Program-made: the position numbers and the translations under genes
The notes under the pieces: model-generated
What the model was told of the DNA's origin: nothing
Database searches by the model: none
The model's input: the letters and a program-made list of their open reading frames with translations, nothing else
Shown: positions 1 to 64,000 of the stretch, one piece after another
How the letters are laid out: every line of letters begins with the position of its first letter
Numbering within the stretch: position 1 is the first letter of the stretch
UHGV virus genome: UHGV-1558314
Strand: one strand, 5' to 3'
Origin: a virus
Length of the DNA: 64,000 nt

Positions 1-643
1 TCCACTCCCATCTACCAAGGTCAAGATGCGCCTCGATGTATGTAAAGTGTTCAGACTTACGACATTTGCTGACTTTTGCATCATCATGTCGACCCATATT
101 GTCATACCAGCAAATTTCAAGTTTTTTGCCATCTTTTGCTGTGATGACTTTGAATGACTTAGACATCACATTGACAAGTGATGCACCAAGCCCATTAGTG
201 CCAGACAATGCGCCGCGGTCAGCAACAAAATTTGAACCAGACCTCAATGAGCCAAACACCATCTGCGGTATGTACTCATTGTACTCTGGATGCATCACTA
301 CAGGAATACCACCGTTGTCCCATACTGCAAGCTTGCCTGTTTTAGGATTGACTGTGACTGATATGCGATTGACTACTTCTTGTGCATGACTTTGAATGTT
401 ACGTTGACGCTCATCAAAACTGTTATTTATGCACTCATTAAACATTGTGTTCAAGCCAATTGACTGATATGTGTCATAGACACGTCGAATCGGTCTTTCA
501 GCATCTTCATATGGACGATACAACTCACATTCTTGTTCCGCAAGAAATTCAAGCGAACCTATGTACATGCCAGGCTTCAGTAGACAATGCTCGCGCGATG
601 AAAGTTTTTTGAATTTTTCTGTCAGATTGTTTATGTCAGACAT
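1..643 (-). CDS. Type II DNA topoisomerase ATPase subunit (GyrB / T4 gp39-like), 5' complete, 3' end beyond window
   Basis: Hand translation from ATG at 641-643 (minus) gives MSDINNLTEKFKKLSSREHCLLKPGMYIGS...; GHKL motifs seen: PGMYIGS, ECINNSFDE (N box), WDNGGIPV (G1), SGTNGLGASLVNVMS (G2); frame open to position 1; not in ORF track because it runs off the edge. Confidence 0.85.
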   Translation of the reverse strand, partial: MSDINNLTEKFKKLSSREHCLLKPGMYIGSLEFLAEQECELYRPYEDAERPIRRVYDTYQSIGLNTMFNECINNSFDERQRNIQSHAQEVVNRISVTVNPKTGKLAVWDNGGIPVVMHPEYNEYIPQMVFGSLRSGSNFVADRGALSGTNGLGASLVNVMSKSFKVITAKDGKKLEICWYDNMGRHDDAKVSKCRKSEHFTYIEAHLDLGRWEW

Positions 644-673
644 ATCTGTAAATTGAGATGTTTGTATATGTAT

Positions 674-702
674 ATTGTACAACAAGAATGCAAAACTTGC
701 AC
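674..702 (-). promoter_or_regulatory. Sigma70-like promoter (GTGCAA -35 / N17 / TACAAT -10 within GTTGTACAATAT)
   Basis: Plus-strand attgtacaac at 674-683 and ttgcac about 17 nt beyond; about 30 nt upstream of topoisomerase start. Confidence 0.5.
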
Positions 703-830
703 TGAAAATATACACATTTTCACATAACAGCAAGCATAATGCCAAGCACTACTGCAAGACATATCAAACCTATGCCAAGAACAATAAAGTCCAGTATAGA
801 ATACGTGTCATTAGACTGTTTCATAAGTAG

Positions 831-1757
831 TTATCGCAATTGATTCTTTGCAATGAATGCATTGATGTGCTCTGGCTTGCATACAGCACGATAGTAGAGT
901 TCAAATACTCGTTTAGCAGATGGCAATTTGCATGCAGTCAAATCTTTATCTTGCATTACAACACCAGTAATGTACTTAATGTCATGCAGCTCAATGTCTG
1001 AACAATGATGCTTTGCTGCAAACTCAAATGCTTGCTTAACAATTTTTGAGCATTCTGCTGTAGTACATTGCTGAAATGCTGCACAAAACTCTGCATAAGT
1101 GCTGCAGTCATTTTGCAGATGTAATGTAACAGATGATTTCAACATTGCTTCTGTTAAGTACTTTGGCAGCTTGCACAAAAATTTGACATATCTGCACTTG
1201 TCATCTGTCACATGCACATAGCCAGACACTGCAAGCATTCTAACATATCGAACAAGTTCTCTATGCTGTAGCACTGTGCGCAATATGACATTGTTTTGCA
1301 GCAAAATCTCATTGTCAACTGTGCAGTTAAGTGGCAATGTATTGTATGCTACTTTAAGATATGATAGCTTCGTTAATTGTTGTAAGCCATCATAGCCAAC
1401 AAAATCTGCTGGCACAATCAGTGGCAGACTGGCAACAACTTGTCGATTATTTCTGTCAACAATTGTGATTGCTGGGTTTTGCAAGTCAAGCACAGATTTT
1501 GAGCAAAACACTTGCATTGTGTCTTGAACTATGACAAATCCGAAGTTCTTGCACAATTGCATATTGCATGTACGAGCTTCTGCTGCGCTAATTGTTGCAA
1601 TGGGCAATCGTTTGTCGCTACACACATGCATTGGAGTTGGCCATATTGGGTCTGCTCTCAATACAAACACGTGTTTATTGCGGTCATATATTGCAGCAAA
1701 ATCTGCAAGATTGCTGATGTATCTTAAAGTAGTGTTACAAATCCCATTCATATGCAT
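831..1757 (-). CDS. Hypothetical Cys-rich protein (start uncertain; ORF track extends to 1973)
   Basis: Long minus ORF; first ATG compatible with upstream gene stop at 1735 is at 1755-1757 (MHMNGICN...); no recognised motif. Confidence 0.5.
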   Translation of the reverse strand: MHMNGICNTTLRYISNLADFAAIYDRNKHVFVLRADPIWPTPMHVCSDKRLPIATISAAEARTCNMQLCKNFGFVIVQDTMQVFCSKSVLDLQNPAITIVDRNNRQVVASLPLIVPADFVGYDGLQQLTKLSYLKVAYNTLPLNCTVDNEILLQNNVILRTVLQHRELVRYVRMLAVSGYVHVTDDKCRYVKFLCKLPKYLTEAMLKSSVTLHLQNDCSTYAEFCAAFQQCTTAECSKIVKQAFEFAAKHHCSDIELHDIKYITGVVMQDKDLTACKLPSAKRVFELYYRAVCKPEHINAFIAKNQLR

Positions 1758-2568
1758 TGTCTTGTACAGGTCCGCTAATTTGAACATCGAGGCCAAAGCG
1801 CTCAAGATAGCCATCGCAGAAATCAAGCCCATATTTGTTGCACTGTCTGAATGCATACTGGAACTTATCCAAGATTGCCCATAGATAAGGCTTTGAGCCT
1901 TCTGTGGGATATCCACCCTTTCTGTAATGCCACCAGCGCATGATATCATGAAACTCCCAATCTTCTGCTTCACATTCTACTGTAAAGCAGTCATGATATT
2001 TTGCCATCTGAGGCCAGAGTTCAGTATTGATGCGTTGACGAGTTGCTGCGCAGTCATCAAGCAACTCAAGAAACTCTTCAGGCGCATCAATCATGGGCAG
2101 ATTTGCTTCATTGACATCGATTTCTGCATCATTCGACAGCAGCTTTGTGATACGACCATTGTGCTCCGCGATGTCCTCGTAGACTTTTTTGCGTGTTGCA
2201 TCCATAGTCGCAGTCCACTTCGTGCCCTCTTCAATTTTCGGAAGTTGCTTGTCTTTGTTTTCGTTCCATTCAGGTGACTGGTCGAATATCGCCTTGCGAC
2301 GAATGTCTACAAGCTCCAAAAAGAAGGGCTTCGTCAACATAACAGCGTCACCCAGAATTTCTTTTGCTTGTTCAAAGCCCTCAATTTTGATTGAGTCTGC
2401 TGCAGCACAAATCTGCTCCTGAATTTTGTCTGCAGCTTCAAGAATGATGCGAGCTTTTGTTTTGATGTCATAAGATGCAGAATGTAAGCCAAGCTGCTCT
2501 GCGATTTCTACGGAATTTTGAAGACGAGCCTGCATGGCTTCTTCATTGTTCTTCTTTCCTCGTGCCAT
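1735..2568 (-). CDS. Hypothetical protein (277 aa)
   Basis: ORF track 1735..2568, ATG start MARGKKNNEE; acidic, Cys/His-containing C-terminal half; no recognised motif. Confidence 0.6.
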   Translation of the reverse strand: MARGKKNNEEAMQARLQNSVEIAEQLGLHSASYDIKTKARIILEAADKIQEQICAAADSIKIEGFEQAKEILGDAVMLTKPFFLELVDIRRKAIFDQSPEWNENKDKQLPKIEEGTKWTATMDATRKKVYEDIAEHNGRITKLLSNDAEIDVNEANLPMIDAPEEFLELLDDCAATRQRINTELWPQMAKYHDCFTVECEAEDWEFHDIMRWWHYRKGGYPTEGSKPYLWAILDKFQYAFRQCNKYGLDFCDGYLERFGLDVQISGPVQDNAYEWDL

Positions 2569-2843
2569 AATATTGTTGTTTTGCTATATGAGACTTGTTA
2601 TGACTTCAAGCACATGTTCTTTTGAATAGCACTTATCAAACTTATGCTTGAAGTCAATTAGTGACTCAAGCTTTGTTAAGTACCATTGATTGTCATACTT
2701 GAACCAGACTCGAGCATTTGCCGAACATATTGCATGCATTGCAGCATTCTGGTCTTCTTCAGGATTACGTCACTTAGACCCAAAGTAATATTGCAATGTA
2801 ATGCCACATTTATGAATTTCGTGCAATTTCATTTTTATGCTTA

Positions 2844-3098
2844 CTAAAATGTTAACTGTAATGACTTGATATTGACGCATTCAATTTTTAACATGACAAG
2901 CTTATCATGTGCAGCCATTGCGTCATATTTGATGTTTGCAATTTCAAGCTTCTGTGCAATTTTGTATGCAGAGACGCCATCAGTAGATATGCAGATACAG
3001 TTGCCAATGACTACATTTGCTGCATCTGTTATGTTAACTTTGCATGCATTATCATTGTTATCAATGACTTCTATGCATTTGATTGAGCTAAAGTCCAT
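2844..3098 (-). CDS. Hypothetical small protein (84 aa)
   Basis: ORF track only; no motif. Confidence 0.35.
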   Translation of the reverse strand: MDFSSIKCIEVIDNNDNACKVNITDAANVVIGNCICISTDGVSAYKIAQKLEIANIKYDAMAAHDKLVMLKIECVNIKSLQLTF

Positions 3099-3111
3099 AT
3101 TGCGAATGCTT

Positions 3112-3342
3112 TTATTGTGCTGATTTTGCTACATTTGCATATACCATGCCATGACAGCATGGGCATGTCCAATATGCTTCGGGTTCTTCATATGCAGGAC
3201 CTGGTATAGGATTGCCAAGCGTCATGTGTAAATCAGAAGCTTCGATTTCTATAATAGAATTGCACATATAGCAGACCTTTCTGCCAAGTCGTTTATCTAT
3301 TTGTTGCGTAGGTGCTTTGTAGTTGTTTTCAATGATTTTCAT
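3112..3342 (-). CDS. Small zinc-ribbon-like protein (76 aa)
   Basis: CYMC ... CPCCH four-Cys pattern; preceded by AT-rich late-type promoter and AACCTCTAC leader motif. Confidence 0.5.
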   Translation of the reverse strand: MKIIENNYKAPTQQIDKRLGRKVCYMCNSIIEIEASDLHMTLGNPIPGPAYEEPEAYWTCPCCHGMVYANVAKSAQ

Positions 3343-3420
3343 AGATGTAGAGGTTTAGTATATTTGATAGTATATTATTTATAGATATATAATACTACAC
3401 ACTTGCAGATTTTGCACTTA
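3343..3420 (-). promoter_or_regulatory. Late-type AT-rich promoter (TATAAATA-like) with AACCTCTAC leader element
   Basis: Gene-sense reads ...CTATAAATAATATACTATCAAATATACTAAACCTCTACATCT-ATG. Confidence 0.35.
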
Positions 3421-3574
3421 GTTGATAAATAATTTGTAAACATTTTCACAAACTTTTAACAGCTCTTTCGCTTATGAAAACTACTCAACTCTGGTTTGAA
3501 CGCCAGCAGTCAATCGCGGGTGGGCTCTTCGTGCTCCTATCACTACTATTGATGTCAGACTGTATGACTATGAT

Positions 3575-4225
3575 ATGCCGACAAAGGCATACACGACTGG
3601 GACTCATAGCATCGTAGTATACTATGATGGCGGAATTGTTGCAAATGGCAACACACAAAATGGGCGTTGGTACTCATCTCGACTTCAGCTTCAGCAATCA
3701 AAGGGCGCAGTTATCACTATAGCATTGCAAGATGCAAGCATTAGCGGCGTTGGTTGTGCTACTGTGTCATTTTACGCAGATGATGCAAAGATACAAAATG
3801 GCACTATGCATGTCAAACTATATTGTCGTACACAATATGAGTTTGTATGGCCACAAGCATACATGACTCAGTATGTGAATGATTTAATGTATGCTGTTTA
3901 TGTAGAGCCAAGTGACGTAAGATTTAATACAAGAGCTTTTGTCAATTGTTGCGGTTGTGGTCAAGCATTGACTGACAACTTTAATGGAGAACTCTGGGAT
4001 AATGGCTATTCAATTGAAGACACTGACATTATGCAAGCTGACGCAGACGAATGGTGGCCAATGATTAGTAATGCCTATGCAGAATTTCCATACACTGTCA
4101 TAGCATCAAACATTCCGGAAGAGTCTATGGCATCTGGACTTGCAGCTTTTCTGCAAAGTGCTGGTGTTGGCAGTGTTTTCTATGTACAAGCATTGCAGCT
4201 TGGTGAACTTGTAAGTTCATTTTAG
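3575..4225 (+). CDS. Hypothetical protein (216 aa), plus-strand island
   Basis: ORF track; followed by bidirectional terminator; short upstream ORF from ATG 3474 with hydrophobic segment overlaps its start in another frame. Confidence 0.5.
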   Translation: MPTKAYTTGTHSIVVYYDGGIVANGNTQNGRWYSSRLQLQQSKGAVITIALQDASISGVGCATVSFYADDAKIQNGTMHVKLYCRTQYEFVWPQAYMTQYVNDLMYAVYVEPSDVRFNTRAFVNCCGCGQALTDNFNGELWDNGYSIEDTDIMQADADEWWPMISNAYAEFPYTVIASNIPEESMASGLAAFLQSAGVGSVFYVQALQLGELVSSF

Positions 4226-4240
4226 ACTGTAGCATGATAC

Positions 4241-4282
4241 AAAAAGAAAGCCGAACTGAATTTCAGTTCGGCTTTCTTTTTT
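4241..4282. terminator. Bidirectional rho-independent terminator
   Basis: A5 - gaaagccgaactg / cagttcggctttc stem (13 bp) - T6 between convergent genes ending 4225 (+) and 4301 (-). Confidence 0.75.
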
Positions 4283-4300
4283 GCATACGCTTATGCTATG

Positions 4301-7300
4301 TTAGAACAGAGCAATGATGTTGTCAACAAACATAAAGCACTTTTGCAGCAATTCAGCTGTCGGCGTCATCTCATATGCTTTGCCATCATACATAAATCGC
4401 ACAGTGACAATGGGTGACACTTCGTCTTTGAATGCAAGCACAGGAACATCTACACCTGCAGTCAATTGCACTTCAACATCCTTGTCAGCTGCTACATCTT
4501 TAGCAATCACTGCAATATCTTGACAACGACCAGCAGCTACTGCATATCTAACGTTTGTCAATGTAGCAGACATGTCAGCAAGAGCTTGCATGATTTGCTG
4601 TTGAGTAAATTGCTCAACCGACTTCTTTGCAGCCTTGACAGCTTCGATATCTTGCGTATTTGCAAGAATCAATGCTACCACTGCAGGGTCAGAAGTAGTC
4701 CACCAACGACCATCAATTGCAAGCCACAGTCGATTGCCATTGACGTCAATTGCATATGCATATTGAGTGTTTGGCGCCAATGTGACTTTTCGAGTGTTCT
4801 TTAAGAACTCTGCTGCATCAGGTGCTGCAACAATGTTCTTGACAAATGACGGCAGCATTTCAGCTTCAAATGTTTGTGTAGCTTCAAAGACACCGCCACG
4901 TGCATCGTCATCAATTCTGCCTGCAAAGCGTTTGCAGATTTGAATGATTGTAGCCATGCCTACTGTTGGAACGACTTGACGTTTCATTGCAGGCATTTGC
5001 AGAGGCATTGTATCTTGCGCAATGTACAATGATGTCGCATCAACAGTGTCAAGTACTCGTGCAATGTCTGCAGTATCAACAATTACAAACCAGTCGCCAT
5101 CATGGCAGACAATGAGTTGCTTGCTGTCATTTGCATATGTCAGCAATACTGCAATGTCATTTTTGATTGAGATTGCAGGAATCCATGCTTGTTGCAGAGG
5201 TAAGTCAAGATTTGGTGTGCCGCATGGATAAAGCGCAGATGGCTGCATAATTGAGCGGCAATCAAAACCTATTGAACTTACAAGCTGCAGAACTTCGCCA
5301 CGAATGCAAGCATTACTTTGATTCTGTGTCATGTCATATGCAAGCCAACTGCAAATTGCTTTGATTGATGACACTGGAAATGCTACGCCAATTGTGCTGT
5401 ATGCAATCTTGCCGTCTGCTGACAATGACTCATCAACTGCAATGCCAGCATCATTGAACAATGACATATCAATTGAACAATGGAATTCGCCACCAGGCAT
5501 TGGACCTGCAGCAATGCCATAGCCATGACCAAGTGACAGCCATTCTTTCATTGCATCTGAATTGTATGACGAGAACTTGTACAGCACATATGACTTATGC
5601 GGGTCACTAACTGACTTGCGAATCTCCATCTTGGCGCCTGCTTTCTTTGCAATTGCTTTAATGTTATCGGCATGCTTTTTTGCCTCAGACTTGTCAAATT
5701 TGCCTTCATCAAGTTGAGCAATCTTGCCAAGCGCATAAGCAGTCCATGCAATTAACAATTGATTCAGTGCACCAACTTCTGACCACGACTTTTCTGCAAA
5801 CCATGAGCCAAGACCAGATTTGTCAAGGGTTTCTTTGCGTTCAGCTTTTGTTGTGCTGTCCCACCACTTGCCAGTCGCAGGCAATACAATGTCTTTGATT
5901 TGCTCCTTACGAAGCTCATTGACACCAATTTTGCCCTCATGAACATGCGCATTTGCATGATATGCTCTAAGAGCAGCCAACGCAGCATCATATGAGTCAT
6001 AGTCTTGCGGCCAGAATTCCCCATTCTTGCCAATGATGCCCCATACACCCTTTGACTTTTCTTGGATGACAGAGTCTTTGTCACCGGCAGCTTCATTGAC
6101 AAATGCCGTGTTAAGATATGCAATGACATGCTGAAGCTCTTTGTCGTCTGCAGACTCATTGACGTTCTTAGCGTAATCACCAAGAATTGATTCAACTTTG
6201 CCACGCAAATTGCTTGGCATATCATCAAGGTCAAGATTGCCGTACTTCGTAACTTCTGGTTGAGACAATCCAAGCAATTTCAACACCTTATCGCGGTACT
6301 TATTTGCAAGCTTCTTCCAAATCCAGCGGAATGTTACAGCGCCAATCAAGAATTTGATGAGGCCCTCATCAAGTACATGTTGTTCACGCAAATATGCTGT
6401 AATGCATGAACGTTGACCATCAGTCAAGTCAACCCACATTTTATCAAGCAATATTGAATCTGGGTTGCTTGCAATGCCAGCGCCGCTGCGGTTGTACACA
6501 TTCATTCTGTCAATTGCTGGTGTTGCGTCATTGTCCCACCAAGCTTGTGCATATGAACATCCAGCAGGATTTGAGATTGCTTCATTAATGTACATGACAT
6601 TGAAGATTTCGCAAAGACGCTTGCGACATTCAGGTGACATAACTTGCCATTGTGTTGCAATTTTGTCTTCTGACCACTGCAACAGCATGTCTGCAAATTC
6701 TTTACCTGCGCATTGCTCAACTGCACCATGTTTCGAACGCCAATAATTGTCAGGCTCAATTTGTGCAATTGCATGAACAAATGAAGTCAGATTGTATGAC
6801 GCAGATTCGCAAATGCAATGCTGTTCAATGTAGCTACGAACAGCAAGTGCAGTGTCTTCCGGCAAGTTGCTATATGGTGACTCATAGATGTTTGCTTGCT
6901 GATTGAGCATATGTGGAGCAACTTCTGCAATGATTTGTTTGCGAACATTCAATGGCCATGCATTCCATGAAGATTCTACAGATTCATCAAGATGCATGCC
7001 AATTGCATCCATAACTGCATCAGCATCTTTGCCCGACAGTTCGTCAAACAATTTGTCTACTACTGCATAATCATATCGCAAATTTGGCTGAGCCTTTGCA
7101 AGAGCGTCCATCATTGCTTTGCGTTCTTGTTTTGACGCATTATTCCATGTGCCAGCATACAATTCTGCTGTCGCGCTTTCACAGACAATATCTGCAGCAG
7201 CATATGCTTGCTTCATAATGTCCATGAAGATTGACTTCATTTTTGGATGCATCACATGATACTTTTCATTGTAGATGTCAAGTACGCCATAAACATCTTT

Positions 7301-7507
7301 CAATGGTCGAATGCTTTCTGATGAGCCGAATGATGGCTTCAAAATTGAATTGCATACACGTTCAACGGTGCCACGCATAAACTTGACATCACTTCGCTTG
7401 TCACTGATAGACATAAATGCATCAATGACAGACTTGATGTTGTCATCTGCAGCTTCATTGACAAAGCCTACTGGTCGACCGCCAAACTTGTTTGTTTGTG
7501 TTGTCAT
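4301..7507 (-). CDS. Large hypothetical protein (1068 aa) with FVNE motifs; possibly a protease-processed virion protein
   Basis: Long ORF, ATG start MTTQTNKF; contains RPVGFVNEAADD near N-terminus and TAFVNEAAGD internally; no catalytic motif recognised. Confidence 0.8.
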   Translation of the reverse strand: MTTQTNKFGGRPVGFVNEAADDNIKSVIDAFMSISDKRSDVKFMRGTVERVCNSILKPSFGSSESIRPLKDVYGVLDIYNEKYHVMHPKMKSIFMDIMKQAYAAADIVCESATAELYAGTWNNASKQERKAMMDALAKAQPNLRYDYAVVDKLFDELSGKDADAVMDAIGMHLDESVESSWNAWPLNVRKQIIAEVAPHMLNQQANIYESPYSNLPEDTALAVRSYIEQHCICESASYNLTSFVHAIAQIEPDNYWRSKHGAVEQCAGKEFADMLLQWSEDKIATQWQVMSPECRKRLCEIFNVMYINEAISNPAGCSYAQAWWDNDATPAIDRMNVYNRSGAGIASNPDSILLDKMWVDLTDGQRSCITAYLREQHVLDEGLIKFLIGAVTFRWIWKKLANKYRDKVLKLLGLSQPEVTKYGNLDLDDMPSNLRGKVESILGDYAKNVNESADDKELQHVIAYLNTAFVNEAAGDKDSVIQEKSKGVWGIIGKNGEFWPQDYDSYDAALAALRAYHANAHVHEGKIGVNELRKEQIKDIVLPATGKWWDSTTKAERKETLDKSGLGSWFAEKSWSEVGALNQLLIAWTAYALGKIAQLDEGKFDKSEAKKHADNIKAIAKKAGAKMEIRKSVSDPHKSYVLYKFSSYNSDAMKEWLSLGHGYGIAAGPMPGGEFHCSIDMSLFNDAGIAVDESLSADGKIAYSTIGVAFPVSSIKAICSWLAYDMTQNQSNACIRGEVLQLVSSIGFDCRSIMQPSALYPCGTPNLDLPLQQAWIPAISIKNDIAVLLTYANDSKQLIVCHDGDWFVIVDTADIARVLDTVDATSLYIAQDTMPLQMPAMKRQVVPTVGMATIIQICKRFAGRIDDDARGGVFEATQTFEAEMLPSFVKNIVAAPDAAEFLKNTRKVTLAPNTQYAYAIDVNGNRLWLAIDGRWWTTSDPAVVALILANTQDIEAVKAAKKSVEQFTQQQIMQALADMSATLTNVRYAVAAGRCQDIAVIAKDVAADKDVEVQLTAGVDVPVLAFKDEVSPIVTVRFMYDGKAYEMTPTAELLQKCFMFVDNIIALF

Positions 7508-7567
7508 ATATCAACTATTTTGATTGTCAATCAATTGATTTGTTTGTTATATGTATGCAACAATGCA

Positions 7568-7601
7568 AAATGAACCTGCAAATTTCTTCGCAGGTTCATT
7601 T
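7568..7601 (-). terminator. Hairpin terminator downstream of RNR gene
   Basis: aaatgaacctgc / gcaggttcattt 12-bp stem, 10-nt loop. Confidence 0.6.
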
Positions 7602-7619
7602 TGAGTGTGTCATGCAACA

Positions 7620-10600
7620 TCAATTGCATGCTGAATGTCCGCAGTTGGTGCATCGAACACAGCCGTCAAACTTGACCATGTCACCACCGCATTCAGGGCA
7701 CTTTGCATACATTTTTGAGCCATCTTGAATATGCAGTTTCAATGCACGACCAATTGCTTTGCAGAATGTTCCGACAGATGCAAAGCTTTTTGCAGTTTGG
7801 TCGACAATTTCGCCAAGGTCAATACCATTGCGAAGCATCGTTGAGTATAGTCGAGTAATTGTTTGTTGCTCATCTGAACCAAGACGTTCTGATATATTGT
7901 CATAGTGCTGCAAGAATGACAAATTGTCACCAAGCTTGTAGTGCTTCTTATCAGTCTTTGTGATTGTCGTTTGTTCAATGCCTTGCAACTTGTCGAATTC
8001 ATCTTTGTCAAGTTCAAATGCAAAGATTTCATAAGGTCGACCGTCATCACAGCCTACAAGAATACACCACTTGCGCTTATACACTGACACGCAATACACT
8101 GCAGCAGGCAATACTGGTTTTCGTTTTGAGCGATGACCAGATTGCAAGATGTGCGACTTGTCTTTTGACTGCTTGTCATCTTTTACGAGAACACCTGCAC
8201 GTGAGCCGTCTCGATAAATTGTGCAGCCCTTGCAGCCAGATTTCCATGCAGTCATATAAATTTCACGAACGAGTTCTTTTGTTGCAGAGTTTGGAATGTT
8301 GACCGTTACAGAAATTGACGAGTCAATGTATTTTTGCAATGCACCTTGCAGTTTCACCTTGCCAATCCAGTCAACATCTTCAGTAGTTGCCTTGTAGTAT
8401 GGTGATTGAACAAGCAACTCATCAATGACTGCTTGTGGAGCATTTGATAGCCAAGCTTTGATACGAGACATTTCTGCTTCTGACCATTCAATGCCAGTAT
8501 CTTTGACAAGAGTAAATTTGCCATCGCCAAGCTGCAATCGTTTACAAATCCACTGCATCAATGGGTAGTGAACTACAGCATATTCAATGAACTTGTCACC
8601 AGTAGTCTCATCAATGAAGTTGATGTCAGCTTCATTATCAACTGCAGTAGGCTTGCGACGACGTTTATGCAGCGGCATAAAGACAGGTTCAATGCCAGAC
8701 GTTGTCTGAGTCATCAAAGCTGTAGTGCCTGTTGGCGCAATTGTGGTCGTGTTAATGTTTCGACGGCCAAATTGCTGATAAGTTTTGATATGCTCATCAT
8801 CAATCGGTTCAGATAGCATACGCTGTACGAACTTTGACTGCACATCTGTGTCATAGTCGAATATTGCAAATGCGCCACGAATCTTTGCTAAGTCAATCGA
8901 TGCTTCATAAGTAGCCTTTACAAGCCATTGTTGCATAGTGACTGCGAAGTCAATTGACTCTTGTGAACCATAGCGCAAGCCAAGCATTGCCATTGCATCG
9001 CCAAGTGCAAGGAAGCCCATGCCATATCTACGAGTATTTGTCAATTTGTCATAGACTTTGTGCCACAAGTCAAGTTCAGTCTTTTTGATGTCAAAGTCTT
9101 CTTTGTCTGACTGTACCTTTGCAATGATTCGTTGCACTGCTTCAATTTCAAGCTGTACAAGGTCATCCATGATGACTGCACAATCATACGTGTCTTTATA
9201 GAATGTCTCAAAGTCAAATGACGCATCAGCAGTCCAAGGATTAAGCACGTATGCAGTCAAATTGCGATGTGACAAAATGCAGCTTGCATATGCTGCAAGA
9301 GGTTGTTCACCACAATTTAATGTATTGACTACTTGCTTGTCATTGACTGCAATAAAGAAATTGTGGAAGTCTTCTACTGTACCATTGTACACATCTGCTT
9401 TGTTCATGTGACGTGTTGCAACGACTTTGACAATTGTATCACCAGTAGTGTCAATGTCTGCATATTTGCTGCAGCCACCTAATGCTGCACAAGCTTCACA
9501 GCAATATGACTGTTCACGATTGTCATAAGAGATTTCGAATTCTTTACCACAGCACTCGCATTGTTTGATAACTGTATTTCGTTCTGTTTTTACAAGCTCA
9601 TCAGTCTTCAATGCAATTGATAGCTTATCTGCGCTTGGCATATCAATTGCCCACAACGTGTCATTTGTCGCAAGGTCAATTGCATACTTGAAATCACCAT
9701 TAGCAAGTCTGAACTCATGATTTGCTGTGCAATTGATGACATGACCATCATCAAGCACAATCTGAATGATTTGTGCATTGTGTGCAGTCAATCTTGGTCG
9801 ACGCATTGTACGCACAACAAGCTTGCCATTAGCGTCAAGACAATACACTGGAATGTCTTCGCCGTTATCAGCAAGCTCTTTGAATGTCTTCAAGCCTGAG
9901 CCATCAGCAACAAGCACTTTTGTGTCACCAGTGAAGCATGGATTTGTTGAGCGCTCTTCATACATTTTGCCGTATGCTTTCGAGTTCGACTCTTCCATAA
10001 TGCGGTCCCAAAAGAATACACCAGGTTCTGCAGATGCCCATACATTATCAACAATTTTGTCAAACAATGCTTTTGCATCTGATGTCTTATGCAGCTCTTG
10101 ACCATTAGAGCCACGCCAAACATGCTCAAACTGTTGTTCTGCAAGCACTGCACGCATAAATGCATCAGTAAGCTTGATGGAAATGTTTGCGCATGTGATT
10201 TTCGTCAAGTCCTTTTTTGCATCAATGAACTTATCTGCATCAGGATGCTCAATTGACAATGACAACATCAATGCGCCACGCCTGCCATTTTGTGCAACTT
10301 CTTTTGTCGATGTTGAAAAACGTTCCATAAATGACACTACACCAGACGTCGTAACAGCACTGTTATGCACTTCTACGCCTTCTGGACGAATATGTGACAA
10401 ATCATGGCCGACACCACCACGACGTTTCATCAACTGAACTTGTTCTTCATCTATTTTGAAGATGCCGCCATATGAGTCTGCATCATTGCCTATTACATAG
10501 CAATTTGACATTGATGTGTAACCGCCAAGACCAATACCAGCCATTGGAGAACCACCAAGTACAAATCGCTTAAATGGCTCAAGCAAATATGCAAGTCGCT

Positions 10601-10841
10601 CTTTTGACAATACACGTTTGCCTGTCTGTTCTTCAAATTGTGATTCTATACGGTCAAATTCATTGACCCAGCGTTCATGCATATCAGACAATGAGTGTTC
10701 ATACAGATTGTCTTTGTCATGATGCAAGTATTTTGACATGCATATGTCAGCAGCCATTGAGTCGCCTGTAAATTCATGTGTCAGTGTAGTGTGCACTTCA
10801 GCATATTCAGGCGACCCAATTTGAATAGGACGTTTTGTCAT
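7620..10841 (-). CDS. nrdJ: Class II (adenosylcobalamin-type) ribonucleotide reductase with mini-intein and C-terminal zinc ribbon
   Basis: Motif STNP-[insert]-CGEQPL reconstitutes the NPCGEQ active-site loop; C-terminal CPECGG...CVRCTNCGH; ORF-track start at 10901 is TTG inside the promoter, true ATG (MTKRPIQ) at 10839-10841. Confidence 0.9.
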   Translation of the reverse strand: MTKRPIQIGSPEYAEVHTTLTHEFTGDSMAADICMSKYLHHDKDNLYEHSLSDMHERWVNEFDRIESQFEEQTGKRVLSKERLAYLLEPFKRFVLGGSPMAGIGLGGYTSMSNCYVIGNDADSYGGIFKIDEEQVQLMKRRGGVGHDLSHIRPEGVEVHNSAVTTSGVVSFMERFSTSTKEVAQNGRRGALMLSLSIEHPDADKFIDAKKDLTKITCANISIKLTDAFMRAVLAEQQFEHVWRGSNGQELHKTSDAKALFDKIVDNVWASAEPGVFFWDRIMEESNSKAYGKMYEERSTNPCFTGDTKVLVADGSGLKTFKELADNGEDIPVYCLDANGKLVVRTMRRPRLTAHNAQIIQIVLDDGHVINCTANHEFRLANGDFKYAIDLATNDTLWAIDMPSADKLSIALKTDELVKTERNTVIKQCECCGKEFEISYDNREQSYCCEACAALGGCSKYADIDTTGDTIVKVVATRHMNKADVYNGTVEDFHNFFIAVNDKQVVNTLNCGEQPLAAYASCILSHRNLTAYVLNPWTADASFDFETFYKDTYDCAVIMDDLVQLEIEAVQRIIAKVQSDKEDFDIKKTELDLWHKVYDKLTNTRRYGMGFLALGDAMAMLGLRYGSQESIDFAVTMQQWLVKATYEASIDLAKIRGAFAIFDYDTDVQSKFVQRMLSEPIDDEHIKTYQQFGRRNINTTTIAPTGTTALMTQTTSGIEPVFMPLHKRRRKPTAVDNEADINFIDETTGDKFIEYAVVHYPLMQWICKRLQLGDGKFTLVKDTGIEWSEAEMSRIKAWLSNAPQAVIDELLVQSPYYKATTEDVDWIGKVKLQGALQKYIDSSISVTVNIPNSATKELVREIYMTAWKSGCKGCTIYRDGSRAGVLVKDDKQSKDKSHILQSGHRSKRKPVLPAAVYCVSVYKRKWCILVGCDDGRPYEIFAFELDKDEFDKLQGIEQTTITKTDKKHYKLGDNLSFLQHYDNISERLGSDEQQTITRLYSTMLRNGIDLGEIVDQTAKSFASVGTFCKAIGRALKLHIQDGSKMYAKCPECGGDMVKFDGCVRCTNCGHSACN
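9315..9938 (-). other. Mini-intein (about 208 aa) inserted at the RNR catalytic cysteine
   Basis: Starts CFTGDTKVL, block F-like VYNGTVEDFHNFFIAVN, ends ...VVNTLN followed by +1 Cys; Cys-rich insert KQCECCGKEFEISYDNREQSYCCEAC; no LAGLIDADG domain seen. Confidence 0.7.
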
Positions 10842-10882
10842 TGTAACAGTGCATTTAAGTGTTTTAACAGTTTTATGTATAA

Positions 10883-10911
10883 ATTGTACAACAATGGGCA
10901 AAATTTTGCAT
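10883..10911 (-). promoter_or_regulatory. Sigma70-like promoter (ATGCAA-N17-TACAAT) for RNR
   Basis: Plus attgtacaac at 10883-10892, ttgcat at 10906-10911. Confidence 0.5.
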
Positions 10912-10958
10912 CAACTCAAAACAGCCAAGCAATGAATTGCTTGGCTGTTTTGAGTTGA
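10911..10958. terminator. 48-bp perfect palindrome (22-bp stem, 4-nt loop); terminator or protein-binding site
   Basis: tcaactcaaaacagccaagcaa tgaa ttgcttggctgttttgagttga. Confidence 0.65.
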
Positions 10959-10969
10959 TGCGCACCTGC

Positions 10970-11128
10970 TATTTTACTTGAACAGCTTCTGCAAGAATGA
11001 AACTGCAATCTACTACATCATCTTCTTCGCATTTAGAATTGAAGTACTGCTGAGCATCCTTGGCATTGTCAAATGCTTCATACCATCGATGGTCAATGTA
11101 GTCTACTAATACAAGATAGTGTTTCATA
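10970..11128 (-). CDS. Hypothetical small protein (52 aa)
   Basis: Hand-translated MKHYLVLVDYIDHRWYEAFDNAKDAQQYFNSKCEEDDVVDAVFILAEAVQVK; below ORF-track size cutoff. Confidence 0.3.
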
Positions 11129-11149
11129 GTTAGTTGCAGTTAGTTGTAG

Positions 11150-11605
11150 TTATTGTGCTTTGCCAGTATAATAAGTGATTGCGTCAATGTAAGGCTGTTC
11201 TTTAGACATTAGCCAATCAATGCCAAATACTGTATCTTGGCGAAATCTTCGTTGTGCAATCATTTGAACTTCTATAGGCATATCTACGTCCTTGCCAAAT
11301 CTTATTGTATTTGCAAGTTCTGTGATTGCATATCTGAGAATTTTATCAGTGCTCATTGTTAATGTACTTTCCGGCAATTGCCAGTAGCGTTCTTGGAATG
11401 CTCGATTTGCTGAGTAAGTCCAAAGTTCAAGTCTTGCATTTCTGCAATCATATGAAACAATCAGACTTAATCCTTTTGTCCAGCAATGTGCTATCTTAAT
11501 GATAGGGTTGTTGTCATTGATTGATGACATTGCTTGCAGTTTTTCGAAATCTTTAACATATCTGTTATCATTCGAAAGCTGTTCCATTATTTCACCGTAA
11601 GTCAT
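11150..11605 (-). CDS. Hypothetical protein (151 aa), late-promoter class
   Basis: ORF track; AACCTCTACTACA immediately 5' of ATG. Confidence 0.6.
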   Translation of the reverse strand: MTYGEIMEQLSNDNRYVKDFEKLQAMSSINDNNPIIKIAHCWTKGLSLIVSYDCRNARLELWTYSANRAFQERYWQLPESTLTMSTDKILRYAITELANTIRFGKDVDMPIEVQMIAQRRFRQDTVFGIDWLMSKEQPYIDAITYYTGKAQ

Positions 11606-11780
11606 TGTAGTAGAGGTTAAAATATATTAATATATAATAATTATACTACAAAGTTGCCAGATTTGCACCAGAATGTATAACAAGTTCACACAAAATTACA
11701 AACAAAAACAAGCAGACTGCAATTACAGCCTGCTTGCACCAAAACAGAAAAAGATGATAACTTAACCCAAAAACCTAACT

Positions 11781-13322
11781 TTATCTACTTACAGAATCTC
11801 GCATTGAAATCATAACTTGCTCTTGAATTGACATAGGTATGATGTTGAAGTCTGACACTTCAGCAACGTCATCAACATCAAGTGCTCTTAATGTGTCTGT
11901 GTTACAGCAAGTCACTATGATTGACTTGCGAACATACTCATCAGCAACATTCCACAACAGCTGACAAATTGCTCGATTGTCAAGACAAATTTCATTGACT
12001 GTGCGGACAAGGCTGTACCATGCAGTCACATTATTGCGCTTCAGAGTTTCAAGCATATATCGTGCAAGCCCAAAACCTGCTACATATGACCCAGTCTGCT
12101 TATTGAATGACTCAATTGCGTATGCATCAAACAATGCTTCTGTCATCAAGGGCATTGCAGCGGTCATTCGGTAGTATCGATAGTCAACACATACAATCAA
12201 CCAGTTAACATATGAATTGACTGCGTATGCATGCGCTTTGAACCCAAGGTCATTCAAGATTTTGCAGATGGCATTGTAAGTCGATTCATCAGCATTGCCA
12301 AAGTTTGCAAGCAGCTTAACTTTAAGAATGTCTTCACCAATTGCATTTCTTGTAGCAGTGAATGATGGTATGCATGCAAAGCTTCTTTTGCAGATGTCTG
12401 TGATAAGTTGCTGTGCATCATTCACAAGCTGTCTTGCAGCCTCAGCACGCTTTTCAGACTGTGCTTGATATTTTGGCCGCAACTGTGATGAGCCAGTTGC
12501 AGCACCATATCGCATAGCAGCTTGCCAGTCCTTGAGATTATTTTGCAATTCACGAACATAGTCTGCAGCGACCATTGCAGATGGAGTTCTTTGCTGTTCG
12601 ATGAGTTTGTTGATGTTTGCAAGCACATCTGATGCAAACATATCTTTTGGTTTGACTTTCGCAATTTCAGCAAGCACTGCAGGTACACGAGCAATGCCAC
12701 GAGGCTCATTTGAAACTACTACTGCATAATCTACAAGTGCCTCACATACAAGCTGTTCATCGACAAAGTACTCAGGATTCTGCACAGCGTCTTCAACAAC
12801 TGCAATCAATGTTGCTATACGATTGCCGTCAGGCTTATTGCCAAACAGCTCAATGTACAACATATCTGCTTGTTGGTCTGTCATTGAACCTGCAATGTCA
12901 ATTGACTTTGCCAGCTTATTAAGCAGTTCAGCTTGCTTACTCGACAATCTGACTTTGTATGATGACTCTACAGCTTCTTTGACTGCTTTGAGTTTTCTAT
13001 CAATGTCAAGACTACTTTCATTGACATTCATACCAACAATGCCAGCAGCGTCAGTGTTAAATTGCTCAACAGTTTCTGCTGCAGTTATTGGCGATGACAC
13101 AATAGATTGTTTTGCATTTGCTGCAAGCTGATTGAGTCGAGTGACTGCTTCAGAATCTTGCGCAACTGCAAGATATCTTACGCACAGCTCATCAATCTGT
13201 GAAAGATAACTTTGGGTCATGTTTATCGAAAAATTGTTGTTTCTTGACGAATAGCTGTTGGATGCAATTTGCAGAAACACTTCGACATTTCTAAGTTCCG
13301 ATGATGACAACAATGTTTCCAT
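11781..13322 (-). CDS. Hypothetical protein (513 aa) with one VNE site; possible virion component
   Basis: ORF track; GMNVNESSLD motif. Confidence 0.7.
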   Translation of the reverse strand: METLLSSSELRNVEVFLQIASNSYSSRNNNFSINMTQSYLSQIDELCVRYLAVAQDSEAVTRLNQLAANAKQSIVSSPITAAETVEQFNTDAAGIVGMNVNESSLDIDRKLKAVKEAVESSYKVRLSSKQAELLNKLAKSIDIAGSMTDQQADMLYIELFGNKPDGNRIATLIAVVEDAVQNPEYFVDEQLVCEALVDYAVVVSNEPRGIARVPAVLAEIAKVKPKDMFASDVLANINKLIEQQRTPSAMVAADYVRELQNNLKDWQAAMRYGAATGSSQLRPKYQAQSEKRAEAARQLVNDAQQLITDICKRSFACIPSFTATRNAIGEDILKVKLLANFGNADESTYNAICKILNDLGFKAHAYAVNSYVNWLIVCVDYRYYRMTAAMPLMTEALFDAYAIESFNKQTGSYVAGFGLARYMLETLKRNNVTAWYSLVRTVNEICLDNRAICQLLWNVADEYVRKSIIVTCCNTDTLRALDVDDVAEVSDFNIIPMSIQEQVMISMRDSVSR

Positions 13323-13334
13323 GTGATATGTATT

Positions 13335-13850
13335 TTAGCCTGCAAACTCATTGATTTTTAGGTCATTTGTCGTAACTGCAAAGCAATCAATGTGCAGCCA
13401 TGTGACGTCTTTTTCTATACGACAACGATGCGGCAATTCATCTGCATGTTCTTTAATGAGCTTTCGCATTTCTGCAGCAGTCATATCTGCAGACTGACAA
13501 TCAATTGCTGCACCATTACAATGTGCACTCAAATAAAGCTTGTTTGCAAGTGTCTTGTCTTTTGGGATTTGACAGATATTGCATCGTAAGCCACGTTGAC
13601 TCATTGTGCCGCCTTTAGCCCAATTATTGACACATAACGGCACTTTCAGCACAAATTTGCGTAATGCAAGCAGCAAGTCAAGCAGTTCTCTGTCAAGAAA
13701 CTGCCAAGAATTATCGCCAAACTTGTCATAGCAATGTTTGCATACAAGTTCTTTTATGCTGAAATATTGCTTAAGCTCTGCAATGACAGAGTCTCTTGAA
13801 GCACTTGCAATATCTGCAATGTTAGCTATGCTGTTGTTGCTGTTGTTCAT
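13335..13850 (-). CDS. Peptidase M15-type endolysin (L-alanyl-D-glutamate peptidase-like)
   Basis: Zn-ligand motifs LSAHCNGAAIDC (SxHxxGxAxD) and TWLHIDC; start set at ATG 13848-13850, overlapping holin-like ORF by 29 nt. Confidence 0.7.
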   Translation of the reverse strand: MNNSNNSIANIADIASASRDSVIAELKQYFSIKELVCKHCYDKFGDNSWQFLDRELLDLLLALRKFVLKVPLCVNNWAKGGTMSQRGLRCNICQIPKDKTLANKLYLSAHCNGAAIDCQSADMTAAEMRKLIKEHADELPHRCRIEKDVTWLHIDCFAVTTNDLKINEFAG

Positions 13851-14133
13851 GTTGTCTATCAAGTTCTTTGCATTTGCACTCATTTCGTTCACCCATGACT
13901 TTTGTAATGCCCGCAGTTGCAAACATGCCTGCGACTGCGCCAATTATGCCTGCAACTGCGCCAAGTTGCTCAGTTGTTTTGCCAGTTGCTACGACTTCCC
14001 ATATGATAGCAAAACAAACAACGAGCAATATAAAGATGCCTATAAAAGTCACAGCTACAACAAAAAATGATTTGACTGACACACCAGTGTCATTCGTCAC
14101 TAAGTTGCGCATTGTAAATTTGTTGTTATTCAT
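13822..14133 (-). CDS. Holin-like small membrane protein (2 TM helices, charged C-terminus)
   Basis: FFVVAVTFIGIFILLVVCFAIIW and LGAVAGIIGAVAGMFATAGI hydrophobic segments; directly upstream of endolysin. Confidence 0.55.
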   Translation of the reverse strand: MNNNKFTMRNLVTNDTGVSVKSFFVVAVTFIGIFILLVVCFAIIWEVVATGKTTEQLGAVAGIIGAVAGMFATAGITKVMGERNECKCKELDRQHEQQQQQHS

Positions 14134-14146
14134 ATGGATGGCGAAC

Positions 14147-14173
14147 TGTACACATTGTACACATTGTACACAC
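14147..14173. repeat. Tandem 9-bp repeat TGTACACAT x3 (three -10-like TACAAT units on minus strand)
   Basis: tgtacacat tgtacacat tgtacacac, 14-40 nt upstream of holin-like start. Confidence 0.7.
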
Positions 14174-14234
14174 TTATATTGTATGTGTTTGTATATGTAT
14201 TTTAACAGGCATTAGCAAACAATACAAAAATGCA

Positions 14235-14276
14235 AAATGAAAGTGGCTCAGATGTATATCTGAGCCACTTTCATTT
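14235..14276 (-). terminator. Hairpin terminator (19-bp perfect stem)
   Basis: aaatgaaagtggctcagat gtat atctgagccactttcattt. Confidence 0.65.
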
Positions 14277-14293
14277 GTCATATGAGTTGTCTA

Positions 14294-15949
14294 TTATGCA
14301 AGCAATGTTTGCAGCATGTAGCAGCCTTTTGCATATGCGACAATTGCTTTTGCAGGATTGTTCTTGATGTATGCAGGCAACTTGAGCCAAATCAGTGCTA
14401 CAAGAACTTTCTGTCGCAGCGTTAAATCAAGTTCATCAATGTTGTAGCCAATGACTTTTGCTCTGACATCGCCATCAACATAATCGAATTGCTGATATGC
14501 TGACTGATTGAATGCATCATAGCCAGACAAGCCATATGCAAACTTTGCAATGTCATAATCGATGTCACCAGTCATCTTGACGTCACCAAAGTAGCCTCTT
14601 GGGTCAATGAACATGCATTTTGATGAATCTGCACTGAACATTGTATTTGACGTATTCGGGTCACCATGAATGAATGACCAATTTTCGCATGCATAGTCAA
14701 TTGAATCTTCTTGTGACAAGAAGAATCTTAACTTGCTCATCAGTTCATCGAATGGCATCAATGCAATACCATTGAATGATTTGATGCCTGCTACAAGTGA
14801 CTTGACTTCAGCATATCTTGCAATAGTAGTCTCAATGTACTCTTTGCGCATTGCGTCAATCATTTGCTGTCTGCTAACTGGCCAAATCTCGTCATTGTCA
14901 AGATTACTTGCATGCAATTCATTGATTGACTGTTTGAATGTTGTCATGCAGCCACGAGCAATTGCAGCATATCTACGCTCAATATCAACTTTGTTGAGGA
15001 ACTGATGTACAGTCACTCCGTTAATTTTCGACATTTTGATGAAGTCTTCACCAGTTTCAAATATCGATGGAATGACTGTCGATTCTGCATTCATAGCATG
15101 ACGATACCATTCTTGTTCTTTCTGAATGAGTGCCAAACCACGAGCATTTGTAGCAGATTTCGTAACAATATCGCCATCAATGCTAATGCTATTGAAATAC
15201 CGCACTTCATTATCACGTGCAGCCTTGACTGCTTCACTGACAAATGCTCCGCGTTCGCCATATGAATGACAGCCAGCAATTTCATATCTGTCTACAAATG
15301 TAACGTTGGTCATTAAATCAGCAAAATCAGCATTGTTATCATTATGCTGCATATCAATGACATTGTTATGAAACGCTGCAGGTACATAATATGCGCCAAC
15401 AATGCCACTATGATATGTAGACTCATACAAATGGTCGAGCACATATGCTTCTGCATCTGCATAAGACCCTACTTTGTAGAATGCATCAGTAGGAATGAGA
15501 TGCAGTCTGCAATCAATGTCATTTGACGTGCAACAAGTTATGCAGCCATTTTTGAATTCTGCAAACGGCAATTCAATATCGCCAAGCCACACATCAGACC
15601 AATGATAGAATACATTGCAATCACCAATGTTGTTAGCAACAAACATTGCTACATCTGCGCATGCTTTTGCTGAGCCATCAGCTTTGTCATGCACAATAGT
15701 TGATAACTTGATATCTGGTGCAAATGCTGCAGCATGTTCATGAATCATTGCTACATGAGTGTCATTTGCACATGCAACAATGACTTCATCAAACTGTCGA
15801 GCATAGGATGTCAAAATCTTTGCAAGCACTGTTTGTTTGCCTGCATTTACAAGAGTTTTAGGGATGTAATTGTTGCCGGTCATTGTTGACATGCGAGTGC
15901 CCAACCCACATGCAATGATTGCTAACACATTTGGATATTGATGAGACAT
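14294..15949 (-). CDS. Bifunctional sugar-phosphate nucleotidyltransferase / APH-family kinase
   Basis: N-terminal VLAIIACGLGTRMSTMTGNNYIPKTLVNAGKQ (NTP-transferase G-loop); C-terminal FIHGDPNTSN and CMFIDPRG (APH/choline-kinase Brenner motifs); ATG at 15947-15949. Confidence 0.8.
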   Translation of the reverse strand: MSHQYPNVLAIIACGLGTRMSTMTGNNYIPKTLVNAGKQTVLAKILTSYARQFDEVIVACANDTHVAMIHEHAAAFAPDIKLSTIVHDKADGSAKACADVAMFVANNIGDCNVFYHWSDVWLGDIELPFAEFKNGCITCCTSNDIDCRLHLIPTDAFYKVGSYADAEAYVLDHLYESTYHSGIVGAYYVPAAFHNNVIDMQHNDNNADFADLMTNVTFVDRYEIAGCHSYGERGAFVSEAVKAARDNEVRYFNSISIDGDIVTKSATNARGLALIQKEQEWYRHAMNAESTVIPSIFETGEDFIKMSKINGVTVHQFLNKVDIERRYAAIARGCMTTFKQSINELHASNLDNDEIWPVSRQQMIDAMRKEYIETTIARYAEVKSLVAGIKSFNGIALMPFDELMSKLRFFLSQEDSIDYACENWSFIHGDPNTSNTMFSADSSKCMFIDPRGYFGDVKMTGDIDYDIAKFAYGLSGYDAFNQSAYQQFDYVDGDVRAKVIGYNIDELDLTLRQKVLVALIWLKLPAYIKNNPAKAIVAYAKGCYMLQTLLA

Positions 15950-15971
15950 TGTGTAGTATTGTTTATATGAA

Positions 15972-16000
15972 TATTGTACAATATGCATTGCTATTTTGCA
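15972..16000 (-). promoter_or_regulatory. Sigma70-like promoter (TTGCAA-N17-TACAAT)
   Basis: Plus attgtacaat at 15972-15981, ttgcaa at 15995-16000. Confidence 0.55.
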
Positions 16001-16248
16001 AGATGACAATGCTTACGCCATACTGCAATTTCAACATCTGTAGCAAAATCAAAGTGCAAGCCATGCAATTGTTTCATGTCATATTGACGTCTTGCAATAT
16101 ACTTATTGCCAACTCGCTCAACAACAGAACCAATTTCTACTACATTTTTAGAATGTCGTGGCTCATGTAATGGCACTCTGAATATGTATCTGCCATCTAA
16201 TGTTGACATTATGTCACCATTGTCAATTATGCCTGTTTGCCTGCTCAT
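15991..16248 (-). CDS. Hypothetical small protein (85 aa)
   Basis: ORF track only. Confidence 0.4.
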   Translation of the reverse strand: MSRQTGIIDNGDIMSTLDGRYIFRVPLHEPRHSKNVVEIGSVVERVGNKYIARRQYDMKQLHGLHFDFATDVEIAVWRKHCHLAK

Positions 16249-16263
16249 TGTTAAAGCATCAAG

Positions 16264-16938
16264 TTATTTTTGAATGTCTACAAGTTCTGCTGCAATTCTA
16301 TCATATGCTAGCATGTGCTTAATTGCGTCATCAAGCAGCTTGTTAAATTCAAGATACTGCTGCAGCACTTTGTCATTCTGCAATGACTGCTCAAGCGCAG
16401 CATAATCACCTGCAAACGGGCGATTCATTGACAGGCCAAAGTTCTTCGCACATTTAGCATAAAATGCATTGTACTCTGCAGCATCAATTGGTGTCGCGTC
16501 ATGAGCTTTAAGCGCACTTTCACTGAGCAACGGGATGGTTTGCTTTCTGCAACGAGTAAACTCGTCTTTGTCAACATACAACACAGAACAACGAACGACA
16601 TTGTCTTCTGCATTCATACCACCTGTCAACAAATCCATTTCCCAATCGAAGCAAATGTTGTAGATGTACAGCATCACAGTTCGATGCTTGTTATCAACAA
16701 ACTTCCAATATCGAGACTTTTTGCAGATAGCTTTGATATGCTGCAAGTCATGCATAAACTTATCATGCGATATCGCATCAAAGCGAGGCAATGATTTGTT
16801 GTCAATGAATGTGTTTGCTGCATCTGCACAACGTTTGAATTCTGCTTGATGCATATTCAGCTCTTCTATGCGCTTTGCTACAAGCGCTTCATATTCTGCT
16901 TTTGCAAGAGCAAGTCTTGCTTCATACAAACTTTGCAT
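16264..16938 (-). CDS. Hypothetical protein (224 aa)
   Basis: ORF track; no motif. Confidence 0.6.
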   Translation of the reverse strand: MQSLYEARLALAKAEYEALVAKRIEELNMHQAEFKRCADAANTFIDNKSLPRFDAISHDKFMHDLQHIKAICKKSRYWKFVDNKHRTVMLYIYNICFDWEMDLLTGGMNAEDNVVRCSVLYVDKDEFTRCRKQTIPLLSESALKAHDATPIDAAEYNAFYAKCAKNFGLSMNRPFAGDYAALEQSLQNDKVLQQYLEFNKLLDDAIKHMLAYDRIAAELVDIQK

Positions 16939-16963
16939 ATTTGTGTATGTTTATGAGTTTCTG

Positions 16964-17420
16964 TTAAAATTTGCCATCTGCTACTTGAAAACATTGATAG
17001 CCAAGCTCTCGCCATTTAGCGACCATGGAATCGCGGTCTTCAAGCACAAATGCAATTTGTTGCAGTTCGTCTTCAGACAATGTTTCTACAAGCAATTCAG
17101 GTTTGACAAGCGTATCATGACGTTTATCACCATCTTTTCGCATAAGAATTTGCGGATTGACGATTCTGCCATCTGTATGCTGTGCAAGCCAAACTTCTGT
17201 CATCTGTCTGCAGCTTTCACGACGACCTGTGCAGAATATGATTCTGTAGCCAACTTGCTGCAAATCGCAAAGCAAGTCAAGCACAGTCATAATAGGCTTG
17301 TCTTCATAACAGTGTGCATAAAATGCATCCCCAATCTTTGTTTGATTGTTGAAGATATTTTAGACGGTCGCCAACTTTTGAAATTGTTCCGTCAATGTCG
17401 CATATGATGATATTTGCCAT
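16964..17420 (-). CDS. HAD-superfamily phosphatase interrupted by an apparent frameshift (two ORF fragments)
   Basis: N-fragment from ATG 17418-17420: MANIIICDIDGTISKVGDRLKYLQQSNKDWG... (DxDGT motif I); C-fragment 16964-17290 has IIFCTGRRE, RKDGDKR, EDRD; frames differ, shift localises to C4 run at 17329-17332. Confidence 0.6.
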
Positions 17421-17439
17421 GATATGTATGCTTATGAAA

Positions 17440-17463
17440 GGAAGAGCTCAATTGAGCTCTTCC
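17440..17463 (-). terminator. Palindromic hairpin ggaagagctcaattgagctcttcc
   Basis: 24-nt perfect palindrome downstream of gene 17495..18367. Confidence 0.5.
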
Positions 17464-17494
17464 TGATAGTCAACTTGATAAACCTCTACGAAAA

Positions 17495-18367
17495 TCAAGC
17501 CTGACTACTTTTGTTGATTACGAGATACTTGTATCGTTCTTTGATTGTGATGTTCTTTGATTTTGCTGCCTCGAGTTCTTTACGTTCCTTGGAGGAATAG
17601 TTGAACTTGATGTAGTCGGAGAACAATTCGGGCTTATCTGCTACTTCATTGTTCTTGACTTCTTTTACAAGAGTTTGCTGAAACTCATTGATTGTAGTGA
17701 AACCAAGGAATGACTGGAACTTGTTAAGCGGAAACAACTTATCTGTGTTGTCCTCGAATGTCGGGAATTCGTCGGAATACGTAATTTCGATTTGGTCTAC
17801 GAAATATCTAAGTTTTTCCCAAGGTTCCTTGCCAATGAGGAGAATGTTCTGATGGTCAAGTTTTTCCTCGAACATTTCCAGGAGGCATTCGTATGATTTT
17901 ACGAGACGAACTCCAGGATATGTAATTGATGCAATTGAACGAGGTTTGTGAGTTGTCTTGACTTCTTTATTGTACGTTTCCTCATCAATGCAATAGATGT
18001 ATCGCTTGACCTTGTCGTATTCTTTCGGAAGATAGTTGTTGTCAAGGAATTGCTTGTCAACTACAATGAAACTGAAAGGATAGAGTTCATTGAATCGTTG
18101 ACGAAGCTGTTCTGTTGCAAGGAAGAAATGCGAGCCATCTTTTGCTGCAAATTCCATATTTGAATTGCATCCTGCATATGCAATGTATCTGTTTCGCTTC
18201 CATTTAAGGAATCGACTTACCAGATTCTTTTCGAAGATATCCTTGTATTTGAAGTTAGTGTCCCAGTACTCCTTAACAATTCCATCTTGCATTTTTCTTG
18301 ACAATTTTGAATTGTCTACCGGCCTATCAGTAAAAACTGAAGGTTTGTTTGCATTGTATAATCCCAT
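17495..18367 (-). CDS. Hypothetical Lys-rich protein (290 aa), late-promoter class
   Basis: ATG at 18365-18367 (MGLYNANKPSVF) preceded by AACCTCTACTACA; ORF-track N-terminal extension crosses the promoter. Confidence 0.7.
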   Translation of the reverse strand: MGLYNANKPSVFTDRPVDNSKLSRKMQDGIVKEYWDTNFKYKDIFEKNLVSRFLKWKRNRYIAYAGCNSNMEFAAKDGSHFFLATEQLRQRFNELYPFSFIVVDKQFLDNNYLPKEYDKVKRYIYCIDEETYNKEVKTTHKPRSIASITYPGVRLVKSYECLLEMFEEKLDHQNILLIGKEPWEKLRYFVDQIEITYSDEFPTFEDNTDKLFPLNKFQSFLGFTTINEFQQTLVKEVKNNEVADKPELFSDYIKFNYSSKERKELEAAKSKNITIKERYKYLVINKSSQA

Positions 18368-18461
18368 TGTAGTAGAGGTTTTTGTTAAATTTATTATATA
18401 TGTATATATTACAACGACAGTGCAAAATTTGCACTGTCGTAGCATAAAAGTTTACACATTT

Positions 18462-18806
18462 TTACAAATATGAGTACAGTTTGTTCATAACTCGTTCAAT
18501 TGCAAATTCAACACCATATTGCAACAACTGTTCAGTGCTAAATGTCTTTGCTGCATGTGCATGCGCAACAATATGCTTTGTCTGTGCATATAATATCCAA
18601 GTATCAGTTGGCCTGTCATAAGTTACTGTCAGTCTACATGTTTGCAACACAAACTCTTGACTAAAGTATTCTCTTCGCCAAAACTCTGGTTCTGCAATAT
18701 GCAAATCAAGCCAAGCAAACTCAAACAGAATTTGTTTAAGTTGACGTTGATGCTTACGTTCAGCACGATATGAGTTGCTGAATAGCCATTTAATGATGTT
18801 CATCAT
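18462..18806 (-). CDS. Hypothetical protein (about 114 aa)
   Basis: ATGA start/stop overlap with upstream SIS gene. Confidence 0.5.
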   Translation of the reverse strand: MMNIIKWLFSNSYRAERKHQRQLKQILFEFAWLDLHIAEPEFWRREYFSQEFVLQTCRLTVTYDRPTDTWILYAQTKHIVAHAHAAKTFSTEQLLQYGVEFAIERVMNKLYSYL

Positions 18807-19519
18807 TTGCAATCATTATGCTGAGTATGAATTGCGTTGCCCTGTGAATCCAAGCGAATCGCAGTTTGCATTGCGACTTCAGATTGTGTTTGTTCTGCTT
18901 GACGAGCTCTTTGAAGTCCACCTCCAGGGTGACATGTGTAAAATCTATCAAAGTCAGTGCCAAGCTGTTCAGCAACAGACAACATGATGTTATCACCAAT
19001 GAGCTGAGATGCTAGCAGAGAATTCGTCGGAATTCGTGGATTGCGTGAGTCCTCGTCAATTGCTGGCAATGATACAAGCAAGTCTGCCCAAGCATTCATA
19101 TCAGTGACCTTGCCACCAGCAAAGTTAATGCCGATGATTTGGCAATTCGGTGCAAGCAATTCACGATGTTCACGAAGATATGTCATTGCAGTTGCAAGTT
19201 CAGATGTGTTGCCTGTTTTGCTGAATGCTACAATAACATCATTGTTTCGAATCATACCAAAGTCACCATGCATTGCATGTACTGCATCAAAGAACGCAGC
19301 ATCAAGTGAAATTGAATAGCATGTTGCAGCAAGTTTTTCACAGCAATGCACATTTTTGCCAATGCCAGTGAACAATACTTTGCCATCAGACTTCAATGCA
19401 TTTGCAATAATGTCTGCTGCAATGCCAAGAACATCATATTGCGCATCTGAAATGTTGTTGTGCCATGCTACAAGCGACTCGACTGATGCAGCAATGCCTT
19501 TGTGTACAAGTGTTTTCAT
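18803..19519 (-). CDS. SIS-domain sugar-phosphate isomerase (arabinose-5-phosphate isomerase KpsF/GutQ-like, no CBS domains)
   Basis: GKVLFTGIGKN...KLAATCYSISLDAAFFDAVHAMHGDFGMI...DVIVAFSKTGNTSEL matches the KpsF/KdsD SIS signature. Confidence 0.8.
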   Translation of the reverse strand: MKTLVHKGIAASVESLVAWHNNISDAQYDVLGIAADIIANALKSDGKVLFTGIGKNVHCCEKLAATCYSISLDAAFFDAVHAMHGDFGMIRNNDVIVAFSKTGNTSELATAMTYLREHRELLAPNCQIIGINFAGGKVTDMNAWADLLVSLPAIDEDSRNPRIPTNSLLASQLIGDNIMLSVAEQLGTDFDRFYTCHPGGGLQRARQAEQTQSEVAMQTAIRLDSQGNAIHTQHNDCK

Positions 19520-19537
19520 TTTGTGATGTTTGAAGGT

Positions 19538-20221
19538 TCAAAGAAACTTGAGTTTTGACAGCATTTCAGTGTCTTGTTCTGTGTTGATGCCAAGCTCTTG
19601 CATGACATCAAGCAACGCAGACCATAATTGCTCATATGATTGCCCACCCCCATTCATGACAACTGCATCAACGAACAACTCGTCGATGTGCTGCTCACTT
19701 GAATGATTGATGTTTTGCATGACATCATCATTAACAATCTTTATGAGTTTGAAGCCTCTTGAGCGCAATGCGGTCGCTTCATTTGGATATCGACAGTCAC
19801 CAACACAAATGAGAGCTTCATTATGACAGTTGTCAAGTCGATACAACAAACTATTGACAAAGAAGTCTTCACCATACAGTTTCTTGAGCACATCTGAAAC
19901 ATCAAGATGCACATTGCGAATCGATGAACCTGCAAACTCTACAAAGTGTTTTTGTTTGAATGCATTGTTATGCAAGTCTTGCAAATTGTAGCCCAGTGTA
20001 CTTGCAATAAATGCTTTCAGTGGCTTTGCAAAGCACTCATATGCAAGATTGCAGCCACATGACCAGTATGGATTTGCTTCAATTTGCTGCAAAGTTGATG
20101 TGTAAATGCTATCAATTACAGTGAACTTGCATTTAGTCATGACTCGAATCATCGCCCAAGCCAAATCTTTGCCTACGCCTGCATGACCAACAAGCGCAAT
20201 TTTTGTTATGTCATCATTCAT
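19538..20221 (-). CDS. P-loop kinase, deoxynucleoside monophosphate kinase-like
   Basis: Walker A-like IALVGHAGVGKD at N-terminus; size and position resemble T4 gp1-type dNMP kinases; function tentative. Confidence 0.6.
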   Translation of the reverse strand: MNDDITKIALVGHAGVGKDLAWAMIRVMTKCKFTVIDSIYTSTLQQIEANPYWSCGCNLAYECFAKPLKAFIASTLGYNLQDLHNNAFKQKHFVEFAGSSIRNVHLDVSDVLKKLYGEDFFVNSLLYRLDNCHNEALICVGDCRYPNEATALRSRGFKLIKIVNDDVMQNINHSSEQHIDELFVDAVVMNGGGQSYEQLWSALLDVMQELGINTEQDTEMLSKLKFL

Positions 20222-20603
20222 TGCACCACTGTTTAAGAGTCACAAAATTGTTGAAGTCTGCATAAAAGTCATCGCCACCGTTAAGCATTGCGACATTCTC
20301 AAGTTCATTGAGAATGATTTGCTTATCAATGACTATTGCAAGAGCGTCAAAGTCTTCTTTTGATTGCAAATCAAGTAGCACAGGATGACCTTTGAGTCTT
20401 GTAGTTAATGTTGTTGGCAGTCTATGCACAGACTTCTTTTTCTTTGACTGCGTAGGATGTTTTGAGCGCTTTCTTGTAGCAGTCAGCTGAATATCATAGT
20501 CAATTTCAAGCAAACCTGCATCTTGCATTACAAAGTTGAGATTGACATACACAGGATGCTTTTGCTGAATGTCTATGAATTCTTGTAATTTGTCGTTTAT
20601 CAT
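20214..20603 (-). CDS. Hypothetical protein (129 aa)
   Basis: ATG at 20601-20603 (MINDKLQEF) downstream of promoter; ORF-track start crosses hairpin and promoter. Confidence 0.5.
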   Translation of the reverse strand: MINDKLQEFIDIQQKHPVYVNLNFVMQDAGLLEIDYDIQLTATRKRSKHPTQSKKKKSVHRLPTTLTTRLKGHPVLLDLQSKEDFDALAIVIDKQIILNELENVAMLNGGDDFYADFNNFVTLKQWCNE

Positions 20604-20626
20604 TTGAAATGCATTTGTATATGATA

Positions 20627-20655
20627 ATTGTACCACGTATGCATCAACTTTGCAC
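20627..20655 (-). promoter_or_regulatory. Sigma70-like promoter (-10 TACAAT)
   Basis: Plus attgtacca at 20627 and tttgcac at 20649-20655. Confidence 0.45.
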
Positions 20656-20661
20656 ACAAAA

Positions 20662-20689
20662 CAAGACCAACTCAATTGAGCTGGTCTTG
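20662..20689 (-). terminator. Hairpin with GCTCAATTGAGC-like core
   Basis: caagacca actcaattgagc tggtcttg, one mismatch. Confidence 0.5.
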
Positions 20690-20707
20690 CGGTCATATGT
20701 AGACTTC

Positions 20708-21265
20708 TTAAAATTTGGATAGACTCGTAGTTGAATCAATGCGCAAAGAATCTGCTATAGGTGCGCAATCATCAATTGGGCGACTTGCAGGCTTAACTTT
20801 GAGCATGTACATTCTGCAGTTGCCAATATCTATAAGGGAACCAGAACGTGTCATATAATCACAACCCAAAATGCCAACAACTTCATGACCAAGTGCTTTG
20901 CTAAGCTGAACTAAAATAGGCGAAATGTCGTCAATAAACATGTCCAGCTGTACAGAACCATTTGCGATAGTAATGTCTGCATCTATTGCATGAGATACTT
21001 GAAGAGCTCCTGTGACATATGATAGTCGCTTAACTGAACGCTCTTTGCCAACCATGTCATGAGTTGCAACAAATGTGCTGTCAATCAATGACAATGATGC
21101 GCCAGTGTCAAGCAAAAGCCATGTGTCGACACCATTGACATTTGCATGCACAAATGGCAGGCTCTTCAAAACAATCGGTGACTGTGATTGCTGCAATGCT
21201 TCATTACACATTGTCAGCGTCATAATCGCAAGTAGCGATATAAGAAACAATTTGAATGTTTTCAT
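20708..21265 (-). CDS. Retropepsin-like aspartic protease with signal peptide / possible lipobox
   Basis: N-terminal MKTFKLFLISLLAIMTLTMC; active-site LLDTGAS; GILGCDYM downstream. Confidence 0.75.
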   Translation of the reverse strand: MKTFKLFLISLLAIMTLTMCNEALQQSQSPIVLKSLPFVHANVNGVDTWLLLDTGASLSLIDSTFVATHDMVGKERSVKRLSYVTGALQVSHAIDADITIANGSVQLDMFIDDISPILVQLSKALGHEVVGILGCDYMTRSGSLIDIGNCRMYMLKVKPASRPIDDCAPIADSLRIDSTTSLSKF

Positions 21266-21269
21266 AAGG

Positions 21270-23222
21270 CTACTCTGCTTTTGTTGCTTGCATCAGTTCA
21301 GCAAAGCTTACAGTGTAAGCATCTTCACCAACAGTCACATATGCTGCATCAACATTGGAGTCATTGCCTGTGTATGTAACCAAGGTGCCTGCAGGAATTT
21401 CTACACCGTCAATTGTTCGCATCGAATTGACAAGCTTATATGTCTTGTTGTCTTCGAAGTTCTCATTGACATATGCGGCAGCAATCATTGTTGAACGCTT
21501 ACGAGATGCAGACTCATTGACAAAGCTTGCGCCAACAAGTTCTGACAGCTTCTTCTTTGTTGCTGCAGAACACTTGTCATATGCAATGTCAATTGCAAGG
21601 TCTACATCGCCAAGTTCCTTTGCAATGAGTTCATCAATCTGAGACAGCTTCTTGTCATCTTTGACAGCGACAAAATTCATTGCAAACTTGCGAGCGTTGT
21701 CTGACAATGATTCATCAATGTTCCACTGTTTCATCAATGTCTGCTTCAGTACCTTGTCAAGTTCCGACCAGTCCTTATCTGCAAGAGTAGTTGCATCAAA
21801 GTCTTCATTGCTGAACTGCTTCAGCACTTTGACTTTGTCATCATGTGACAATGCTGACCACTTGTTTGCAGCGTCTTCAGCAGATTCAAGCAGAGGCTTG
21901 ATTGCATCTTTGAGTTCTTGCGGCCAAGTTTCAGGCGCTTTGAGCAGCATCTCAGATGAGTTGTACTTAAGCATGTCGGTCATGATTGCAAGCTTAACAT
22001 TGTTAGCTTTCTCCTCAGGTGACAGAGCTTTGAACTTTTCAGCCCAGTCTTCAGATTCAGTCACGATTGATACTGGCTTTGCAAAACCAGCGACAAAGAC
22101 AAGCTTATACATGATGTTCGTCATGAATGAACAAACTGCATCAATATCAGACTGAGTTGCTGCAGATTGAGCATCACGAATGTTAAGCAATGCTTGACGA
22201 AGAGACATAATGCCTACAACAGGGTCAGACCATGTCAATACAACTGAACTATCGATTGTGATGCCCTTGTCAAATCGCATATTTTCTGCAATGCGGTCAG
22301 CAAGTTCAGGCAGTTCAGTGTAGTACTGCTCAAGTGCTGCATGTGTAGCAGGAATAGAAACTTTTGCAGCATCAAATGGGTTATTGATGTGCATAACATG
22401 TGCAGTTTGAATTGACTGCATCAGCATCGACACTACTGCAGATTCTATTGCAACATCATCTGCAGCAGCTTCATCAAGATTTGCAATTTTTAGCAATGCC
22501 TTTTTGTCTGCATCTGACAATCGCAGCCAAATGTATTCCCATTGACTGTTTGCATCATAGCCACGGTCAGTAGCAAACTTGGTGAGTTCTGCAGATTTCT
22601 TTGCTGCGTCATCGTCATCAAGCCAATCCAAGAATGCTTTCAGTTTGTCGTCAAATGCTTCATTGACAAATGACGCCATCGCATTTTGCAACAAATATTG
22701 ATGGTCTCGTACTGGTGACTCAACAATTTCAAAGCCTTCAAGAGACTTTGGCGAGTCAGTTGCTGAACCAGCTTCAAGACACTTCTTTGATGCATTGTCA
22801 ATGACAAACCACATCTTTTGTGCTTTGAGTGCAATGTAAGTCTTGTCTTTTGATTGCTGAACAGTCATGTTGTCAAGAGCCAATGCACTGATTGGCAAAT
22901 TCTTGACTGCTGACTTGTCAAGTGCTTCATTGACTGCTACATTGTCATCACTCATTAACTGAGTATTTGCAGCAAATGTTGCAGAATCAATGCTAAGCTC
23001 TTTGCCATCGGGCATAGCGAACTTAACTGCATCTGCAACATCAAGCACTTGCACCATGGTGCCTGCTTCGACTTTGTCGTCACCAACAGCGAACTCAGTT
23101 ACAACCTGATATGCTTTGTTAGCTTCAACAGTCTCAACAGACTCCATAATGAACTTTGCTGTGCTGCAAGAGATTTTGTGCTTTTTCATGTTCATGTATG
23201 AATTTGAGTGTTTGTTGTTCAT
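21270..23222 (-). CDS. Acidic 650-aa protein with several xVNE sites; candidate scaffold/internal head protein
   Basis: ASFVNEAFDD, ASFVNESASR, AAYVNENFED, VAVNEALDK. Confidence 0.75.
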   Translation of the reverse strand: MNNKHSNSYMNMKKHKISCSTAKFIMESVETVEANKAYQVVTEFAVGDDKVEAGTMVQVLDVADAVKFAMPDGKELSIDSATFAANTQLMSDDNVAVNEALDKSAVKNLPISALALDNMTVQQSKDKTYIALKAQKMWFVIDNASKKCLEAGSATDSPKSLEGFEIVESPVRDHQYLLQNAMASFVNEAFDDKLKAFLDWLDDDDAAKKSAELTKFATDRGYDANSQWEYIWLRLSDADKKALLKIANLDEAAADDVAIESAVVSMLMQSIQTAHVMHINNPFDAAKVSIPATHAALEQYYTELPELADRIAENMRFDKGITIDSSVVLTWSDPVVGIMSLRQALLNIRDAQSAATQSDIDAVCSFMTNIMYKLVFVAGFAKPVSIVTESEDWAEKFKALSPEEKANNVKLAIMTDMLKYNSSEMLLKAPETWPQELKDAIKPLLESAEDAANKWSALSHDDKVKVLKQFSNEDFDATTLADKDWSELDKVLKQTLMKQWNIDESLSDNARKFAMNFVAVKDDKKLSQIDELIAKELGDVDLAIDIAYDKCSAATKKKLSELVGASFVNESASRKRSTMIAAAYVNENFEDNKTYKLVNSMRTIDGVEIPAGTLVTYTGNDSNVDAAYVTVGEDAYTVSFAELMQATKAE

Positions 23223-23268
23223 ATGATATGATATATATCAAGTGCAGCAATTGAACAGATTGCAAAAA

Positions 23269-23298
23269 CAATGCTCAGACTGTAAAGTCTGAGCATTG
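23269..23298 (-). terminator. Hairpin (12-bp stem)
   Basis: caatgctcagac tgtaaa gtctgagcattg. Confidence 0.55.
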
Positions 23299-23339
23299 AA
23301 CGACTAAATTGTGCATCTTCCACAATGATATAGAATCAT

Positions 23340-23470
23340 TGTTAATATTGTATTGATATTGTACAACATGCATTGCATATTTGCAATGATACAACATGCA
23401 AAATGCGCTTGCACTTTGATGCAAAGTGCTGCGTATACAACATGCATCGCGTATTCGCATTTGATGCAAT
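23340..23470 (-). repeat. Cluster of three tandem promoter-like repeat units (TTGCAN-N17-GTTGTA[CT]AAT variants)
   Basis: attgtacaacatgcattgcatatttgcaatg / atacaacatgcaaaatgcgcttgcac / gtatacaacatgcatcgcgtattcgcatttgatgc; related copies at 24515-24590 and 48250-48360. Confidence 0.55.
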
Positions 23471-23474
23471 GTCA

Positions 23475-24494
23475 CTATTGCTTATGCCAGCCATATGATG
23501 CCTGACCAGCATCATACACTTCTACAAAACCATGGTCGTACATAAAATCTTCATTACGAGTGCCCTTGCCCCCATTAGTACCAAGAATACGGTCTGCACC
23601 ATGCATAAGCAGCATATTATTTGTGATATGTTGCTTTGTCAGCATATTGAACCAATGTTTGCTATATGACAAGCCAAGACCATCAAAGCCCAGCTTTGTG
23701 TACACGCCACCATCAAACTTGCTCAAATCACAATACGACAACACAGATTCAGGGTCATATGTCTTGATAAAGTGCTTGAATATGCGTTCGGCGCCACCTA
23801 CGACTTTTGTTGCTGCACAAAGACGCAGTAGTTCATACTGATATCGCTTATTGTATCGTGGACGACCAAATGTCATAAGCTGATGTATGACATAGCCGCC
23901 AAGCAATTCAAGTGGATGGCCTTCAATCAACGCAAGATTGATAAAATTGCCTGAGCACTTGCCTTGCAAATGATGTTCAATCAAAAATTGATTTGCAGTA
24001 TACTTGTCAATTTCAACAACTTTAAGCTTGCGAGCATATACAATCTTTGATTTGTCTACGATTTGATGCTTGATGTGATTGATAACTTTCTTGGCGTCAT
24101 CCCAATCCCACACATGAATGCAATGAAAGCCTGCAGCTTTTGCAATGTCTGTTTTCTTTGCATGAATATCACAAGGCAAATGCGAATCTTTTGCAGCATG
24201 CATAAATAGATGCTCAAATGAATGCGTGCTATTATGTGAAAATGTGGGATTGATGTTGATGACGATGTTGTCATGTCTAAAATCGAAGACTTCATCACCA
24301 ATAACAAAGTTGCGCTCAAAATCTATACCGACATGTTTGAGTAATACTTGATGCCACACATCTTTATAGGCTGATTCAAGATTGCTTAGCTCATCACAGT
24401 TTGCAATATTTTTGTAACGTTGAATAGCAGCATCAAAGTCAAGATTGACTTCAGCGTAGTCTGCATTTTTATCGTAGTGAAATTTTGAGCTCAT
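23475..24494 (-). CDS. Homing-endonuclease-like protein, family paralog 1 (Vsr/DUF559-like nuclease motif)
   Basis: IVININPTFSHNSTHSF ... GFHCIHVWDWDD and C-terminal VEVYDAGQ shared with paralogs; ATG at 24492-24494. Confidence 0.75.
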   Translation of the reverse strand: MSSKFHYDKNADYAEVNLDFDAAIQRYKNIANCDELSNLESAYKDVWHQVLLKHVGIDFERNFVIGDEVFDFRHDNIVININPTFSHNSTHSFEHLFMHAAKDSHLPCDIHAKKTDIAKAAGFHCIHVWDWDDAKKVINHIKHQIVDKSKIVYARKLKVVEIDKYTANQFLIEHHLQGKCSGNFINLALIEGHPLELLGGYVIHQLMTFGRPRYNKRYQYELLRLCAATKVVGGAERIFKHFIKTYDPESVLSYCDLSKFDGGVYTKLGFDGLGLSYSKHWFNMLTKQHITNNMLLMHGADRILGTNGGKGTRNEDFMYDHGFVEVYDAGQASYGWHKQ

Positions 24495-24515
24495 GTGTAT
24501 AATTTGTATGAGATT

Positions 24516-24544
24516 ATTGTACAACATGCAAATGCATGTTGCAT
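24516..24544 (-). promoter_or_regulatory. Sigma70-like promoter (ATGCAA-N17-TACAAT)
   Basis: Plus attgtacaac at 24516-24525, ttgcat at 24539-24544. Confidence 0.5.
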
Positions 24545-24598
24545 TTGATGCAAAGTACTGCGTACACAACATAAAGTACAAGTTTGCTTTTGACAGAC

Positions 24599-25621
24599 TT
24601 ACTTTGTATTGCTACGCGTCATTGTTAAATGACCGCAATCATACACATCAACTTCTGTTTTGCCAAGCATGCATGTATGACAATTTATTTTGAAATCTAC
24701 TGCAGTGTAGTCAGGATAGTTTAGCGGAGATTCTTTTGACAAATCAATTTCAATTGTGTCAGTAGTTTTAAGTTGTTCAGTGCCTGCAATGATATCTGCA
24801 ATGAGATTGATAACATCTTCTTGTGAATCCCAGTCAAACACAGTTATGCAACGATAGCCTGCATCAAGCGCAAGTTTTGTTTTGTTGTAATGGTATTGCG
24901 CATCAAGTGGCTCATTTTTGTCAGACAATTTTGTTGCATATCGAAACCCAAGCGTGCTGTTATGCGATACGGTAGGATTGATTTCTACAAGCAATTTATG
25001 TGTGCCATCAATATCATATGACAAATCATATGAATAACGTTGAATTCTAACTGCGTCAAGCTGCATGTCAATGTGTAAATGACGCAATATTATTGCATGC
25101 CAATGCTTGTTGATGCCCGATATTATATTTGCAGCTTCCATGCATTTTGGATGCATTACAAAATACGGCACGCCAAAGCGTTCTTGTATTGTTTTGTATG
25201 CTTTTGCATTAGAATCTTTACCATAAATGCTGCCATAACGCTTAAGCTTTGTAGCAATCAACTTGTCTATGTCACCCATAGCATTGCCAAAGCGCTCAAT
25301 CTTATGCTGTTTAATGGCATCTTTGTCGCCAAACATATGACCATATCGAGACATCTTTGTTGCTTTGACTGCATTGATGTTGCAACCTGCACCATATCGA
25401 GCATGCATAGTTTGCATGCGTTTAGCAATGTGCTCTTGTGATTGCTTAATTTGTTCGGTGCCAAATTTGCGCAAATTATTGATACGCTTAGTAACATCTT
25501 GTTTAATGACTGAATGCGTGGTTGTTCGCTTGCCAAGTCTTACACATTCTGTAGTTTTGAGCAATGTATCTCGTTCAAACTCAATTTGTGCAATTCGTGC
25601 AACAATTTCTTTAGATGTCAT
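24599..25621 (-). CDS. Homing-endonuclease-like protein, paralog 2 (tandem K/R-Y/F-G repeats + Vsr-like nuclease motif)
   Basis: Repeats ...MSRYGHMFGD...IERFGNAMGD...LKRYGSIYGKD...; LLVEINPTVSHNSTLGF ... GYRCITVFDWD ... VDVYDCGH; ATG at 25619-25621. Confidence 0.75.
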   Translation of the reverse strand: MTSKEIVARIAQIEFERDTLLKTTECVRLGKRTTTHSVIKQDVTKRINNLRKFGTEQIKQSQEHIAKRMQTMHARYGAGCNINAVKATKMSRYGHMFGDKDAIKQHKIERFGNAMGDIDKLIATKLKRYGSIYGKDSNAKAYKTIQERFGVPYFVMHPKCMEAANIISGINKHWHAIILRHLHIDMQLDAVRIQRYSYDLSYDIDGTHKLLVEINPTVSHNSTLGFRYATKLSDKNEPLDAQYHYNKTKLALDAGYRCITVFDWDSQEDVINLIADIIAGTEQLKTTDTIEIDLSKESPLNYPDYTAVDFKINCHTCMLGKTEVDVYDCGHLTMTRSNTK

Positions 25622-25640
25622 TTTTAATAGCATATTGATA

Positions 25641-25670
25641 ATTATACAACATACAAATGAGTTTTGCATT
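25641..25670 (-). promoter_or_regulatory. Sigma70-like promoter (-10 TATAAT variant)
   Basis: Plus attatacaac at 25641-25650, ttgcat at 25665-25670. Confidence 0.4.
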
Positions 25671-25700
25671 TTTGATGTAGCAATTGCTTGCACAGTTTGC

Positions 25701-25737
25701 AAAAAAGAACCGCTTGCAATCTAATTGCAAGCGGTTC
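25701..25737 (-). terminator. Rho-independent terminator (14-bp stem + U tract on minus strand)
   Basis: aaaaaa gaaccgcttgcaat cta attgcaagcggttc. Confidence 0.7.
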
Positions 25738-25966
25738 AATGAATACGTTTGTCAGAAACTGTCAATGGTGCAATCGCTTGAAGAGTTAACTGAACAACTT
25801 GTTGATGCGATTGCTGCATTGGTGACTACCAAGCAGCCCATTGAACATTGGATTCGACATCAACGTCTTTGTGGTTGTTGTTGAACTCCCCAAGCCAGCA
25901 AGTATCATTTAGCAAGTTTCCAAACTTAACGTACTTGTCGTTCCCCGGCTTGGGTGGTGCAGGTTG

Positions 25967-27682
25967 TCAAATCCAGCCGTAGTCGCTGTGGATAGCGAAG
26001 GTGAGGTAAGCCAACTCGGGATACATACCCGTCTCCGCGAGAGCGTAATCCGACTCAATCAGCAACTTTGGCGCTGCTGTTCCTTCGGCTGTTAATTCCA
26101 CACTTGATGCAAGGTCATATGGCATGAATACACATCCCTGGTTGACATTCTCTACGTCAACACCGTCAGCAGTCTTGTTCGTACGAAGAACGAGAACAGT
26201 GTTGTCGTTCAGCGGCTGCTTAGGATTGCAATAGATTTTAATGCCAGCAAGGTCACCTGCGTAATACAGGTTTTTGTTGTCCTGTACCAGCGTATTGTCA
26301 AGAGCTGCAACAAAGTTTTTCTGAGCCTTAATTGCAACCAAGGCAATCGTATTGACCACAGCAGCATCACCAGCACCGAAACGCGACAGGTTGCCAATGA
26401 TTGCCGAAGCAGCCAGGATACGCGTTGCGATACGAGCCTGACGGGTAATCTGGTTCTCAGCCGAGCTGTTCGATTCAGCGTTCGGAACCATGCCGAATTC
26501 AGCCGTACGGTCTACACCCATCTTGTCGACAAATGCAGGAGCTTGGAATTCCGAGAATGCCTTGGCAGTCGAACCAGCGTAGCCAATGTACAAGTTCAGG
26601 TTGTAGCCCTGAGCAGCCAACAGCTGAGCATGTGTCGTAACACCAAGTGCACGCATGCGCTTCAGACCATTGTCATTGATTGACTGCGTGATTTCATTCT
26701 GCATTGCATTCTTGATGATTGCAACTGCATCCAAACCGCGAGCACGGAGGTCCTTAACCTGGCGACGAGTCAGAGCGCCCCAAGTCTGGTACGTCTTAAC
26801 TTCGATAGCCTTTGAGAAGGTGCGGAGCTCCAGCATGTTCGGGTTGCCAGCCTCAGCCTCAGAACGAGACATTGGGTTGCCGTCAAGGTCATCCATTGCA
26901 GCGAAGCCGTGGATGTGTTCGTCACCAGCCGAAACCAGGTCGAACATAACCTCAGTCATACCAGTCAGCAAGTCAGTTACAGCACCTGCAGCGTCAACCG
27001 AGTAGATTTTCGATGCAGCCATTGCAACATCAGCCAACGACTTGTCAGGAGCAACAGTCATTGCGCCACCTGCGCCTACAGTGTACACGCCCTCATTGCG
27101 AACTACGAGGTAGCCTGCAACACGCGATACCTGTACAAACGTTACTTTGGCAGCAAGCTCACCAGCAGCTGAACCGCCGATGTACAGAACTTGACCCTTC
27201 TTGAGGCCACGAACCATTGTCTGCGAAGCAACATTGTACAGTTCCTTCCACTTGATGAGGAAGTAGCGAGGACCCTTGGCAACATTCAGCTTGCCGCCAC
27301 CATACACGTAGTCTACATAGTCCAGCTGAACCAGCGGGCTGTAAACAGGAATGGTCGGGAGCAGGTCGAACAGAATCGTGTTGGCTGCGATGTTCATGTT
27401 CAGAGCCAGAACATTGGCAGCTACATCGATTGAACCACGCTTACGCGACGGGTCATGGAACTGTGCTTGCGTGCCTGGGTCAGCAGGGAAAGCGACCGGA
27501 CCTACGCCATTGAGATTCTGCGAATACGTCGACTCAAACGACTCGTTCATATACTGAACGTTCTGAGCGATTGATGCGAGCAGATACTTCTTAGCGGGCG
27601 AGAGCTTGGAGTCAAACGACTCATCAAGAACAGGGCCCCACTTTTTCAGCAATGCATCAATCTGTGTACGTTTTGCGTTCAT
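25967..27682 (-). CDS. Putative major capsid protein (571 aa) with N-terminal propeptide cleavage motif
   Basis: Markedly GC-richer codon usage than neighbours; N-terminal ...NVQYMNE/SFEST matches the recurrent xNE motif; late-type promoter upstream; family assignment not verified. Confidence 0.7.
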   Translation of the reverse strand: MNAKRTQIDALLKKWGPVLDESFDSKLSPAKKYLLASIAQNVQYMNESFESTYSQNLNGVGPVAFPADPGTQAQFHDPSRKRGSIDVAANVLALNMNIAANTILFDLLPTIPVYSPLVQLDYVDYVYGGGKLNVAKGPRYFLIKWKELYNVASQTMVRGLKKGQVLYIGGSAAGELAAKVTFVQVSRVAGYLVVRNEGVYTVGAGGAMTVAPDKSLADVAMAASKIYSVDAAGAVTDLLTGMTEVMFDLVSAGDEHIHGFAAMDDLDGNPMSRSEAEAGNPNMLELRTFSKAIEVKTYQTWGALTRRQVKDLRARGLDAVAIIKNAMQNEITQSINDNGLKRMRALGVTTHAQLLAAQGYNLNLYIGYAGSTAKAFSEFQAPAFVDKMGVDRTAEFGMVPNAESNSSAENQITRQARIATRILAASAIIGNLSRFGAGDAAVVNTIALVAIKAQKNFVAALDNTLVQDNKNLYYAGDLAGIKIYCNPKQPLNDNTVLVLRTNKTADGVDVENVNQGCVFMPYDLASSVELTAEGTAAPKLLIESDYALAETGMYPELAYLTFAIHSDYGWI

Positions 27683-27770
27683 GATTGAATTTGTTTGTTA
27701 TTGAAAGTGAAACATATATTTCTGTATAATATGTATAGAACTACTGATATTGATTGAATTGTGAAAATGG

Positions 27771-29060
27771 TCATTTTTCAATCTTTTTGAGCAATGCATG
27801 ACCGCAATCATAGACTTCGACGAAGCCTGAAGCAATCAATGAGTCAACATCTATAGAAGACGTTCGTATAATATGTTCGTGTGTCTTGATATTGTATAGA
27901 TGACACTGAACCCATGTTTTGACGACTTCATAATTTGGATACAATCGAGGGTCTTCTTTTGACAAATCAAGTTCTATGACATCATCAGTTTTGAGCTGCT
28001 CAGTTTTGTTTATGACATCTCTAATGTGCAGCAACATATCATATCTACAATCCCAGTCAAATATTGTTATACATCGATAGCCATTGCGTGCTGCAACATC
28101 TGTTTTGAATTTGTGAGCATACGCAGGTTTGGCGTCATTATCAACAGAATGCCCAGTTATGTAACCAAAGCCCTTTGTTGCATTGTGTGTAACAGTTGGA
28201 TTGATTTCAATTACAACAGCATCTTTTCGCAAATCATATAACAAGTTCTCAATAGGATGCTCAGTAACAAAATCAAGATTGCAAGAATGTTTCAAATCCC
28301 ATTGCCACGACATATTGATGTTTGATGTCAACCTTGCAGATGCTTGCGGCAATTGCAATGCATGTTCTACACCATAGCGTTCACGTAATGTTGCATGAGC
28401 CCTTTGCATATTTTGCATTGCGGGACCCCAATGCTCAAATTTTGTAGCATTTATCTTTGCAATTTTGTCTGGTAGCTTATTTGTACTATCTACACCATAT
28501 TTAATAAGACAACTGATGCGAATATTGTATTGTCGTTTTATTCGAGAATGTGACGTAGCACATCTACTAAATCGTTCAAATGGTGTTGATGCAATCAATG
28601 CATCTCGTTCTGACTCAAGAGCTTTGACATGTTCAAGCACTTCTGCTGGTACATTATCATAGTCAATCACATATTGCTGACGTGGTTGCGTTACATGAGT
28701 TTTGCCGTGTGTCTTAAGCTTATTGATTTGTATGCTATACTTTCTGCGTATATGTGGATGTCTTGATGCATCAGATTGCGCAATTTCATGCTCTCGTTGC
28801 TCTTCAAGTTTAGCTATTTGCTCAACAATAGCTGGTTCAATGTCTGGTTTGTCTGATATGACTATGTTTTTAAGCTCATCAAGACGCTTGTTGAGATATT
28901 TGACACGTCTTGTATATGTTATCTTTGCAACTTGATGGTTTGTATGATGCTTGCCTACTTGCTGTTCTGGTTGATTCAGCGTGTCATCAAGGCGTTGCTT
29001 AGCGAGCTCAAATTCATTATCAAGCCATGCTTTATGCGCATCAAATTCATCTTGTGTCAT
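27771..29060 (-). CDS. Homing-endonuclease-like protein, paralog 3
   Basis: VVIEINPTVTHNATKGFGY ... GYRCITIFDWDCRYD ... VEVYDCGHALL. Confidence 0.75.
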   Translation of the reverse strand: MTQDEFDAHKAWLDNEFELAKQRLDDTLNQPEQQVGKHHTNHQVAKITYTRRVKYLNKRLDELKNIVISDKPDIEPAIVEQIAKLEEQREHEIAQSDASRHPHIRRKYSIQINKLKTHGKTHVTQPRQQYVIDYDNVPAEVLEHVKALESERDALIASTPFERFSRCATSHSRIKRQYNIRISCLIKYGVDSTNKLPDKIAKINATKFEHWGPAMQNMQRAHATLRERYGVEHALQLPQASARLTSNINMSWQWDLKHSCNLDFVTEHPIENLLYDLRKDAVVIEINPTVTHNATKGFGYITGHSVDNDAKPAYAHKFKTDVAARNGYRCITIFDWDCRYDMLLHIRDVINKTEQLKTDDVIELDLSKEDPRLYPNYEVVKTWVQCHLYNIKTHEHIIRTSSIDVDSLIASGFVEVYDCGHALLKKIEK

Positions 29061-29125
29061 ATGTGTGTGTAGTGCTTGTTAATCATGTTATATATCATAT
29101 GACAAATTACTACTTTGCATATAAC

Positions 29126-29159
29126 AAAAAAGAAGCCAAGTCGTTTTGACTTGGCTTCA
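29126..29159 (-). terminator. Rho-independent terminator
   Basis: aaaaaa gaagccaagt cgttttg acttggcttc. Confidence 0.6.
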
Positions 29160-29189
29160 AATTATTCTAACTTATTGATAGTTAATAAG

Positions 29190-29765
29190 TTAAAATTGAG
29201 AACCTACGACACGTGGCACTGCAAGTTCGCTGGTAAGAACGGCTTGACAAGTGTAAATGTCGTCACTATTCTTGTCATGTGAATCGACTGCGCTGATAGG
29301 ACCCTTAGGGAATCCATTCTTGTACGACGTTACTCTCCAGGCTGTTCCAACCTGATTATTTTCAACGAGAATCCAAGAACCCACATAGTTTTTCTTGAGA
29401 CCCATGGCTCCCGTGAGAGGATTCCTGCGTTTCGCATTCCAACTTTGGAATGCATTGTAAATCACAGGGTCATTGGTGTCTGGTCCATGCAAGTTCAGAT
29501 TCATTGTGATAGTCAGGTTGTGAATGTTGCTGACTGTCAATGCTGAGAACTGACGAGACTGATTTTGCGCAACTTTTTGTGAAACCACATCAGGCGCATT
29601 GTCAAGTGTGCCCAAACCTGAAATTGACTGAATTTGCTCATCAATTGTATCTGGAATCACAACGCCTGCAGGTGGCATAAGTGTGAGCTCGAACAATGAA
29701 CTGAACACGGGTTCAGCATATTCGGCAGTCACTTCGCTGTTTTTGATATGCGGTAACTTCGGCAT
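29190..29765 (-). CDS. Hypothetical protein (191 aa); possible tail tube protein
   Basis: Size and position near sheath-like gene; weak FELTLMPPAGVV resemblance to gp19-type tubes; tentative. Confidence 0.55.
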   Translation of the reverse strand: MPKLPHIKNSEVTAEYAEPVFSSLFELTLMPPAGVVIPDTIDEQIQSISGLGTLDNAPDVVSQKVAQNQSRQFSALTVSNIHNLTITMNLNLHGPDTNDPVIYNAFQSWNAKRRNPLTGAMGLKKNYVGSWILVENNQVGTAWRVTSYKNGFPKGPISAVDSHDKNSDDIYTCQAVLTSELAVPRVVGSQF

Positions 29766-29806
29766 GATTGTAATGTGTTATTAAATTGTTCTTGTTTTGT
29801 TATGCG

Positions 29807-30556
29807 TCATCGTACAGTGAATGACTTATCATCATCTTCTGTAGTAGTCGGGTCATCAATTACATCGTGGCCAATGCCTGACTCTGGTTCTGGTTCTGGT
29901 TCCGGTTCCGGTTCCGGTTCTGGTTCTGGTTCCGGTTCTGGTTCCGGTTCTGGTTCCGGTTCTGGTTCCGGTTCTGGTTCCGGTTCTGGTTCAGGTTCTG
30001 GTTCCGGTTCCGGTTCTGGTTCTGGTTCCGGTTCTGGTTCCGGCTTGGGCTCTGGCTTGGGCTCTGGCTTGGGCTTCGATGAATAATCAAACATCTTATG
30101 AATCCATTTGCACCACCATTTGCGACATACATGTGTGCCATCATGATAATACGCTTGCAGCTCCATTGGAATTGCATGATATGCTTTGTCATGTGACATA
30201 CCTTTGAATACTCGCAAGTACACATAGCACAAGCAATATGCAATGTAGTACATAAGCGGTGATGCAAGCAGCCACCACCAGCTAAGCACATTGCATGCTG
30301 CAAGCACAATAAGTACAAGCAACGTCGCAAGTGTTACGAAGATGAATTGCTTTGCATGCACAGCTTCATGCTTCAATGTCTCAGAATATCTACTAAGTGT
30401 GTCATCATATGACTTATCACTTCTTATGAAGCACATTGCACACAACGACATTGCATAATAATGTGAAAATGGAATGTATGGCTGGTCGATGACAAGCATT
30501 GGTCCAGCAAACCACAGTCGCCACTGAGATTTCTTTGGCAGTGTTGCAGTTTTCAT
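29807..30556 (-). CDS. HExxH-motif membrane protein with C-terminal (KPEP)/(PE)n repeat tract
   Basis: [10 protein letters not shown] followed by hydrophobic helices; C-terminal about 60-aa PE repeat encoded by the hexanucleotide SSR. Confidence 0.7.
29884..30074. repeat. Hexanucleotide microsatellite (GGTTCY)n about 30 units plus (GGCTTGGGCTCT)n
   Basis: Direct reading of ggttctggttccggttcc...; encodes (PE)n on minus strand. Confidence 0.9.
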
Positions 30557-30619
30557 AAAATGATGTTTATTGTTGATGATGAAGACTGAAGAGCTTTGGC
30601 TCTTCAGTCTATCAATTTG

Positions 30620-33457
30620 CTACTCTGCAGATGCGCCTTGCAGTGACAATGTTGTACGATGTACACCAATTCGAATGCCTTGAGCATTGATAATTTCAGT
30701 GTCAAGTACAATGAATCCGCGAGCAATCGTTTCATCATCATTGTTGCTGCTATCACAGACATTCGTGTACGAAACTGCGCCACCGGCTGCAACGATGCCA
30801 TCCATGAAATTGTCTGCTTTAGTCTTAACCTGCAAACGAACATTTGCAGTGTTTCGCTTGTACTGGGCAGACTTCAAGTATGGCTCGATGTTGTCAGCGA
30901 CGTAGATGAGCAACTCGAGATTTTCGATGTAGCTGAATGCGCTGGTGTAAGCTACTTGTGCAGAACGAGATGTCAGCATTGTGATGACGCCTTGGTCTGA
31001 ACGAGCAAGCATATTCCAACCTGCAGGTTCAAGGTCATCCATATCAGACCCTTCACCTTGTGAGACAATCATGTCAATGTCGGTTACGCCAACACCAGAC
31101 AGTGGCCACTCATCACCAGCAACGACGTCAAAGACATGCTTGCCTGCTTCTATATGCTTTCTCATGAAGACATTCGACAAGATACCTGTTGCAGGAATCG
31201 TCATATCATCAATGCCATCATTGTAGCGAACATTGGCTACATATGTGATGAACGGTGCGCCATCAGTTTGACCTGCGAAGCTGAACAACTTGCTGTATGG
31301 TTTATCGGTGTTACCACCTGCAGCACAGTACTTAGACTCAATTGGGTCACCTGCATTGTCCTTGAAGTACGGGTCAGTTGAGCGGAACAAGTCATACTTG
31401 GTTGGCAGAGCAGAGAATGCGATTGCACGTTTTGAATCATTGCAAATCTTTGCAAACTCGTACTTTTGATTTGCTGCAATGTATGTCTTGAATGGGTCAA
31501 CTACGTAACGCCATTGACATTGATTGTGGTCCATCAAGCTACGATAAACGCCGCCTGAAATGAGAGCTTGCAGTACTTCTGTCTGACGTGCAGATGTGCC
31601 ATCAACAAATTGAGTTGCACGAAGAGCTACGCCATGCAGATATGCGCCCTTGAAGAACTTAACTTGGTCAACAAGCTTCGTCAATGACCAAACAGACGCC
31701 TGCGAGGCGTACTTCATCATTGAGCCATCTGCAAGTTCAAATTCGCCTTCAGCACCCGCAGCTTTGTATGCCAATGCACCAGTGAATTGATATTCAATCA
31801 ACACTTTGTTTTCTGCAAATGCATCGTAGACATTCTTCTTCTCAAGTGGCGACAAATCAGCTTCAGTGATTGTGATTGGCATGCCACCATACTTGAGCGG
31901 CTTATCCAACGGCAGACCATTAGAATCATATTCAACAAGGTCACCACCATATGAAATTGTCTCACCTGCAGCTCTTGCTTTACGAGCTTTCGTTGATGAA
32001 GTTTCTACATCTGCAGACTCTTCGCCGCCAATTGTGACTGTTGAGCCTTGCGGATAGATGAAGTTGCCCTTTGCATCCTGAGGGAATGCAACCTTTGCAC
32101 CTGATTCGTCAATGTACATTGGAATGCCGTCTTCCTTGCCAATGACAGGAACTGCGCGATATTCAGCTACAACTGCGCGACTTGTGCAGCGTACTGGTGA
32201 ACCATCAGCGCCAATGAAGATGTCGCCAAGTGAAATTGGCAACACTGGTGCAACAAATGAAGTCTTTGAAGCTTCACCTGGCTGCACAAATGGAACCATC
32301 ACATTAACAAACTCAGATGACACGAAGTCCTTGAGCTGTTCTTTTGTGATTGCGACATCTGTTGCTGTTGGCGTGCAGTCAATCTTTTCAGGATTGATGT
32401 CAGTTGACGGACGAGCCATGCCAAGATATTGATGTGTAGCATCATCAGCAAACAATGGACCCGCAGCTTCATCTACAGAAATGTAGTTCGAACCAAAGAT
32501 GTCCACTGCACGTTGGAAACGAGCGTCTTCAATGTCATTTGAATTGTAGAACTCGTCAACCTTGTCAGGGTCAATCTTACACATGATACCTGTCGTGTCT
32601 GACACTGCATTCACAGCAGTTTCCAATGACAGTTTGTTGCCATTGATATCAAGCAAGTCAGGAATCAATGAGCCAGATACACGACCCATGTAGCCAGATG
32701 CTGCAAGCTTTGACAGTGCCTCAGGACCATACATGCCATCAACTTGTGCACGGATGCCATCCTTTGTGAAGTACTTGCCATATACAGTCGAACCTGCAAG
32801 TGATTCATAGTTCGTCAGTTTTTCAGAGAAAAACCAAACATCAACCATATAGTCTGACACAAGGTCATTGCAGTTCACGCCGGGTACATACATTGATGGG
32901 AAGCGGTCTTGAACTGACTTGATGTCATAATCATAGCCAGTCAATGTTGTCGGCGTAATGAAGATTGTTGCAGACTTGTTTGTAAGTGTTGAGAAGTTGA
33001 GCAGCTGTACGGGGTCAGCGCCAACAGCATTGAGCAGATTCAATGGCTCAGCTTTCCAGAAGTTTGATGTATCATAGACATCCTTAAATGGAACGTCTAC
33101 AGGTGAGCCATCTTCTCCTGAGCTGTTTGCAGCAAAAGTCACTCGTGACAACACATCGCTATCATTGAATGAGCGCAAGTTCAACACAAGAATTGGGCTT
33201 GTTGCAAGCATTTGCTCTGCAATGAGACCAGCGAAACAGCCGGCACGCTCCAAACGCTTGTCACGTTGACCGAAAATTTCATGCAGCTGGTCTGCATCTT
33301 CAACAAGCACGGCGCGATTGACCGGACCGTTCTTCCACTGGCCTGGCAGCAATCGAAGTGTTTGAGCGGGCAGTGAGTCAAGGTGACTTGCGTCAATGAA
33401 CAGACGATATGTCCCGACTGACTTGAACCGTTCAAATAAAGAAGTGTTATTTGCCAT
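30620..33457 (-). CDS. Putative tail sheath protein (946 aa)
   Basis: N-terminal GQWKNGPVNRAVLVEDADQLHEIFG resembles sheath motif; ATG at 33455-33457 (MANNTSLF); late-type promoter; tentative. Confidence 0.65.
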   Translation of the reverse strand: MANNTSLFERFKSVGTYRLFIDASHLDSLPAQTLRLLPGQWKNGPVNRAVLVEDADQLHEIFGQRDKRLERAGCFAGLIAEQMLATSPILVLNLRSFNDSDVLSRVTFAANSSGEDGSPVDVPFKDVYDTSNFWKAEPLNLLNAVGADPVQLLNFSTLTNKSATIFITPTTLTGYDYDIKSVQDRFPSMYVPGVNCNDLVSDYMVDVWFFSEKLTNYESLAGSTVYGKYFTKDGIRAQVDGMYGPEALSKLAASGYMGRVSGSLIPDLLDINGNKLSLETAVNAVSDTTGIMCKIDPDKVDEFYNSNDIEDARFQRAVDIFGSNYISVDEAAGPLFADDATHQYLGMARPSTDINPEKIDCTPTATDVAITKEQLKDFVSSEFVNVMVPFVQPGEASKTSFVAPVLPISLGDIFIGADGSPVRCTSRAVVAEYRAVPVIGKEDGIPMYIDESGAKVAFPQDAKGNFIYPQGSTVTIGGEESADVETSSTKARKARAAGETISYGGDLVEYDSNGLPLDKPLKYGGMPITITEADLSPLEKKNVYDAFAENKVLIEYQFTGALAYKAAGAEGEFELADGSMMKYASQASVWSLTKLVDQVKFFKGAYLHGVALRATQFVDGTSARQTEVLQALISGGVYRSLMDHNQCQWRYVVDPFKTYIAANQKYEFAKICNDSKRAIAFSALPTKYDLFRSTDPYFKDNAGDPIESKYCAAGGNTDKPYSKLFSFAGQTDGAPFITYVANVRYNDGIDDMTIPATGILSNVFMRKHIEAGKHVFDVVAGDEWPLSGVGVTDIDMIVSQGEGSDMDDLEPAGWNMLARSDQGVITMLTSRSAQVAYTSAFSYIENLELLIYVADNIEPYLKSAQYKRNTANVRLQVKTKADNFMDGIVAAGGAVSYTNVCDSSNNDDETIARGFIVLDTEIINAQGIRIGVHRTTLSLQGASAE

Positions 33458-33560
33458 GTTCGTTATCGTATTTGTAAATTGTGAAATGTTGCTTTGTTTG
33501 ATTATAACTTGATATATGTATGTATATGATGACATCAAACATGTTGTTGACCAAAATCAA

Positions 33561-33588
33561 AAAGACCAGCTCAATTGAGCTGGTCTTT
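33561..33588 (-). terminator. Palindromic hairpin aaagaccagctcaattgagctggtcttt
   Basis: 28-nt perfect palindrome with GCTCAATTGAGC core. Confidence 0.6.
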
Positions 33589-33611
33589 CAAATGCTGTTT
33601 AACTATCATCA

Positions 33612-36600
33612 TTAGCCACGAATCAAGTCAACCAAGCGTTGCTGTTCAGGAGTCAATGACGACTTTCCACTGCCATCAACGTTTTCGTTAACGAAACCGA
33701 CTGGCTGCTTAGTCGAATATGACTTGATTGCAGCCCAGTTACGTGAACGATAGAATGCTGCGACATCTGACTCATTTACGAAAGTGCGAACTGCTGCCTG
33801 AGTAGCAATCAATGACTTCTGTTCAGGAGTCAAGCTTTCATAAATGTACTTGTATGCTGTTGGCATGTGCTTCAGATACAATGGCGTATGGTCAATTGGC
33901 TGCAGATTCTCATCCAAGACTGCCACACCTGCAGCATCATAGCGAGTTGCAAGCTGCTTTGTTTGACGACGCAATGCAGCAATTTCATGCTTGATGTTTG
34001 TCAAGCATTCATCTGTTGCTTGCGCGCCAAGATATGTGCGAAGCATATCAGACAGCATCTTCTGATTTGCGTCAGTCAAATCACCTGCGACTTCGATGCC
34101 AGTCAGCTGGTCATCCTTACTGATGACTACAGAAATTGTAGAGCCATCACGCTCAACTGTGCGGAAGTCAAAGTCATCATATGACTTATCCTTAAGAACA
34201 GCTTCACGAATATTGTCATCTACGCCTTCATTGACCATGCTCATGCATTCCTCAACATCTACGTCAAGTCCAAGCTCTTCTGCAGTTTCAGCAATCTTTT
34301 CTGCAAGTTGAGCTTTGTTTTCAACTTTGTCGAGGTCTGCTGCATCTGATACAGCATCGACAAGTTCATCTGCCTGTGCACGAGTAATCGTTGAAGCATC
34401 AACAAGGCCATCAATGATTTGCTCTACATCTGCAGGCGTCGGCTTATTGTCTTCTGTAGCTTCATTGATAAACTTAGCAGTCTTTGGCTTGTAGCTAAGC
34501 TTGCCCTCATTAACCATCTCATCCTGCAATTGTGCAGCGATGTATGCAATCAGCAATGACTTGTTGGCTTCAAGTTCATCGACTGCTTCAGCAGACTTTT
34601 GAGCTTTGATGAGTTCATCGTAAGCTGCTGCAACTTTGTCATCCATCGTAGACTTGTCAGGGTCAATGTTTTTGATGCATGTCTTGACAATGTCATCCTG
34701 ATAGAACTTGTCAATGATTGACTTGTCAGTGTCAGAGTACGTTGCATACAGCTTGTCAGCAACAATTGACTCATTGACAATCTTGCCAGGCTCAGATGCA
34801 GGAACAAGAGTCCACTTACCATCAACTTCTGCAACAATGCCTGATGTCGATTCACCATAAGTGACTGTCAGACGAGTACCAGCTTCATTGTTATCAATTG
34901 TGTTGACGACTGCTTCGAATTCATTGCCATCTGCATCATAGATTTTGATGTTGTCACCGACAGCAGCTTCATCTACTGGTGCTTCGAAGAACTCTTTGAC
35001 AAAGTTCTGAACATCAACGGGCAGACTGTCATATGGCTGTGATGCATAGTACTCTGAGTCAGCGTCAAGGTAGTTCTTTGACAGCAGCCAAGTTTTTCGA
35101 GCAGCAACATCTGCAGCATTCCAAGCATCGACTGACTCATCGCAGTCATCAACAAGTGCAAGATACTCAGGGTCTTTCTTGTCATCAAAACGAAGAGTAA
35201 ACTTTTGCTCGGGCTTGCCAGCAGGCCAAACTTCGACTTCAATTTTTGTAGTGCCTGCAACATTTTTGACTGCGCCTACAACAATCTTGTCGCCTTTGTT
35301 GATGCCATTAGACATGTCGTATGGTGCTTCAATAGATTCATCTGTCGACTGTGCTCGAATTGCAGCTGCAATAGCGTTACGAGATTCATTGTCAAACATC
35401 TCCCATGTAGCATTTGCAGCATCTTCTACGCCAATCTTGTCTTTGCCAATCTGCTCAATTAACTGATTGCGGTCAGCTACTGAAGCATTGTACCACCAGT
35501 CTGCTGCAGGGTCAGAAGCTTCATCAAGCGCTTTGACAGTTTCATATCGACCGTCATACAGCATGTACTTATCACCTTCTTTGATGGCTACAGACTCCTT
35601 GCCATTGTACTTGAATGACACTTTGTCTTCATTGAAGCCAGTCAATTCAGCTGTGATTTTGTCACCGTTCTTGTCATAAACTTCGACAGTTTGTGCTTCA
35701 TCAATGTTCAAGTGCTTCTTGAGTGCATCTACAAGTTCTTTGCCAAGTGCATCTTCATTGTCATGAGCATGTTGGAAGCAATCTTCATCTGACTTATCAG
35801 GCTGAACAGCTTTCAATGCTGTGGCACGATTGAGCATTGACATTGTGCCCCAGATTGATACGAAGCTTTTGCCCTCATTGTCTTGTGCTTTGGCTTCGTC
35901 AATTGCATCAATGTCTTTCTCAAGCATTGCATGATGAGCAATGTCGATGCCAGCCCATTTCGTCTTTGCATTATATGGCAAACCAATATGCTTCGACAAA
36001 ATTGACTGACGCTGGTCATCTGTGAATGAATCCCAAGCTTCGCCAAGTGTTGCATGCTTTGCTTCATCAGCAGCAAATTCAGCTTCAATCTTGAGTTTGT
36101 GGTCCTTGTCAATCAGTTGCCACTTGGCATTTGGACGATAAAACTCAGACAATGACAGCTTGTCAAGAATGACTTTGCGTTCGTCATCTGACAATTCGTC
36201 CCACTTGTTGTCAGCAGATTCATCGATGTTGACGAGTTCTTTCTCAATGAGATTCTTGTCAAGCATTGCATCAATGATTGGCTGCTGGGCTTCTGCTGGA
36301 ATGTCTTTGAACGACTTAATTGCAATGACAGCGTCTTTGTCATCAACTTTAGCAGCTTCAACAATTTCTGTCTTCACTTCATCAGTCAAAGCGCCCCAAG
36401 CAGCATCGAGATAATCAAAGTTGAGAGCTTCATCACATTCAACAATGCCATACTGCTTTGCAATGTCATTGTGCTTGTCAAGATTGCTGTCGAGTTCAGC
36501 TTCAATTGCTGCTTTGATGTCATCAATTGACTTATCTTCAACTTCAAACTCAAGAGCTTTTGCAAATTCAGTCAATGCTGCATCATCAAGCTTGCTAATG

Positions 36601-37562
36601 TCATAAGGCTTAGCATCTTCATTTGTGAAGTCAATGCCAAGCAAAGACATTGCTTGTTTTTTGTTTTCTTCTGAGAGTGCATCGAATGCAGTTGCAAGAC
36701 CGACATCGGTATAGTCACACCCAACTTCGTCAAGCAATGCTTCGACTTTCTGGATGTTTTCTACACCAACTTCATTAGCATCAGCATTGTTGTATGCCTC
36801 AATAAAACGTGATTGGTTTGTCATGGTAGTGAAATCTTCTATTGATTCGTTTATGAGTTGCTGTTTGAGTGCATCCAATGATGCTGAGCCAATCAATGCA
36901 TCAGGGAATAGCTTCTGCAACATGCCTGTACGTGCAAGCTCAATCAATTGGAGCATCAATGAGTTTGGCGAGTCTTCGTCATCTACAGATTCACAAATGA
37001 GAGTGTCTTTTGATTCATTAACTGAACCGACAAGATTGAACTCTGCTTCAGGAAATGACGGCTCGCATACTAAATCGTATGTAATCAACTTTAGTAGAGT
37101 CGTTGCACCTGTAGTAGGATTAACTATACCAAGAGCTCGACTTGATACAAACAATGGTGAGCCTGCAGCCACAACTGCCCATGCAATACGACCTGCTGGC
37201 GTATCAAGAATAGTAATCCAGCCTTCAAATCGTTGCTTATCAGGATTCCATTCAATACTGTCAATGCGGTGTGATACATTCCCATACTTCACAGTACGTC
37301 GCTTAACATGCTCAAGCTCGCCAAATAGACGCTTAGCTTTGATTGCTGATTGCAATGTTTGTACTTGCGCAAAATAATTTTCGAAATTGTATGTTCGACC
37401 ATTACGATTACGCTCGCCAATAGTTGCATATGTACCGAACAATCTACCAAGCGCGCCACTTGGCACATGTTCATCTACAGCTTCAGCAACAAATTGACAA
37501 TCCTGGCGGCTTTCTATAATAAGCTGCGCAGGCTTGCCTTTGTATGTTATTGGTTTTGCCAT
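33612..37562 (-). CDS. Prohead protease (T4 gp21 / S77-like) fused to a long acidic scaffold/internal-protein-like region (1316 aa)
   Basis: N-terminal NGRTYNFENY ... LFGELEHVKRR ... SHRIDSIEW ... ILDTPAGRIAWAVVAAGSPLFVSSRALG ... YDLVCEPSFP; downstream GSVNE, LINESIED, MSMVNEG, KFINEA, KIVNES, TFVNES, GFVNEN. Confidence 0.8.
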   Translation of the reverse strand: MAKPITYKGKPAQLIIESRQDCQFVAEAVDEHVPSGALGRLFGTYATIGERNRNGRTYNFENYFAQVQTLQSAIKAKRLFGELEHVKRRTVKYGNVSHRIDSIEWNPDKQRFEGWITILDTPAGRIAWAVVAAGSPLFVSSRALGIVNPTTGATTLLKLITYDLVCEPSFPEAEFNLVGSVNESKDTLICESVDDEDSPNSLMLQLIELARTGMLQKLFPDALIGSASLDALKQQLINESIEDFTTMTNQSRFIEAYNNADANEVGVENIQKVEALLDEVGCDYTDVGLATAFDALSEENKKQAMSLLGIDFTNEDAKPYDISKLDDAALTEFAKALEFEVEDKSIDDIKAAIEAELDSNLDKHNDIAKQYGIVECDEALNFDYLDAAWGALTDEVKTEIVEAAKVDDKDAVIAIKSFKDIPAEAQQPIIDAMLDKNLIEKELVNIDESADNKWDELSDDERKVILDKLSLSEFYRPNAKWQLIDKDHKLKIEAEFAADEAKHATLGEAWDSFTDDQRQSILSKHIGLPYNAKTKWAGIDIAHHAMLEKDIDAIDEAKAQDNEGKSFVSIWGTMSMLNRATALKAVQPDKSDEDCFQHAHDNEDALGKELVDALKKHLNIDEAQTVEVYDKNGDKITAELTGFNEDKVSFKYNGKESVAIKEGDKYMLYDGRYETVKALDEASDPAADWWYNASVADRNQLIEQIGKDKIGVEDAANATWEMFDNESRNAIAAAIRAQSTDESIEAPYDMSNGINKGDKIVVGAVKNVAGTTKIEVEVWPAGKPEQKFTLRFDDKKDPEYLALVDDCDESVDAWNAADVAARKTWLLSKNYLDADSEYYASQPYDSLPVDVQNFVKEFFEAPVDEAAVGDNIKIYDADGNEFEAVVNTIDNNEAGTRLTVTYGESTSGIVAEVDGKWTLVPASEPGKIVNESIVADKLYATYSDTDKSIIDKFYQDDIVKTCIKNIDPDKSTMDDKVAAAYDELIKAQKSAEAVDELEANKSLLIAYIAAQLQDEMVNEGKLSYKPKTAKFINEATEDNKPTPADVEQIIDGLVDASTITRAQADELVDAVSDAADLDKVENKAQLAEKIAETAEELGLDVDVEECMSMVNEGVDDNIREAVLKDKSYDDFDFRTVERDGSTISVVISKDDQLTGIEVAGDLTDANQKMLSDMLRTYLGAQATDECLTNIKHEIAALRRQTKQLATRYDAAGVAVLDENLQPIDHTPLYLKHMPTAYKYIYESLTPEQKSLIATQAAVRTFVNESDVAAFYRSRNWAAIKSYSTKQPVGFVNENVDGSGKSSLTPEQQRLVDLIRG

Positions 37563-37707
37563 ATTGTTAAATGTGTTATTTGAAAGTTTGCAACATTTTT
37601 GTTGTTATTGATTATATATGCAAGGCAGACTTGTGTGTTGAAAAATTGCAAATTTTCAGTAATTTGTACATACATAAAATACAAAACCATCCAAATCAAT
37701 TCATTGT
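37563..37707. promoter_or_regulatory. Divergent promoter region between minus protease gene and plus RuvC-like gene
   Basis: AT-rich, contains atatatgcaagg (late-like, minus) and taatttgtacatacataaaat (plus). Confidence 0.35.
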
Positions 37708-38376
37708 ATGTCAACAAACAATCATGGCAAGCTCAGATTACTTGAGCTCAAAGAAGCACAGCCATATGATACACTCAAAATTGGCATCGACGTATCAGTA
37801 GATGCTACTGGCATGTGCATGATATTTGGCAAGACTGTCGCATTGTTCAAATTTACACCACATTTGCCGCCAGAAGATGACAGTTCAGATGATGTGAACT
37901 TTGTGCAGTTCAACAAAATCTATCTGCAAACATCATCTTCTGCAAGAGAACGCTCAAAAATGCATACTCGACATACGCTTGCAAATAAGATTGTTGATGC
38001 TATTGACATGTTCATGCAGGAAATCTGGCCGAACAGTCCAGCAAACATTCAAATTGTCACAGAAGGGTCTGCATATGGCTATGCTGCGCATAACTCTAAC
38101 AGCTTAGTTGAACTTGCTGAATTTAGAAGCGTGATTTTAGAAAGAGTCTATCATCGTTGGCCTCTTGGTACACATCTAAGTCTTGATGTCATTGCGCCAA
38201 AATCATTGAAGAAACACGCGACTGGTGATGGCAAAGCAGACAAACTAAAGATGATTGAAGCTGCAATCGCTAAGTTGACACGCATTCATTGGGCAGGCAA
38301 AATTGACGATGAATGTGACGCATTGCATCTTTGTATGTATGAGCCATTAAGCAATCCTGAACCACGACTTTGGTGA
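37708..38376 (+). CDS. RuvC-like Holliday junction resolvase
   Basis: LKIGIDVSVDATGM (first Asp), VTEGSAYGY (Glu), DDECDALHLCMYE (Asp/His). Confidence 0.8.
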   Translation: MSTNNHGKLRLLELKEAQPYDTLKIGIDVSVDATGMCMIFGKTVALFKFTPHLPPEDDSSDDVNFVQFNKIYLQTSSSARERSKMHTRHTLANKIVDAIDMFMQEIWPNSPANIQIVTEGSAYGYAAHNSNSLVELAEFRSVILERVYHRWPLGTHLSLDVIAPKSLKKHATGDGKADKLKMIEAAIAKLTRIHWAGKIDDECDALHLCMYEPLSNPEPRLW

Positions 38377-38497
38377 CATTACATCATACAACATAAGTTT
38401 CATTTCAAAAACTCAATTCATATGCAAATCCCTCGTAACTGGGGGAGGGGCACAACAAGCCCTCCAAAGCAAGTCAAAGATTCTTGCAAAAGTTGAC

Positions 38498-38773
38498 GTG
38501 TATTTAATGCCAAGCGCAAACATTGACACGCTTATCAAACAAGGCTTTAAGTACATTGTGTATCGCAACACTAATACAATGTCAGCGTATCAATACACGA
38601 ATAGAATGTTTGCTGATTCGTCAACAATGGCAATGCTAACATTGACAGACGTTGAAATTGGCGACATGCATTCGTTTGGCTTGCATAACACAACAAATAA
38701 TACAACAAAGCCTATGCAAATGCGTCAAGTAACAATTACACCAACCTCCACTGTTGTAACTGTGCAATGGTGA
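38498..38773 (+). CDS. Hypothetical small protein (91 aa)
   Basis: ORF track; followed by hairpin terminator. Confidence 0.4.
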   Translation: MYLMPSANIDTLIKQGFKYIVYRNTNTMSAYQYTNRMFADSSTMAMLTLTDVEIGDMHSFGLHNTTNNTTKPMQMRQVTITPTSTVVTVQW

Positions 38774-38794
38774 GCGCTCATTAGCATATGCATC

Positions 38795-38829
38795 AAAAAA
38801 ACTCCGACAGAATTGTTCTGTCGGAGTTT
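38795..38829 (+). terminator. Hairpin terminator ending the plus-strand island
   Basis: aaactccgacag aattgtt ctgtcggagttt. Confidence 0.6.
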
Positions 38830-39111
38830 GCTGTTGTTATAAACAGTTATCTTAACAACACTGTTATCTCAAAATGTTTTGCAATCTACTGCATGATTCA
38901 ATTTTGTGTGGCACTGTCATCAGATGTTGCAAAGTCAACTTCACCAGTAGACTTTACTGCAGACTTAAATGCATTCAAGCCGCATGTAACAATGCAGATA
39001 ACTACAATTTTTAATGCCAAACAGCTTATAAACTGTTACGACACCATTGTCAATCTTGCGGTTATACGTAATTATTTTCTTAAAAAGTGCATGCTTCGTT
39101 TTCATATGTCA

Positions 39112-40908
39112 TTAGCTTTGTGATGTTTTGGCAGGTTCATCATCAATAGGCTCATCATCAACTGACTCATCATCACCTGTATCAATGCCAGAAGCCGCAG
39201 CAAGTGAAACATCATTAGCGACGCCTTGCTGTTCAAGTTGTTGTTGAGCTTGTTTTGTTTGAATTGCGACAAGTCTTGCAGCTTCCATTGCAAGCTTAAG
39301 ATTCTCTTGAAGTTCGATATCAAGCTGTTCAGCATTAGCTTGCATGTCTTCTTTGCTTAAGCCAAGGTACTTGTTGATAAGCCAATTGCTCGAGAAGAAC
39401 GGGCGTTCAGTGTCAGACATGTTAAGTGAACGAACAAGTGAACTGCGAATATCTTCGATTGTATGTATACGCTTCTGAAGCAATGTGAGCTCCATTTGCG
39501 TTTGGAAGTGATTGTATCGATTGAACTTAAGTTTTAGTGCATTCAACACATCATTGTCACCAATGTAGTTATTGTTTTTGATGCACATCAAAACATACAC
39601 AGGCTTCAATATGATTGCAACGCCAAATCTACGCATCAAAGCTGAAATGAAGATAGCAAAGCGCCGCTCATCACGTTGAATTGACTCTTCAGAAACATTC
39701 CACATGCCACCGCCGTCATCGAATCTGCTTAGAGGCAGCTTTGACAAGCGTTGCAAGTTATTGCGGAAATATGTGACTGCTGAAGTGTCAGATAAGTCAG
39801 GCATGCCTGTGCCAATTGTTTGAATGTTGGGTTTGCCTGCATTAGTATCAGCCAGCCAAAATTCGCTATTGAAGGGCACAGATGCTTCACCGTTAACTTG
39901 GAGTTCGCCGGTTTGATTGTCGAATTCAATTTTTTCGTGGTACTTATTCATTGCTTTACGCAATGTTTCCTGTGCAGCAGCTTTCAGTTTACCGCCAGTA
40001 GGAATTGTGATAAGTGAACGAAAACGAGCAGCTGTCGTAGCATATGCAATGCGGCTTCGCTCCAAAATTCTAAGTAAGTTAAACGCACGAACAAGACGCT
40101 CAAAGTATGACATAGACCCAACCATGTCATCATTCCACTGCAAATATGCTACTTGCGAATCAAGCAAGTTGATTTTTTCTGAATTATTAGACACAAATGC
40201 TGGTGCTTTAACATCAAACATTGTATGTGTCTTAAACATATCTTGTTGAGACTTATCATACTGCCAGAAGAACATGTCGCCCTTCTTCATAGGTGTCAAT
40301 GCAAACGCGTTCAACTTTCTGATGCCAACAACATCAGTTGGCTCATCTGCATTATCAAACACAATCTCATAGCCAAGTCTACCTCGTACAAGATATTCAC
40401 GCAACAATGCTTTGACATCTTGTTTACGAGGTTCTGAGTTCAACCCATTGAATGCATACATCAAATAGACTTGCTTGAATGCATCCATAAAGTCATCTTT
40501 GATTGTCTGCTTTGTTGCGTCATCTATCTCAAGTTTATCGATGTCGCAAAAATCAGGCTCGCAAAAGAAATTGCTATCAGAATTGAACACGATGCACTCA
40601 TCAATCATGCGGTCAAGAATGTCATCGAGTTCCGGTTCTGCACTTAAGATGTCATATTTTTTGGCTCGAAGATAACTTGTCAATCCAAAAAGATTCTTTT
40701 TAGGTGACTCTTTCTGATTGAACACGTCATCAGTAGACAACACAACAACTTCTTGGTCATTGATGTTATGCTCACCTGTATATGCTGCTTTCTCCAAATC
40801 TGCATCAGACCCAGACTTGTGCACGTTCAATTGCTGCAATGGGCTGTCTTTTGGAATTGAGCGCAATGCATCAGTCCCCAGATATGTTCGTTTGGTCTTT
40901 TTAGCCAT
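39112..40908 (-). CDS. Hypothetical protein (598 aa) with acidic C-terminus; possible portal protein
   Basis: Size and acidic C-terminal tail DDESVDDEPIDDEP; no Walker A, so not terminase; function tentative. Confidence 0.65.
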   Translation of the reverse strand: MAKKTKRTYLGTDALRSIPKDSPLQQLNVHKSGSDADLEKAAYTGEHNINDQEVVVLSTDDVFNQKESPKKNLFGLTSYLRAKKYDILSAEPELDDILDRMIDECIVFNSDSNFFCEPDFCDIDKLEIDDATKQTIKDDFMDAFKQVYLMYAFNGLNSEPRKQDVKALLREYLVRGRLGYEIVFDNADEPTDVVGIRKLNAFALTPMKKGDMFFWQYDKSQQDMFKTHTMFDVKAPAFVSNNSEKINLLDSQVAYLQWNDDMVGSMSYFERLVRAFNLLRILERSRIAYATTAARFRSLITIPTGGKLKAAAQETLRKAMNKYHEKIEFDNQTGELQVNGEASVPFNSEFWLADTNAGKPNIQTIGTGMPDLSDTSAVTYFRNNLQRLSKLPLSRFDDGGGMWNVSEESIQRDERRFAIFISALMRRFGVAIILKPVYVLMCIKNNNYIGDNDVLNALKLKFNRYNHFQTQMELTLLQKRIHTIEDIRSSLVRSLNMSDTERPFFSSNWLINKYLGLSKEDMQANAEQLDIELQENLKLAMEAARLVAIQTKQAQQQLEQQGVANDVSLAAASGIDTGDDESVDDEPIDDEPAKTSQS

Positions 40909-41053
40909 TTTTGTATTGCTTTGAATATCTATACACGTCTTGTCAATTTGACATGACCGCAGTCATCTGCAATTATTTAGTAGTGTGTATATGCGTAATT
41001 TGCGTTGCAATTTGTAGTCAAATCACGAACTTCATATGTTGTAGCAGACTCAT

Positions 41054-42172
41054 TCATAGTAATGATGCTTGTAAAATGTCTATAATGTGCTCATCAGTTT
41101 CACATAAATCTGTATCACTTATTATGCAATATGCAGACAATTCAGTAGATGCATTAACATATGCAGTCATTGCAGCAGCTTTTGCTATGACTATATCATC
41201 ATGCAGCCATTTAGCAGGCTTTATTTCAACAACAATTTGCGCGTTATTAAAATGCACAACAAAATCCGCGATATATACATGTGTAGCACTATTGAACACA
41301 TACTTACACCTTGCAGTTTCTATTGAATAGTGTAACTTATTGCGTTCACAAAAGTGTATAAATTTGCGTTCATTGTTTGAACGAAACGACGCTTTAGCTG
41401 ATAAACAGTATTTTGCAGTTTGAACATAGCCTCTCATGCAGTTCATAAATGGCTGCAATGACATTATGTCTCGACCATTTAACAATGCTCTATGCTGTGC
41501 TTCTGCACGTCTACGTTTAACTTCTGGTTTAGCATCTGTAATTTTGCGAGTAGCACGTATACGTTCTTTAACACCAGGTCGAGCCATGATTGCTTTTGCA
41601 GAAGCACTTCGATGCGCATGTGTTTCAGGCCTTGCGTTAGCAATTAGCATCCCATGCAATTGAGTGTCTTTAACTTCTTGACGCTGCATTGCTATTCGAG
41701 TGCTCTGTGAAATCTTTTGCCTAACTGCAGGATTTGACATTGCACGTTTTGCGCGTTCTGACGCCTTTACACGTAGTTCTGTATTATTTGCATACATGGC
41801 ACGTTGAGTATTACTAATTTTGGTGCCAATGCGTTGTTTATATTCTGCATCTGCAAAGTATTTTGCATTTCTGCATGCATGACTGCAAACATCGCCGTCA
41901 CCATAGCCACGTGTTACACACCACCATGTTAATTGCTTGCCACATATAGAACATGTTGGGATATCTGAGTCATCTTTAATTTCACATAGATATTTGTCAT
42001 ACCATTGCTTCAATGAATAGCCTACAATAGGTTCAGCCTTTCTACTAAAATACGTGCTAAATATCCATGTATCAAGTTCAGGCACGTATAACTGAAACTT
42101 TGTACGTGTTATTTGCTTAACAAATTTGTCCCAATTCTTAGCGGCATTGCGCTTAGCGTCTTCAGCAGTCAT
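41054..42172 (-). CDS. Zinc-finger / tandem-repeat DNA-binding protein with C-terminal PD-(D/E)xK nuclease domain (homing-endonuclease-like)
   Basis: CSICGK...CSHAC; four to five about 17-aa repeats (KISNTQRAM, KASERAKRAM, KISQSTRIAM, SASAKAIMA); YIADFVV...QIVVEIKP. Confidence 0.7.
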   Translation of the reverse strand: MTAEDAKRNAAKNWDKFVKQITRTKFQLYVPELDTWIFSTYFSRKAEPIVGYSLKQWYDKYLCEIKDDSDIPTCSICGKQLTWWCVTRGYGDGDVCSHACRNAKYFADAEYKQRIGTKISNTQRAMYANNTELRVKASERAKRAMSNPAVRQKISQSTRIAMQRQEVKDTQLHGMLIANARPETHAHRSASAKAIMARPGVKERIRATRKITDAKPEVKRRRAEAQHRALLNGRDIMSLQPFMNCMRGYVQTAKYCLSAKASFRSNNERKFIHFCERNKLHYSIETARCKYVFNSATHVYIADFVVHFNNAQIVVEIKPAKWLHDDIVIAKAAAMTAYVNASTELSAYCIISDTDLCETDEHIIDILQASLL

Positions 42173-42179
42173 TAGAGCA

Positions 42180-42926
42180 TCAAATCATTCTGTTATCACT
42201 AACTGCAAAGTTGATATTGTTGTCTTTCAGATATTGCATGTACATTGCAAATACTTGTTCTGCTGTCATTTTGTTGTACTTTGATGATGGTATGAAAATT
42301 GCTTTCGACCAGTTCTCATAAGTTATTTCAATCAAACCTGTAATGCGTTCTGGAATGTATTCACGAAATGCAAACGCGCCGCCATATGGCTGTACAATTG
42401 GCGCGATTTTGTGCCAATCAACAAACACAGGTGTTTGTTCTGTTCTATAAAGCTCGCCTTTATATTTTGATGCAAATGCTCTAAAAATTGCTTCTGCAAT
42501 CACAAAGCGAACTTCAAGTGGCACAAAGTGTAAGCTTAAGCCAACAGAACGCCATTCACCAGATTGTGTGTAAAAGCCGCCCATACAAAAACATAGGGGC
42601 GTTTCGTCCCACACTGCAAGCCAATCTTTTGTTTTAGGGTCACTGTATACAAACATATACAGCTTCCCAGGCTCCATGTACTTTCTGCGAATCTGCACAT
42701 CAGGATTCGTAGCATATGATTTGAACCATGCAGCAGCTTCTCTACCACCGTTTGGCATTTTGTACCACGGATTGCTTCGAATTTCTTTGCCAAGGTCATA
42801 TTGACCAGACTTTACCAAACGATTGAATAATCGTTGTGCTGCAGTCAATATTGAACGTCCTACTGACTTCGCTTTGTCAATAAAAGACGTTTTTGCTTGT
42901 GTATCTAATGAATTAAACTTTGCCAT
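42180..42926 (-). CDS. Hypothetical protein (248 aa)
   Basis: ORF track; no motif. Confidence 0.65.
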   Translation of the reverse strand: MAKFNSLDTQAKTSFIDKAKSVGRSILTAAQRLFNRLVKSGQYDLGKEIRSNPWYKMPNGGREAAAWFKSYATNPDVQIRRKYMEPGKLYMFVYSDPKTKDWLAVWDETPLCFCMGGFYTQSGEWRSVGLSLHFVPLEVRFVIAEAIFRAFASKYKGELYRTEQTPVFVDWHKIAPIVQPYGGAFAFREYIPERITGLIEITYENWSKAIFIPSSKYNKMTAEQVFAMYMQYLKDNNINFAVSDNRMI

Positions 42927-43073
42927 ATCATCATCGTTTCGGCTTTGTGACTACGTGCCAAGCATTGCATTCTTGACACCACACAGCTCTCTTTGTTTGT
43001 TTAGCATTTAGCACTGCTTGCTTAGCTACTTCTGCATTTGCAGCAATCTTATCATAGCATTTCTTTGTGCAAC

Positions 43074-43523
43074 TCATTTGAAGAATCGTTCAGTTATGAT
43101 TTTGAACTTAACATTTTGTTGTTTGCAATATGCAATTGCGGCATTCCACTTTGCGACATTTTTGCAATATGTTTCTTTCGCATAATTTGACGCAGACCGA
43201 CTTGGGCATTGCGTTTCATGCCATGGTTTCACCTCAACGACATATGTAGAATCTGCGGTTTTGAACAAAAAGTCGGGCCAATATGTGTGCGTTACGCCAT
43301 CAAGCTCATATGCAATTGGCAGTGTCTCAGATGACCAAGCAAGAACCTTTGAACTCATATCGCAAAGCTTGCAAAATCTGAATTCAAGTGAACTGCGGTA
43401 TATGATTGTCTTGTCTGTCGCGTCTTTGCCTTTGTACTTATCTGGGTTCATGCATCTGTAGTAGCCTTGCTTGTAGGGCCCTGATTTGTTTGGCTTAAGT
43501 TGCTTAATGTTCATTGCAGTCAC
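43074..43523 (-). CDS. PD-(D/E)xK-family nuclease (149 aa)
   Basis: YWPDFLF ... YVVEVKP (PD ... ExK) core. Confidence 0.7.
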   Translation of the reverse strand: MTAMNIKQLKPNKSGPYKQGYYRCMNPDKYKGKDATDKTIIYRSSLEFRFCKLCDMSSKVLAWSSETLPIAYELDGVTHTYWPDFLFKTADSTYVVEVKPWHETQCPSRSASNYAKETYCKNVAKWNAAIAYCKQQNVKFKIITERFFK

Positions 43524-43765
43524 TCATTGTCAGGTTTGACGTCTTTGCAGCCAAACTTATGCACAGCGTATTCAAGACCAAGTTGTTGCAATTCTGCAAA
43601 TGTCTTATCTTGCACATATTCTTTTGGAAATCTGCCATGCCATTTACCTATCATAGGCGCACATTCTGAACACATTCGAGGCATATTCTGTAAACGTGCA
43701 GACCAATAATAGCCAAGCGCAGTGTTTTCAATTGCGCCACACTTTTCACATACAAATAAAGGCAT
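43520..43765 (-). CDS. Small zinc-ribbon protein
   Basis: CEKCG ... CSECAP; ATG at 43763-43765 just downstream of upstream gene stop. Confidence 0.5.
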   Translation of the reverse strand: MPLFVCEKCGAIENTALGYYWSARLQNMPRMCSECAPMIGKWHGRFPKEYVQDKTFAELQQLGLEYAVHKFGCKDVKPDNE

Positions 43766-43769
43766 AATA

Positions 43770-45149
43770 TTAGCTATTAACTTCCCACATATTGTCAATA
43801 TCAAGTACAGGCCACATTCTACGTTGAAGCTCAACTGTTTGTGACAGTTTGCCTGACTTTGTGTAGTTCCATTTCAATGCAGTGCTTATGTATTTGCCGC
43901 TCAATCGCAAATTCTTTGCATTTTGAGATACACTTGGCTGTCGCTTTGGCGAATCTGTAGCCTTTTCATCAGGTTTTGTTGGCTCTTCAAGCTTGTTCTT
44001 GATTGACCATATCTCAACGTTTAGTGTTTTGAATGCATATAGCTGGTTCAGTGTTCGTTGTAATGTGCATGACAAAATTACTCTATCAAGCATGCCTTGA
44101 GACCAATCATACATTGCAGCAGCTTCATAAAAATGCTCATGCACATTTGAGTGGTCTGGGTCTCGTTTAGCAAGTTGAATTGCAGTTTGCTCTGTATAAT
44201 CTGCAAAAGTGTCCCAAATCTTATCTGTAGATTCTTGTTTGATGACAGGCTGAGACGTCTGCACATTTATGCTTTGTTCACCCAAATTATGCTGCATTGA
44301 CACAACATTGACTGCCGATGGCCTACGCATAGACGCTGAATTGTATGTCATGCCATATTTTGTGAATCTTGACATCCAATTTTCACCATTGACATTGTTA
44401 TTCAAGATGAGCTTTTGCGGCTTTGGCAATTCTTTGCCATCAATGTTGTCAATTGTTATTGTGTCATCAAGCGGAGTCTCTTCCATTTCTGCAAACACAT
44501 CAACAATCGTCAAACGATACCAAGGGTCAATGAATGCTTTGACAACTTTGTTTTTGCCAAGCCACATATGTCGTAATACATGACGCCTAATGAAGCTTAG
44601 ATATGTTTCATTGCATTGCAGCCATGTCATTTTGTCATCTGTGCCATCGATATTTGTGACAAGGCCAAGACCTGTATCTTCGCAAATCTTCTTGATGACA
44701 TCAATGCTTGTCATGTCATCAAATGATTGAACCATTGTTTGCTTCAATGCATCATCAACAAACAAATGCGCAGAAATTCGAATGTTGCCATTGTCTTGTT
44801 CTGCATTATCAATCAAAAAGTCAGCTTTGATGACCTTGAATTCTGTGTCAGCAGTATTGCCAATGTAAAGTGTTGCAATGTCGTGTACAAGTGGAAAGTC
44901 ATTGAACATAAAGTTTGCATTGTCATTAAATGACAACTCAAATTGTGGCAAAAAGTCCTTGCCATATGACAGCTCAAAGTACTGAATTGACCCAAAGGGC
45001 ACATTCGTGTTGCACACATACACAAGTGGCACAAGTTTACCTGCAGACTTCAGCACAGATTTTGTCGAGTCTTCATTGACAGGGTCATAATTGACCATTA
45101 TGTCTCGCACTTCATCAATCAAAGTGCCCTTCAGAACTTCTTTGAGCAT
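43770..45149 (-). CDS. Hypothetical protein (459 aa), possibly structural
   Basis: ORF track; no motif. Confidence 0.7.
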   Translation of the reverse strand: MLKEVLKGTLIDEVRDIMVNYDPVNEDSTKSVLKSAGKLVPLVYVCNTNVPFGSIQYFELSYGKDFLPQFELSFNDNANFMFNDFPLVHDIATLYIGNTADTEFKVIKADFLIDNAEQDNGNIRISAHLFVDDALKQTMVQSFDDMTSIDVIKKICEDTGLGLVTNIDGTDDKMTWLQCNETYLSFIRRHVLRHMWLGKNKVVKAFIDPWYRLTIVDVFAEMEETPLDDTITIDNIDGKELPKPQKLILNNNVNGENWMSRFTKYGMTYNSASMRRPSAVNVVSMQHNLGEQSINVQTSQPVIKQESTDKIWDTFADYTEQTAIQLAKRDPDHSNVHEHFYEAAAMYDWSQGMLDRVILSCTLQRTLNQLYAFKTLNVEIWSIKNKLEEPTKPDEKATDSPKRQPSVSQNAKNLRLSGKYISTALKWNYTKSGKLSQTVELQRRMWPVLDIDNMWEVNS

Positions 45150-45150
45150 A

Positions 45151-45639
45151 TCAAAAGATGATTTTGCCTGCTTGCTGATTGATAATTACATGTGATGTGC
45201 TTCGCCTGTTTGCAACAATTGATGCATTTGACGCTTGTGCTTCAACTTTATCAGTTGTAGTTTTGTTGACTGTTTGCGGAACCGTTTTTGCATCTGCATT
45301 CTGCTTGTATGTCAGCACTGTTATGGCATCATATACAGAAGTCTCAGGCACAAGTAAGATGTCATCAGGCTCAAAATCAAAGGGCGATTTGCGATTATTG
45401 AATGTCATCAATTGCTCAATGCCACGTTTATGCGCATACACATATTCAGATAAGCCAATGGGATTTGCTGCATACACAGGATGCACAAGAGCAACGCCAC
45501 CAACGCCTACTGTGTCAAATTGTCTTGATTGTGTAGCTGTTATGCGTTCATCTGAGTGCAATGTAACATTGTCAAGCAATGGCATTGCAATATCATCATA
45601 ATTATCTGTGACCATTGTTGTGATGATGTTTATGTTCAA
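45151..45639 (-). CDS. Hypothetical protein (about 150-162 aa; start uncertain)
   Basis: ORF track; N-terminus overlaps lipoprotein gene end. Confidence 0.55.
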   Translation of the reverse strand: MNINIITTMVTDNYDDIAMPLLDNVTLHSDERITATQSRQFDTVGVGGVALVHPVYAANPIGLSEYVYAHKRGIEQLMTFNNRKSPFDFEPDDILLVPETSVYDAITVLTYKQNADAKTVPQTVNKTTTDKVEAQASNASIVANRRSTSHVIINQQAGKIIF

Positions 45640-45850
45640 TCAAAATGAGTGTGCCTGCTTGCAATTTGAACAACTCTTGCATAACATGCATTTGCAAACC
45701 ATATTGAGTATGATGTTGTCTGTTTGCTTCAATGTCTTTTGCAAGCCATGCTTCTGATTCAGAACTTGTTGTCAAGTAGCATGACAGCGTCATTGTACTG
45801 CAGCCAATGCAACATAGTACACACATAAATGCAACAATGAGCTTTGCCAT
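45602..45850 (-). CDS. Small putative lipoprotein (82 aa)
   Basis: MAKLIVAFMCVLCCIGCS signal/lipobox-like N-terminus; His-rich C-terminus. Confidence 0.5.
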   Translation of the reverse strand: MAKLIVAFMCVLCCIGCSTMTLSCYLTTSSESEAWLAKDIEANRQHHTQYGLQMHVMQELFKLQAGTLILIEHKHHHNNGHR

Positions 45851-45856
45851 GACAAT

Positions 45857-46480
45857 TTACGCTTTGTTGATTTCAGATGGCATTCTGAACTTGATGTCAT
45901 TGTACACAAATGTCAATGTGAATGTCATCACGTTCTGGTCTACACGAGTTTTGTCATATGTGAGTTCAGAAATTGCAGAAAACACGACATCAATGAAGTC
46001 GATGCCAAACAATGGTTTCTTTGCACCACCATATGTTGCTACAAATCTGCAAGGCTGAAAGTAGATAGTTTCACGTTTATCATTAGCGTACACAAACAGC
46101 GACTCCAAGCAACAAAAATAATTGAGCCCACCATTCGTCAATCTGCATGTCACTTGGATTCGCTTATCAAGTGCTTGATGAATTGTTTTGCTGCCCTTAT
46201 GAAACTGTGTAATCGACTTCTTCATGCCGCTGTCATCAAGAACTTTATTGACATTTTGAGTGACAATGGGCATTGATATGCCCATCAATGACACAGACTG
46301 AATTGAATCATGCAACAAGTCATTGATGTCATAAATGATTTGTGTTGGTTGTTGCACAAACACTTTATTGTATGTCTCAGCAATGTCTTGCGGAATCAAA
46401 TCAATTGGCAAGTCAAAGCGAAACTGGTCAGAACGTGTATCGAGAATGAGCATATTTTTGATAATTTGTTTATGTACCAT
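45857..46480 (-). CDS. Hypothetical protein (207 aa)
   Basis: ORF track; no motif. Confidence 0.65.
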   Translation of the reverse strand: MVHKQIIKNMLILDTRSDQFRFDLPIDLIPQDIAETYNKVFVQQPTQIIYDINDLLHDSIQSVSLMGISMPIVTQNVNKVLDDSGMKKSITQFHKGSKTIHQALDKRIQVTCRLTNGGLNYFCCLESLFVYANDKRETIYFQPCRFVATYGGAKKPLFGIDFIDVVFSAISELTYDKTRVDQNVMTFTLTFVYNDIKFRMPSEINKA

Positions 46481-47736
46481 TAACTGTCATACGACCAGTG
46501 ACCACAGTCATACACTGGCACAAATCCAGTGTCAAGCATTTCTTGCTCATTAAAGTCATCATCAAGCAAGTGTTCACCCGATTTTGTATTAACCCAGTGC
46601 TTCTTAATTGTGCATTCATCAACCGCAAAGGGATTAAGTACATTGTCAGTACAGTCAATGAACGCATCATTCAAATGCGCTTCAATGATATGAAGCACAA
46701 TTTCTTGGTCGTGCCAATCAAATATCATGAGTGGCGTGTAGCCACATGCAATTGCAAGTTGTTGCTTCCACCAATGATAGTTTGGCTATTTTGCTTCTGC
46801 AGCATTTCGTTTAAAGCCATACACGCTATTATGAGTATGCGTCGGGTTAACGTCAATTAGCAGATTGCCATAATACAGGTCATATGACGTTATGCCAACA
46901 CCATGTTCAAACTCAAAATGCACACCAAGATGTTCTTCAATGTATGATTGCCACCATCTGTTTGGCGCAGATATGATTTGCCCATTTGCTTGCATACATT
47001 TATTTGTCATGCAAAACCATGGCACACCGTAACGTTCCATACAGGTTTTTGAAATTGCAGCAAGCCATTCATCTTTGTCTCTATGCGGCCATGCATAACC
47101 ATAACGCAGACGGCATGTTTGTTGAGCTTTAGCAACGATTGGCGCTAAACGTTCACCGTATATTTCACGTTTAGTTGCGATGGCTTTGCGTGGATTAGTC
47201 CATCCAGCATCACCCCATCGCTCAAGCTTCGTTTGCTGAGATTTTTCAACAATCAGTTCAAGATTCTCACCATATTTTTGACGACGAGTTTGCATTGCTG
47301 CAACATAATCTGTAATGCATCTATGGCCATACAAACGTTCTTTTGTCGCACATTGAACATCTACTGGACCTTGTGGATAGCCATAGCGTTCCATATTCGT
47401 TTGACGAATATGTGCTTTATCGCCATATGAACTGCCGTAGCGTGCAACTTTAGTGGCAATTGTTTGCTTGATGTTGCCTGCTTTAGAACCATAACGAGCT
47501 TCTTTAGTTGCTACGCATTTTTGTTTGACTTCTGCTCTGTTCCAATTATGCTCAACGCCATGTTTACGAAGATGGCCAATTTTCATGTTGTACACGTTTT
47601 TGATATGACCATGAGATGTCTTACGTGGTGCATATCGTACAAATGGTGTTTCTGCAAGCAACTTATCTCGTTCAGCTTCAAGCTCTTTAATTCGAGCTTC
47701 AAGAGCTTCACCAGTCAAAGGCTCTACATGTTTCAT
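46480..47736 (-). pseudogene. Homing-endonuclease-like paralog 4 interrupted by a single in-frame TAG (46786-46788)
   Basis: ORFs 46786..47736 and 46480..46728 are in the same frame; intervening codons read *PNYHWWKQQLAIACGYTPLMIFDW and align with intact paralogs. Confidence 0.7.
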
Positions 47737-48233
47737 TCGTGTTTGCCAGTTTGAAATAACGAATCAATTGGGATGTGAATACCAGGTTTGGATTGAATGT
47801 TCCATCCGCGCGCCAAACCATTAAGTACGCAGCTCGTAAGGTAAGAAAACGCGTTTTGAGTTACTGTTGGGTCAAACATTTGCCACTTTGACGCCAAAAT
47901 TAGCATGGCTTCTGCTGCGACATCTGCTTGCAAGTCTTTGTCTCTGTAGTATAAACGTCTCTGCACATGTTTGATAAGCAACTCAAACATGTGTATAAGT
48001 TTATCTGACAGCTGCCCAGATACTTTGCATGCGCATATTTCTGCACAAAGTTCTTTGTTGTTAATGTAATAGTTTGATGGCTGACCACGTTTCTTTGTGT
48101 TTGCTGCTTCTTCACGAAGTTGGTCTTCAAGCTGTGTCAACATGTCATCATCTGACACATATTGAATATGCTTATCTTCTGGCAGTTTAGATTCTATTGG
48201 TTGTAAGTTTTGCAGTGGCATAACAGTGAGCAT
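47733..48233 (-). CDS. Late-transcription sigma factor, T4 gp55-like
   Basis: PSNYYINNKEL matches T4 gp55 N-terminal KYNYVNNKEL; QNAFSYLTSCVLNGLARG region similar; ATG at 48231-48233. Confidence 0.7.
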   Translation of the reverse strand: MLTVMPLQNLQPIESKLPEDKHIQYVSDDDMLTQLEDQLREEAANTKKRGQPSNYYINNKELCAEICACKVSGQLSDKLIHMFELLIKHVQRRLYYRDKDLQADVAAEAMLILASKWQMFDPTVTQNAFSYLTSCVLNGLARGWNIQSKPGIHIPIDSLFQTGKHE

Positions 48234-48249
48234 TAAAATTCCTATATAA

Positions 48250-48360
48250 ATTGTACAACATGCAAAATGTTTTTGCACCATTTTGATACAACATGCATTG
48301 CATATTTGCAATGATGCAAAGTACGATGTACACAACATGCATTGCATATTTGCAATCATA
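48250..48360 (-). repeat. Three tandem promoter-like repeat units (about 35-40 bp each)
   Basis: attgtacaacatgcaaaatgtttttgcacc / gatacaacatgcattgcatatttgcaatg / gtacacaacatgcattgcatatttgcaatc. Confidence 0.55.
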
Positions 48361-48390
48361 AAAAAGCTCAGCCAATTACGGCTGAGCTTT
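48357..48390 (-). terminator. Rho-independent terminator
   Basis: aaaaa agctcagcc aattac ggctgagcttt. Confidence 0.6.
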
Positions 48391-48437
48391 CATTGAGATG
48401 CAACTTTTACGTTGACAGCAAACCTAACTATGTTCGG

Positions 48438-49727
48438 TTATTCTTTTGGCAGAAGTTCAGCAATGCGTGACTGCAATTGCTCTTTCTGCTTCAAATAGCT
48501 GTCAAGAATTTGCTGATGAGCTGCATAGCCCTCTGATGTTGGGTCCATACTCTGCATTGTGACTTGAACTGCAGCAATGTCTGATTCGACATTGTTGAGC
48601 ACTGTCTGATATGCGTCGACTTGTGCAGATGCACGAATTGCAGCTTTCATTGCAGTGTCATAATGTTCGCGCCACATTGACTTGATGCATTCGATTTCTG
48701 GTGTGCTTACAGAAATTGACTGCAATGCTGCAATGAGTGCAACAATGCCGCCGTATACTGTAATGACGCCAGACTGAGTGTCAAGCATGTTGAAGTGATT
48801 GCCATCAACTGCGTATACAATGATAGGCGCAGATTGCAGCTTGACTGAATTGTCGAGAACTGCAAGCTTTGTGAACTGCTGCGCTACTGTAATGACTGCA
48901 TTGCAAATTGCCTCTGCAGTCTCAAATTCGCCTGCAACTTGCATGCTAACTTGATTGAGTTGCATATAAGTCTTGACTTTCTCAGCGAATTCAAGTGCAG
49001 TCATAACTTGCGAATCAAGCTCAACTGCATCTTGGCCAACAATGCGAACATGGCCGACAATTGTGTCAGCAAAGAATGCTTCAGTCTTTGGACAATACTG
49101 AACAAGAGACATCGCATCCATCAATGCAACAGATTCTGCAGATGGCTCAGATGCTGTAGCATACAGCAAATTACCATCAGATACAGTGAACCACTTGCCA
49201 ACTACAGGCAGACCCATGATGTCGCCTTCAATAATTGCAAGCACATGCTGGCAATCACCTGTAGCAATGATGTGCTCAGGATTTGCTGCATAGTAGATGT
49301 CTTTTGCCTGCTTAATGAGCGACTTCACCTCAGGGTACATGTCATAATTGTCAAGCACGCCATCAACTGCAATTGCTCGAATGATTGGCTCATCAGTTGA
49401 TGCAACATCTACTGCATCTTCGATTGCTGACGCAGCCCTTTGCATATTTGCAGAGCCATCACTCATCAAATCTTCCATGACAAGTGACGCCTTGAAACCA
49501 AAGCCATCTGCGCCAATTGCTGCTTTCTGTGATTTTGCAAATGCGCGTACAGCAGCATCTTTGCTATTTGCAGCGCTTTCCAAAATCATTGCAGCTTTTC
49601 GAAGAGTCAGACCAGACTTTTTGATTTGTGCAAGTGACTCATTGACAAAGTTTGCACCGCCAAAAGTCAATGCTTTGATGCCTTTGATACCTTGAACAAA
49701 TGCATCAACGTTTACAGTATGTTTCAT
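48438..49727 (-). CDS. Hypothetical protein (429 aa) with N-terminal FVNE site; candidate processed virion protein
   Basis: GGANFVNESLAQ about 27 aa from N-terminus. Confidence 0.75.
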   Translation of the reverse strand: MKHTVNVDAFVQGIKGIKALTFGGANFVNESLAQIKKSGLTLRKAAMILESAANSKDAAVRAFAKSQKAAIGADGFGFKASLVMEDLMSDGSANMQRAASAIEDAVDVASTDEPIIRAIAVDGVLDNYDMYPEVKSLIKQAKDIYYAANPEHIIATGDCQHVLAIIEGDIMGLPVVGKWFTVSDGNLLYATASEPSAESVALMDAMSLVQYCPKTEAFFADTIVGHVRIVGQDAVELDSQVMTALEFAEKVKTYMQLNQVSMQVAGEFETAEAICNAVITVAQQFTKLAVLDNSVKLQSAPIIVYAVDGNHFNMLDTQSGVITVYGGIVALIAALQSISVSTPEIECIKSMWREHYDTAMKAAIRASAQVDAYQTVLNNVESDIAAVQVTMQSMDPTSEGYAAHQQILDSYLKQKEQLQSRIAELLPKE

Positions 49728-49734
49728 AGTCTAC

Positions 49735-51225
49735 TTATGCCTTTTTAGATTTACGCTTTGCAGCAACTACGACTTCTGCTACGATAGCTTCTACAGTAGC
49801 TTCAGTTACAACAGACTTGTCTGCAACTTTTACAAGAGCTGCATGCAACTTGTAGTTGCCGACTTTGCTGAAAATGCACTTGAATTCTGTTGTTGCATTG
49901 TATTCTGCAGGTACTGCAAAACCACTGTCAGGACCCCATACACCACTATCTTCGAATGTCCAAGGCTGACCCTGTGAATCTGTTGCAGTGAATGTCACAT
50001 GACCATCTTCAGGTGCTTCTACAATTTCATATTGCAGCTGAACGCCATCAACACCAGCTGTGCCAACTACTTCAGTTGCAAGTGTTGCATTGATTGCAAC
50101 TTCTGTTGCAGGCTGAATGCTTGCAGGGACATCTACAGAAATCTTGTATTCTGATACTTCAGGCTGAACTGGCTCAGCAACAACTACTGTAGACTCTGTT
50201 TCAACAACTACACTGTCATCAGCAACCTTGGCAAGAACTGCATGCAATTTGTATGTGCCTGCCTTGCTAAAGATTACAGTGAACTTTGTAGTTGCATTGT
50301 ATTCTGCTGGAATGTCAAAGCCTACTGCAGGACCCCATGTGCCATTGTCGACAAACGTGTATTCCTCGCCAGTTGTGTCAGTAGCCTTGAATGTCACATG
50401 GCCATCTTCAGGTGCTTCGTCTACACCATAGCGGAACTGAACTTTGTCAACACCGACATCACCAACAGTCTTCGTTTTGAATGTTGCATCAAGCTCAACT
50501 TCAGTGTTTTCGATGATTGTTTCAGGCGCAGACATTTCAAACTCATACTCAGATACTGTTTGCACAGCTTGTTCAAGTTTGATGTTCTTTGTCTTGTTTG
50601 AAATCATAGTTTCACGACCAGCCTGGCTAACGTAGCCCTCTTTAGACACTTCCCAGACAATTTCTTCGCCTGACAAAACAGTCAACGAATTGCGAACTTC
50701 ACCATTCATCTTGACAACTGCATCTGCAGGTTCTACATTGATTGTCAGTGTAGCTTTGCTGAGCTCAACAAGCTCCACTACTTGAATGACATCATGGTTT
50801 GTGAGCGTGATTGTGCCCTCCTGAGATTCATAGCCCTCTTTCGACACTTCCCACTTAATTGGAATGCCTGCAGGCACATTCTCAAGCATCTTTGTAGCCT
50901 CACCATTGATTTCTACGTGAGCATCTTCAGGCACAGGCTGAATTGTGATGCTGAACTTATCTTTGCCAGGTTCAGGGTCTGGTCCTGGTCCTGGGTCATC
51001 ACCAGTAATTGCAGGGATGATAGTGTTTTCGATGACTTTCTGAGCTTCTGCAGTTGTGCCATAGAATTTGAGCGTTTTCTTGGCTTCTTCTACAGACATT
51101 TTCTCAAGATTGTCTGCAAGATATGTCAGACCAGTGACTGCAGCAATTTTCTGCCGCATTTCTGGGCTAATGACTACACCAGTAGATTTGACTACTGGAG
51201 CAGCTTGTTTTTGTTTCTTTGCCAT
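49735..51225 (-). CDS. Ig-like-repeat protein (about 496 aa); possible capsid decoration protein
   Basis: Two about 110-aa repeats (VSEYEFEMSAPETI...YKLHAVLAKVAD and VSEYKISVDVPASI...YKLHAALVKVAD) plus two shorter repeats; ATG at 51223-51225 (MAKKQKQ). Confidence 0.7.
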   Translation of the reverse strand: MAKKQKQAAPVVKSTGVVISPEMRQKIAAVTGLTYLADNLEKMSVEEAKKTLKFYGTTAEAQKVIENTIIPAITGDDPGPGPDPEPGKDKFSITIQPVPEDAHVEINGEATKMLENVPAGIPIKWEVSKEGYESQEGTITLTNHDVIQVVELVELSKATLTINVEPADAVVKMNGEVRNSLTVLSGEEIVWEVSKEGYVSQAGRETMISNKTKNIKLEQAVQTVSEYEFEMSAPETIIENTEVELDATFKTKTVGDVGVDKVQFRYGVDEAPEDGHVTFKATDTTGEEYTFVDNGTWGPAVGFDIPAEYNATTKFTVIFSKAGTYKLHAVLAKVADDSVVVETESTVVVAEPVQPEVSEYKISVDVPASIQPATEVAINATLATEVVGTAGVDGVQLQYEIVEAPEDGHVTFTATDSQGQPWTFEDSGVWGPDSGFAVPAEYNATTEFKCIFSKVGNYKLHAALVKVADKSVVTEATVEAIVAEVVVAAKRKSKKA

Positions 51226-51315
51226 AAGATATTGTGAATTTGGTTGTTTATTCTTAACAAAATATGTACATACAGATGCAACAGATGATATGTCAGATAC
51301 ACAAAGCTGCATAAA

Positions 51316-51355
51316 ATGACCAGACTTGCAAATAAATTTAAGCAAGTCTGGTCAT
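51316..51355 (-). terminator. Hairpin terminator downstream of polymerase C-part
   Basis: atgaccagacttgc aaataaatttaa gcaagtctggtcat. Confidence 0.6.
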
Positions 51356-51369
51356 CAGTTTTGATTGCA

Positions 51370-52662
51370 CTACAACAATGACGGCACTCGTTGAGTTTCA
51401 AGTGGGTCGCTGACATTGATGCCTGTGTATGCAACAAGTCGTTGTATTGGGCCAAGTACGAGTTTTTCGAACATGAGTCGTTTGTTCATTGGCGGCACAT
51501 CTGGCATATACTTCGGTGTCGGCATTTCGCCTGGTGCAAAGCCAAATGCATCGCAATATTGACGAGAGCCAATTGGGATATTTGACAAATCTGACTTTGC
51601 TCTGTCAACAAAGTAGTAGAACACTCGACCGCCTTCAATCAATGGGTATCGTGTTTCCAATCCATGAGCTTTTACAAGACGATTATGCCAACAACATGCC
51701 CTGTACTGAGGCAGTACACCTTTTGCTAACTGCCATTCGCCATCATAGCTTAACACATAGTCATGATACTTGTTTGCATTGACATATGCACAAAGTTTTT
51801 CCAAGTCTTGCTCAGCTTCAAAGCGTTTCCATAATTTCTGTATGAGCTTTGGATATGTCGCAGAAGTCAATTCACCTCTGAACATTTTTTTGAATGCATA
51901 ATCAAGCATTTGCCTAACAAGCATTGATGAGCCTGTTTGAATAAGTTCGATGCCCTTACCTTGAATATGCTCAGTAGGGTCTTCAAATACTCGACCATCT
52001 ACATATATTTGAGACTTCAAATACTTTTTCTTTTGGGCAAATAATGCAGTATCAGAAATCGTCTCAAGGTCGAACATTAGCACAGAATCTCCATGACGCT
52101 TTGCAAGGTCATTTGCATATGACCTATTGAACAGTTCTTCCATACGATATTTGAATATCGCAAGAATCAAGTCATACCAATTTTTGCCTGTGTAACCAAT
52201 TGACTTAACTGTCGGCTCAAAGTGAATGTACAAAGAGTCTGTGTCAATATACAGCACTTTGTCTTCATAGGGTTCTTGCTTTGGCGACACAGACAAATCA
52301 AAATTGCCTTTCAATTTGGGGTCATTGCGCAGCTTTTCATGCAATTCATAATCACACCACCATTTATTGTTGAGATAGTCATTTGCTACTCGTTCGCCAA
52401 AGTGAATGAAGTTACGCCCTTCTGCAGTAATTGATTCTGCAACTGCCATATTGAAGAAGTGATAGAATCGATTACTTGTCGCACCATAAATACTGTTCCT
52501 TAGTGTTTTGAACGTCACCTGCAATGACGCATGTTTAAGCGACTCTTGTATTGCAAAGCCACGTAATTCAAATAGACGCTCAGTAGACAACTGACTCAAA
52601 TCGCCAGTTAAATCTACTCCATCTATTTCAATTTTTGACATGTCTATCTGAGCTTCTGCCAT
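51370..52662 (-). CDS. Family-B DNA polymerase, C-terminal part (motifs B and C)
   Basis: FKTLRNSIYGA (KxxxNSxYG) and LYIDTDSLYI (DTDS). Confidence 0.9.
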   Translation of the reverse strand: MAEAQIDMSKIEIDGVDLTGDLSQLSTERLFELRGFAIQESLKHASLQVTFKTLRNSIYGATSNRFYHFFNMAVAESITAEGRNFIHFGERVANDYLNNKWWCDYELHEKLRNDPKLKGNFDLSVSPKQEPYEDKVLYIDTDSLYIHFEPTVKSIGYTGKNWYDLILAIFKYRMEELFNRSYANDLAKRHGDSVLMFDLETISDTALFAQKKKYLKSQIYVDGRVFEDPTEHIQGKGIELIQTGSSMLVRQMLDYAFKKMFRGELTSATYPKLIQKLWKRFEAEQDLEKLCAYVNANKYHDYVLSYDGEWQLAKGVLPQYRACCWHNRLVKAHGLETRYPLIEGGRVFYYFVDRAKSDLSNIPIGSRQYCDAFGFAPGEMPTPKYMPDVPPMNKRLMFEKLVLGPIQRLVAYTGINVSDPLETQRVPSLL

Positions 52663-52683
52663 AAGGTATCTTATTTAATTATT

Positions 52684-52712
52684 ATTGTACAACACACATT
52701 GCAATTTTGCAA
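52684..52712 (-). promoter_or_regulatory. Sigma70-like promoter (TTGCAA-N17-TACAAT)
   Basis: Plus attgtacaac at 52684-52693, ttgcaa at 52707-52712. Confidence 0.55.
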
Positions 52713-52726
52713 TATGTGTGTTAAAC

Positions 52727-52762
52727 AAAAATGCAGCAGCAGAACATCTGCTGCTGCATCGG
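52727..52762 (-). terminator. Rho-independent terminator
   Basis: aaacaaaa atgcagcagcag aacat ctgctgctgcat. Confidence 0.6.
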
Positions 52763-52801
52763 CAGGTATCTTCACATGTATTTGAGTTGATTACGATGTG
52801 A

Positions 52802-53629
52802 TTAGAATGGCAGGTCACCATCGTCACCTGCAGCGCCAAATTCAGCTGCAATGTCATATACCAACGTCATTGCGATTCGCAAATCGCGCTTCTTAGACTT
52901 CAGGCGCATGATATCATGACCAGAATTGTTTGTGATGACTGAACATTCAAACTCTTCATTGCCATCAATAAATGACAACATTGATTTGTGAATTGTGATT
53001 GGCGATAAATCAGATGGGTAATTTGCATCAATCACATATTCAAAGTTGTTGTTCTTGGCAATTAGTCCTCGTTCAGTCGTACGAATCTCAATGCCGGGCA
53101 ATTCCTTATCACCAGTATTCAATGAGCCATACGATGACATGATGCCAAAGTGATTTGACGTCAAATCGAGTTTTCTTAGATTTGTTGTGCTGTCAAACAA
53201 CATTGACATATCATTGTCAGACAGCTCAAAGTAGCCAAGTGATGGCATTGAACAAACCTGATTGATTTTGAGCTGATTGTTTGAGATTACAATGAGCTCT
53301 GCAATTGTATCTGTGCCAATTTGTTTGACATAGATTTCAATCATTGCAGATGAGCCAAATGCAGCAAGTACTCGATTGTTAAACTGTGTGCCGTTGTAAA
53401 TGAGCGCCTTGACTGTGACATCTTTGAGCGTCGACTCATAATGCTCACAAATATCAAGAACATTGAGCGTCTGTGATTTTACAAAGCTGCTGTTGCCAGC
53501 ATCAGTTCTGATTCGCTGGTCATTAAGTGAAAAGCTAAGCTTGCCATCGCACTTTAATGATGATGCAAACAATGCTCGCAGCATATCAATGTTTGCATTG
53601 CGTAACGTAATTTTGTTCAAAGTTTCCAT
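52802..53629 (-). CDS. Hypothetical protein (275 aa) with SSB-like acidic C-terminal tail
   Basis: C-terminus ...GAAGDDGDLPF resembles the DDDIPF SSB tail; body not recognisably OB-fold; function unknown. Confidence 0.65.
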   Translation of the reverse strand: METLNKITLRNANIDMLRALFASSLKCDGKLSFSLNDQRIRTDAGNSSFVKSQTLNVLDICEHYESTLKDVTVKALIYNGTQFNNRVLAAFGSSAMIEIYVKQIGTDTIAELIVISNNQLKINQVCSMPSLGYFELSDNDMSMLFDSTTNLRKLDLTSNHFGIMSSYGSLNTGDKELPGIEIRTTERGLIAKNNNFEYVIDANYPSDLSPITIHKSMLSFIDGNEEFECSVITNNSGHDIMRLKSKKRDLRIAMTLVYDIAAEFGAAGDDGDLPF

Positions 53630-53697
53630 CTTGTATCTATGTTGTTGATTTTCAATTTAATATATTGAACAACATTTGTTGACATTTTGCAACATTG

Positions 53698-54072
53698 TCA
53701 TCGATTGTCGCCTGACCCATGCAGTACGCCTCGTAATTTTCGAGACTGTAGTTTCTGAATGTTAAGCTGACAAATGTCAGTTAAGCTGTAGCCCAAATCA
53801 TGTGCAAGAGTTGCAGCATACCACATGACATCGCTAAGCTCTTTTGCGATTTCCTTGCGAATGTCTTCATTGTCAAAATCACCATTCTTGTCTCGAATGA
53901 CTTTTTTGACTTTGTCTGCAACTTCGCCTGCTTCACCCGTCAAGCCAAGCGTTGGATAGACAATTGCAGCTGATTTAGGATACACTGCGCTATCAAGTGC
54001 AGCAGTCTGATATTCATCAATGGTTGAAATACAAGTGTGGTCAATTACACCATGTTCATCTCGTTTAAGCAT
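53698..54072 (-). CDS. mazG: MazG-like nucleotide pyrophosphohydrolase
   Basis: LTGEAGEVADKVKK ... KELSDVMWYAATLAHDLGYSL. Confidence 0.75.
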   Translation of the reverse strand: MLKRDEHGVIDHTCISTIDEYQTAALDSAVYPKSAAIVYPTLGLTGEAGEVADKVKKVIRDKNGDFDNEDIRKEIAKELSDVMWYAATLAHDLGYSLTDICQLNIQKLQSRKLRGVLHGSGDNR

Positions 54073-54073
54073 A

Positions 54074-54565
54074 TCATTTACGTTTTTGTTTGACTCTTAA
54101 TCGTTTTTGCATAAATGCTCTTGTAGCTTCACCAAAAGCCATCTCGTCTCGTTCGCCACCACAAAGCTTTGCAAGCTTATTGAATGTGTCTTGGTCAATC
54201 ATTGTGTACGTTGAGTTGTTGACCACATGCAATGCAAACTGAATCAGCGGTGCGCCTGGCTGCAAGCAGAACGGCTCTTTGCCCGCATTGTACACTGCAA
54301 GATGAATCTCGCCATGATAGTCTGAATCTACAAACTCACTTGTTTTGATGATAAGATGATTTCGTGAAATGCCCGACTTATTGTAGGCAATCAATGCATG
54401 ACAGGCAGGCACAAGTGCTTTGATGCCAGATGGAATTGCAATGCCCTCACCAGGTTGCAGCATTGTTTGCACAAAATCATTGGGTATGCAAAAGTCCCAT
54501 GCGCCAGATTCTGCTGTTGACTTAAAAGGACTTTCTACATTTCTGCATTTTGCAAAGAATAACAT
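54074..54565 (-). CDS. dUTPase / dCTP deaminase superfamily protein
   Basis: GAWDFC (motif 1-like), IAIPSGIKAL, VDSDYHGEI (motif 3), PGAPLIQFAL (motif 4-like). Confidence 0.75.
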   Translation of the reverse strand: MLFFAKCRNVESPFKSTAESGAWDFCIPNDFVQTMLQPGEGIAIPSGIKALVPACHALIAYNKSGISRNHLIIKTSEFVDSDYHGEIHLAVYNAGKEPFCLQPGAPLIQFALHVVNNSTYTMIDQDTFNKLAKLCGGERDEMAFGEATRAFMQKRLRVKQKRK

Positions 54566-54588
54566 ATTAAGTATGTGTTTGTATGTTG

Positions 54589-54939
54589 TTAGTACATTTC
54601 TCGTTTAACAAGAGCTTTGCGTTTTGAGCGTAACCCTGCCCTATTACGTAATTCTACTGACCAATCACGAATCATTTGCCATGCAATCCCACCACGTTGA
54701 ATACCACCGTGCTTGAACATTTCATTGCAAATACCTTGAATAAACACCGCATCAGACTTTGTCAATGCGTCAACAATTTGACCATGGTTGTCTTCTGTCT
54801 TGACATCATTACAGAGCTTAAGTTCATCTACTGAAAGTTCGCCAAGCAGCTCATAGTAGTATATGAGAGCTTTGCGTGCGGCAATTGCTTTTCTTGAATT
54901 GCCAGAATAAGACAAAGTTACATGTTTGCTCATATTCAA
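54589..54939 (-). CDS. Hypothetical protein (116 aa)
   Basis: ORF track; no motif. Confidence 0.55.
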   Translation of the reverse strand: MNMSKHVTLSYSGNSRKAIAARKALIYYYELLGELSVDELKLCNDVKTEDNHGQIVDALTKSDAVFIQGICNEMFKHGGIQRGGIAWQMIRDWSVELRNRAGLRSKRKALVKREMY

Positions 54940-54959
54940 TTATTGTTATTATATGTTGA

Positions 54960-54988
54960 TATTGTACAACATGTGTTAACTTTTTGCA
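54960..54988 (-). promoter_or_regulatory. Sigma70-like promoter (ATGCAA-N17-TACAAT)
   Basis: Plus attgtacaac at 54960-54969, ttgcat at 54983-54988. Confidence 0.5.
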
Positions 54989-56175
54989 TGACCACAATCA
55001 TACACCGCAACATAGCCAGCATCAATCATCTCTTGCTCATCTTGTCCGCAATCTTCAATATGTTCTTTTGTCTTCAAATGACACCAGTGTTTGCGAATTG
55101 TTGACTTGTCATCTGACAATTGCGGATTGAGTGCGAAGTCAGTTGAGTCTACTGGTTCACCTGCAAGATGCTTTCTAATGACATCAATGACAACATCAAA
55201 TGGCATCCAGTCAAACACTGTAATGCAAGTGTAGCTGTGTTTGATAGCAAGTTGTGTTTTGTTAAAATGGTTGTCATATGGTCGTTGCCAATTATGATTT
55301 GCATTGAACACAATATTTGCAAAACTACGCGTGCTATTATGAGAAATAGTTGGGTTAAGTTCAATTAGCAACTTATGCGATTTGCAAACAATGTCATATG
55401 ACAATGACGTGTTCTCAAATGTAAATTCTTGCTCAAAATGCACATCAAGGTTATCAAATAGCATGTTAAGCCTTGTGCATATTTTTGTATTGTGTGCAGA
55501 CTTTGCTTTAGATTTTGCTCTGCATTGAGGCAATTGGCATGGCCACACTACACCATGACGTGACAATGTTGTTGCACGAATTGCGTCAAGATTCGTTGAT
55601 GGATTGCCATATCGAGCTATTCGAGTTTGCCTTGCTTTGTCTATATTGCCTGGGCCTGCATTGCCCCATCGCTGCAACTTTGTTTGTCGAGCTTGTTCAT
55701 GATTGCTGTAATATGGGTCTCCATATCGTTCAAGCTTTGTTTGCTTTAACTTACTCATGTCGCCAAGCCCATTGCCATACTTAGCACGCTTTGTTTCTAT
55801 GCCTTTCTTTAGATTGCCTCGTTTGTTGCCATATTTTGCAATGTTGTGTGCATTACGTTTTTCAATGTCACCAAACCCATTGCCATATCGTGCAAATTTT
55901 GTTGCTTGCGCTTTTTCAAAATTGACTGCTAATGTGCCATAACGAGCATACTTAGTTGCTTTGCCCTTATCAACGACTTCTTTACGATGCAATGCAGCTT
56001 CAACACCATATTTTCGCAAATTTGTAATTTTTGCATTGTATCGTCGTCTAATTGTTGCATGAGTGTTGTTACGAGACCCTGTTCTGACATATTCAGTTGC
56101 AGCAAGTTCAGCATCACGTAACTGCTCAAGTTCTGCAATTCGTTGTTCAAGTTCAGCGCCTACAAGTGGTTTCAT
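54976..56175 (-). CDS. Homing-endonuclease-like protein, paralog 5, between the two polymerase ORFs
   Basis: Seven about 17-aa repeats with (K/R)YG core; LLIELNPTISHNSTRSF ... SYTCITVFDW ... VAVYDCGH. Confidence 0.75.
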   Translation of the reverse strand: MKPLVGAELEQRIAELEQLRDAELAATEYVRTGSRNNTHATIRRRYNAKITNLRKYGVEAALHRKEVVDKGKATKYARYGTLAVNFEKAQATKFARYGNGFGDIEKRNAHNIAKYGNKRGNLKKGIETKRAKYGNGLGDMSKLKQTKLERYGDPYYSNHEQARQTKLQRWGNAGPGNIDKARQTRIARYGNPSTNLDAIRATTLSRHGVVWPCQLPQCRAKSKAKSAHNTKICTRLNMLFDNLDVHFEQEFTFENTSLSYDIVCKSHKLLIELNPTISHNSTRSFANIVFNANHNWQRPYDNHFNKTQLAIKHSYTCITVFDWMPFDVVIDVIRKHLAGEPVDSTDFALNPQLSDDKSTIRKHWCHLKTKEHIEDCGQDEQEMIDAGYVAVYDCGHAKS

Positions 56176-56183
56176 GTGTTGTT

Positions 56184-57689
56184 TTACAATTTGATTGCGC
56201 CTCTACGAGCAAGCTCTTCTTCAATCAATCGAACATGATTGTTAGAATACCAGAACTGAATTTTTTTGTGATAATTACGCTTGTCTCCAAGTTCTTCCTG
56301 TACTGCTTTGTACATGCTTTTTTCATGATTGTCATACAAGCAGTCATTAACGGACACAAAGTACTCTGGCAATGACTTGTAATGCGCAATTTCATCAGGA
56401 TTTGTCAGACGTCTGATAAAGTTATCCGGTGATACATTGCATGATTTCATTGAACTTGGATAGAGTGAATTTGCATCAACACAAACAACTTTATGAGCCC
56501 AATGGTTAAATGGTTGCTTCACAAAGCCACCTTCAAATGCATGCACAACATTTTCTGGACCGCCTTGAGCACATACGACTTTGCCACCATATTTGTTGTA
56601 CAAATATGTCATCATGACGCCCTCAGATTGCTTAACTGGGCCTTGACAGTGGTTCATATCAATGTTTGACACATTTGACAAGCCCATCACATTTGATATC
56701 AAGTCAGTTTTTGCAGCAATCATCGCATTGACCATCGTATCGACAGCATTATATGCAATGAACGTGCATGGATGATACAAATACAGCTCTTTAAGTGTAC
56801 AATCATAGGGCAGCTTACCTACACCGAACATACGATGTGCAATATAGTCAAGTCGCAATGACTCTTTTTGCCACACTGAATAGTCGTATGTGTCCATGAG
56901 CTGCATGTAGTCATCAATGTACTTGTGATATGGCATACCATTGCCCCAGACAGTTCTGCCAACTGGAGATGCCAATGCTAAATCAATATTGTGCATTGCG
57001 CATCGATTTTTGACATAGATGTTGTCGAAGCCATTGATGTTCCAGCCTGTCAATGCAGGAATGTTTTTGAAGAGCTTAGTCACCCAAAAATGCAACAATT
57101 CATGCTCATTTGCATGTTGAAAGATTTTGACAGTTGGATGTTCTTTCAAATACGCAGCAAAGCAATGTTGACCCATGTACTCTTGAATGATGCCATTGAC
57201 AAACTCAAATGCATCATCCAGTGTTGGGTTTTGTTTGCCACAGCTTTTGCGCAAATCATCATCATTCAACAAGTCAACAGTAGTCTGAATGACACAATTG
57301 CATTGTTCATCGCATGTACTTATTGCATTAATGGGCATTTCAGCTTTGTCAGGCTTTGGAAAGCCATTGCCAATTTCAGTCTCAATATCGTAAAAGTATA
57401 ACTTTGGTCTACGATAAGCAAACAATTCAACTTTGTCAGCTTCAGGCAATTCAAATAAGAATTGCAGCAAGTCAAATTGATTGAATCGTTTTGCTGTGAC
57501 TCGAGTCACAGGCAATTTGCGCCAATCTTGAATATCTGCATATTGCGGCTCTACATGGTCTGATATTTGCCATACTGGAAATTGATATGGCTGTTCACAG
57601 ACTGGGTATGTTTTGATGTCAATGCCACCTTGCTCATTAACGTATGAAACTTCAATGCCATGTGACAAATATGCTACGTCGACAATCAT
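56184..57689 (-). CDS. Family-B DNA polymerase, N-terminal part (3'-5' exonuclease motifs + polymerase motif A)
   Basis: LYFYDIETE (Exo I), NINGFDNIYV (Exo II), YNAVDTMV (Exo III), VCVDANSLYPSS (motif A); ATG at 57687-57689. Confidence 0.9.
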   Translation of the reverse strand: MIVDVAYLSHGIEVSYVNEQGGIDIKTYPVCEQPYQFPVWQISDHVEPQYADIQDWRKLPVTRVTAKRFNQFDLLQFLFELPEADKVELFAYRRPKLYFYDIETEIGNGFPKPDKAEMPINAISTCDEQCNCVIQTTVDLLNDDDLRKSCGKQNPTLDDAFEFVNGIIQEYMGQHCFAAYLKEHPTVKIFQHANEHELLHFWVTKLFKNIPALTGWNINGFDNIYVKNRCAMHNIDLALASPVGRTVWGNGMPYHKYIDDYMQLMDTYDYSVWQKESLRLDYIAHRMFGVGKLPYDCTLKELYLYHPCTFIAYNAVDTMVNAMIAAKTDLISNVMGLSNVSNIDMNHCQGPVKQSEGVMMTYLYNKYGGKVVCAQGGPENVVHAFEGGFVKQPFNHWAHKVVCVDANSLYPSSMKSCNVSPDNFIRRLTNPDEIAHYKSLPEYFVSVNDCLYDNHEKSMYKAVQEELGDKRNYHKKIQFWYSNNHVRLIEEELARRGAIKL

Positions 57690-57700
57690 ATTATTATCTT

Positions 57701-58111
57701 TTAGAATAGAGATATTGTACAACAATTTGATTCAGGTTGCCATTCTACAATATGCGCATCAAAGTGTTTGTTAAGCCAATGTGCAAGTATGTGTCTATGA
57801 CAAAATGCAGATGGTCTGCACCAACATAACAATACAATGTCTCGTTCGCCTGCAAAAATCTTTATGCGATGCAGCATCAAACTTATCTGTGACAATGCAG
57901 CGTCAAGTTTTGCTGCATATTGCTCTGCATATTGTGCATTGTCAAGCAAGCCTGCTTTATGCAAACGAACAAGTGACATGTAATCAGGCATGACGTCAGT
58001 CCATGTAAAATCTGCTATGAAGCCCTTAGGCTTTGTTGCAGACACTTGAACAAGAAATGCGTTATCAGGCAGATGCCTGCATGCATAATATGAAGTCAAG
58101 ATTCTTGTCAT
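57701..58111 (-). CDS. Hypothetical protein (136 aa), DUF488-like
   Basis: DIVLLCWCRPSAFCHRHILAHWL resembles the conserved DUF488 core; tentative. Confidence 0.55.
   Translation of the reverse strand: MTRILTSYYACRHLPDNAFLVQVSATKPKGFIADFTWTDVMPDYMSLVRLHKAGLLDNAQYAEQYAAKLDAALSQISLMLHRIKIFAGERDIVLLCWCRPSAFCHRHILAHWLNKHFDAHIVEWQPESNCCTISLF
57714..57742 (-). promoter_or_regulatory. Sigma70-like promoter (-10 TACAAT) for polymerase N-part
   Basis: Plus attgtacaac at 57714-57723; -35-like ttgcca at 57737-57742. Confidence 0.45.
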
Positions 58112-59031
58112 TCTACAGTAATTGTTGCAAGTTTGTTAATTGGCTGTATGAACACATCAAAGCTTTTAACAGTGCCAAACGCATTTCGTTTAACTGCATA
58201 TAACATTGTAGTGTTCACATCATGCTTTGCATAGCGAGTTTCAATGACTTGACTGATGTAGCCTTTTGAATCTCGAATGTATTCTATGCTTGTAGCAATT
58301 TTGTTTGCTTTGATAGAGTTTACTGTAATCAATGCGCCATTCTGACCATATGCATATTGCATTGTTGCTGTAGATGGCTTTGCAGCATTCACACTTAACT
58401 GCTGAATGACTTGCATTTTGCGACCATGCGAATCATAGTAATATGTGAATGTGCATGGAAACTTGCCAACCAAACTGTTCAAATGACGCAACTGCTCATA
58501 ATGATAGCTGAACTGCACTACACTACTATTAGATTCACAAATGCTGCTTGGTCTGTAGTAGCCATTGAAGCACCCATACTGAATTGTGTATGTTTCAAAA
58601 TGACCTCTACGATACAAACTAAGCAAACTAAGCATAGTCGTAGCCTCATCAACATGCAAGAACTTAATGTCTGCGCATGCATTGCTCTTGGCATAATCAG
58701 CTGCATTCCACTTATCAACGACTTTCCAAGAGTAGCATTTGATGCTTTGATTGCGCTCATTGACAAAGTGTATGCCATTTGACTGCACCTTTACAATGTC
58801 ATAGCAATTCAAATGACCATTACTGTCAATGAATTTTTGCAGCCAGTTTAAGGCCATAATATTTGTTGCAAATGTCTGTGCAAATGCAATTTGACCATCT
58901 GCAAATGCTGCTGTGTATGTCTTGTTCTTATCGTAGATTGGCAATGTTGCATCTGCATATGATGCTGCTACAAACGCATAGCCAATCACATTATTCTCAG
59001 AACTTAAATTAGAATGTCTCAACTGTTCCAT
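58108..59031 (-). CDS. Hypothetical protein (307 aa)
   Basis: ORF track; no motif. Confidence 0.65.
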   Translation of the reverse strand: MEQLRHSNLSSENNVIGYAFVAASYADATLPIYDKNKTYTAAFADGQIAFAQTFATNIMALNWLQKFIDSNGHLNCYDIVKVQSNGIHFVNERNQSIKCYSWKVVDKWNAADYAKSNACADIKFLHVDEATTMLSLLSLYRRGHFETYTIQYGCFNGYYRPSSICESNSSVVQFSYHYEQLRHLNSLVGKFPCTFTYYYDSHGRKMQVIQQLSVNAAKPSTATMQYAYGQNGALITVNSIKANKIATSIEYIRDSKGYISQVIETRYAKHDVNTTMLYAVKRNAFGTVKSFDVFIQPINKLATITVE

Positions 59032-59240
59032 GTGCCATTACGCTTACGACGTTCAATTTCTGCCTCAACGTCATCAATGTCATGATTTATTTGAGCAAGA
59101 CGAATGTCATTGTCATACTCTTTAAGTAGCTGTTCAAACAAATCTTCTTTGAACTGCTTCAAACGTTCATTTGAAAATGCTCTTACGTTCATATCAAAGT
59201 CTACATTCTTTTTCAAGTTTCTTGTCATTGATGACAACAT
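59019..59240 (-). CDS. Hypothetical small protein (73 aa)
   Basis: ORF track only. Confidence 0.4.
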   Translation of the reverse strand: MLSSMTRNLKKNVDFDMNVRAFSNERLKQFKEDLFEQLLKEYDNDIRLAQINHDIDDVEAEIERRKRNGTWNS

Positions 59241-59763
59241 TCAACAAATAGTTGACATGTTTGCATGAATGACGATACATAAAGCCTGGGCAATCACAAT
59301 ACGCTTGCATTGATTCAGGATATAACACAAGTACATGTGAATTGCCTCGTGAGCCAAAGACTTTGTACTTGACCGGTACTGTCGGCAAGCCAATCAAATT
59401 ATTGACGTCTTGTGAATGTCTGATGTTATGCAGCTGTTTAAGTGAAACCCAGTGTTCTGCGGCTTCAGTAGCAGACATCAAATTAATGCCAAATGCTTGT
59501 TTATATTGCTGTTTGCAAAACAACTGCCATTTGTGTGCATATACAGAGTTCTTTTGCAGTATCTCTTTATGCAACAAATACTCTTCAATATATCTTGGTT
59601 GCCAACGAGTCGACCATGACGCAAATTCAGGCACAAACTGAATGTCTTCAAGAGTTGTGCCTGCTGGTACAGAATGCCAAGCATCACCTGTACATGCATA
59701 AGTGCCTGTTGTTGTTACAATTATTGCCGGATTACATTTGCCAATGATTTGAATCTTGTCCAT
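59194..59763 (-). CDS. SWIM zinc-finger protein (189 aa)
   Basis: CDCPGFMYRHSCKHV (CxC...CxH). Confidence 0.65.
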   Translation of the reverse strand: MDKIQIIGKCNPAIIVTTTGTYACTGDAWHSVPAGTTLEDIQFVPEFASWSTRWQPRYIEEYLLHKEILQKNSVYAHKWQLFCKQQYKQAFGINLMSATEAAEHWVSLKQLHNIRHSQDVNNLIGLPTVPVKYKVFGSRGNSHVLVLYPESMQAYCDCPGFMYRHSCKHVNYLLNVVINDKKLEKECRL

Positions 59764-59806
59764 CTTATTTATGATTTGATGTCTTGTATTTATATTATAT
59801 GTTGAT

Positions 59807-59834
59807 ATTGTACAACGCTAAGTGTCATTTTGCA
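59807..59834 (-). promoter_or_regulatory. Sigma70-like promoter (GTGCAA-N16-TACAAT)
   Basis: Plus attgtacaac at 59807-59816, ttgcac at 59829-59834. Confidence 0.5.
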
Positions 59835-59975
59835 CTGTCGTCACCAATTGTTATTGATGGTGTTGCAAACAATGCAAGCAAACACCAACCACTTTTAGTA
59901 ACTGCACAAGCAACTGCTATTGCAGCAAAGAAGCTTGCATAAATGATTGCTGCAGCAAGCCAACTTGTTTTATCG

Positions 59976-60266
59976 CTATATTTGTTGTTCGATGAGTTCT
60001 CCATTGATAATGTCTTTTCTGATGTAAACGCCCTTTAATGTTGGATGCTGCTGTACAAACGTCATGTGACCAATAACATGCACTTTGTGATTTTTAGGCA
60101 GTACAATGCCATGCTCAAATATAGCATGAGTATCTGTAAATTGCAACAGTTTCACCGGTGCTGTAATACAATTGACAAAGTACAACTTGCCAACTTGCGC
60201 ATCTGCTGCTTTGATTTTGTCTTTCATTGTTATGCAATTTGAGTACTGGCGTATTTTACAAGCCAT
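59976..60266 (-). CDS. Hypothetical protein (96 aa)
   Basis: ORF track. Confidence 0.5.
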   Translation of the reverse strand: MACKIRQYSNCITMKDKIKAADAQVGKLYFVNCITAPVKLLQFTDTHAIFEHGIVLPKNHKVHVIGHMTFVQQHPTLKGVYIRKDIINGELIEQQI

Positions 60267-60508
60267 GCATACACATCATAGTGAAAAATCTTCACATAAT
60301 GCGGCATGCTAAAGCATTCACCACAACTGCAATGCGCATCAATGTTGCCTGTAATAACGTTGTATGTTAGCCGAACAATTTCATATGACTCAGAGCCCAT
60401 TTGACAATGCTGCTTAATGTCAATTGTTCTGCCAAATCGTTTGCGAAACCATATAACAAGTTGTGCATACAAATCATCAATGTTTGATGTCATTGAGCAG
60501 TCTTTCAT
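60230..60508 (-). CDS. Hypothetical protein (92 aa), Cys/His-containing
   Basis: ORF track; HCSCGEC motif. Confidence 0.45.
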   Translation of the reverse strand: MKDCSMTSNIDDLYAQLVIWFRKRFGRTIDIKQHCQMGSESYEIVRLTYNVITGNIDAHCSCGECFSMPHYVKIFHYDVYAWLVKYASTQIA

Positions 60509-60532
60509 ATGCGTAAGGATAGTCGGGATTTG

Positions 60533-60979
60533 TCAGCAAACGCTTAATAAACTGTTGAGCTCAAATTTGCTGTCAAATGATTGAACTGCAGGCCTGCCAA
60601 CAAATTTGAGATATTTGATTGCTTCTTTAGCAAATTTGCCTGCAGAATTACTGTCAAGCATTATGTATGATGTCAAAGTGTCAATCATAAAAATGCTTCG
60701 CCAACTTGGTGCGCCACAAATGACTTCTACTGCATTCCTGTTAGGAATGCGTCGTACACGTACATTAAGAATGGTCATCAAGTCATTCCAAGATGCGTCT
60801 CTGCATGTACATGGCTGCAAATTCCACTGACGTGTCATATGACACCAATATAGAATTGTGTTTGCAGGCAATTCTGCTCGTTCAGCTTTGCTAAGCTTAT
60901 GGCCATCTGCTGCATAGACAGCTTGTCTGCTAATCTGAACAGAGCTAAGCTTGCCTCGTTTGTGTGTAACTGCTACCAT
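60533..60979 (-). CDS. Hypothetical protein (148 aa)
   Basis: ORF track. Confidence 0.55.
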   Translation of the reverse strand: MVAVTHKRGKLSSVQISRQAVYAADGHKLSKAERAELPANTILYWCHMTRQWNLQPCTCRDASWNDLMTILNVRVRRIPNRNAVEVICGAPSWRSIFMIDTLTSYIMLDSNSAGKFAKEAIKYLKFVGRPAVQSFDSKFELNSLLSVC

Positions 60980-61371
60980 GTCTTTGCATAGTTAATGAGC
61001 TGCTTAACATCAAAGAATGCAGGATTGTCGTACGTAGACTTGCTGTAGTCAAAGATGACACAAATGTTGTTGCCAAGCAATCTGCAGTTGCCATAGATTT
61101 TTGCAATCTTTGTGTTACGTTTCTTGTCAACGCAAATATTGATTGCTTGTACTTTCATGACATCAAGCCACTGACCAGTGTATTCATTCTGAACTGCAGA
61201 TGGTTCACAAGTTGGCAATGCAAGCACATATGTCTTACCACTGTCAAGTCGTTCAATGACTTCACCATGATATTGAGGTTCAAGAATGTTGACGCCATTG
61301 ACATCAGGATTTGCTGTTCGTAATGCAACTTTCAATTCTTCTGTAGTTGCGTTGTAATTTATTCTGTACAT
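60973..61371 (-). CDS. Hypothetical protein (about 132 aa)
   Basis: ATG at 61369-61371 (MYRINYNATTEELK); ORF-track extension overlaps upstream membrane protein gene. Confidence 0.5.
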   Translation of the reverse strand: MYRINYNATTEELKVALRTANPDVNGVNILEPQYHGEVIERLDSGKTYVLALPTCEPSAVQNEYTGQWLDVMKVQAINICVDKKRNTKIAKIYGNCRLLGNNICVIFDYSKSTYDNPAFFDVKQLINYAKTW

Positions 61372-61387
61372 ATCTATTGATATTTTG

Positions 61388-61618
61388 TTATTCGAAATCC
61401 GTGTCATCTGCATTTTCATTAGGGTCATAGATAAGCCATACAAATGCTGCACAGCCAAGTATGAATAAGCCTCCGCCAATGATTGTAGTGAAGATTGAGC
61501 CAATGTAGTGTTTTACAATATCGCCAAGCGGATTCAGTGTTTCGTAACCCATCATAAATGCGACAAATACAACTATTATTGCTGCTATTGCTTTGTTTGT
61601 CGTGTTTCGTTTTATCAT
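61388..61618 (-). CDS. Small membrane protein (2 TM helices)
   Basis: AIAAIIVVFVAFMMG and IIGGGLFILGCAAFVWLI; ATG at 61616-61618 preceded by AAAACCTCTACAA. Confidence 0.5.
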   Translation of the reverse strand: MIKRNTTNKAIAAIIVVFVAFMMGYETLNPLGDIVKHYIGSIFTTIIGGGLFILGCAAFVWLIYDPNENADDTDFE

Positions 61619-61741
61619 TATTGTAGAGGTTTTAGTGTTCTGTATATTATGTTCGAATATATGGGGGCATATATTATATATAGATATATTACAACACACA
61701 AATCATTTTTGCACACTTTTATAAACCAAAATTTCACAAAA

Positions 61742-62050
61742 ATGCAAACACAAGAAGTTTTAACGGATGTCATTGACATGTCACAATCAGCTCGCAATTA
61801 TGCGCTTGGCACTGTATGTGACGCAGAAGAGCATGAAGATGCTGTTGACGCAGTTATCGAAGATTACATGCAAGGCGCAAGAGAAATGTACGTCAAGTTG
61901 ACTACATTTGTCAATGTCAATGATGCAGTGCCTACAAATAACTACCCAGTCATTGCAAAGCTTGCAAATGATTCATATGCAATTGCAACATTTGAAAATG
62001 ACATGTGGTCAGTTGACCATATTGTTGCGTGGCGCAAGTTGCACATTTAA
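61742..62050 (+). CDS. Hypothetical acidic protein (102 aa), plus-strand island
   Basis: ATG at 61742 (MQTQEVLTDVIDMSQ); followed by bidirectional terminator. Confidence 0.45.
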   Translation: MQTQEVLTDVIDMSQSARNYALGTVCDAEEHEDAVDAVIEDYMQGAREMYVKLTTFVNVNDAVPTNNYPVIAKLANDSYAIATFENDMWSVDHIVAWRKLHI

Positions 62051-62064
62051 GATTACAGCACAAC

Positions 62065-62095
62065 AAAAAAGTCCGAGCAATGCTCGGACTTTTTT
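62065..62095. terminator. Bidirectional rho-independent terminator
   Basis: aaaaaagtccgagc aat gctcggactttttt. Confidence 0.75.
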
Positions 62096-62111
62096 GTTGT
62101 GCACTGATTGT

Positions 62112-63995
62112 CTATCGAACAATCGATGTAATTGATGCTACTGGTATCGTACCAATGATTGATGTAGTTGAGCGGAAGTCTGCATAGACTTTAATGTCAA
62201 ATGTGAACTCCTTGCCACCAATGTAGCATATGAAATTCATTGTTTTTGTGTATGACAACTTGTTTTGTTGAGTATTGCTGTCAATGTCAGATGAACCAAC
62301 TGCATCAGTCATACGAGCCTGGAACAACAATGGTATCAGCAATGCATTGTTTTCACCAGGCTTAACTACATAAGCTGCAGAATCAGTACTATTCGAAACT
62401 TGCATTTGATTGACTGTTGTCGGATTCAACAGCAAGAATGCGCCACGACTATTTGCGCCGACTGCATAGACGTCGTTGTCTGTGAATGCGCATTTAGGTG
62501 CGTTTTCTGCAGTAAGTTCAAGTGGCAGAATCTGCTGATACTTTGACTTAATAACAGAATTGAACTTAGCAAGTTCTGCAAATGCAGCAGTCAATGCTGC
62601 TTTTGTTTGTTCATTCTTATTTGCTGAGTATGCAATCCATGCAGGATGCTGAACAGACAGCAGATTATATGCGTCTGGTGATACTGTCGACTTCAATGCA
62701 ATCGCTTCATAATCATCGTCATTCTTATGAACAAATTTGCGATTTGCTGCTTGTGCAGAAGTGTCAATGTTTTGTGTTTCTACAGTAGACGATGATGGTG
62801 TTTCTGCAGCAATGTACAGCTTTTCTGTGCCTGTTACGTTTTTCAAACCAGCATACAATGCTTGTCCCATGTATTGACGAGTGCCATACGGCGCCAAGAT
62901 GTCATTGCTGTCATATGCATCGCTGTTAAGCACTACAGGCACATCATAGACATCTGCAAAATCTTGTAGCTTGTCTGTAATATGCTGTGACAAGTCACCA
63001 TGATATCGTGGGTACAATGAAATGTTTTCTGCACCAATGTTGTAGAACTTCAGCCAATATTGTCGAGTAAGCACTTTACCATAGTTGTCTGCTGAAGTGA
63101 TGTCAAACTTATCTGCATAAGTGCCAGCAAACAAAACATTGCTTGAGCCATTCAGAATTTCTGTTTGATTGCCTTCGTCATCTATGATTGCAACTCGAAG
63201 CATCGAGCCTTGATTCAGAATGATGTCTTTGAGCTGCGCGACTTCATTGCTAAGTGACAACAGTTTTTCGTATGTCGTCACTTTTGCAAGCTCTGATGTA
63301 AAGAAGCCTGATGCGATGTTTTGAGCATTGTGAGCATAGTAGATGTTGTTTTCTGAGAATGCATCTGCAATATGCTTGATAAGACCTTTGTTCTCAAGCA
63401 TATTTTCAAGAGCTACATTTTGCTTATCAATTGCAAGTTCATCTTTAAGTGTGACAAACATTGCAGAAGCTGCAAGACTTTCTGGGAATTGAATGCTAAC
63501 AATATTCGACCACTCAGATTCATTGAGTACATTTGGATAGCCTGCTTCGCCAATCGCTTTAACACGGAACTGAACAATCTCATTAGCAGAAATTGGAATT
63601 TCAAGCTGATTGCATGAGATTGCATCAATGGATTCTGAATTGATTGGTTCCCATTGAATGCTACCATCGACAATGATTTTGCGACGAAGTGGCGTAAATA
63701 CTTCATTCCATGTGCTAAATGCTGCTGTCGTAATTGTGCCTGCTGCGTTTTCGATGTCAAATGTGTCTGCCTTTGCTACTGTGCCATTCAATGATGCATA
63801 TCTGTACTGCACCTTGAATTGCACAATGTTTTGTGCTGCAGTAAACCTACTGATTGCAGGGTCTTGTACCGGTAAGAAGCCTCGAACTCTGAACTTTGGA
63901 TTGTACAATGCGTCATATGCAGCACCATTGATATTCAGCATCTCATCAATGATATTTGTGAGTGTTTGCAGTCGTTCTGCTCTTTGCTGAGTCAA
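62112..63995 (-). CDS. Hypothetical large protein (627 aa), probably structural
   Basis: Long ORF with ATG start MTQQRAERLQ; no catalytic motif; NVLNESEW motif. Confidence 0.8.
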   Translation of the reverse strand: MTQQRAERLQTLTNIIDEMLNINGAAYDALYNPKFRVRGFLPVQDPAISRFTAAQNIVQFKVQYRYASLNGTVAKADTFDIENAAGTITTAAFSTWNEVFTPLRRKIIVDGSIQWEPINSESIDAISCNQLEIPISANEIVQFRVKAIGEAGYPNVLNESEWSNIVSIQFPESLAASAMFVTLKDELAIDKQNVALENMLENKGLIKHIADAFSENNIYYAHNAQNIASGFFTSELAKVTTYEKLLSLSNEVAQLKDIILNQGSMLRVAIIDDEGNQTEILNGSSNVLFAGTYADKFDITSADNYGKVLTRQYWLKFYNIGAENISLYPRYHGDLSQHITDKLQDFADVYDVPVVLNSDAYDSNDILAPYGTRQYMGQALYAGLKNVTGTEKLYIAAETPSSSTVETQNIDTSAQAANRKFVHKNDDDYEAIALKSTVSPDAYNLLSVQHPAWIAYSANKNEQTKAALTAAFAELAKFNSVIKSKYQQILPLELTAENAPKCAFTDNDVYAVGANSRGAFLLLNPTTVNQMQVSNSTDSAAYVVKPGENNALLIPLLFQARMTDAVGSSDIDSNTQQNKLSYTKTMNFICYIGGKEFTFDIKVYADFRSTTSIIGTIPVASITSIVR

Positions 63996-64000
63996 TGTAA

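What the first reader, a model, noticed from the sequence alone, without database searches (positions are those of the whole stretch)
49735..51225. Intragenic tandem duplication encoding Ig-like repeats
Two about 330-bp DNA repeats encode about 110-aa Ig-like modules, plus two shorter repeats, after a basic N-terminus. This resembles Hoc-type decoration proteins, and the repeat structure allows domain-number variation by recombination.
Basis: seen in the sequence. Interest (0 to 1): 0.35.

Follow-up and report, generated by a model that had tools for sequence, protein, structure and literature searches.

The report
Modular Ig-like surface fibre gene of phage
This is a real accessory gene of an uncultured T4-like phage that encodes a small helical anchor followed by four beta-sandwich "beads" (two short, two long, each pair an old internal duplication). 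It is most likely a Hoc/pb10-style virion decoration or adhesion fibre, which makes it interesting but not extraordinary.

Summary
The repeats are real. Gene 49735-51225 (-), 496 aa, holds two 66-aa repeats (48% identical, z=17) and two 133-aa repeats (58% aa and 61% nt identical, z=60). The units are therefore 198 and 399 bp, not about 330 bp. AlphaFold models all four as beta-sandwiches: full length pLDDT 84, long unit alone 96. The short units are the PF25641/PEGA-like domain, known as the distal domain of crAss001 head fibre gp29. The long unit is an unnamed domain, also found in bacterial SLH, T9SS and cellulosome surface proteins. Its nearest solved folds are only generic Ig-like/E-set ones (TM 0.5-0.58). 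The protein is not a homologue of T4 Hoc. Its conserved non-Ig part is an N-terminal four-helix domain behind a basic arm, as in T5 pb10, and it ends in a conserved polybasic tail. Relatives carry 0-2 short and 0-3 long units. One 94%-identical relative has lost exactly one long unit. All domains are under purifying selection (dN/dS about 0.1). The gene has its own terminator and promoter-like bracket and is missing from the same site in a cultured relative, so it is accessory. Best reading: a virion-surface decoration or adhesin fibre, probably on the head. The location is inferred, not shown. Interest is modest.

The parts
51316..51355 (-). Terminator-like hairpin just downstream of the PolB C-terminal gene. 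It has 14-bp perfect arms (ATGACCAGACTTGC / GCAAGTCTGGTCAT) and a 12-nt loop, followed by TTTTAT. It separates the target gene from the replication gene upstream.
   Evidence: The sequence was read directly. Equivalent hairpins sit at the same place in the relatives L002, L004, L006 and L008.
51261..51268 (-). Promoter-like element TACATATT, 36-43 nt upstream of the ATG.
   Evidence: TACATATW occurs 9 times in the window against 4.4 expected. Eight of the nine are on the coding strand. By my reading of their flanks, most lie 20-60 nt upstream of a start codon, including those of the major capsid protein (27728-27735) and the tail sheath (33513-33520). ACATAT-type motifs are also present upstream of the orthologues in L002, L004, L006, L008 and L009. 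Function is inferred only.
49735..51225 (-). Complete coding sequence: 496 aa plus the stop codon.
   Evidence: ORF list and translation. Orthologues are 91-97% identical. dN/dS is about 0.10-0.14 against three close relatives.
51178..51225 (-). Basic, disordered N-terminal arm, aa 1-16 (MAKKQKQAAPVVKSTG).
   Evidence: pLDDT is below 50 for residues 1-15. The sequence was read directly.
51001..51177 (-). Conserved N-terminal four-helix domain, aa 17-75, with the motif TGLTYLADNLEK. This is the proposed virion anchor.
   Evidence: AlphaFold helices at 21-31, 36-40, 45-55 and 59-74, with pLDDT about 80. It is the segment shared by every family member whatever follows it: the six-sequence alignment A2 has 9 invariant columns and the domain scan finds it in all 16 family members. 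It has no Pfam, PHROG, NCBIfam or PDB match.
50962..51000 (-). Pro/Gly/Asp-rich flexible linker, aa 76-88 (DDPGPGPDPEPGK).
   Evidence: pLDDT is below 50 for residues 77-87.
50764..50961 (-). Short repeat 1, aa 89-154. A PF25641 (Head_fiber_dimeric) / PEGA-like beta-sandwich.
   Evidence: Pfam PF25641 scores 6.9e-22 over two stretches. PEGA scores 21.3 bits against a cutoff of 20.8. AlphaFold places strands at 90-151.
50566..50763 (-). Short repeat 2, aa 155-220. Same domain type as short repeat 1, and the closest match to the crAss001 gp29 distal domain.
   Evidence: PDB sequence hit to 7qof_j, gp29 residues 50-116, E = 5.9e-9. tblastn hits to crAss-like phages at 39-43% identity.
50161..50559 (-). 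Long repeat 1, aa 223-355. A 133-aa beta-sandwich from an unnamed domain family.
   Evidence: Self-alignment. AlphaFold pLDDT about 90. Matched by an HMM built from the domain alignment.
49762..50160 (-). Long repeat 2, aa 356-488. Same domain family as long repeat 1.
   Evidence: Domain model with pLDDT 96.4 and pTM 0.86. Foldseek against the PDB gives TM 0.5-0.58 to C3 MG domains, transglutaminase C-barrels, CARDB and cohesin. 315 representative clusters match at E <= 1e-3.
49738..49761 (-). Conserved disordered polybasic C-terminal tail, aa 489-496 (AKRKSKKA).
   Evidence: pLDDT is below 50 for residues 487-496. Similar tails occur in P0006, P0007, P0013-18, P0021 and P0022 despite different middle domains.
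48438..49727 (-). Downstream 429-aa gene of unknown function, starting 7 nt after the target's stop codon. It is probably co-transcribed but is not dependent on the target.
   Evidence: ORF list and junction sequence. It is always adjacent in the main clade. In Chryseobacterium phage MA9V-2 a homologue is present without the target gene.
48362..48391 (-). Strong terminator-like hairpin (13-bp stem followed by a T-run) that closes the two-gene unit.

Best explanation
The gene encodes an accessory, non-essential virion-surface fibre of an uncultured T4-like phage, whose host is probably in the Bacteroidota.

Proposed build:
- A short basic arm plus a conserved four-helix N-terminal domain docks the protein onto the particle. 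The most likely site is the acidic centre of major-capsid-protein hexamers, as with T5 pb10.
- A Pro/Gly-rich hinge follows the anchor.
- Four independently folding beta-sandwich beads project outwards: two PF25641/PEGA-like units, then two 133-aa units of an unnamed surface-protein domain.
- The fibre ends in a floppy polybasic tip.

Proposed function: the beads and the tip give weak, multivalent, reversible adhesion to glycans or polyanionic surfaces such as host envelope, capsule or mucus. This would raise the encounter rate with hosts, as proposed for Hoc and for the crAss001 head fibres.

Proposed evolution: the string of beads changes by intragenic duplication, deletion and module swapping, while the anchor and the tail are kept.

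Shown here: the repeats, the folds, the domain identities, purifying selection, copy-number variation, the accessory status and the separate transcription-unit signals. Inferred: virion incorporation, the head as attachment site, which end is the anchor, and the ligand.
For: - Repeats and folds.
- Structural matches are strings of Ig-like/E-set domains. They include phage tail and structural proteins and Hoc proteins of Acinetobacter phages.
- The short units are PF25641 (6.9e-22). The only solved-structure sequence match found is the outward-facing domain of crAss001 head fibre gp29 (paper PMC10172136, read).
- The long unit recurs in bacterial extracellular proteins carrying SLH, T9SS sorting, cohesin/dockerin, CBM_4_9 and Big_2 domains. 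It is therefore a surface-exposed module.
- The layout of a small alpha-helical N-terminal domain, a linker and Ig-like domains matches T5 pb10. The pb10 helical N-terminal domain is positively charged and binds the acidic hexamer centre (PMC5292684). In the target, residues 1-75 have a net charge of about +4, counted from the sequence.
- The N-domain and the basic tail are kept across relatives whose middle parts differ: N-S-S-L-L, N-S-S-L, N-S-S-L-L-L, N-L-L, N-S-L and N-S-S-other.
- dN/dS is 0.04-0.27 in every domain for the three window-versus-relative comparisons.
- The gene is absent between PolB-C and the homologue of the 429-aa gene in cultured phage MA9V-2. It sits in other contexts elsewhere. 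This is accessory-cassette behaviour, like Hoc.
- It has its own terminator and promoter-like bracket, and the same TACATATW element stands before the capsid and sheath genes.
- There is no signal peptide or membrane segment (sequence read directly). From my own knowledge (Fraser et al. 2006, J Mol Biol 359:496), phage Ig-like domains occur essentially only in virion structural proteins.
Against: - There is no proteomic, structural or genetic evidence that the protein is in the virion.
- The N-terminal domain has no detectable similarity to any known capsid-binding domain. It shows nothing against the gp29 N-terminus (hhalign probability 0.1%) and nothing against a PDB profile search.
- PF25641 repeats also occur in a protein embedded in a tail-fibre/baseplate cluster (P0010). 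The best BFVD hit is annotated as a tail protein.
- The gene sits next to replication genes rather than inside the head module.
- A TACATATW-like motif with one mismatch also precedes PolB-C, so late timing is not established.
- One close relative (L006/L007) carries a stop codon just before the basic tail. The tail may therefore be dispensable.
Confidence: 0.45

Rival explanations
1. It is a virion fibre or adhesin, but it is attached to the tail, neck or baseplate (a side fibre or whisker-like appendage) rather than to the capsid. The N-terminal helical domain would plug into a tail or neck protein.
For: - PF25641 repeats occur in P0010, which lies among Gp34_trimer, Gp10_C and BppL_N genes of a 285-kb phage.
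- The top BFVD structural hits are annotated as tail or baseplate proteins.
- The P0022 orthologue sits next to a 592-aa protein with collagen-like repeats.
- The P0016 and P0021 relatives replace the long units with about 400 aa of unassigned sequence. By eye this looks like a beta-helix, as in depolymerase-type fibres. This was not tested.
Against: - Tail fibres are usually trimeric with beta-rich or coiled-coil anchors. Here the predicted protein is a beads-on-a-string chain with low inter-domain confidence (pTM 0.41) behind a small helical domain. That is the pb10/Hoc pattern.
- The only experimentally placed PF25641 domain is on a head fibre.
- The proteins with tail context lack the N-terminal domain that defines this family.
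Confidence: 0.25
2. It is not a virion component. It is an intracellular or cell-associated accessory protein made during infection. For example, it could be a nucleic-acid or envelope-binding factor that uses its basic termini, linked to the neighbouring replication genes or to the co-transcribed 429-aa protein.
For: - It is located directly after the split DNA polymerase and before a gp55-like sigma factor.
- Both termini are basic (sequence read directly).
- It is only 7 nt from a conserved gene of unknown function.
- No virion data exist.
Against: - A terminator-like hairpin separates it from PolB-C.
- The gene is missing from the same site in MA9V-2 while the neighbours remain. It is therefore not part of a conserved replication function.
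- Its domains are those of extracellular or surface proteins.
- There is no signal peptide with which to reach the cell surface.
Confidence: 0.1
3. The repeats are a chance or compositional artefact, or the ORF is not a real gene.
For: Tandem Repeats Finder reports no repeat at the DNA level.
Against: - Protein repeat z-scores are 17 and 60.
- Pfam hit at 6.9e-22.
- Homologues exist in many independent assemblies.
- dN/dS is about 0.1.
- AlphaFold pLDDT is 84 for the full length and 96 for the long unit.
Confidence: 0.01

Closest known systems
crAss001 gp29, dimeric head fibre protein (HFD); Pfam PF25641 Head_fiber_dimeric
   Same: The two short repeats are this domain: PF25641 at 6.9e-22, and 39-43% identity to gp29 residues about 50-116. 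In gp29 this is the outward-facing beta-sandwich. Both proteins have a non-Ig N-terminal part followed by the beta-sandwich.
   Different: The capsid-binding N-terminus of gp29 (residues 1-58) shows no similarity to the N-domain here. gp29 has one copy of the domain and nothing else (122 aa). The target has two copies, two 133-aa domains and a basic tail. The host phage is a T4-like myovirus-type genome, not a crassvirus.
T4 Hoc (highly immunogenic outer capsid protein)
   Same: A non-essential accessory protein built from a tandem string of Ig-like beta-sandwich domains plus one non-Ig anchoring part, in a T4-like genome. Some Hoc proteins appear among the structural matches (ranks 23 and 46).
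   Different: No sequence homology (E = 0.29). Hoc domains are I-set/PKD, whereas here they are PEGA-like and an unnamed family. Hoc's helix-rich anchor is C-terminal (PMC5292684). Here the conserved helical domain is N-terminal and the C-terminus is an 8-residue basic tail.
T5 pb10 decoration protein
   Same: The order of parts is the same: a small, positively charged alpha-helical N-terminal domain, then a linker, then Ig-like domain(s) exposed to solvent (PMC5292684; model).
   Different: No sequence similarity was detected to any PDB chain with the N-domain profile. Structural similarity of the two helical domains was not tested. pb10 has a single Ig-like domain and no basic tail.
PEGA domain (PF08308) of bacterial S-layer and surface proteins
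   Same: Short repeat 1 just passes the PEGA gathering score (21.3 against 20.8 bits). Relatives score better (7e-9). The P-[AE]-D-A motif followed by an N-G position mirrors the PEGA motif (my reading of the sequence).
   Different: PF25641 fits far better than PEGA, and the context is a phage protein.
Unnamed 133-aa surface-protein domain, with weak similarity to NCBIfam 'choice-of-anchor M' NF038134 and TIGR03769
   Same: The long repeats align well with 315 representative clusters, sharing the motif VTFKATDS..TF.N.G.WGP..GF.LPA.Y.ATT. Up to 8 copies occur per protein, in proteins with SLH, T9SS, cohesin/dockerin, CBM and Big_2 domains.
   Different: The hits fall below the curated cutoffs of the named models (23.7 against 55 bits, and 20.3 against 30.9 bits). 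No Pfam family passes threshold. No solved structure is closer than TM about 0.58.

Membership tests
T4 Hoc family | Detectable sequence homology to Hoc, with I-set/PKD-type Ig domains | tested here: not met
   BLASTP against T4 Hoc gives E = 0.29. Hoc hits I-set and PKD. The target hits neither.
T4 Hoc family | Tandem Ig-like beta-sandwich domains forming an extended fibre | tested here: met
   Four beta-sandwich domains with pLDDT 84-96, and low pTM (0.41), which I read as flexible inter-domain arrangement. Foldseek matches to Ig-like/E-set strings. 'Ig-like' holds only in the broad sense.
T4 Hoc family | C-terminal capsid-binding domain | tested here: not met
   The C-terminus is an 8-aa disordered basic tail. 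The conserved globular non-Ig domain is N-terminal.
T4 Hoc family | Binds the centre of major-capsid-protein hexamers on the mature head | not testable with these tools
   This needs virion proteomics, cryo-EM or binding assays. No multimer prediction tool was available.
T4 Hoc family | Accessory, dispensable gene | tested here: met
   The gene is absent from the syntenic site in Chryseobacterium phage MA9V-2. It is found in other genomic contexts. Naturally truncated variants exist. Dispensability in the strict genetic sense was not tested.
crAss001 gp29 head fibre (HFD) family | PF25641 Head_fiber_dimeric distal domain | tested here: met
   6.9e-22, 77.5 bits against a cutoff of 30, in two copies. 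PDB 7qof_j at E = 5.9e-9.
crAss001 gp29 head fibre (HFD) family | N-terminal capsid-binding region homologous to gp29 residues 1-58 | tested here: not met
   hhalign of the N-domain profile against gp29 gives probability 0.1% and E = 0.44.
crAss001 gp29 head fibre (HFD) family | Dimer seated in the pocket of winged hexons of a T=9 crassvirus capsid | not testable with these tools
   Oligomeric state and capsid geometry are unknown. The host genome is T4-like.
T5 pb10-type decoration proteins | Small alpha-helical, positively charged N-terminal capsid-binding domain followed by exposed Ig-like domain(s) | tested here: inconclusive
   The architecture matches: helices at 21-74, a basic arm at 1-16, and net charge of about +4 over residues 1-75 (sequence; pb10 description). 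No sequence similarity was found. Structural superposition was not run.
PEGA domain (PF08308) | Score above the Pfam gathering threshold | tested here: met
   21.3 bits against 20.8, which is marginal. Relatives reach E = 7e-9. PF25641 is the better description.
NCBIfam choice-of-anchor M (NF038134) / TIGR03769 | Score above the curated cutoff | tested here: not met
   23.7 bits against 55, and 20.3 bits against 30.9.

The most novel reading that the evidence does not exclude
The gene is a founding example of an undescribed family of modular phage surface fibres in uncultured T4-like phages. The family would be defined by three things: a new alpha-helical anchor domain (motif TGLTYLADNLEK), a conserved polybasic C-terminal tip, and an exchangeable cassette of beta-sandwich or other unassigned modules between them. 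The cassette includes an unnamed 133-aa domain shared with bacterial S-layer, T9SS and cellulosome proteins. Gain and loss of whole domains is visible between genomes that are 94-96% identical. This suggests ongoing tuning of fibre length or of ligand range.
Probability: 0.4. Interest if true: 0.45.

Novelty: new variant of a known kind. Interest (0 to 1): 0.3.

Why it matters
Ig-like decoration and adhesion proteins are thought to decide where phages linger, for example on mucus, host capsules or epithelia, and they are used as display scaffolds. This gene adds three things:
- A new helical anchor and polybasic tail framing interchangeable beads.
- An unnamed 133-aa domain linking phage fibres with bacterial S-layer, T9SS and cellulosome surface proteins.
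- A natural series of variants with one, two or three long beads, which could be used to test whether fibre length or valency matters.

It does not change any concept. It extends the known Hoc/pb10/gp29 theme to an uncultured clade of T4-like phages.

Tried and rejected
- **DNA similarity to known phages.** Megablast of the locus against 50,697 phage records found nothing. tblastn of the long repeats also found nothing. No cultured phage carries this gene.
- **Family libraries.** PHROGs gave no hit for the target or for the 429-aa neighbour.
- **N-terminal domain searches.** A profile search of the big protein database with the N-terminal domain returned nothing, so that search was wasted. A profile search of PDB sequences returned only noise, such as Meis homeobox and a dockerin at E about 1.
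- **The 429-aa partner.** It had only two database homologues and no PDB, Pfam or NCBIfam match. Its fold is therefore unknown.
- **Partner dependence, rejected.** I considered that the target and the 429-aa gene form an obligate pair. MA9V-2 has the partner without the target.
- **Cohesin reading, rejected.** I considered that the long unit is a cohesin, because cohesin appears among the fold hits and in co-occurring proteins. The match is TM 0.50 at rank 15, no better than MG, CARDB or transglutaminase domains.
- **Diversifying selection, rejected.** I considered diversifying selection on the distal beads. dN/dS is 0.04-0.27 in every domain for the three window-versus-relative comparisons.
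- **Promoter timing, undecided.** I tried to use the TACATATW motif to call the gene 'late'. The motif precedes the capsid and sheath genes, but a one-mismatch copy also precedes PolB-C.
Full report

The finding lies in one minus-strand ORF, 49735..51225, encoding 496 aa from the ATG at 51225. A longer in-frame extension to 51345 would start inside the terminator hairpin of the upstream gene. It is not conserved in more distant relatives, which begin with MK... or MAK... directly before the conserved helix.

A BLOSUM62 self-comparison shows two outstanding diagonals, at offsets of 133 aa and 66 aa.
- Long copies: aa 223-355 and 356-488, which is window 50161-50559 and 49762-50160. They are 58% identical over 130 ungapped positions. 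The local score is 383 against 33 +/- 6 for shuffled sequence (z = 60).
- Short copies: aa 89-154 and 155-220. They are 48% identical (z = 17).

The long unit is 399 bp / 133 aa, not about 330 bp / 110 aa. At the DNA level the copies are old. The long units are 61% identical and the short units about 53% identical. Third codon positions are near saturation, and the longest exact run is 17 nt. This is why Tandem Repeats Finder reports nothing and the repeat finder returns only short seeds at spacings of 399 and 198. The basic N-terminus is there, and so is a basic C-terminus (AAKRKSKKA).

**2. Anatomy and folds**

AlphaFold2 with an 18-sequence alignment gives mean pLDDT 83.9. The predicted parts are:
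- A disordered basic arm, aa 1-15.
- A four-helix domain, aa 21-74.
- A disordered Pro/Gly/Asp linker, aa 77-87.
- Two small beta-sandwiches, aa 90-151 and 157-216.
- Two larger beta-sandwiches, aa 226-350 and 359-482.
- A disordered tail, aa 487-496.

pTM is low (0.41), which I read as beads on a string rather than a compact multi-domain protein.

The short units are Pfam PF25641 'Head_fiber_dimeric' (6.9e-22). They are marginally PEGA as well (21.3 against 20.8 bits). The only solved-structure match by sequence is crAss001 gp29, residues 50-116 (7qof_j, E = 5.9e-9). In the crAss001 atlas, gp29 residues 1-58 bind the winged-hexon pocket. Residues 58-118 form a beta-sandwich of CATH class 2.60.40.1120 that projects outwards (PMC10172136).

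The long unit has no Pfam family. It gives sub-threshold NCBIfam hits to 'choice-of-anchor M' and TIGR03769. Modelled alone with a 30-sequence alignment, it reaches pLDDT 96.4 and pTM 0.86. Foldseek against the PDB finds only generic relatives at TM 0.5-0.58 and 17% identity or less. These are complement C3 MG domains, transglutaminase C-terminal barrels, CARDB and a cohesin. The full-length model matches strings of such domains in the PDB, namely transglutaminases, integrin alpha legs and C3/CD109. In BFVD it matches phage tail and structural proteins and two Hoc proteins.

'Ig-like' holds only in the broad architectural sense.

**3. How widespread are the parts?**

An exhaustive HMMER scan of 1.84 billion representative proteins with long unit 2 gave 315 clusters at E <= 1e-3 and 154 at E <= 1e-10. 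With my HMM, up to 8 copies occur per protein. Six top hits carry SLH domains, a T9SS sorting domain, dockerin, cohesins, CBM_4_9 or Big_2. The long unit is therefore a module of extracellular or surface proteins, shared between bacteria and phages. Its signature is VTFKATDS..TF.N.G.WGP..GF.LPA.Y.ATT.

**4. The family and its domain-number variation**

The protein database returned 24 homologues. Fifteen of them, plus the query, share the N-terminal domain with the motif TGLTYLADNLEK. Most also end in a short Lys/Arg-rich tail.

With HMMs for the three modules (N = N-terminal domain, S = short unit, L = long unit), the architectures are:
- N-S-S-L-L: the query and P0001. P0002 has the same layout with an internal deletion.
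- N-S-S-L: P0003 and P0007.
- N-S-S-L-L-L: P0004.
- N-L-L: P0006.
- N-S-L: P0022.
- N-S-S followed by about 400 aa of unassigned sequence: P0013 to P0021.

Pairwise identities and a neighbour-joining tree of the L units pair the query's L1 with its L2, and P0004's L1 with its L2. They do not group units by position. This suggests lineage-specific duplications, although the margin is small (57% against 55% identity to P0006 L2). In contrast, S1 and S2 are positionally orthologous across P0004, P0007 and P0016.

Close relatives also vary.
- **L006/L007 (94% nt identity).** These retain L1 but lack L2. The deletion ends at equivalent inter-domain positions. The tail-coding DNA is still present, but a GAA-to-TAA change precedes it.
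- **L008 (96% nt identity).** This has an in-frame 93-nt deletion inside L1, between ACTG microhomologies. It is a single contig, so an assembly artefact cannot be excluded.
- **L011 (IMG/VR, 174.6-kb contig, 94.6% nt identity).** This keeps N-S-S-L-L.

dN/dS is 0.10-0.14 overall in the three window-versus-relative comparisons and 0.04-0.27 in every domain. Both duplicated beads are therefore functional and there is no diversifying selection.

Domain-number variation is thus real. However, the present copies are too diverged to recombine homologously with any ease.

**5. Genomic setting**

The window is part of a T4-like genome. Recognisable genes are the portal, gp2, a gp4-like gene, the tail sheath, a gp23-like capsid protein, a prohead protease, a gp55-like sigma factor and a split family-B polymerase. 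The genome is only distantly related to cultured phages. The portal is about 32% identical to those of Chryseobacterium phage MA9V-2 and Sphingomonas phage PAU.

The target follows the polymerase C-terminal gene, but a 14-bp perfect hairpin plus T-run separates them (51316-51355). It is followed 7 nt later by a conserved 429-aa gene, and then by a strong terminator (48362-48391).

A TACATATT element lies 36-43 nt upstream of the ATG. TACATATW occurs 9 times in the window against 4.4 expected, 8 of them on the coding strand. By my reading of their flanks, most lie 20-60 nt before a start codon, including those of the capsid and sheath genes. Related ACATAT motifs stand upstream of the orthologues. 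A one-mismatch copy precedes the polymerase gene, so timing cannot be inferred.

The order PolB-C, target, 429-aa gene is conserved in L002, L004 and L015. In cultured MA9V-2 the target is simply missing between PolB-C and the homologue of the 429-aa gene. Other family members sit next to a terminase gene (L009) or next to a collagen-like 592-aa gene (L013). The gene behaves as an accessory cassette.

**6. What it most likely is**

The evidence in favour of a virion-surface fibre is:
- It has surface-type beta-sandwich modules.
- It has no signal peptide.
- It is accessory, yet under purifying selection.
- It keeps a conserved terminal domain while the bead cassette is exchangeable.

From my own knowledge (Fraser et al. 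2006), phage Ig-like domains are essentially confined to structural proteins.

The order of a small basic alpha-helical N-terminal domain, a linker and exposed Ig-like domains is that of T5 pb10. The positively charged helical domain of pb10 docks on the acidic hexamer centre (PMC5292684). The one experimentally located PF25641 domain is on a head fibre.

I therefore favour a capsid decoration or adhesion fibre anchored by its N-terminus (confidence about 0.45). A tail- or neck-attached fibre is the main rival (0.25). Its support is that PF25641 repeats occur in a tail-fibre cluster and that tail proteins top the BFVD list. A non-virion role is a minor rival (0.1).

The conserved polybasic tip is unexplained. 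It could add electrostatic adhesion to polyanions. It could instead be the real anchor. It is lost in L006/L007.

**7. Comparison with known families**

- **T4 Hoc.** The protein works like Hoc but is not a member. There is no homology, the domain types differ and the anchor polarity is opposite.
- **crAss001 gp29.** It shares one domain with gp29 but not the capsid-binding part.
- **T5 pb10.** It resembles pb10 in layout only, with no detectable sequence similarity.

It is best filed as a new variant of the known kind 'modular Ig-like phage surface protein'. It has a new anchor domain and an unnamed bead domain.

**8. Verdict**

Novelty is moderate and there is no mechanistic surprise. Interest is 0.3.

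Noticed in passing
window 51370-52662 and 56184-57725 (-), with 52802-56175 between them: The family-B DNA polymerase is split into separate genes for the N-terminal (exonuclease) part and the C-terminal part. About 3.5 kb lies between them, holding a DUF7487/homing-endonuclease-like ORF, dUTPase, MazG and an unknown ORF. The same split is seen in the relatives L002, L004 and L015, and in Chryseobacterium phage MA9V-2, where a TnpB gene lies in the gap.
   Followed up: partly
window 54950-56180: The HEG-like ORF 54976-56175 (DUF7487) is absent from the 94.6%-identical IMG/VR relative L011. In L011 the alignment jumps from window position 56181 to 54949. This is presence/absence of a mobile element inside the split polymerase locus.
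   Followed up: partly
window 51330-51341, compared with L006 at about 668-679: The 12-nt loop of the terminator hairpin after PolB-C is exactly inverted between the window (TTAAATTTATTT) and the relatives L006/L007 (AAATAAATTTAA). The 14-bp arms are identical. This looks like a flip by recombination between the inverted arms.
   Followed up: partly
window 7620-10901 (-): The ribonucleotide reductase large subunit carries an Intein_splicing hit at aa 338-517 (6.8e-7, below the Pfam cutoff), so it probably contains an intein.
   Followed up: no
window 33612-37562 (-): The T4-type prohead protease domain (S77, aa about 10-243) is the N-terminus of a 1316-aa ORF. Relatives have 1393-1621-aa versions. 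This is an unusually large fusion, and the C-terminal 1000 aa are unassigned.
   Followed up: no
window 46786-47736, 54976-56175, 27771-29060 and 23475-24581 (-): Several ORFs related to DUF7487, homing endonucleases or HNH endonucleases are scattered through both the structural and the replication modules.
   Followed up: no
window 48438-49727 (-): A conserved 429-aa protein with a coiled-coil C-terminus has no Pfam, PHROG, NCBIfam or PDB match. It is always downstream of the target in this clade, and it is also present in MA9V-2 (as a 461-aa hypothetical protein) next to the sigma factor gene. Its function is unknown.
   Followed up: partly
window-wide; sites at 672, 7555, 14199, 16188, 18404, 27735, 33520 and 51268 (-): TACATATW is enriched (9 against 4.4 expected), strand-biased and, by my reading of the flanks, mostly positioned 20-60 nt upstream of start codons. 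Three sites are preceded by TTTTGCA. It is a candidate promoter element of this phage.
   Followed up: partly
upstream regions of most genes, for example 51226-51260: By eye, start codons are preceded by A/T-rich sequence with no obvious Shine-Dalgarno motif. Together with Chryseobacterium and Tenacibaculum phages among the nearest cultured relatives, this hints at a Bacteroidota host. This was not tested formally.
   Followed up: no

What the first reader, a model, noticed from the sequence alone, without database searches (positions are those of the whole stretch)
51370..57689. Family-B DNA polymerase encoded as two ORFs 3.5 kb apart with five genes in between
Exonuclease motifs I-III and polymerase motif A are in 56184..57689; motifs B and C are in 51370..52662. 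Between them lie a homing-endonuclease-like gene (immediately after the N-part stop), a 116-aa unknown, dUTPase-like, MazG-like and the SSB-tail protein, each with its own promoter or terminator. Splits next to homing endonuclease genes are known in some T4-like phages, but a five-gene intervening region is unusual; it suggests a two-subunit polymerase, not a spliced one.
Basis: seen in the sequence. Interest (0 to 1): 0.7.

Follow-up and report, generated by a model that had tools for sequence, protein, structure and literature searches.

The report
Phage DNA polymerase in two pieces
This phage makes its T4-type replicative DNA polymerase from two separate genes broken at the tip of the "fingers" domain. 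The arrangement is real and conserved, but it is already known from T4-like phages and visible in published relatives, so it is a new example, not a new kind.

Summary
On the minus strand, 56184..57689 encodes the N-half of a family-B polymerase (Exo I-III, motif A). 51370..52662 encodes the C-half (motifs B, C, KKxY, thumb). The halves match gp43 residues ~61-486 and ~522-886, collinear and non-overlapping.

The break lies at the fingertip (T4 residue ~503-508). That is the site of the gp43A/gp43B split in Aeromonas and Acinetobacter T4-like phages, whose halves are reported to co-purify and be active. I found no intein, intron or assembly error. Both halves are under purifying selection.

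The split is shared by phages PAU, PTm1 and MA9V-1/2, and by about 100 protein clusters. In one huge phage the halves lie 280 kb apart.

A multi-gene gap is not unusual: phage 133 has eight ORFs there and PAU has four. The "SSB-tail protein" has a sliding-clamp fold and is the one gene found in the gap in every linked relative examined. The endonuclease-like gene is a recent 1.2-kb insertion, absent from a 94%-identical relative, so it did not cause the split. Four genes, including both halves, carry the same promoter-like motif.

Verdict: two-subunit polymerase supported; a new member of a known kind; modest interest.

The parts
56184..57689 (-). PolB N-half (501 aa): N-terminal domain, 3'-5' exonuclease (Exo I-III), palm motif A, and the first fingers helix; it ends ...EEELARRGAIKL*
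   Evidence: Pfam DNA_pol_B_exo1 E 2.5e-12 and PHROG 2062 E 1e-59. Matches T4 gp43 residues 61-486. Motif positions. Start codon supported by P0011.
57713..57743 (-). Promoter-like site for the N-half (ATGGCA-N18-TACAAT, core TGTTGTACAATA), 23 nt before the ATG and inside the 3' end of the upstream DUF488 gene
56242..56482 (-). Divergent patch in the N-half 3' region (63-82% identity to the endonuclease-less relative L006, against ~94% elsewhere). Possibly a co-conversion tract or the endonuclease target/immunity region.
Evidence: Sliding identity.
54950..56180 (-). 1,231-bp insertion cassette relative to L006. It begins right after the N-half stop codon and carries the endonuclease gene plus a promoter-like site at its 3' end.
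   Evidence: blastn breakpoints and junction sequences
54976..56175 (-). Free-standing homing-endonuclease-like gene (399 aa): N-terminal K/RYG helical repeats (DUF7487) and a C-terminal Vsr-like PD-(D/E)xK nuclease domain
54960..54988 (-). Promoter-like site (TGCAAA...TGTTGTACAATA) for the 114-aa gene. Its -35 part overlaps the last endonuclease codons, and it is absent from L006.
54589..54933 (-). 114-aa protein of unknown function (listed as 116 aa from a TTG start)
   Evidence: no family match. Called as 114 aa in L005 and L006.
54074..54565 (-). dUTPase (163 aa)
   Evidence: Pfam PF00692 E 3.5e-10. A dUTPase also lies in the gap in PAU (gp106) and L007.
53698..54072 (-). MazG-like nucleotide pyrophosphohydrolase (124 aa)
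   Evidence: Pfam PF03819 E 8e-9 and PHROG 229 E 1e-35
53663..53692 (-). Promoter-like site for the clamp gene (TTGCAA...TGTTGTTCAATA)
52802..53629 (-). Sliding-clamp-like processivity factor (275 aa, pI 4.99) with an SSB-like C-terminal tail, DDGDLPF
52730..52760 (-). Intrinsic-terminator-like hairpin (14-bp stem, then a T run) after the clamp gene
52683..52712 (-). Promoter-like site for the C-half (TTGCAA-N17-TACAAT), 20 nt before the ATG
51370..52662 (-). PolB C-half (430 aa): second fingers helix with motif B, palm motif C, KKKY, thumb, and a hydrophobic C-terminal tail ...QRVPSLL
   Evidence: Pfam DNA_pol_B E 1.7e-15 and PHROG 1918 E 1.7e-48. Matches RB69 residues 529-773 and RB49 residues 518-886. 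dN/dS 0.089.

Best explanation
The phage encodes its T4-type family-B replicative DNA polymerase as two independently expressed polypeptides that associate non-covalently into one enzyme.

The N-half holds the N-terminal domain, the proofreading exonuclease, palm motif A and the first long fingers helix. The C-half holds the second fingers helix (motif B), palm motif C, KKxY and the thumb, and so probably the clamp-binding C-terminus.

The break is in the loop at the tip of the fingers hairpin. Inferred: the two helices re-pair and the palm sheet, to which both halves contribute, reassembles.

The gap is a variable cargo region. Its constant element is the polymerase's sliding clamp. Here it also carries dUTPase, MazG, a small unknown gene, and a recently acquired free-standing Vsr-like endonuclease gene that inserted into an intercistronic gap that already existed.

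Both halves, the clamp gene and the 114-aa gene each sit behind the same sigma-70-like promoter motif, which would give coordinated expression.

What is shown: gene structure, homology, split position, conservation, selection, and endonuclease-gene polymorphism. What is inferred: physical association and activity of the halves, promoter function, and clamp binding by the C-half tail.
For: - Complementary, collinear homology to gp43, with all catalytic motifs intact.
- Split point at T4 gp43 residue ~503-508 in the window, MA9V-1/2, PAU and PTm1. The T4-like split forms break at 504-512.
- 43A and 43B of phage 25 are reported to co-purify and polymerise (PMC2988022). An engineered Pfu polymerase split at the fingertip is reported fully active, even when reconstituted from separate fragments (PMC3061061).
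- Among 143 cluster representatives related to the N-half, 103 end at the fingertip and 37 are contiguous.
- In huge phage LR756504 the 495-aa and 408-aa halves are separate ORFs about 280 kb apart on opposite strands.
- Independent metagenome contigs (L005, L006, L007) show the same split.
- dN/dS against L006 is 0.089 for the C-half, 0.185 for the N-half 3' end and 0.065 for the clamp.
- No Rfam hit and no intein domain.
- A terminator-like hairpin lies between the clamp gene and the C-half.
- The promoter-like motif occurs 13 times against 0.96 expected, including in front of both halves.
- The endonuclease cassette is absent from L006 while the split is intact.
Against: - No direct evidence here that the two proteins bind each other or are active. 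I could not run a two-chain structure prediction.
- The alignment around the fingertip is loose, so the split position is good only to about +/-5 residues.
- Contiguous relatives (for example P0015, 990 aa) sit inside the split-dominated group in a rough NJ tree. The history of splits and fusions is therefore unresolved.
- Some 'split' representatives could be ORFs cut by contig ends.
- Promoter and terminator calls are pattern matches only.
- Iyer et al. (PMC7824862) report a second, minimal split Pol III alpha in group 2.2 jumbo phages, the group in which they place PTm1. The family-B enzyme might therefore not be the only polymerase in this lineage.
Confidence: 0.88

Rival explanations
1. 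The endonuclease gene created the split. Its insertion into a once-contiguous polymerase gene broke the gene in two, as proposed for mobE in nrdA of phage Aeh1.
For: The endonuclease gene starts 8 nt after the N-half stop. This endonuclease family is mobile in this phage population. Endonuclease-associated splits are described in T4-like phages (PMC2988022).
Against: L006 (94% identical flanks) lacks the 1,231-bp cassette but has the same N-half stop and the same split. PAU, MA9V, PTm1, L007 and LR756504 share the break without this endonuclease gene at that spot. An older, since-lost mobile element as the original cause cannot be excluded.
Confidence: 0.05
2. The two halves are joined after translation by a split intein (protein trans-splicing), or at the RNA level by an intron.
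For: Relatives do use this route elsewhere in the gene. PTm1 has a split intein at motif C with a VSR endonuclease gene between the pieces. Phage MIJ3 has an intein-associated split PolB (PMC6892783).
Against: The N-half ends ...ARRGAIKL and the C-half begins MAEAQIDM. There are no intein A/B or F/G blocks, no HN+Cys/Ser/Thr junction, and Pfam finds no Hint domain. The combined length of 931 aa leaves no room for ~135 aa of intein. Rfam finds no group I or II intron at gathering score or at E<=1. Five conserved, selected genes, a terminator and promoters lie in the gap. In LR756504 the halves are on opposite strands.
Confidence: 0.02
3. The polymerase is a decaying or non-functional remnant, or the halves work apart (for example the N-half as a stand-alone exonuclease), and another polymerase replicates the genome.
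For: Group 2.2 jumbo phages are reported to carry an additional minimal split Pol III alpha (PMC7824862). No activity data exist for this lineage.
Against: All exonuclease and polymerase motifs are intact. dN/dS is 0.09-0.19. Both halves are retained together across lineages only 25-36% identical. Motif A (N-half) and motif C (C-half) each supply a catalytic aspartate (established polymerase biochemistry), so neither half can polymerise alone.
Confidence: 0.04
4. A sequencing or assembly error, or two fragments of different paralogous polymerases.
For: None found.
Against: Three independent contigs from different samples, plus isolate genomes, show the same architecture. Only one N-type and one C-type piece exist in the window. 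Both halves show parallel identity to each relative: MA9V-2 36% and 34%, PAU 28% and 25%, LR756504 26% and 27%.
Confidence: 0.01

Closest known systems
Acinetobacter phage 133 gp43A/gp43B (T4-like; Petrov et al. 2006 and 2010, as summarised in PMC3061061)
   Same: Family-B polymerase split at the fingertip into ~500-aa and ~390-aa proteins. The two genes are ~2.9 kb apart with several unrelated ORFs between them, eight in NC_015250.
   Different: Phage 133's halves are 59-60% identical to contiguous T4 gp43 and only 24-27% identical to this window's halves, so the split arose independently. No clamp, dUTPase or MazG gene is annotated in its gap (one phosphatase, tk.4, and seven hypotheticals), and the clamp-loader genes lie upstream of 43A.
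Aeromonas phages 25 / 44RR / 31 / 65 (and Asfd_1) gp43A/gp43B
   Same: Same fingertip break. Phage 25 has a free-standing seg-type endonuclease gene between the halves. The halves co-purify and are active (PMC2988022).
   Different: The halves are adjacent, with a gap as short as 2 bp (PMC3061061) and 58 nt in Asfd_1. The endonuclease is of a different family (GIY-YIG seg against Vsr-like here). The phages belong to a different lineage.
Sphingomonas phage PAU gp105 + gp110, Chryseobacterium phages MA9V-1/2, Tenacibaculum phages PTm1/PTm5/pT24
   Same: Closest relatives among the phage genome records searched (25-36% identity). They share the split point, the N-half...clamp...C-half layout, and in PAU a dUTPase in the gap.
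   Different: The cargo differs: TnpB in MA9V-2, and a further split-intein break at motif C in PTm1. None has this endonuclease gene after the N-half. Their clamps lack the DDGDLPF tail.
Huge phages LR756501-LR756504
   Same: Homologous N-half and C-half ORFs ending and starting at the fingertip.
   Different: The halves are unlinked: ~280 kb apart on opposite strands in LR756504. In LR756501, tblastn places them more than 100 kb apart (ORF ends not checked there).
Methanothermobacter thermautotrophicus split PolB and the engineered split Pfu polymerase
   Same: Two-polypeptide family-B polymerases that reconstitute activity. The Pfu split is at the fingertip (PMC3061061).
   Different: The Mth split is in the palm, about 83 residues further on (PMC3061061). 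These are archaeal enzymes, and the Pfu split is artificial.

Membership tests
Family-B (T4 gp43-type) replicative DNA polymerase | 3'-5' exonuclease motifs Exo I (DxE), Exo II (Nx2-3F/YD) and Exo III (Yx3D) | tested here: met
   FYDIETE, GWNINGFD and YNAVDT in the N-half; Pfam DNA_pol_B_exo1 E 2.5e-12
Family-B (T4 gp43-type) replicative DNA polymerase | Polymerase motifs A (DxxSLYPS), B (Kx3NSxYG), C (YxDTDS) and KKxY | tested here: met
   DANSLYPS in the N-half; KTLRNSIYG, YIDTDS and KKKY in the C-half
Family-B (T4 gp43-type) replicative DNA polymerase | Collinear homology to gp43 over the whole enzyme | tested here: met
   N-half matches T4 residues 61-486; C-half matches T4 522-767 and RB49 518-886; no other piece in the window
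Family-B (T4 gp43-type) replicative DNA polymerase | DNA polymerase and proofreading activity | not testable with these tools
   Needs biochemistry
Fingertip-split bicistronic gp43 (43A/43B type) | Two ORFs, each with its own start and stop, with the break between the two fingers helices | tested here: met
   Junction after T4 residue ~503 in a MAFFT alignment with T4, RB49, Asfd_1, PAU, PTm1 and MA9V; phage 133 43A/43B match T4 residues 3-502 and 512-897
Fingertip-split bicistronic gp43 (43A/43B type) | No intein or intron at the junction | tested here: met
   No Hint/intein Pfam hit; no Rfam hit; the lengths sum to 931 aa
Fingertip-split bicistronic gp43 (43A/43B type) | Descent from the T4-like (Straboviridae) split lineages in which the type was described | tested here: not met
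   Asfd_1 and phage 133 halves are 49-60% identical to contiguous T4 gp43 but only 23-27% identical to the window halves; in the NJ order they pair with T4 and RB49. Same mechanism, independent origin.
Fingertip-split bicistronic gp43 (43A/43B type) | The halves associate and are jointly active | not testable with these tools
   Precedent only (PMC2988022, PMC3061061)
Split-intein 'fractured gene' (as in PTm1 ORF239/241 and MIJ3) | Intein N-blocks at the end of the N-piece; C-blocks ending in HN followed by Cys/Ser/Thr at the start of the C-piece | tested here: not met
   The N-half ends ARRGAIKL and the C-half starts MAEAQIDM. For contrast, PTm1 has YADTD|SVVGDS... and ...VHN|SNY.
Group I or group II intron-interrupted gene | Intron RNA structure at the junctions | tested here: not met
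   cmscan of 51000-58200 at E<=1 and of the whole window at gathering score gave 0 matches
Free-standing homing endonuclease (Vsr-like / EDxHD PD-(D/E)xK type) | Nuclease fold | tested here: inconclusive
Free-standing homing endonuclease (Vsr-like / EDxHD PD-(D/E)xK type) | Presence/absence polymorphism at a precise intergenic site next to a conserved gene, and multiple paralogues | tested here: met
   1,231-bp cassette absent from L006. A paralogue is inserted at window position 52726 in L005. Paralogues lie at 46483-47736, 24599-25702 and 27771-29060.
Free-standing homing endonuclease (Vsr-like / EDxHD PD-(D/E)xK type) | Site-specific cleavage of the endonuclease-less allele | not testable with these tools
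   Needs an in-vitro cleavage or co-infection assay
Sliding clamp (gp45 / PCNA / beta) | DNA-clamp fold domains | tested here: met
Sliding clamp (gp45 / PCNA / beta) | Two-domain length, acidic pI, and a gene next to the polymerase gene | tested here: met
   275 aa, pI 4.99. Homologous to PAU gp109, which was predicted to be a clamp on the same criteria (PMC4889955).
Sliding clamp (gp45 / PCNA / beta) | A cognate clamp loader in the genome | not tested
   None seen among the window ORFs I annotated. The rest of the genome is not available.
   The fold is clamp-like. Only the C-terminal DDGDLPF resembles an SSB tail.

The most novel reading that the evidence does not exclude
The fingertip split is not a neutral scar but a maintained adaptation of this jumbo- and huge-phage clade.

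An open fingertip could let the polymerase accept bulky or modified dNTPs, as the engineered split did for Pfu polymerase (PMC3061061). That would fit the extensive DNA modification reported for PAU (PMC7824862). It would also fit the nucleotide-pool enzymes (dUTPase, MazG, an upstream DUF488 protein) clustered around the halves.

The clamp gene embedded between the halves, here ending in an SSB-like DDGDLPF tail, would belong to the same distinct replisome design.
Probability: 0.12. Interest if true: 0.65.

Novelty: new member of a known kind. Interest (0 to 1): 0.3.

Why it matters
The finding adds little that is new in principle. Fingertip-split gp43 with multi-gene gaps and neighbouring endonuclease genes was described in T4-like phages in 2006-2010. 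The PAU, PTm1 and MA9V genomes already annotate two polymerase genes.

Three things are useful:
- The split is the dominant state in a large, deep clade. About 100 clusters at 50% identity show it, including huge phages whose halves are unlinked. It arose independently of the T4-like cases at the same structural site, which marks the fingertip as a naturally permissive break point in family-B polymerases.
- Annotation pipelines should pair these half-genes instead of calling them fragments or pseudogenes.
- The near-identical contigs with and without endonuclease cassettes around the polymerase halves form a neat natural system for studying free-standing endonuclease homing next to an essential gene.

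Tried and rejected
- Megablast of 51000-58200 against the phage collection found no match. Relatives were reachable only at protein level.
- hmmsearch of the clamp-family alignment against PDB sequences gave only spurious leucine-rich-repeat hits.
- hhalign of that alignment against the Asfd_1 gp45 gave probability 0.7%. The clamp assignment therefore rests on the fold search and on homology to PAU gp109.
- The generic sigma-70 scan was not clearly enriched (32 sites against 23 +/- 4.6) and the terminator count was at chance (8 against 6.1 +/- 2.9). Only the phage-specific motif found by eye and tested is significant.
- The MA9V-2 369-aa protein after its N-half is not related to the window endonuclease or clamp.
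- Both AF2 models have low overall confidence (mean pLDDT 54 and 59) because the alignments had only four sequences. Only their better-modelled domains were used.
- The Petrov 2006 and 2010 papers could not be read directly. Their content is cited through PMC3061061 and PMC2988022.
- No paper mentions DUF7487.
- I did not try a fused or two-chain structure prediction of N-half plus C-half.

Full report
**What is in the sequence**

Seven consecutive ORFs lie on the minus strand of 51370..57725.
- The first (56184..57689) is 501 aa from the ATG. The 62%-identical homologue P0011 starts at the same residue.
- This ORF matches Pfam DNA_pol_B_exo1 and PHROG 2062. The last ORF (51370..52662, 430 aa) matches Pfam DNA_pol_B and PHROG 1918.
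- Against the full-length family PHROG 262 (856 positions), the two ORFs cover positions 111-490 and 505-842.
- phmmer against PDB aligns the N-half to T4/RB69 gp43 residues 61-486. It aligns the C-half to RB69 residues 529-~773.
- tblastn with whole gp43 finds only these two collinear pieces in the window.
- Exo I, II, III and motif A are in the N-half. Motifs B, C and KKKY are in the C-half. All are intact.

**Where the break is**

I aligned the concatenated halves with contiguous T4-like and RB49 gp43.
- The junction falls after T4 residue ~503 in the window, MA9V-1/2 and PTm1, and after ~508 in PAU.
- This lies between the two long fingers helices. By my own recollection the RB69 fingers domain spans residues 469-572.
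- The Aeromonas (Asfd_1) and Acinetobacter (phage 133) split polymerases break at the same place. Their halves match T4 residues 3-504 and 512-898.
- The alignment is loose in this loop, so the position is good to about five residues.

**Not spliced, not an artefact, not decaying**
- The N-half ends ARRGAIKL and the C-half begins MAEAQIDM. No intein blocks or Hint domain are present.
- The halves sum to 931 aa, against 898 aa for T4 gp43.
- For contrast, PTm1 does carry a recognisable split intein at motif C (YADTD|SVVGDS... / ...VHN|SNY), with a VSR endonuclease gene between the pieces.
- Rfam finds nothing, even at E<=1.
- Three metagenome contigs from different samples show the same arrangement.
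- dN/dS against the 94%-identical contig L006 is 0.089 for the C-half, 0.185 for the N-half 3' end, and 0.065 for the clamp.

**The split is a lineage trait**

Among the phage genome records searched, the closest relatives are Chryseobacterium phages MA9V-1/2 (36% and 34% identity), Tenacibaculum phages PTm1/PTm5/pT24, Sphingomonas phage PAU, and uncultured huge phages. All have separate N and C genes.

| Genome | Layout between the halves |
|---|---|
| PAU | gp105 (N) - dUTPase - gp107 - gp108 - gp109 - gp110 (C) |
| MA9V-1 | N - 356 aa - 291 aa - C |
| MA9V-2 | as MA9V-1, plus a TnpB gene |
| PTm1 | N - ORF237 - ORF238 - C, with C itself broken by a split intein |
| L007 | six genes in the gap |
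| LR756504 | 495-aa N ORF and 408-aa C ORF ~280 kb apart, opposite strands |

- A whole-library search with the N-half returned 150 cluster representatives. Of the 143 that are at least 400 aa long, 103 end at the fingertip, 37 are contiguous and 3 are unclear.
- In a rough NJ ordering the split state fills one large group, with scattered contiguous members such as P0015.
- The T4-like split forms pair with contiguous T4 and RB49, so they are independent events.

**What lies in the gap**

- Kazlauskas et al. predicted PAU gp109 to be a T4-like sliding clamp (PMC4889955).
- An AF2 model is confident only for residues 1-128.
- The pI is 4.99.
- The DDGDLPF tail is shared only with close relatives.
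- This clamp gene is the one element found between the halves in every linked relative examined.
- dUTPase recurs in PAU, L007 and the close relatives. MazG and the 114-aa gene recur only in the close relatives.

*Endonuclease gene.* The 399-aa gene matches DUF7487 and PHROG 3339 'homing endonuclease'.
- It is mobile. L006 aligns to the window up to the N-half stop and resumes 1,231 bp later, so window 54950..56180 is an insertion.
- Contig L005 has a 37%-identical paralogue inserted at window position 52726, between the clamp terminator and the C-half promoter. This is the same gap that holds TnpB in MA9V-2.
- The window holds further paralogues next to the major capsid gene. It also holds one copy with an internal stop.
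- The endonuclease gene therefore entered an already split gene, the possibility Edgell et al. raised for seg43 of phage 25 (PMC2988022).
- A patch of the N-half (about 56242-56482, which includes motif A) is only 63-82% identical to L006, against ~94% elsewhere. This could be a co-conversion tract or target-site immunity. That reading is inference.

**Expression signals**
- A 14-bp hairpin followed by a T run lies after the clamp gene, at 52760..52730.
- I noticed a shared sequence in front of two genes and tested it. TGTTGTACAATA, with up to one mismatch, occurs 13 times in the window against 0.96 expected; no shuffle reached 13.
- With its upstream TTGCAA it reads as a sigma-70-like TTGCAA-N17-TACAAT promoter.
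- Copies sit 20-33 nt before the starts of the N-half, the 114-aa gene, the clamp gene and the C-half. None sits before the endonuclease, dUTPase or MazG genes.
- The copy before the 114-aa gene overlaps the last endonuclease codons and is missing from L006. It therefore arrived with the cassette.
- The likely transcription units are [N-half + endonuclease], [114 aa + dUTPase + MazG], [clamp] and [C-half]. The two halves share one promoter class. These are pattern matches, not mapped transcripts.

**Comparison with what is known**
- Hansen et al. summarise Petrov et al. 2006 and 2010. Natural splits occur in the fingertip of gp43 in the T4-like 133/44RR/31/25/65 group, with the two ORFs 2 bp to 3 kb apart (PMC3061061).
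- NC_015250 shows eight ORFs in the 2.9-kb gap of phage 133.
- Phage 25 43A and 43B co-purify and polymerise (PMC2988022).
- Split Pfu polymerase reconstituted from fragments behaves like the wild type (PMC3061061).
- The mechanism and the multi-gene gap therefore both have direct precedents.
- In the papers I could search, I found no discussion of the family-B split in the PAU/PTm1 lineage. Iyer et al. describe a split Pol III alpha but not this split (PMC7824862). GenBank and PHROGs nevertheless already treat the halves as separate polymerase genes.

**Verdict**

This is a genuine, functional-looking two-subunit family-B polymerase. It is a new member of a known kind, from a lineage where the split is ancient and widespread. 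Interest is modest (0.3).

The most novel reading still open is that the open fingertip is an adaptation to modified nucleotides. I give it about 12%.

Noticed in passing
window 52802..53629 (-): A protein with a sliding-clamp fold ends in DDGDLPF, which resembles the bacterial SSB C-terminal tail. The tail is conserved in close relatives (DSDDLPF, DDDDLPF) but not in the PAU, PTm1 or MA9V clamps. It might recruit host proteins that normally bind SSB.
   Followed up: partly
window 673-684, 10882-10893, 15972-15983, 23357-23368, 24515-24526, 48249-48260, 52683-52694, 53663-53674, 54960-54971, 57713-57724, 59806-59817 (all -): A phage-specific promoter-like motif, TTGCAA-N17-TACAAT (core TGTTGTACAATA), occurs 13 times against ~1 expected. 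Eleven copies are on the coding strand; for eight of them a start codon of an ORF of at least 50 aa lies 15-42 nt downstream.
   Followed up: partly
window 46483..47736, 24599..25702, 27771..29060, 23475..24581 (all -): There are at least four more members of the same endonuclease family or a related one. Three bracket the major capsid gene (25967..27682). The copy at 46483..47736 has an internal stop at 46786, whereas L005 and L006 carry it intact (418 aa, 93% identical).
   Followed up: partly
L005 2322..3535; L001 7007..8173: The short gap between the clamp gene and the C-half is a repeated landing site for mobile genes: a 382-aa paralogue of the endonuclease gene in contig L005 and a TnpB gene in phage MA9V-2.
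   Followed up: partly
L004 6696..9502 (Tenacibaculum phage PTm1): The PTm1 polymerase is in three pieces: the fingertip split, plus a split intein at motif C (YADTD|S ... VHN|S) with a VSR endonuclease gene between the intein halves.
   Followed up: partly
window 56242..56482 (-): A patch of the N-half that includes motif A is 63-82% identical to the endonuclease-less relative L006, against ~94% in the flanks. The 60 bp next to the insertion site are 97% identical.
   Followed up: partly
window 57701..58111 (-): A DUF488-N3a protein (Pfam E 1.8e-9) is encoded directly upstream of the N-half. The N-half promoter-like site lies in its 3' end. Its function is unknown; a role in nucleotide or DNA modification is a guess.
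   Followed up: no
window 49735..51345 (-): A protein with head-fibre dimeric domains and a PEGA domain is encoded directly downstream of the C-half. It contains an internal ~200-290-bp repeat (50505-50219 and 50019-49820). Its length varies among close relatives: 494, 526 and 536 aa.
   Followed up: no
window 52695..52719 (-): A near-palindrome, ACACATATTGCAAAATTGCAATGTGTG, overlaps the -35 element of the C-half promoter. Similar TGCA...TGCA pairs flank the -35 region of several other copies. It may be an operator.
   Followed up: no

What the first reader, a model, noticed from the sequence alone, without database searches (positions are those of the whole stretch)
52802..53629. Protein ending in an SSB-like acidic tail (GDDGDLPF) without an obvious OB-fold
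The C-terminal eight residues mimic the SSB tail that recruits replication and repair partners, but the body does not resemble SSB. It may be a replication accessory protein or a decoy, and it lies between the polymerase C-part and MazG.
Basis: seen in the sequence. Interest (0 to 1): 0.4.

Follow-up and report, generated by a model that had tools for sequence, protein, structure and literature searches.

The report
Phage sliding clamp with SSB-like tail
The gene encodes the phage's ring-shaped DNA sliding clamp, which holds the polymerase on DNA, but it ends in the short acidic peptide that bacterial single-strand-binding proteins use to recruit repair and replication enzymes, a combination I found no published report of.

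The parts
52802..53629 (-). Sliding-clamp gene, 275 aa plus stop. It is gp45/PCNA-type and belongs to the same family as phage PAU gp109.
53255..53629 (-). Clamp domain 1, residues about 1-125. It consists of beta-alpha-beta-beta-beta units with helices 14-25 and 80-91.
   Evidence: Secondary structure of the model. Boundaries are approximate.
53219..53254 (-). Interdomain connector, residues about 126-137.
   Evidence: Non-regular segment between the two domains in the model. This is an inference by analogy with PCNA and gp45.
52862..53218 (-). Clamp domain 2, residues about 138-256.
52805..52861 (-). C-terminal tail, residues 257-275: VYDIAAEFGAAGDDGDLPF. It has 5 acidic, 0 basic and 3 aromatic residues and lower model confidence.
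   Evidence: Tail composition. pLDDT is 67 and 59 in the last two blocks. F264 and DLPF are invariant and the linker is variable.
52805..52828 (-). SSB-tip-like octapeptide GDDGDLPF-COOH.
   Evidence: Read directly from the DNA. Compare SSB tips MDFDDDIPF in E. coli (PMC11436948) and DISDDDLPF in S. aureus and B. subtilis (PMC5531588).
52730..52760 (-). Terminator-like hairpin with a 14-bp stem (7 G-C pairs) followed by TTTTGTTT, about 40 nt after the clamp stop codon.
   Evidence: Terminator scan. This is a consensus match only.
51370..52662 (-). C-terminal half of the split family-B DNA polymerase, the presumed client of the clamp. It ends in ...TQRVPSLL.
   Evidence: PHROG DNA polymerase hit, 1.7e-48. 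C-terminal sequences.
56184..57725 (-). N-terminal half of the split family-B DNA polymerase.
   Evidence: PHROG DNA polymerase hit, 1.1e-59.
47733..48359 (-). gp55-like late sigma factor, a possible second client of the clamp. It ends in ...PIDSLFQTGKHE.
   Evidence: PHROG 234 late sigma factor, 2.7e-08. T4 gp55 ends in ...SLDFLYEAND. The clamp link is an inference from T4 biology.

Best explanation
ORF 52802-53629 encodes the phage's DNA sliding clamp. It is a two-domain gp45/PCNA-type protomer that presumably forms a trimeric ring, is loaded by a phage AAA+ clamp loader, and tethers the split family-B polymerase to DNA. By analogy with T4 it may also serve the gp55-type late sigma factor. 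Steps shown here: the clamp fold, membership in the PAU gp109 family, placement upstream of the polymerase C-half gene in nine loci, and a clamp loader in related phages. Steps inferred: ring formation, loading, and processivity. The clamp core is followed by a roughly 19-residue acidic tail of lower model confidence that ends in D-D-G-D-L-P-F-COOH, the consensus tip of bacterial SSB. I infer, at roughly 0.45, that this tip acts in trans as a docking peptide. On this model three tips per ring would recruit a protein with an SSB-tip-binding pocket to DNA-loaded clamps, at the face where the polymerase binds. That protein could be a host SSB-interacting enzyme or a phage replisome protein that also reads SSB tails.
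Against: No sequence-level match to gp45 was obtained here: no Pfam hit for any of 56 members, and hhalign of A2 against T4 gp45 gives only 1.7%. Ring formation was not modelled. No clamp loader or SSB was found in the 64-kb window. The tail's partner is unknown. The linker is short, about 12 residues against about 56 in E. coli SSB. The Chryseobacterium and Sphingomonas phages of the family carry tails that do not end in [IL]PF, so mimicry of the host SSB cannot be the general function of the family's tail. The host of this phage, and therefore its SSB tip, is not known.
Confidence: 0.8

Rival explanations
1. The tail is a pseudo-ligand for the clamp itself. It folds back, in cis or onto a neighbouring protomer, into the hydrophobic peptide-binding pocket of the clamp. 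This would gate access of the polymerase, the clamp loader or the sigma factor, or stabilise the ring.
For: The commonest family tail motif, [ISV][DEN]-F-x-[DE]-F, resembles the T4 clamp-binding peptides SLDFLF of gp43 and SLDFLY of gp55. By established PCNA and gp45 structure, the C-terminus of clamps emerges next to that pocket. The tail's pLDDT is 59-67 rather than below 50, and a short helical turn is predicted at residues 265-269. T4 gp45 itself ends in ...ADSTHDF.
Against: The window clade replaced the F-x-x-F core with a terminal L-P-F, which is the SSB-type signature and not a clamp-binding motif. No contact information was available from the model. Tail-less members (18 of 56) function without it.
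Confidence: 0.25
2. The tail is a decoy. By displaying three SSB tips per ring, the abundant phage clamp titrates host SSB-interacting proteins (nucleases, helicases, restart proteins) away from host SSB, which would disable host repair or defence.
For: The tip is a canonical SSB-Ct sequence. A strong terminator-like hairpin directly after the gene is compatible with a separately and highly expressed transcript.
Against: The body is a conserved, syntenic replisome component rather than a dedicated inhibitor. Most family tails are not SSB-Ct-like at their ends. There is no evidence on expression level or on host partners.
Confidence: 0.1
3. The terminal LPF is a protease degron, or the resemblance to SSB is coincidental within a generic acidic tail.
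For: The C-terminal LPF of SsbA is a ClpXP recognition motif in Streptococcus mutans (PMC5143411). Acidic tails of many different sequences occur in the family.
Against: The same paper reports that the motif is not recognised in E. coli or other streptococci. Invariance of D-L-P-F next to a variable linker, across sequences down to 43% identity, argues for a specific readout rather than generic acidity.
Confidence: 0.07
4. The protein is an unconventional ssDNA-binding protein that carries its own SSB tail.
For: Only the tail itself supports this.
Against: The fold is a clamp, not an OB-fold. Related phages encode separate gp32-type SSBs, namely PAU gp173 and PTm1 ORF39.
Confidence: 0.02

Closest known systems
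Sphingomonas phage PAU gp109, and the unannotated orthologues in Tenacibaculum phages PTm1 and pT24 and Chryseobacterium phages MA9V-1 and MA9V-2
   Same: It belongs to the same protein family (hhalign 99.9%; BFVD TM-score 0.84 to the PTm1 protein). It has a similar length, is acidic like gp109 (pI 5.0), and has the same gene position between the two halves of a split PolB. PAU gp109 was published as a distant T4 gp45 homologue (PMC4889955).
   Different: The tails of these cultured phages end in ...GWADFN...TNWDN and ...FAAFANGGH, not in the SSB-type D-L-P-F. The published description does not mention the tail.
T4 gp45 sliding clamp
   Different: There is no detectable sequence similarity here. 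This protein is 47 residues longer. gp45 ends in only a short ...EADSTHDF, with no extended tail.
PCNA (archaeal and eukaryotic)
   Different: There is no sequence similarity. This is a bacterial-virus context with a T4-type loader in relatives.
Bacterial SSB C-terminal tip (SSB-Ct)
   Same: It has the same terminal chemistry: an acidic run followed by [I/L]-P-F at the free C-terminus, after a stretch of lower model confidence.
   Different: It is attached to a dsDNA-encircling clamp rather than an OB-fold tetramer. The linker is about 12 residues rather than tens. Binding to SSB-interacting proteins was not tested.
Acidic C-terminal tails of phage replisome proteins (T4 gp32 A-domain; T7 gp2.5 and gp4 tails ending in Phe) and the Rad9 tail of the 9-1-1 clamp (from my own knowledge, not tested here)
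   Same: These are flexible acidic tails, often with a critical aromatic residue, used as docking or regulatory peptides in replisomes. Rad9 shows that a clamp subunit can carry a functional C-terminal tail. gp32-type SSBs of related contigs end in ...DDFDDFINGLDL, which is close to clamp tails of this family.
   Different: As far as I know none of them is a processivity clamp carrying a bacterial-type SSB tip. The partner here is unknown.

Membership tests
gp45/PCNA-type sliding clamp (DNA clamp fold) | The protomer consists of two topologically equivalent beta-alpha-beta-beta-beta-repeat domains | tested here: met
gp45/PCNA-type sliding clamp (DNA clamp fold) | Sequence-profile match to gp45 families (Pfam) or to T4 gp45 | tested here: not met
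   No gp45 or other clamp Pfam family appears for the query at E <= 10 (only weak unrelated hits), and none for any of 56 family members at E <= 0.01. hhalign of A2 against T4 gp45 gives probability 1.7%. There is an indirect link: A2 against PAU gp109 gives 99.9%, and gp109 against gp45 exceeded 95% in the literature (PMC4889955).
gp45/PCNA-type sliding clamp (DNA clamp fold) | Closed ring (trimer of two-domain protomers) with a central DNA channel | not testable with these tools
   Only single-chain prediction was available, and no coordinates were returned.
gp45/PCNA-type sliding clamp (DNA clamp fold) | Cognate AAA+ clamp loader in the same genome | tested here: inconclusive
   None was found in the 64-kb window. 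One is present in relatives: MA9V-1 ORF237 matches DNA_pol3_delta2 at 30.5 bits against a cut-off of 27, and PAU gp76 is annotated as a clamp loader. The rest of the roughly 175-kb genome could not be read.
gp45/PCNA-type sliding clamp (DNA clamp fold) | Genomic association with the replicative polymerase | tested here: met
   The clamp gene lies upstream of the PolB C-half in nine independent loci, directly in seven and with one gene between in PTm1 and L005.
gp45/PCNA-type sliding clamp (DNA clamp fold) | Client proteins end in a short hydrophobic clamp-interaction peptide | tested here: inconclusive
   The PolB C-half ends in ...RVPSLL and the gp55-like protein in ...IDSLFQTGKHE. T4 gp43 ends in ...SLDFLFG and T4 gp55 in ...SLDFLYEAND. 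This is a resemblance only.
Bacterial SSB (OB-fold SSB with SSB-Ct) | OB-fold ssDNA-binding domain | tested here: not met
   The fold is a clamp. No SSB Pfam or PHROG hit was found.
Bacterial SSB (OB-fold SSB with SSB-Ct) | C-terminal tip: an acidic run followed by [I/L]-P-F at the free carboxyl end | tested here: met
   The sequence D269-D270-G271-D272-L273-P274-F275 is followed by the stop codon. It is invariant in the clade. Reference tips come from PMC11436948 and PMC5531588.
Bacterial SSB (OB-fold SSB with SSB-Ct) | The tip is preceded by a flexible, disordered linker | tested here: inconclusive
   pLDDT drops to 67 and 59 in the last 15 residues, but not below 50, and the linker is only about 12 residues long. 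Its sequence is hypervariable.
Bacterial SSB (OB-fold SSB with SSB-Ct) | The tip binds SSB-interacting proteins | not testable with these tools
   This needs binding assays or multimer modelling with host proteins, and the host is not identified.
gp32-type phage SSB | Profile match to gp32-type SSBs of related phages | tested here: not met
   A local HMM built from 60 gp32-type SSBs (PTm1, pT24 and IMG/VR contigs, one of which is PAU) finds nothing in the window, even with filters off.

The most novel reading that the evidence does not exclude
The clamp's D-L-P-F tip is a functional bacterial SSB-Ct. On this reading the phage has moved the SSB 'hub' peptide onto its sliding clamp. Host SSB-interacting enzymes, such as primase, RNase HI, RecQ, RecJ, PriA or exonucleases, would then be recruited to clamp-marked primer termini on phage DNA. 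Alternatively they would be handed over between SSB and clamp by competition for the same pocket. The family-wide acidic, aromatic tails would be the same principle tuned to the phages' own gp32-type SSB tails.
Probability: 0.25. Interest if true: 0.7.

Novelty: new variant of a known kind. Interest (0 to 1): 0.45.

Why it matters
Sliding clamps and SSB are the two main protein-recruitment hubs of a replisome. The clamp reads peptides through its pocket, and SSB displays a peptide that others read. A clamp that itself displays an SSB-type peptide would combine both kinds of hub in one ring. If the tail is functional, it offers a simple, testable handle on how a large phage connects its own polymerase machinery to host, or its own, enzymes that read SSB tails. 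There is also a practical result. The work gives a function to a protein family left as 'hypothetical' in the deposited PAU, PTm1 and MA9V-1 genome records I read (the pT24 and metagenomic relatives are 'uncharacterized' in UniProt). It also shows that two thirds of that family carry a conserved tail that has not been studied.

Tried and rejected
1. Direct sequence annotation gave nothing: Pfam, PHROGs and PDB phmmer on the protein, Pfam and PHROGs on all 56 family members, and a family profile against PDB sequences.

2. tblastn of the protein against GenBank phages found no match. Distant family members were needed to reach MA9V-1/2 and LR756500, and PAU gp109 was needed to reach PTm1.

3. 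The second word-indexed homologue search with the family alignment returned almost only the close clade.

4. hhalign of the family against T4 gp45 was not significant.

5. Host identification through the KdsD-like auxiliary gene in bacterial genomes returned only hits of about 30% identity in unrelated taxa. The only host hints are the absence of Shine-Dalgarno motifs (0 of 47 genes) and relatives that infect Flavobacteriia. PAU, however, infects Sphingomonas.

6. I tried to find this phage's own clamp loader and SSB. Neither is in the window. The 174.6-kb IMG/VR contig carrying a 97% identical clamp was not among the 80 loci returned for clamp-loader or SSB queries.

7. I tried to test whether clamp tails and SSB tails of the DFDDF type occur in the same genome. 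Only one IMG/VR locus was found for that clamp subgroup, and it did not overlap the SSB contigs.

8. I looked for other proteins with the same tail in the window and in fetched loci. There were none apart from clamps, SSBs and an RNR small subunit.

9. I looked for a recurrent promoter motif upstream of the gene and found none.

10. The SSB reading and the LRR reading (weak Pfam LRR hits, E about 0.05) were rejected on the basis of the fold.

Full report
OBSERVATION. The ORF is as described. It starts at ATG 53629, stops at TAA 52802-52804 on the minus strand, and encodes 275 aa ending in ...VYDIAAEFGAAGDDGDLPF. It lies between a MazG-like gene (53698-54072) and the C-terminal half of a family-B DNA polymerase (51370-52662). 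Among 473 six-frame ORFs of at least 50 aa in the window, it is the only one ending in an acidic stretch plus [LIVMF]-P-[FWY]. The protein has no significant match in Pfam, PHROGs or PDB sequences. Close homologues exist only in metagenome assemblies.

THE BODY IS A SLIDING CLAMP. A profile search of 1.84 billion cluster representatives found about 60 related proteins, nearly all 246-296 aa. With 56 of them as the alignment (A2), AlphaFold2 gave a confident model with mean pLDDT 93.2 and pTM 0.88. The model shows two successive sets of beta-alpha-beta-beta-beta units.

- Foldseek against the PDB agrees.
- The best viral models in BFVD are 'uncharacterized' proteins of Tenacibaculum phages PTm1 (TM-score 0.84) and pT24.
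- At the sequence level the link to gp45 is not visible here. No Pfam hit was found for any member, and hhalign of A2 against T4 gp45 gives 1.7%.
- The family does include Sphingomonas phage PAU gp109 (hhalign 99.9%, E 1.8e-33). Kazlauskas, Krupovic and Venclovas (2016) identified gp109 as a bona fide distant gp45 homologue after first finding the gp44/62-type loader (PMC4889955).

The clamp identity therefore has published precedent. Even so, the gene is still 'hypothetical' or an unnamed 'gpN' in the GenBank records of PAU, PTm1 and MA9V-1.

CONTEXT.
- The window belongs to a large T4-like-in-parts myovirus. It carries a portal, gp2-like DNA end protector, head completion protein, sheath, gp55-like late sigma factor, RNR, dNMP kinase, dUTPase and MazG.
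- The family-B polymerase is split into an N-half (56184-57725) and a C-half (51370-52662). Between them lie a homing-endonuclease-like gene, a small ORF, dUTPase, MazG and the clamp gene.
- In all nine contexts where the downstream gene could be read, the clamp gene lies upstream of the polymerase C-half. These are the window, MA9V-1, PAU, PTm1 and five metagenomic contigs. One gene intervenes in PTm1 and one in L005.
- Related phages encode an AAA+ clamp loader. MA9V-1 ORF237 matches Pfam DNA_pol3_delta2 above its cut-off (PMC10537231). PAU gp76 is annotated as a clamp loader.
- No loader or SSB lies in the 64-kb window itself. The genome is probably about 175 kb, judging from an IMG/VR contig with a 97% identical clamp.
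- A strong terminator-like hairpin follows the clamp gene.
- None of 47 genes has a Shine-Dalgarno core upstream. Together with the Flavobacteriia-infecting relatives this hints at a Bacteroidota host, but the host is not established (one search was uninformative).

THE TAIL. Residues 257-275 follow the last beta-strand and have lower model confidence (pLDDT 67 and 59).

- Within the clade (12 sequences, down to 43% identity), F264 and the terminal D-L-P-F are invariant. The linker 261-271 is the most variable part of the protein, with 6 of the 30 sites that vary among the near-identical variants. This pattern fits a short linear motif under selection.
- The tip matches bacterial SSB tips: MDFDDDIPF in E. 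coli (PMC11436948) and DISDDDLPF in S. aureus and B. subtilis (PMC5531588).
- The tail is a family trait in a broader sense. Of 56 members, 38 carry a 15-33-residue tail that is strongly acidic and contains two or more aromatic residues. Typical forms are [ISV][DEN]-F-x-[DE]-F (IDFDDFDNL, SDFTDFNLS, SEFENFKLS) or E-F-N-W. The other 18 members stop right after the core.
- Only the window clade ends in L-P-F.
- Tails of cultured relatives end in ...LDFNDDTTGWADFN (PAU)...SWDDFETDTNWDN (PTm1) and ...SNEFAAFANGGH (MA9V-1).
- The gp32-type SSBs of this phage group have their own acidic, hydrophobic tips: PAU ...SDVFDELGI and PTm1 ...DDLDDDFMKEVMG. Several IMG/VR contigs have ...KKDDFDDFINGLDL. The last is almost the same core as the clamp tails of P0021, P0022 and P0026.
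- The strict aromatic-acidic-acidic-aromatic motif occurs in the last 30 residues of 11 of 56 clamps. In the fetched DNA it occurs in 31 of 1325 ORFs, and about 9 of those 31 are themselves clamps or SSBs.

'SSB-like tail on a clamp' therefore seems to be a theme of the whole family. The bacterial-type tip is its form in this clade.

MECHANISM.
- Shown: the clamp fold, family membership, linkage to the polymerase gene, a loader in relatives, and a conserved tip.
- Inferred from established clamp biology: a trimeric ring loaded at primer termini tethers the split polymerase, whose C-half ends in ...RVPSLL. As in T4, it may also serve the gp55-like sigma factor, which ends in ...IDSLFQTGKHE. The T4 clamp-binding ends are SLDFLF and SLDFLY.
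- For the tail, the best-supported reading is a trans-acting docking peptide. In clamps the C-terminus emerges on the polymerase-binding face, so three tips per ring could recruit a partner with an SSB-tip pocket to clamp-marked DNA, or compete with SSB for that partner. I put this at about 0.45.
- Rivals are a fold-back pseudo-ligand for the clamp's own pocket (0.25; the family motif resembles T4 clamp-binding peptides), a decoy for host SSB partners (0.1), and a degron or coincidence (0.07; LPF is a ClpXP tag only in S. mutans, PMC5143411).
- An SSB function is excluded by the fold.

NOVELTY AND VERDICT.
- The clamp itself is a new member of a known and already published family (PAU gp109).
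- I found no report of a sliding clamp that carries a bacterial SSB-type C-terminal tip, nor of the family-wide acidic, aromatic tail (literature searches). The 2016 description of gp109 does not mention a tail.
- I therefore rate the finding as a new variant of a known kind and of moderate interest.
Its interpretation is partly right: the protein is a replication accessory protein and not an SSB. The decoy idea remains untested.

Noticed in passing
window 51370-57725: The family-B DNA polymerase is split into two genes 3.5 kb apart. Between them lie a homing-endonuclease-like gene (54976-56175), a 116-aa ORF, dUTPase, MazG and the clamp gene. A split PolB enclosing the clamp gene also occurs in PAU, MA9V-1, PTm1 and metagenomic contigs, though the other intervening genes differ. 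In PTm1 the C-half is further broken by an intein and a VSR endonuclease.
   Followed up: partly
whole window (47 gene starts): No gene has a Shine-Dalgarno-like core in the 20 nt upstream (0 of 47, against 4.3% at random positions). GC content is 40.9%. This is compatible with a Bacteroidota-type host, but the host was not identified.
   Followed up: partly
L125-L132 (IMG/VR contigs), ORFs around 1983-2924: The gp32-type SSBs of related uncultured phages end in ...KKDDFDDFINGLDL, nearly the same core as the clamp tails IDFDDFDNL, IDFDDFDDM and INFDDFVND of family members P0022, P0021 and P0026. Whether such an SSB and such a clamp occur in the same genome could not be checked.
   Followed up: partly
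L010 6918-7604 (T4 gene 45): T4 gp45 itself ends in ...ALEADSTHDF, a short acidic end with a terminal Phe. This may be a minimal counterpart of the long tails in the PAU-type clamp family.
   Followed up: no
window 58108-59031 (-): This 307-aa ORF next to the polymerase N-half gene contains YD-repeat-like strings (YYYDSHGRK, YAYGQNG). It has no Pfam or PHROG match.
   Followed up: no
window 33612-37562 (-): This 1316-aa ORF matches the prohead maturation protease only at residues 10-243. The remaining roughly 1070 residues are unassigned.
   Followed up: no
window 23475-24581, 46786-47736, 54976-56175 (-): Three genes match the same homing-endonuclease PHROG (3339). One sits inside the split polymerase locus and one lies next to the gp55-like sigma gene.
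   Followed up: no
window 57701-58111 (-): A DUF488-N3a family ORF (Pfam 38.4 bits) overlaps the start of the polymerase N-half gene by 25 nt.
   Followed up: no
window 18803-19519 (-): This is an arabinose-5-phosphate isomerase (KdsD-like) auxiliary gene. PAU has the same function annotated (gp212). The closest bacterial hits are only about 30% identical, so it gives no clue to the host.
   Followed up: partly
window 53651-53669: The near-palindrome TTCAATATATTAAATTGAA lies in the 68-nt spacer just upstream of the clamp start codon. It does not recur elsewhere in the window.
   Followed up: partly
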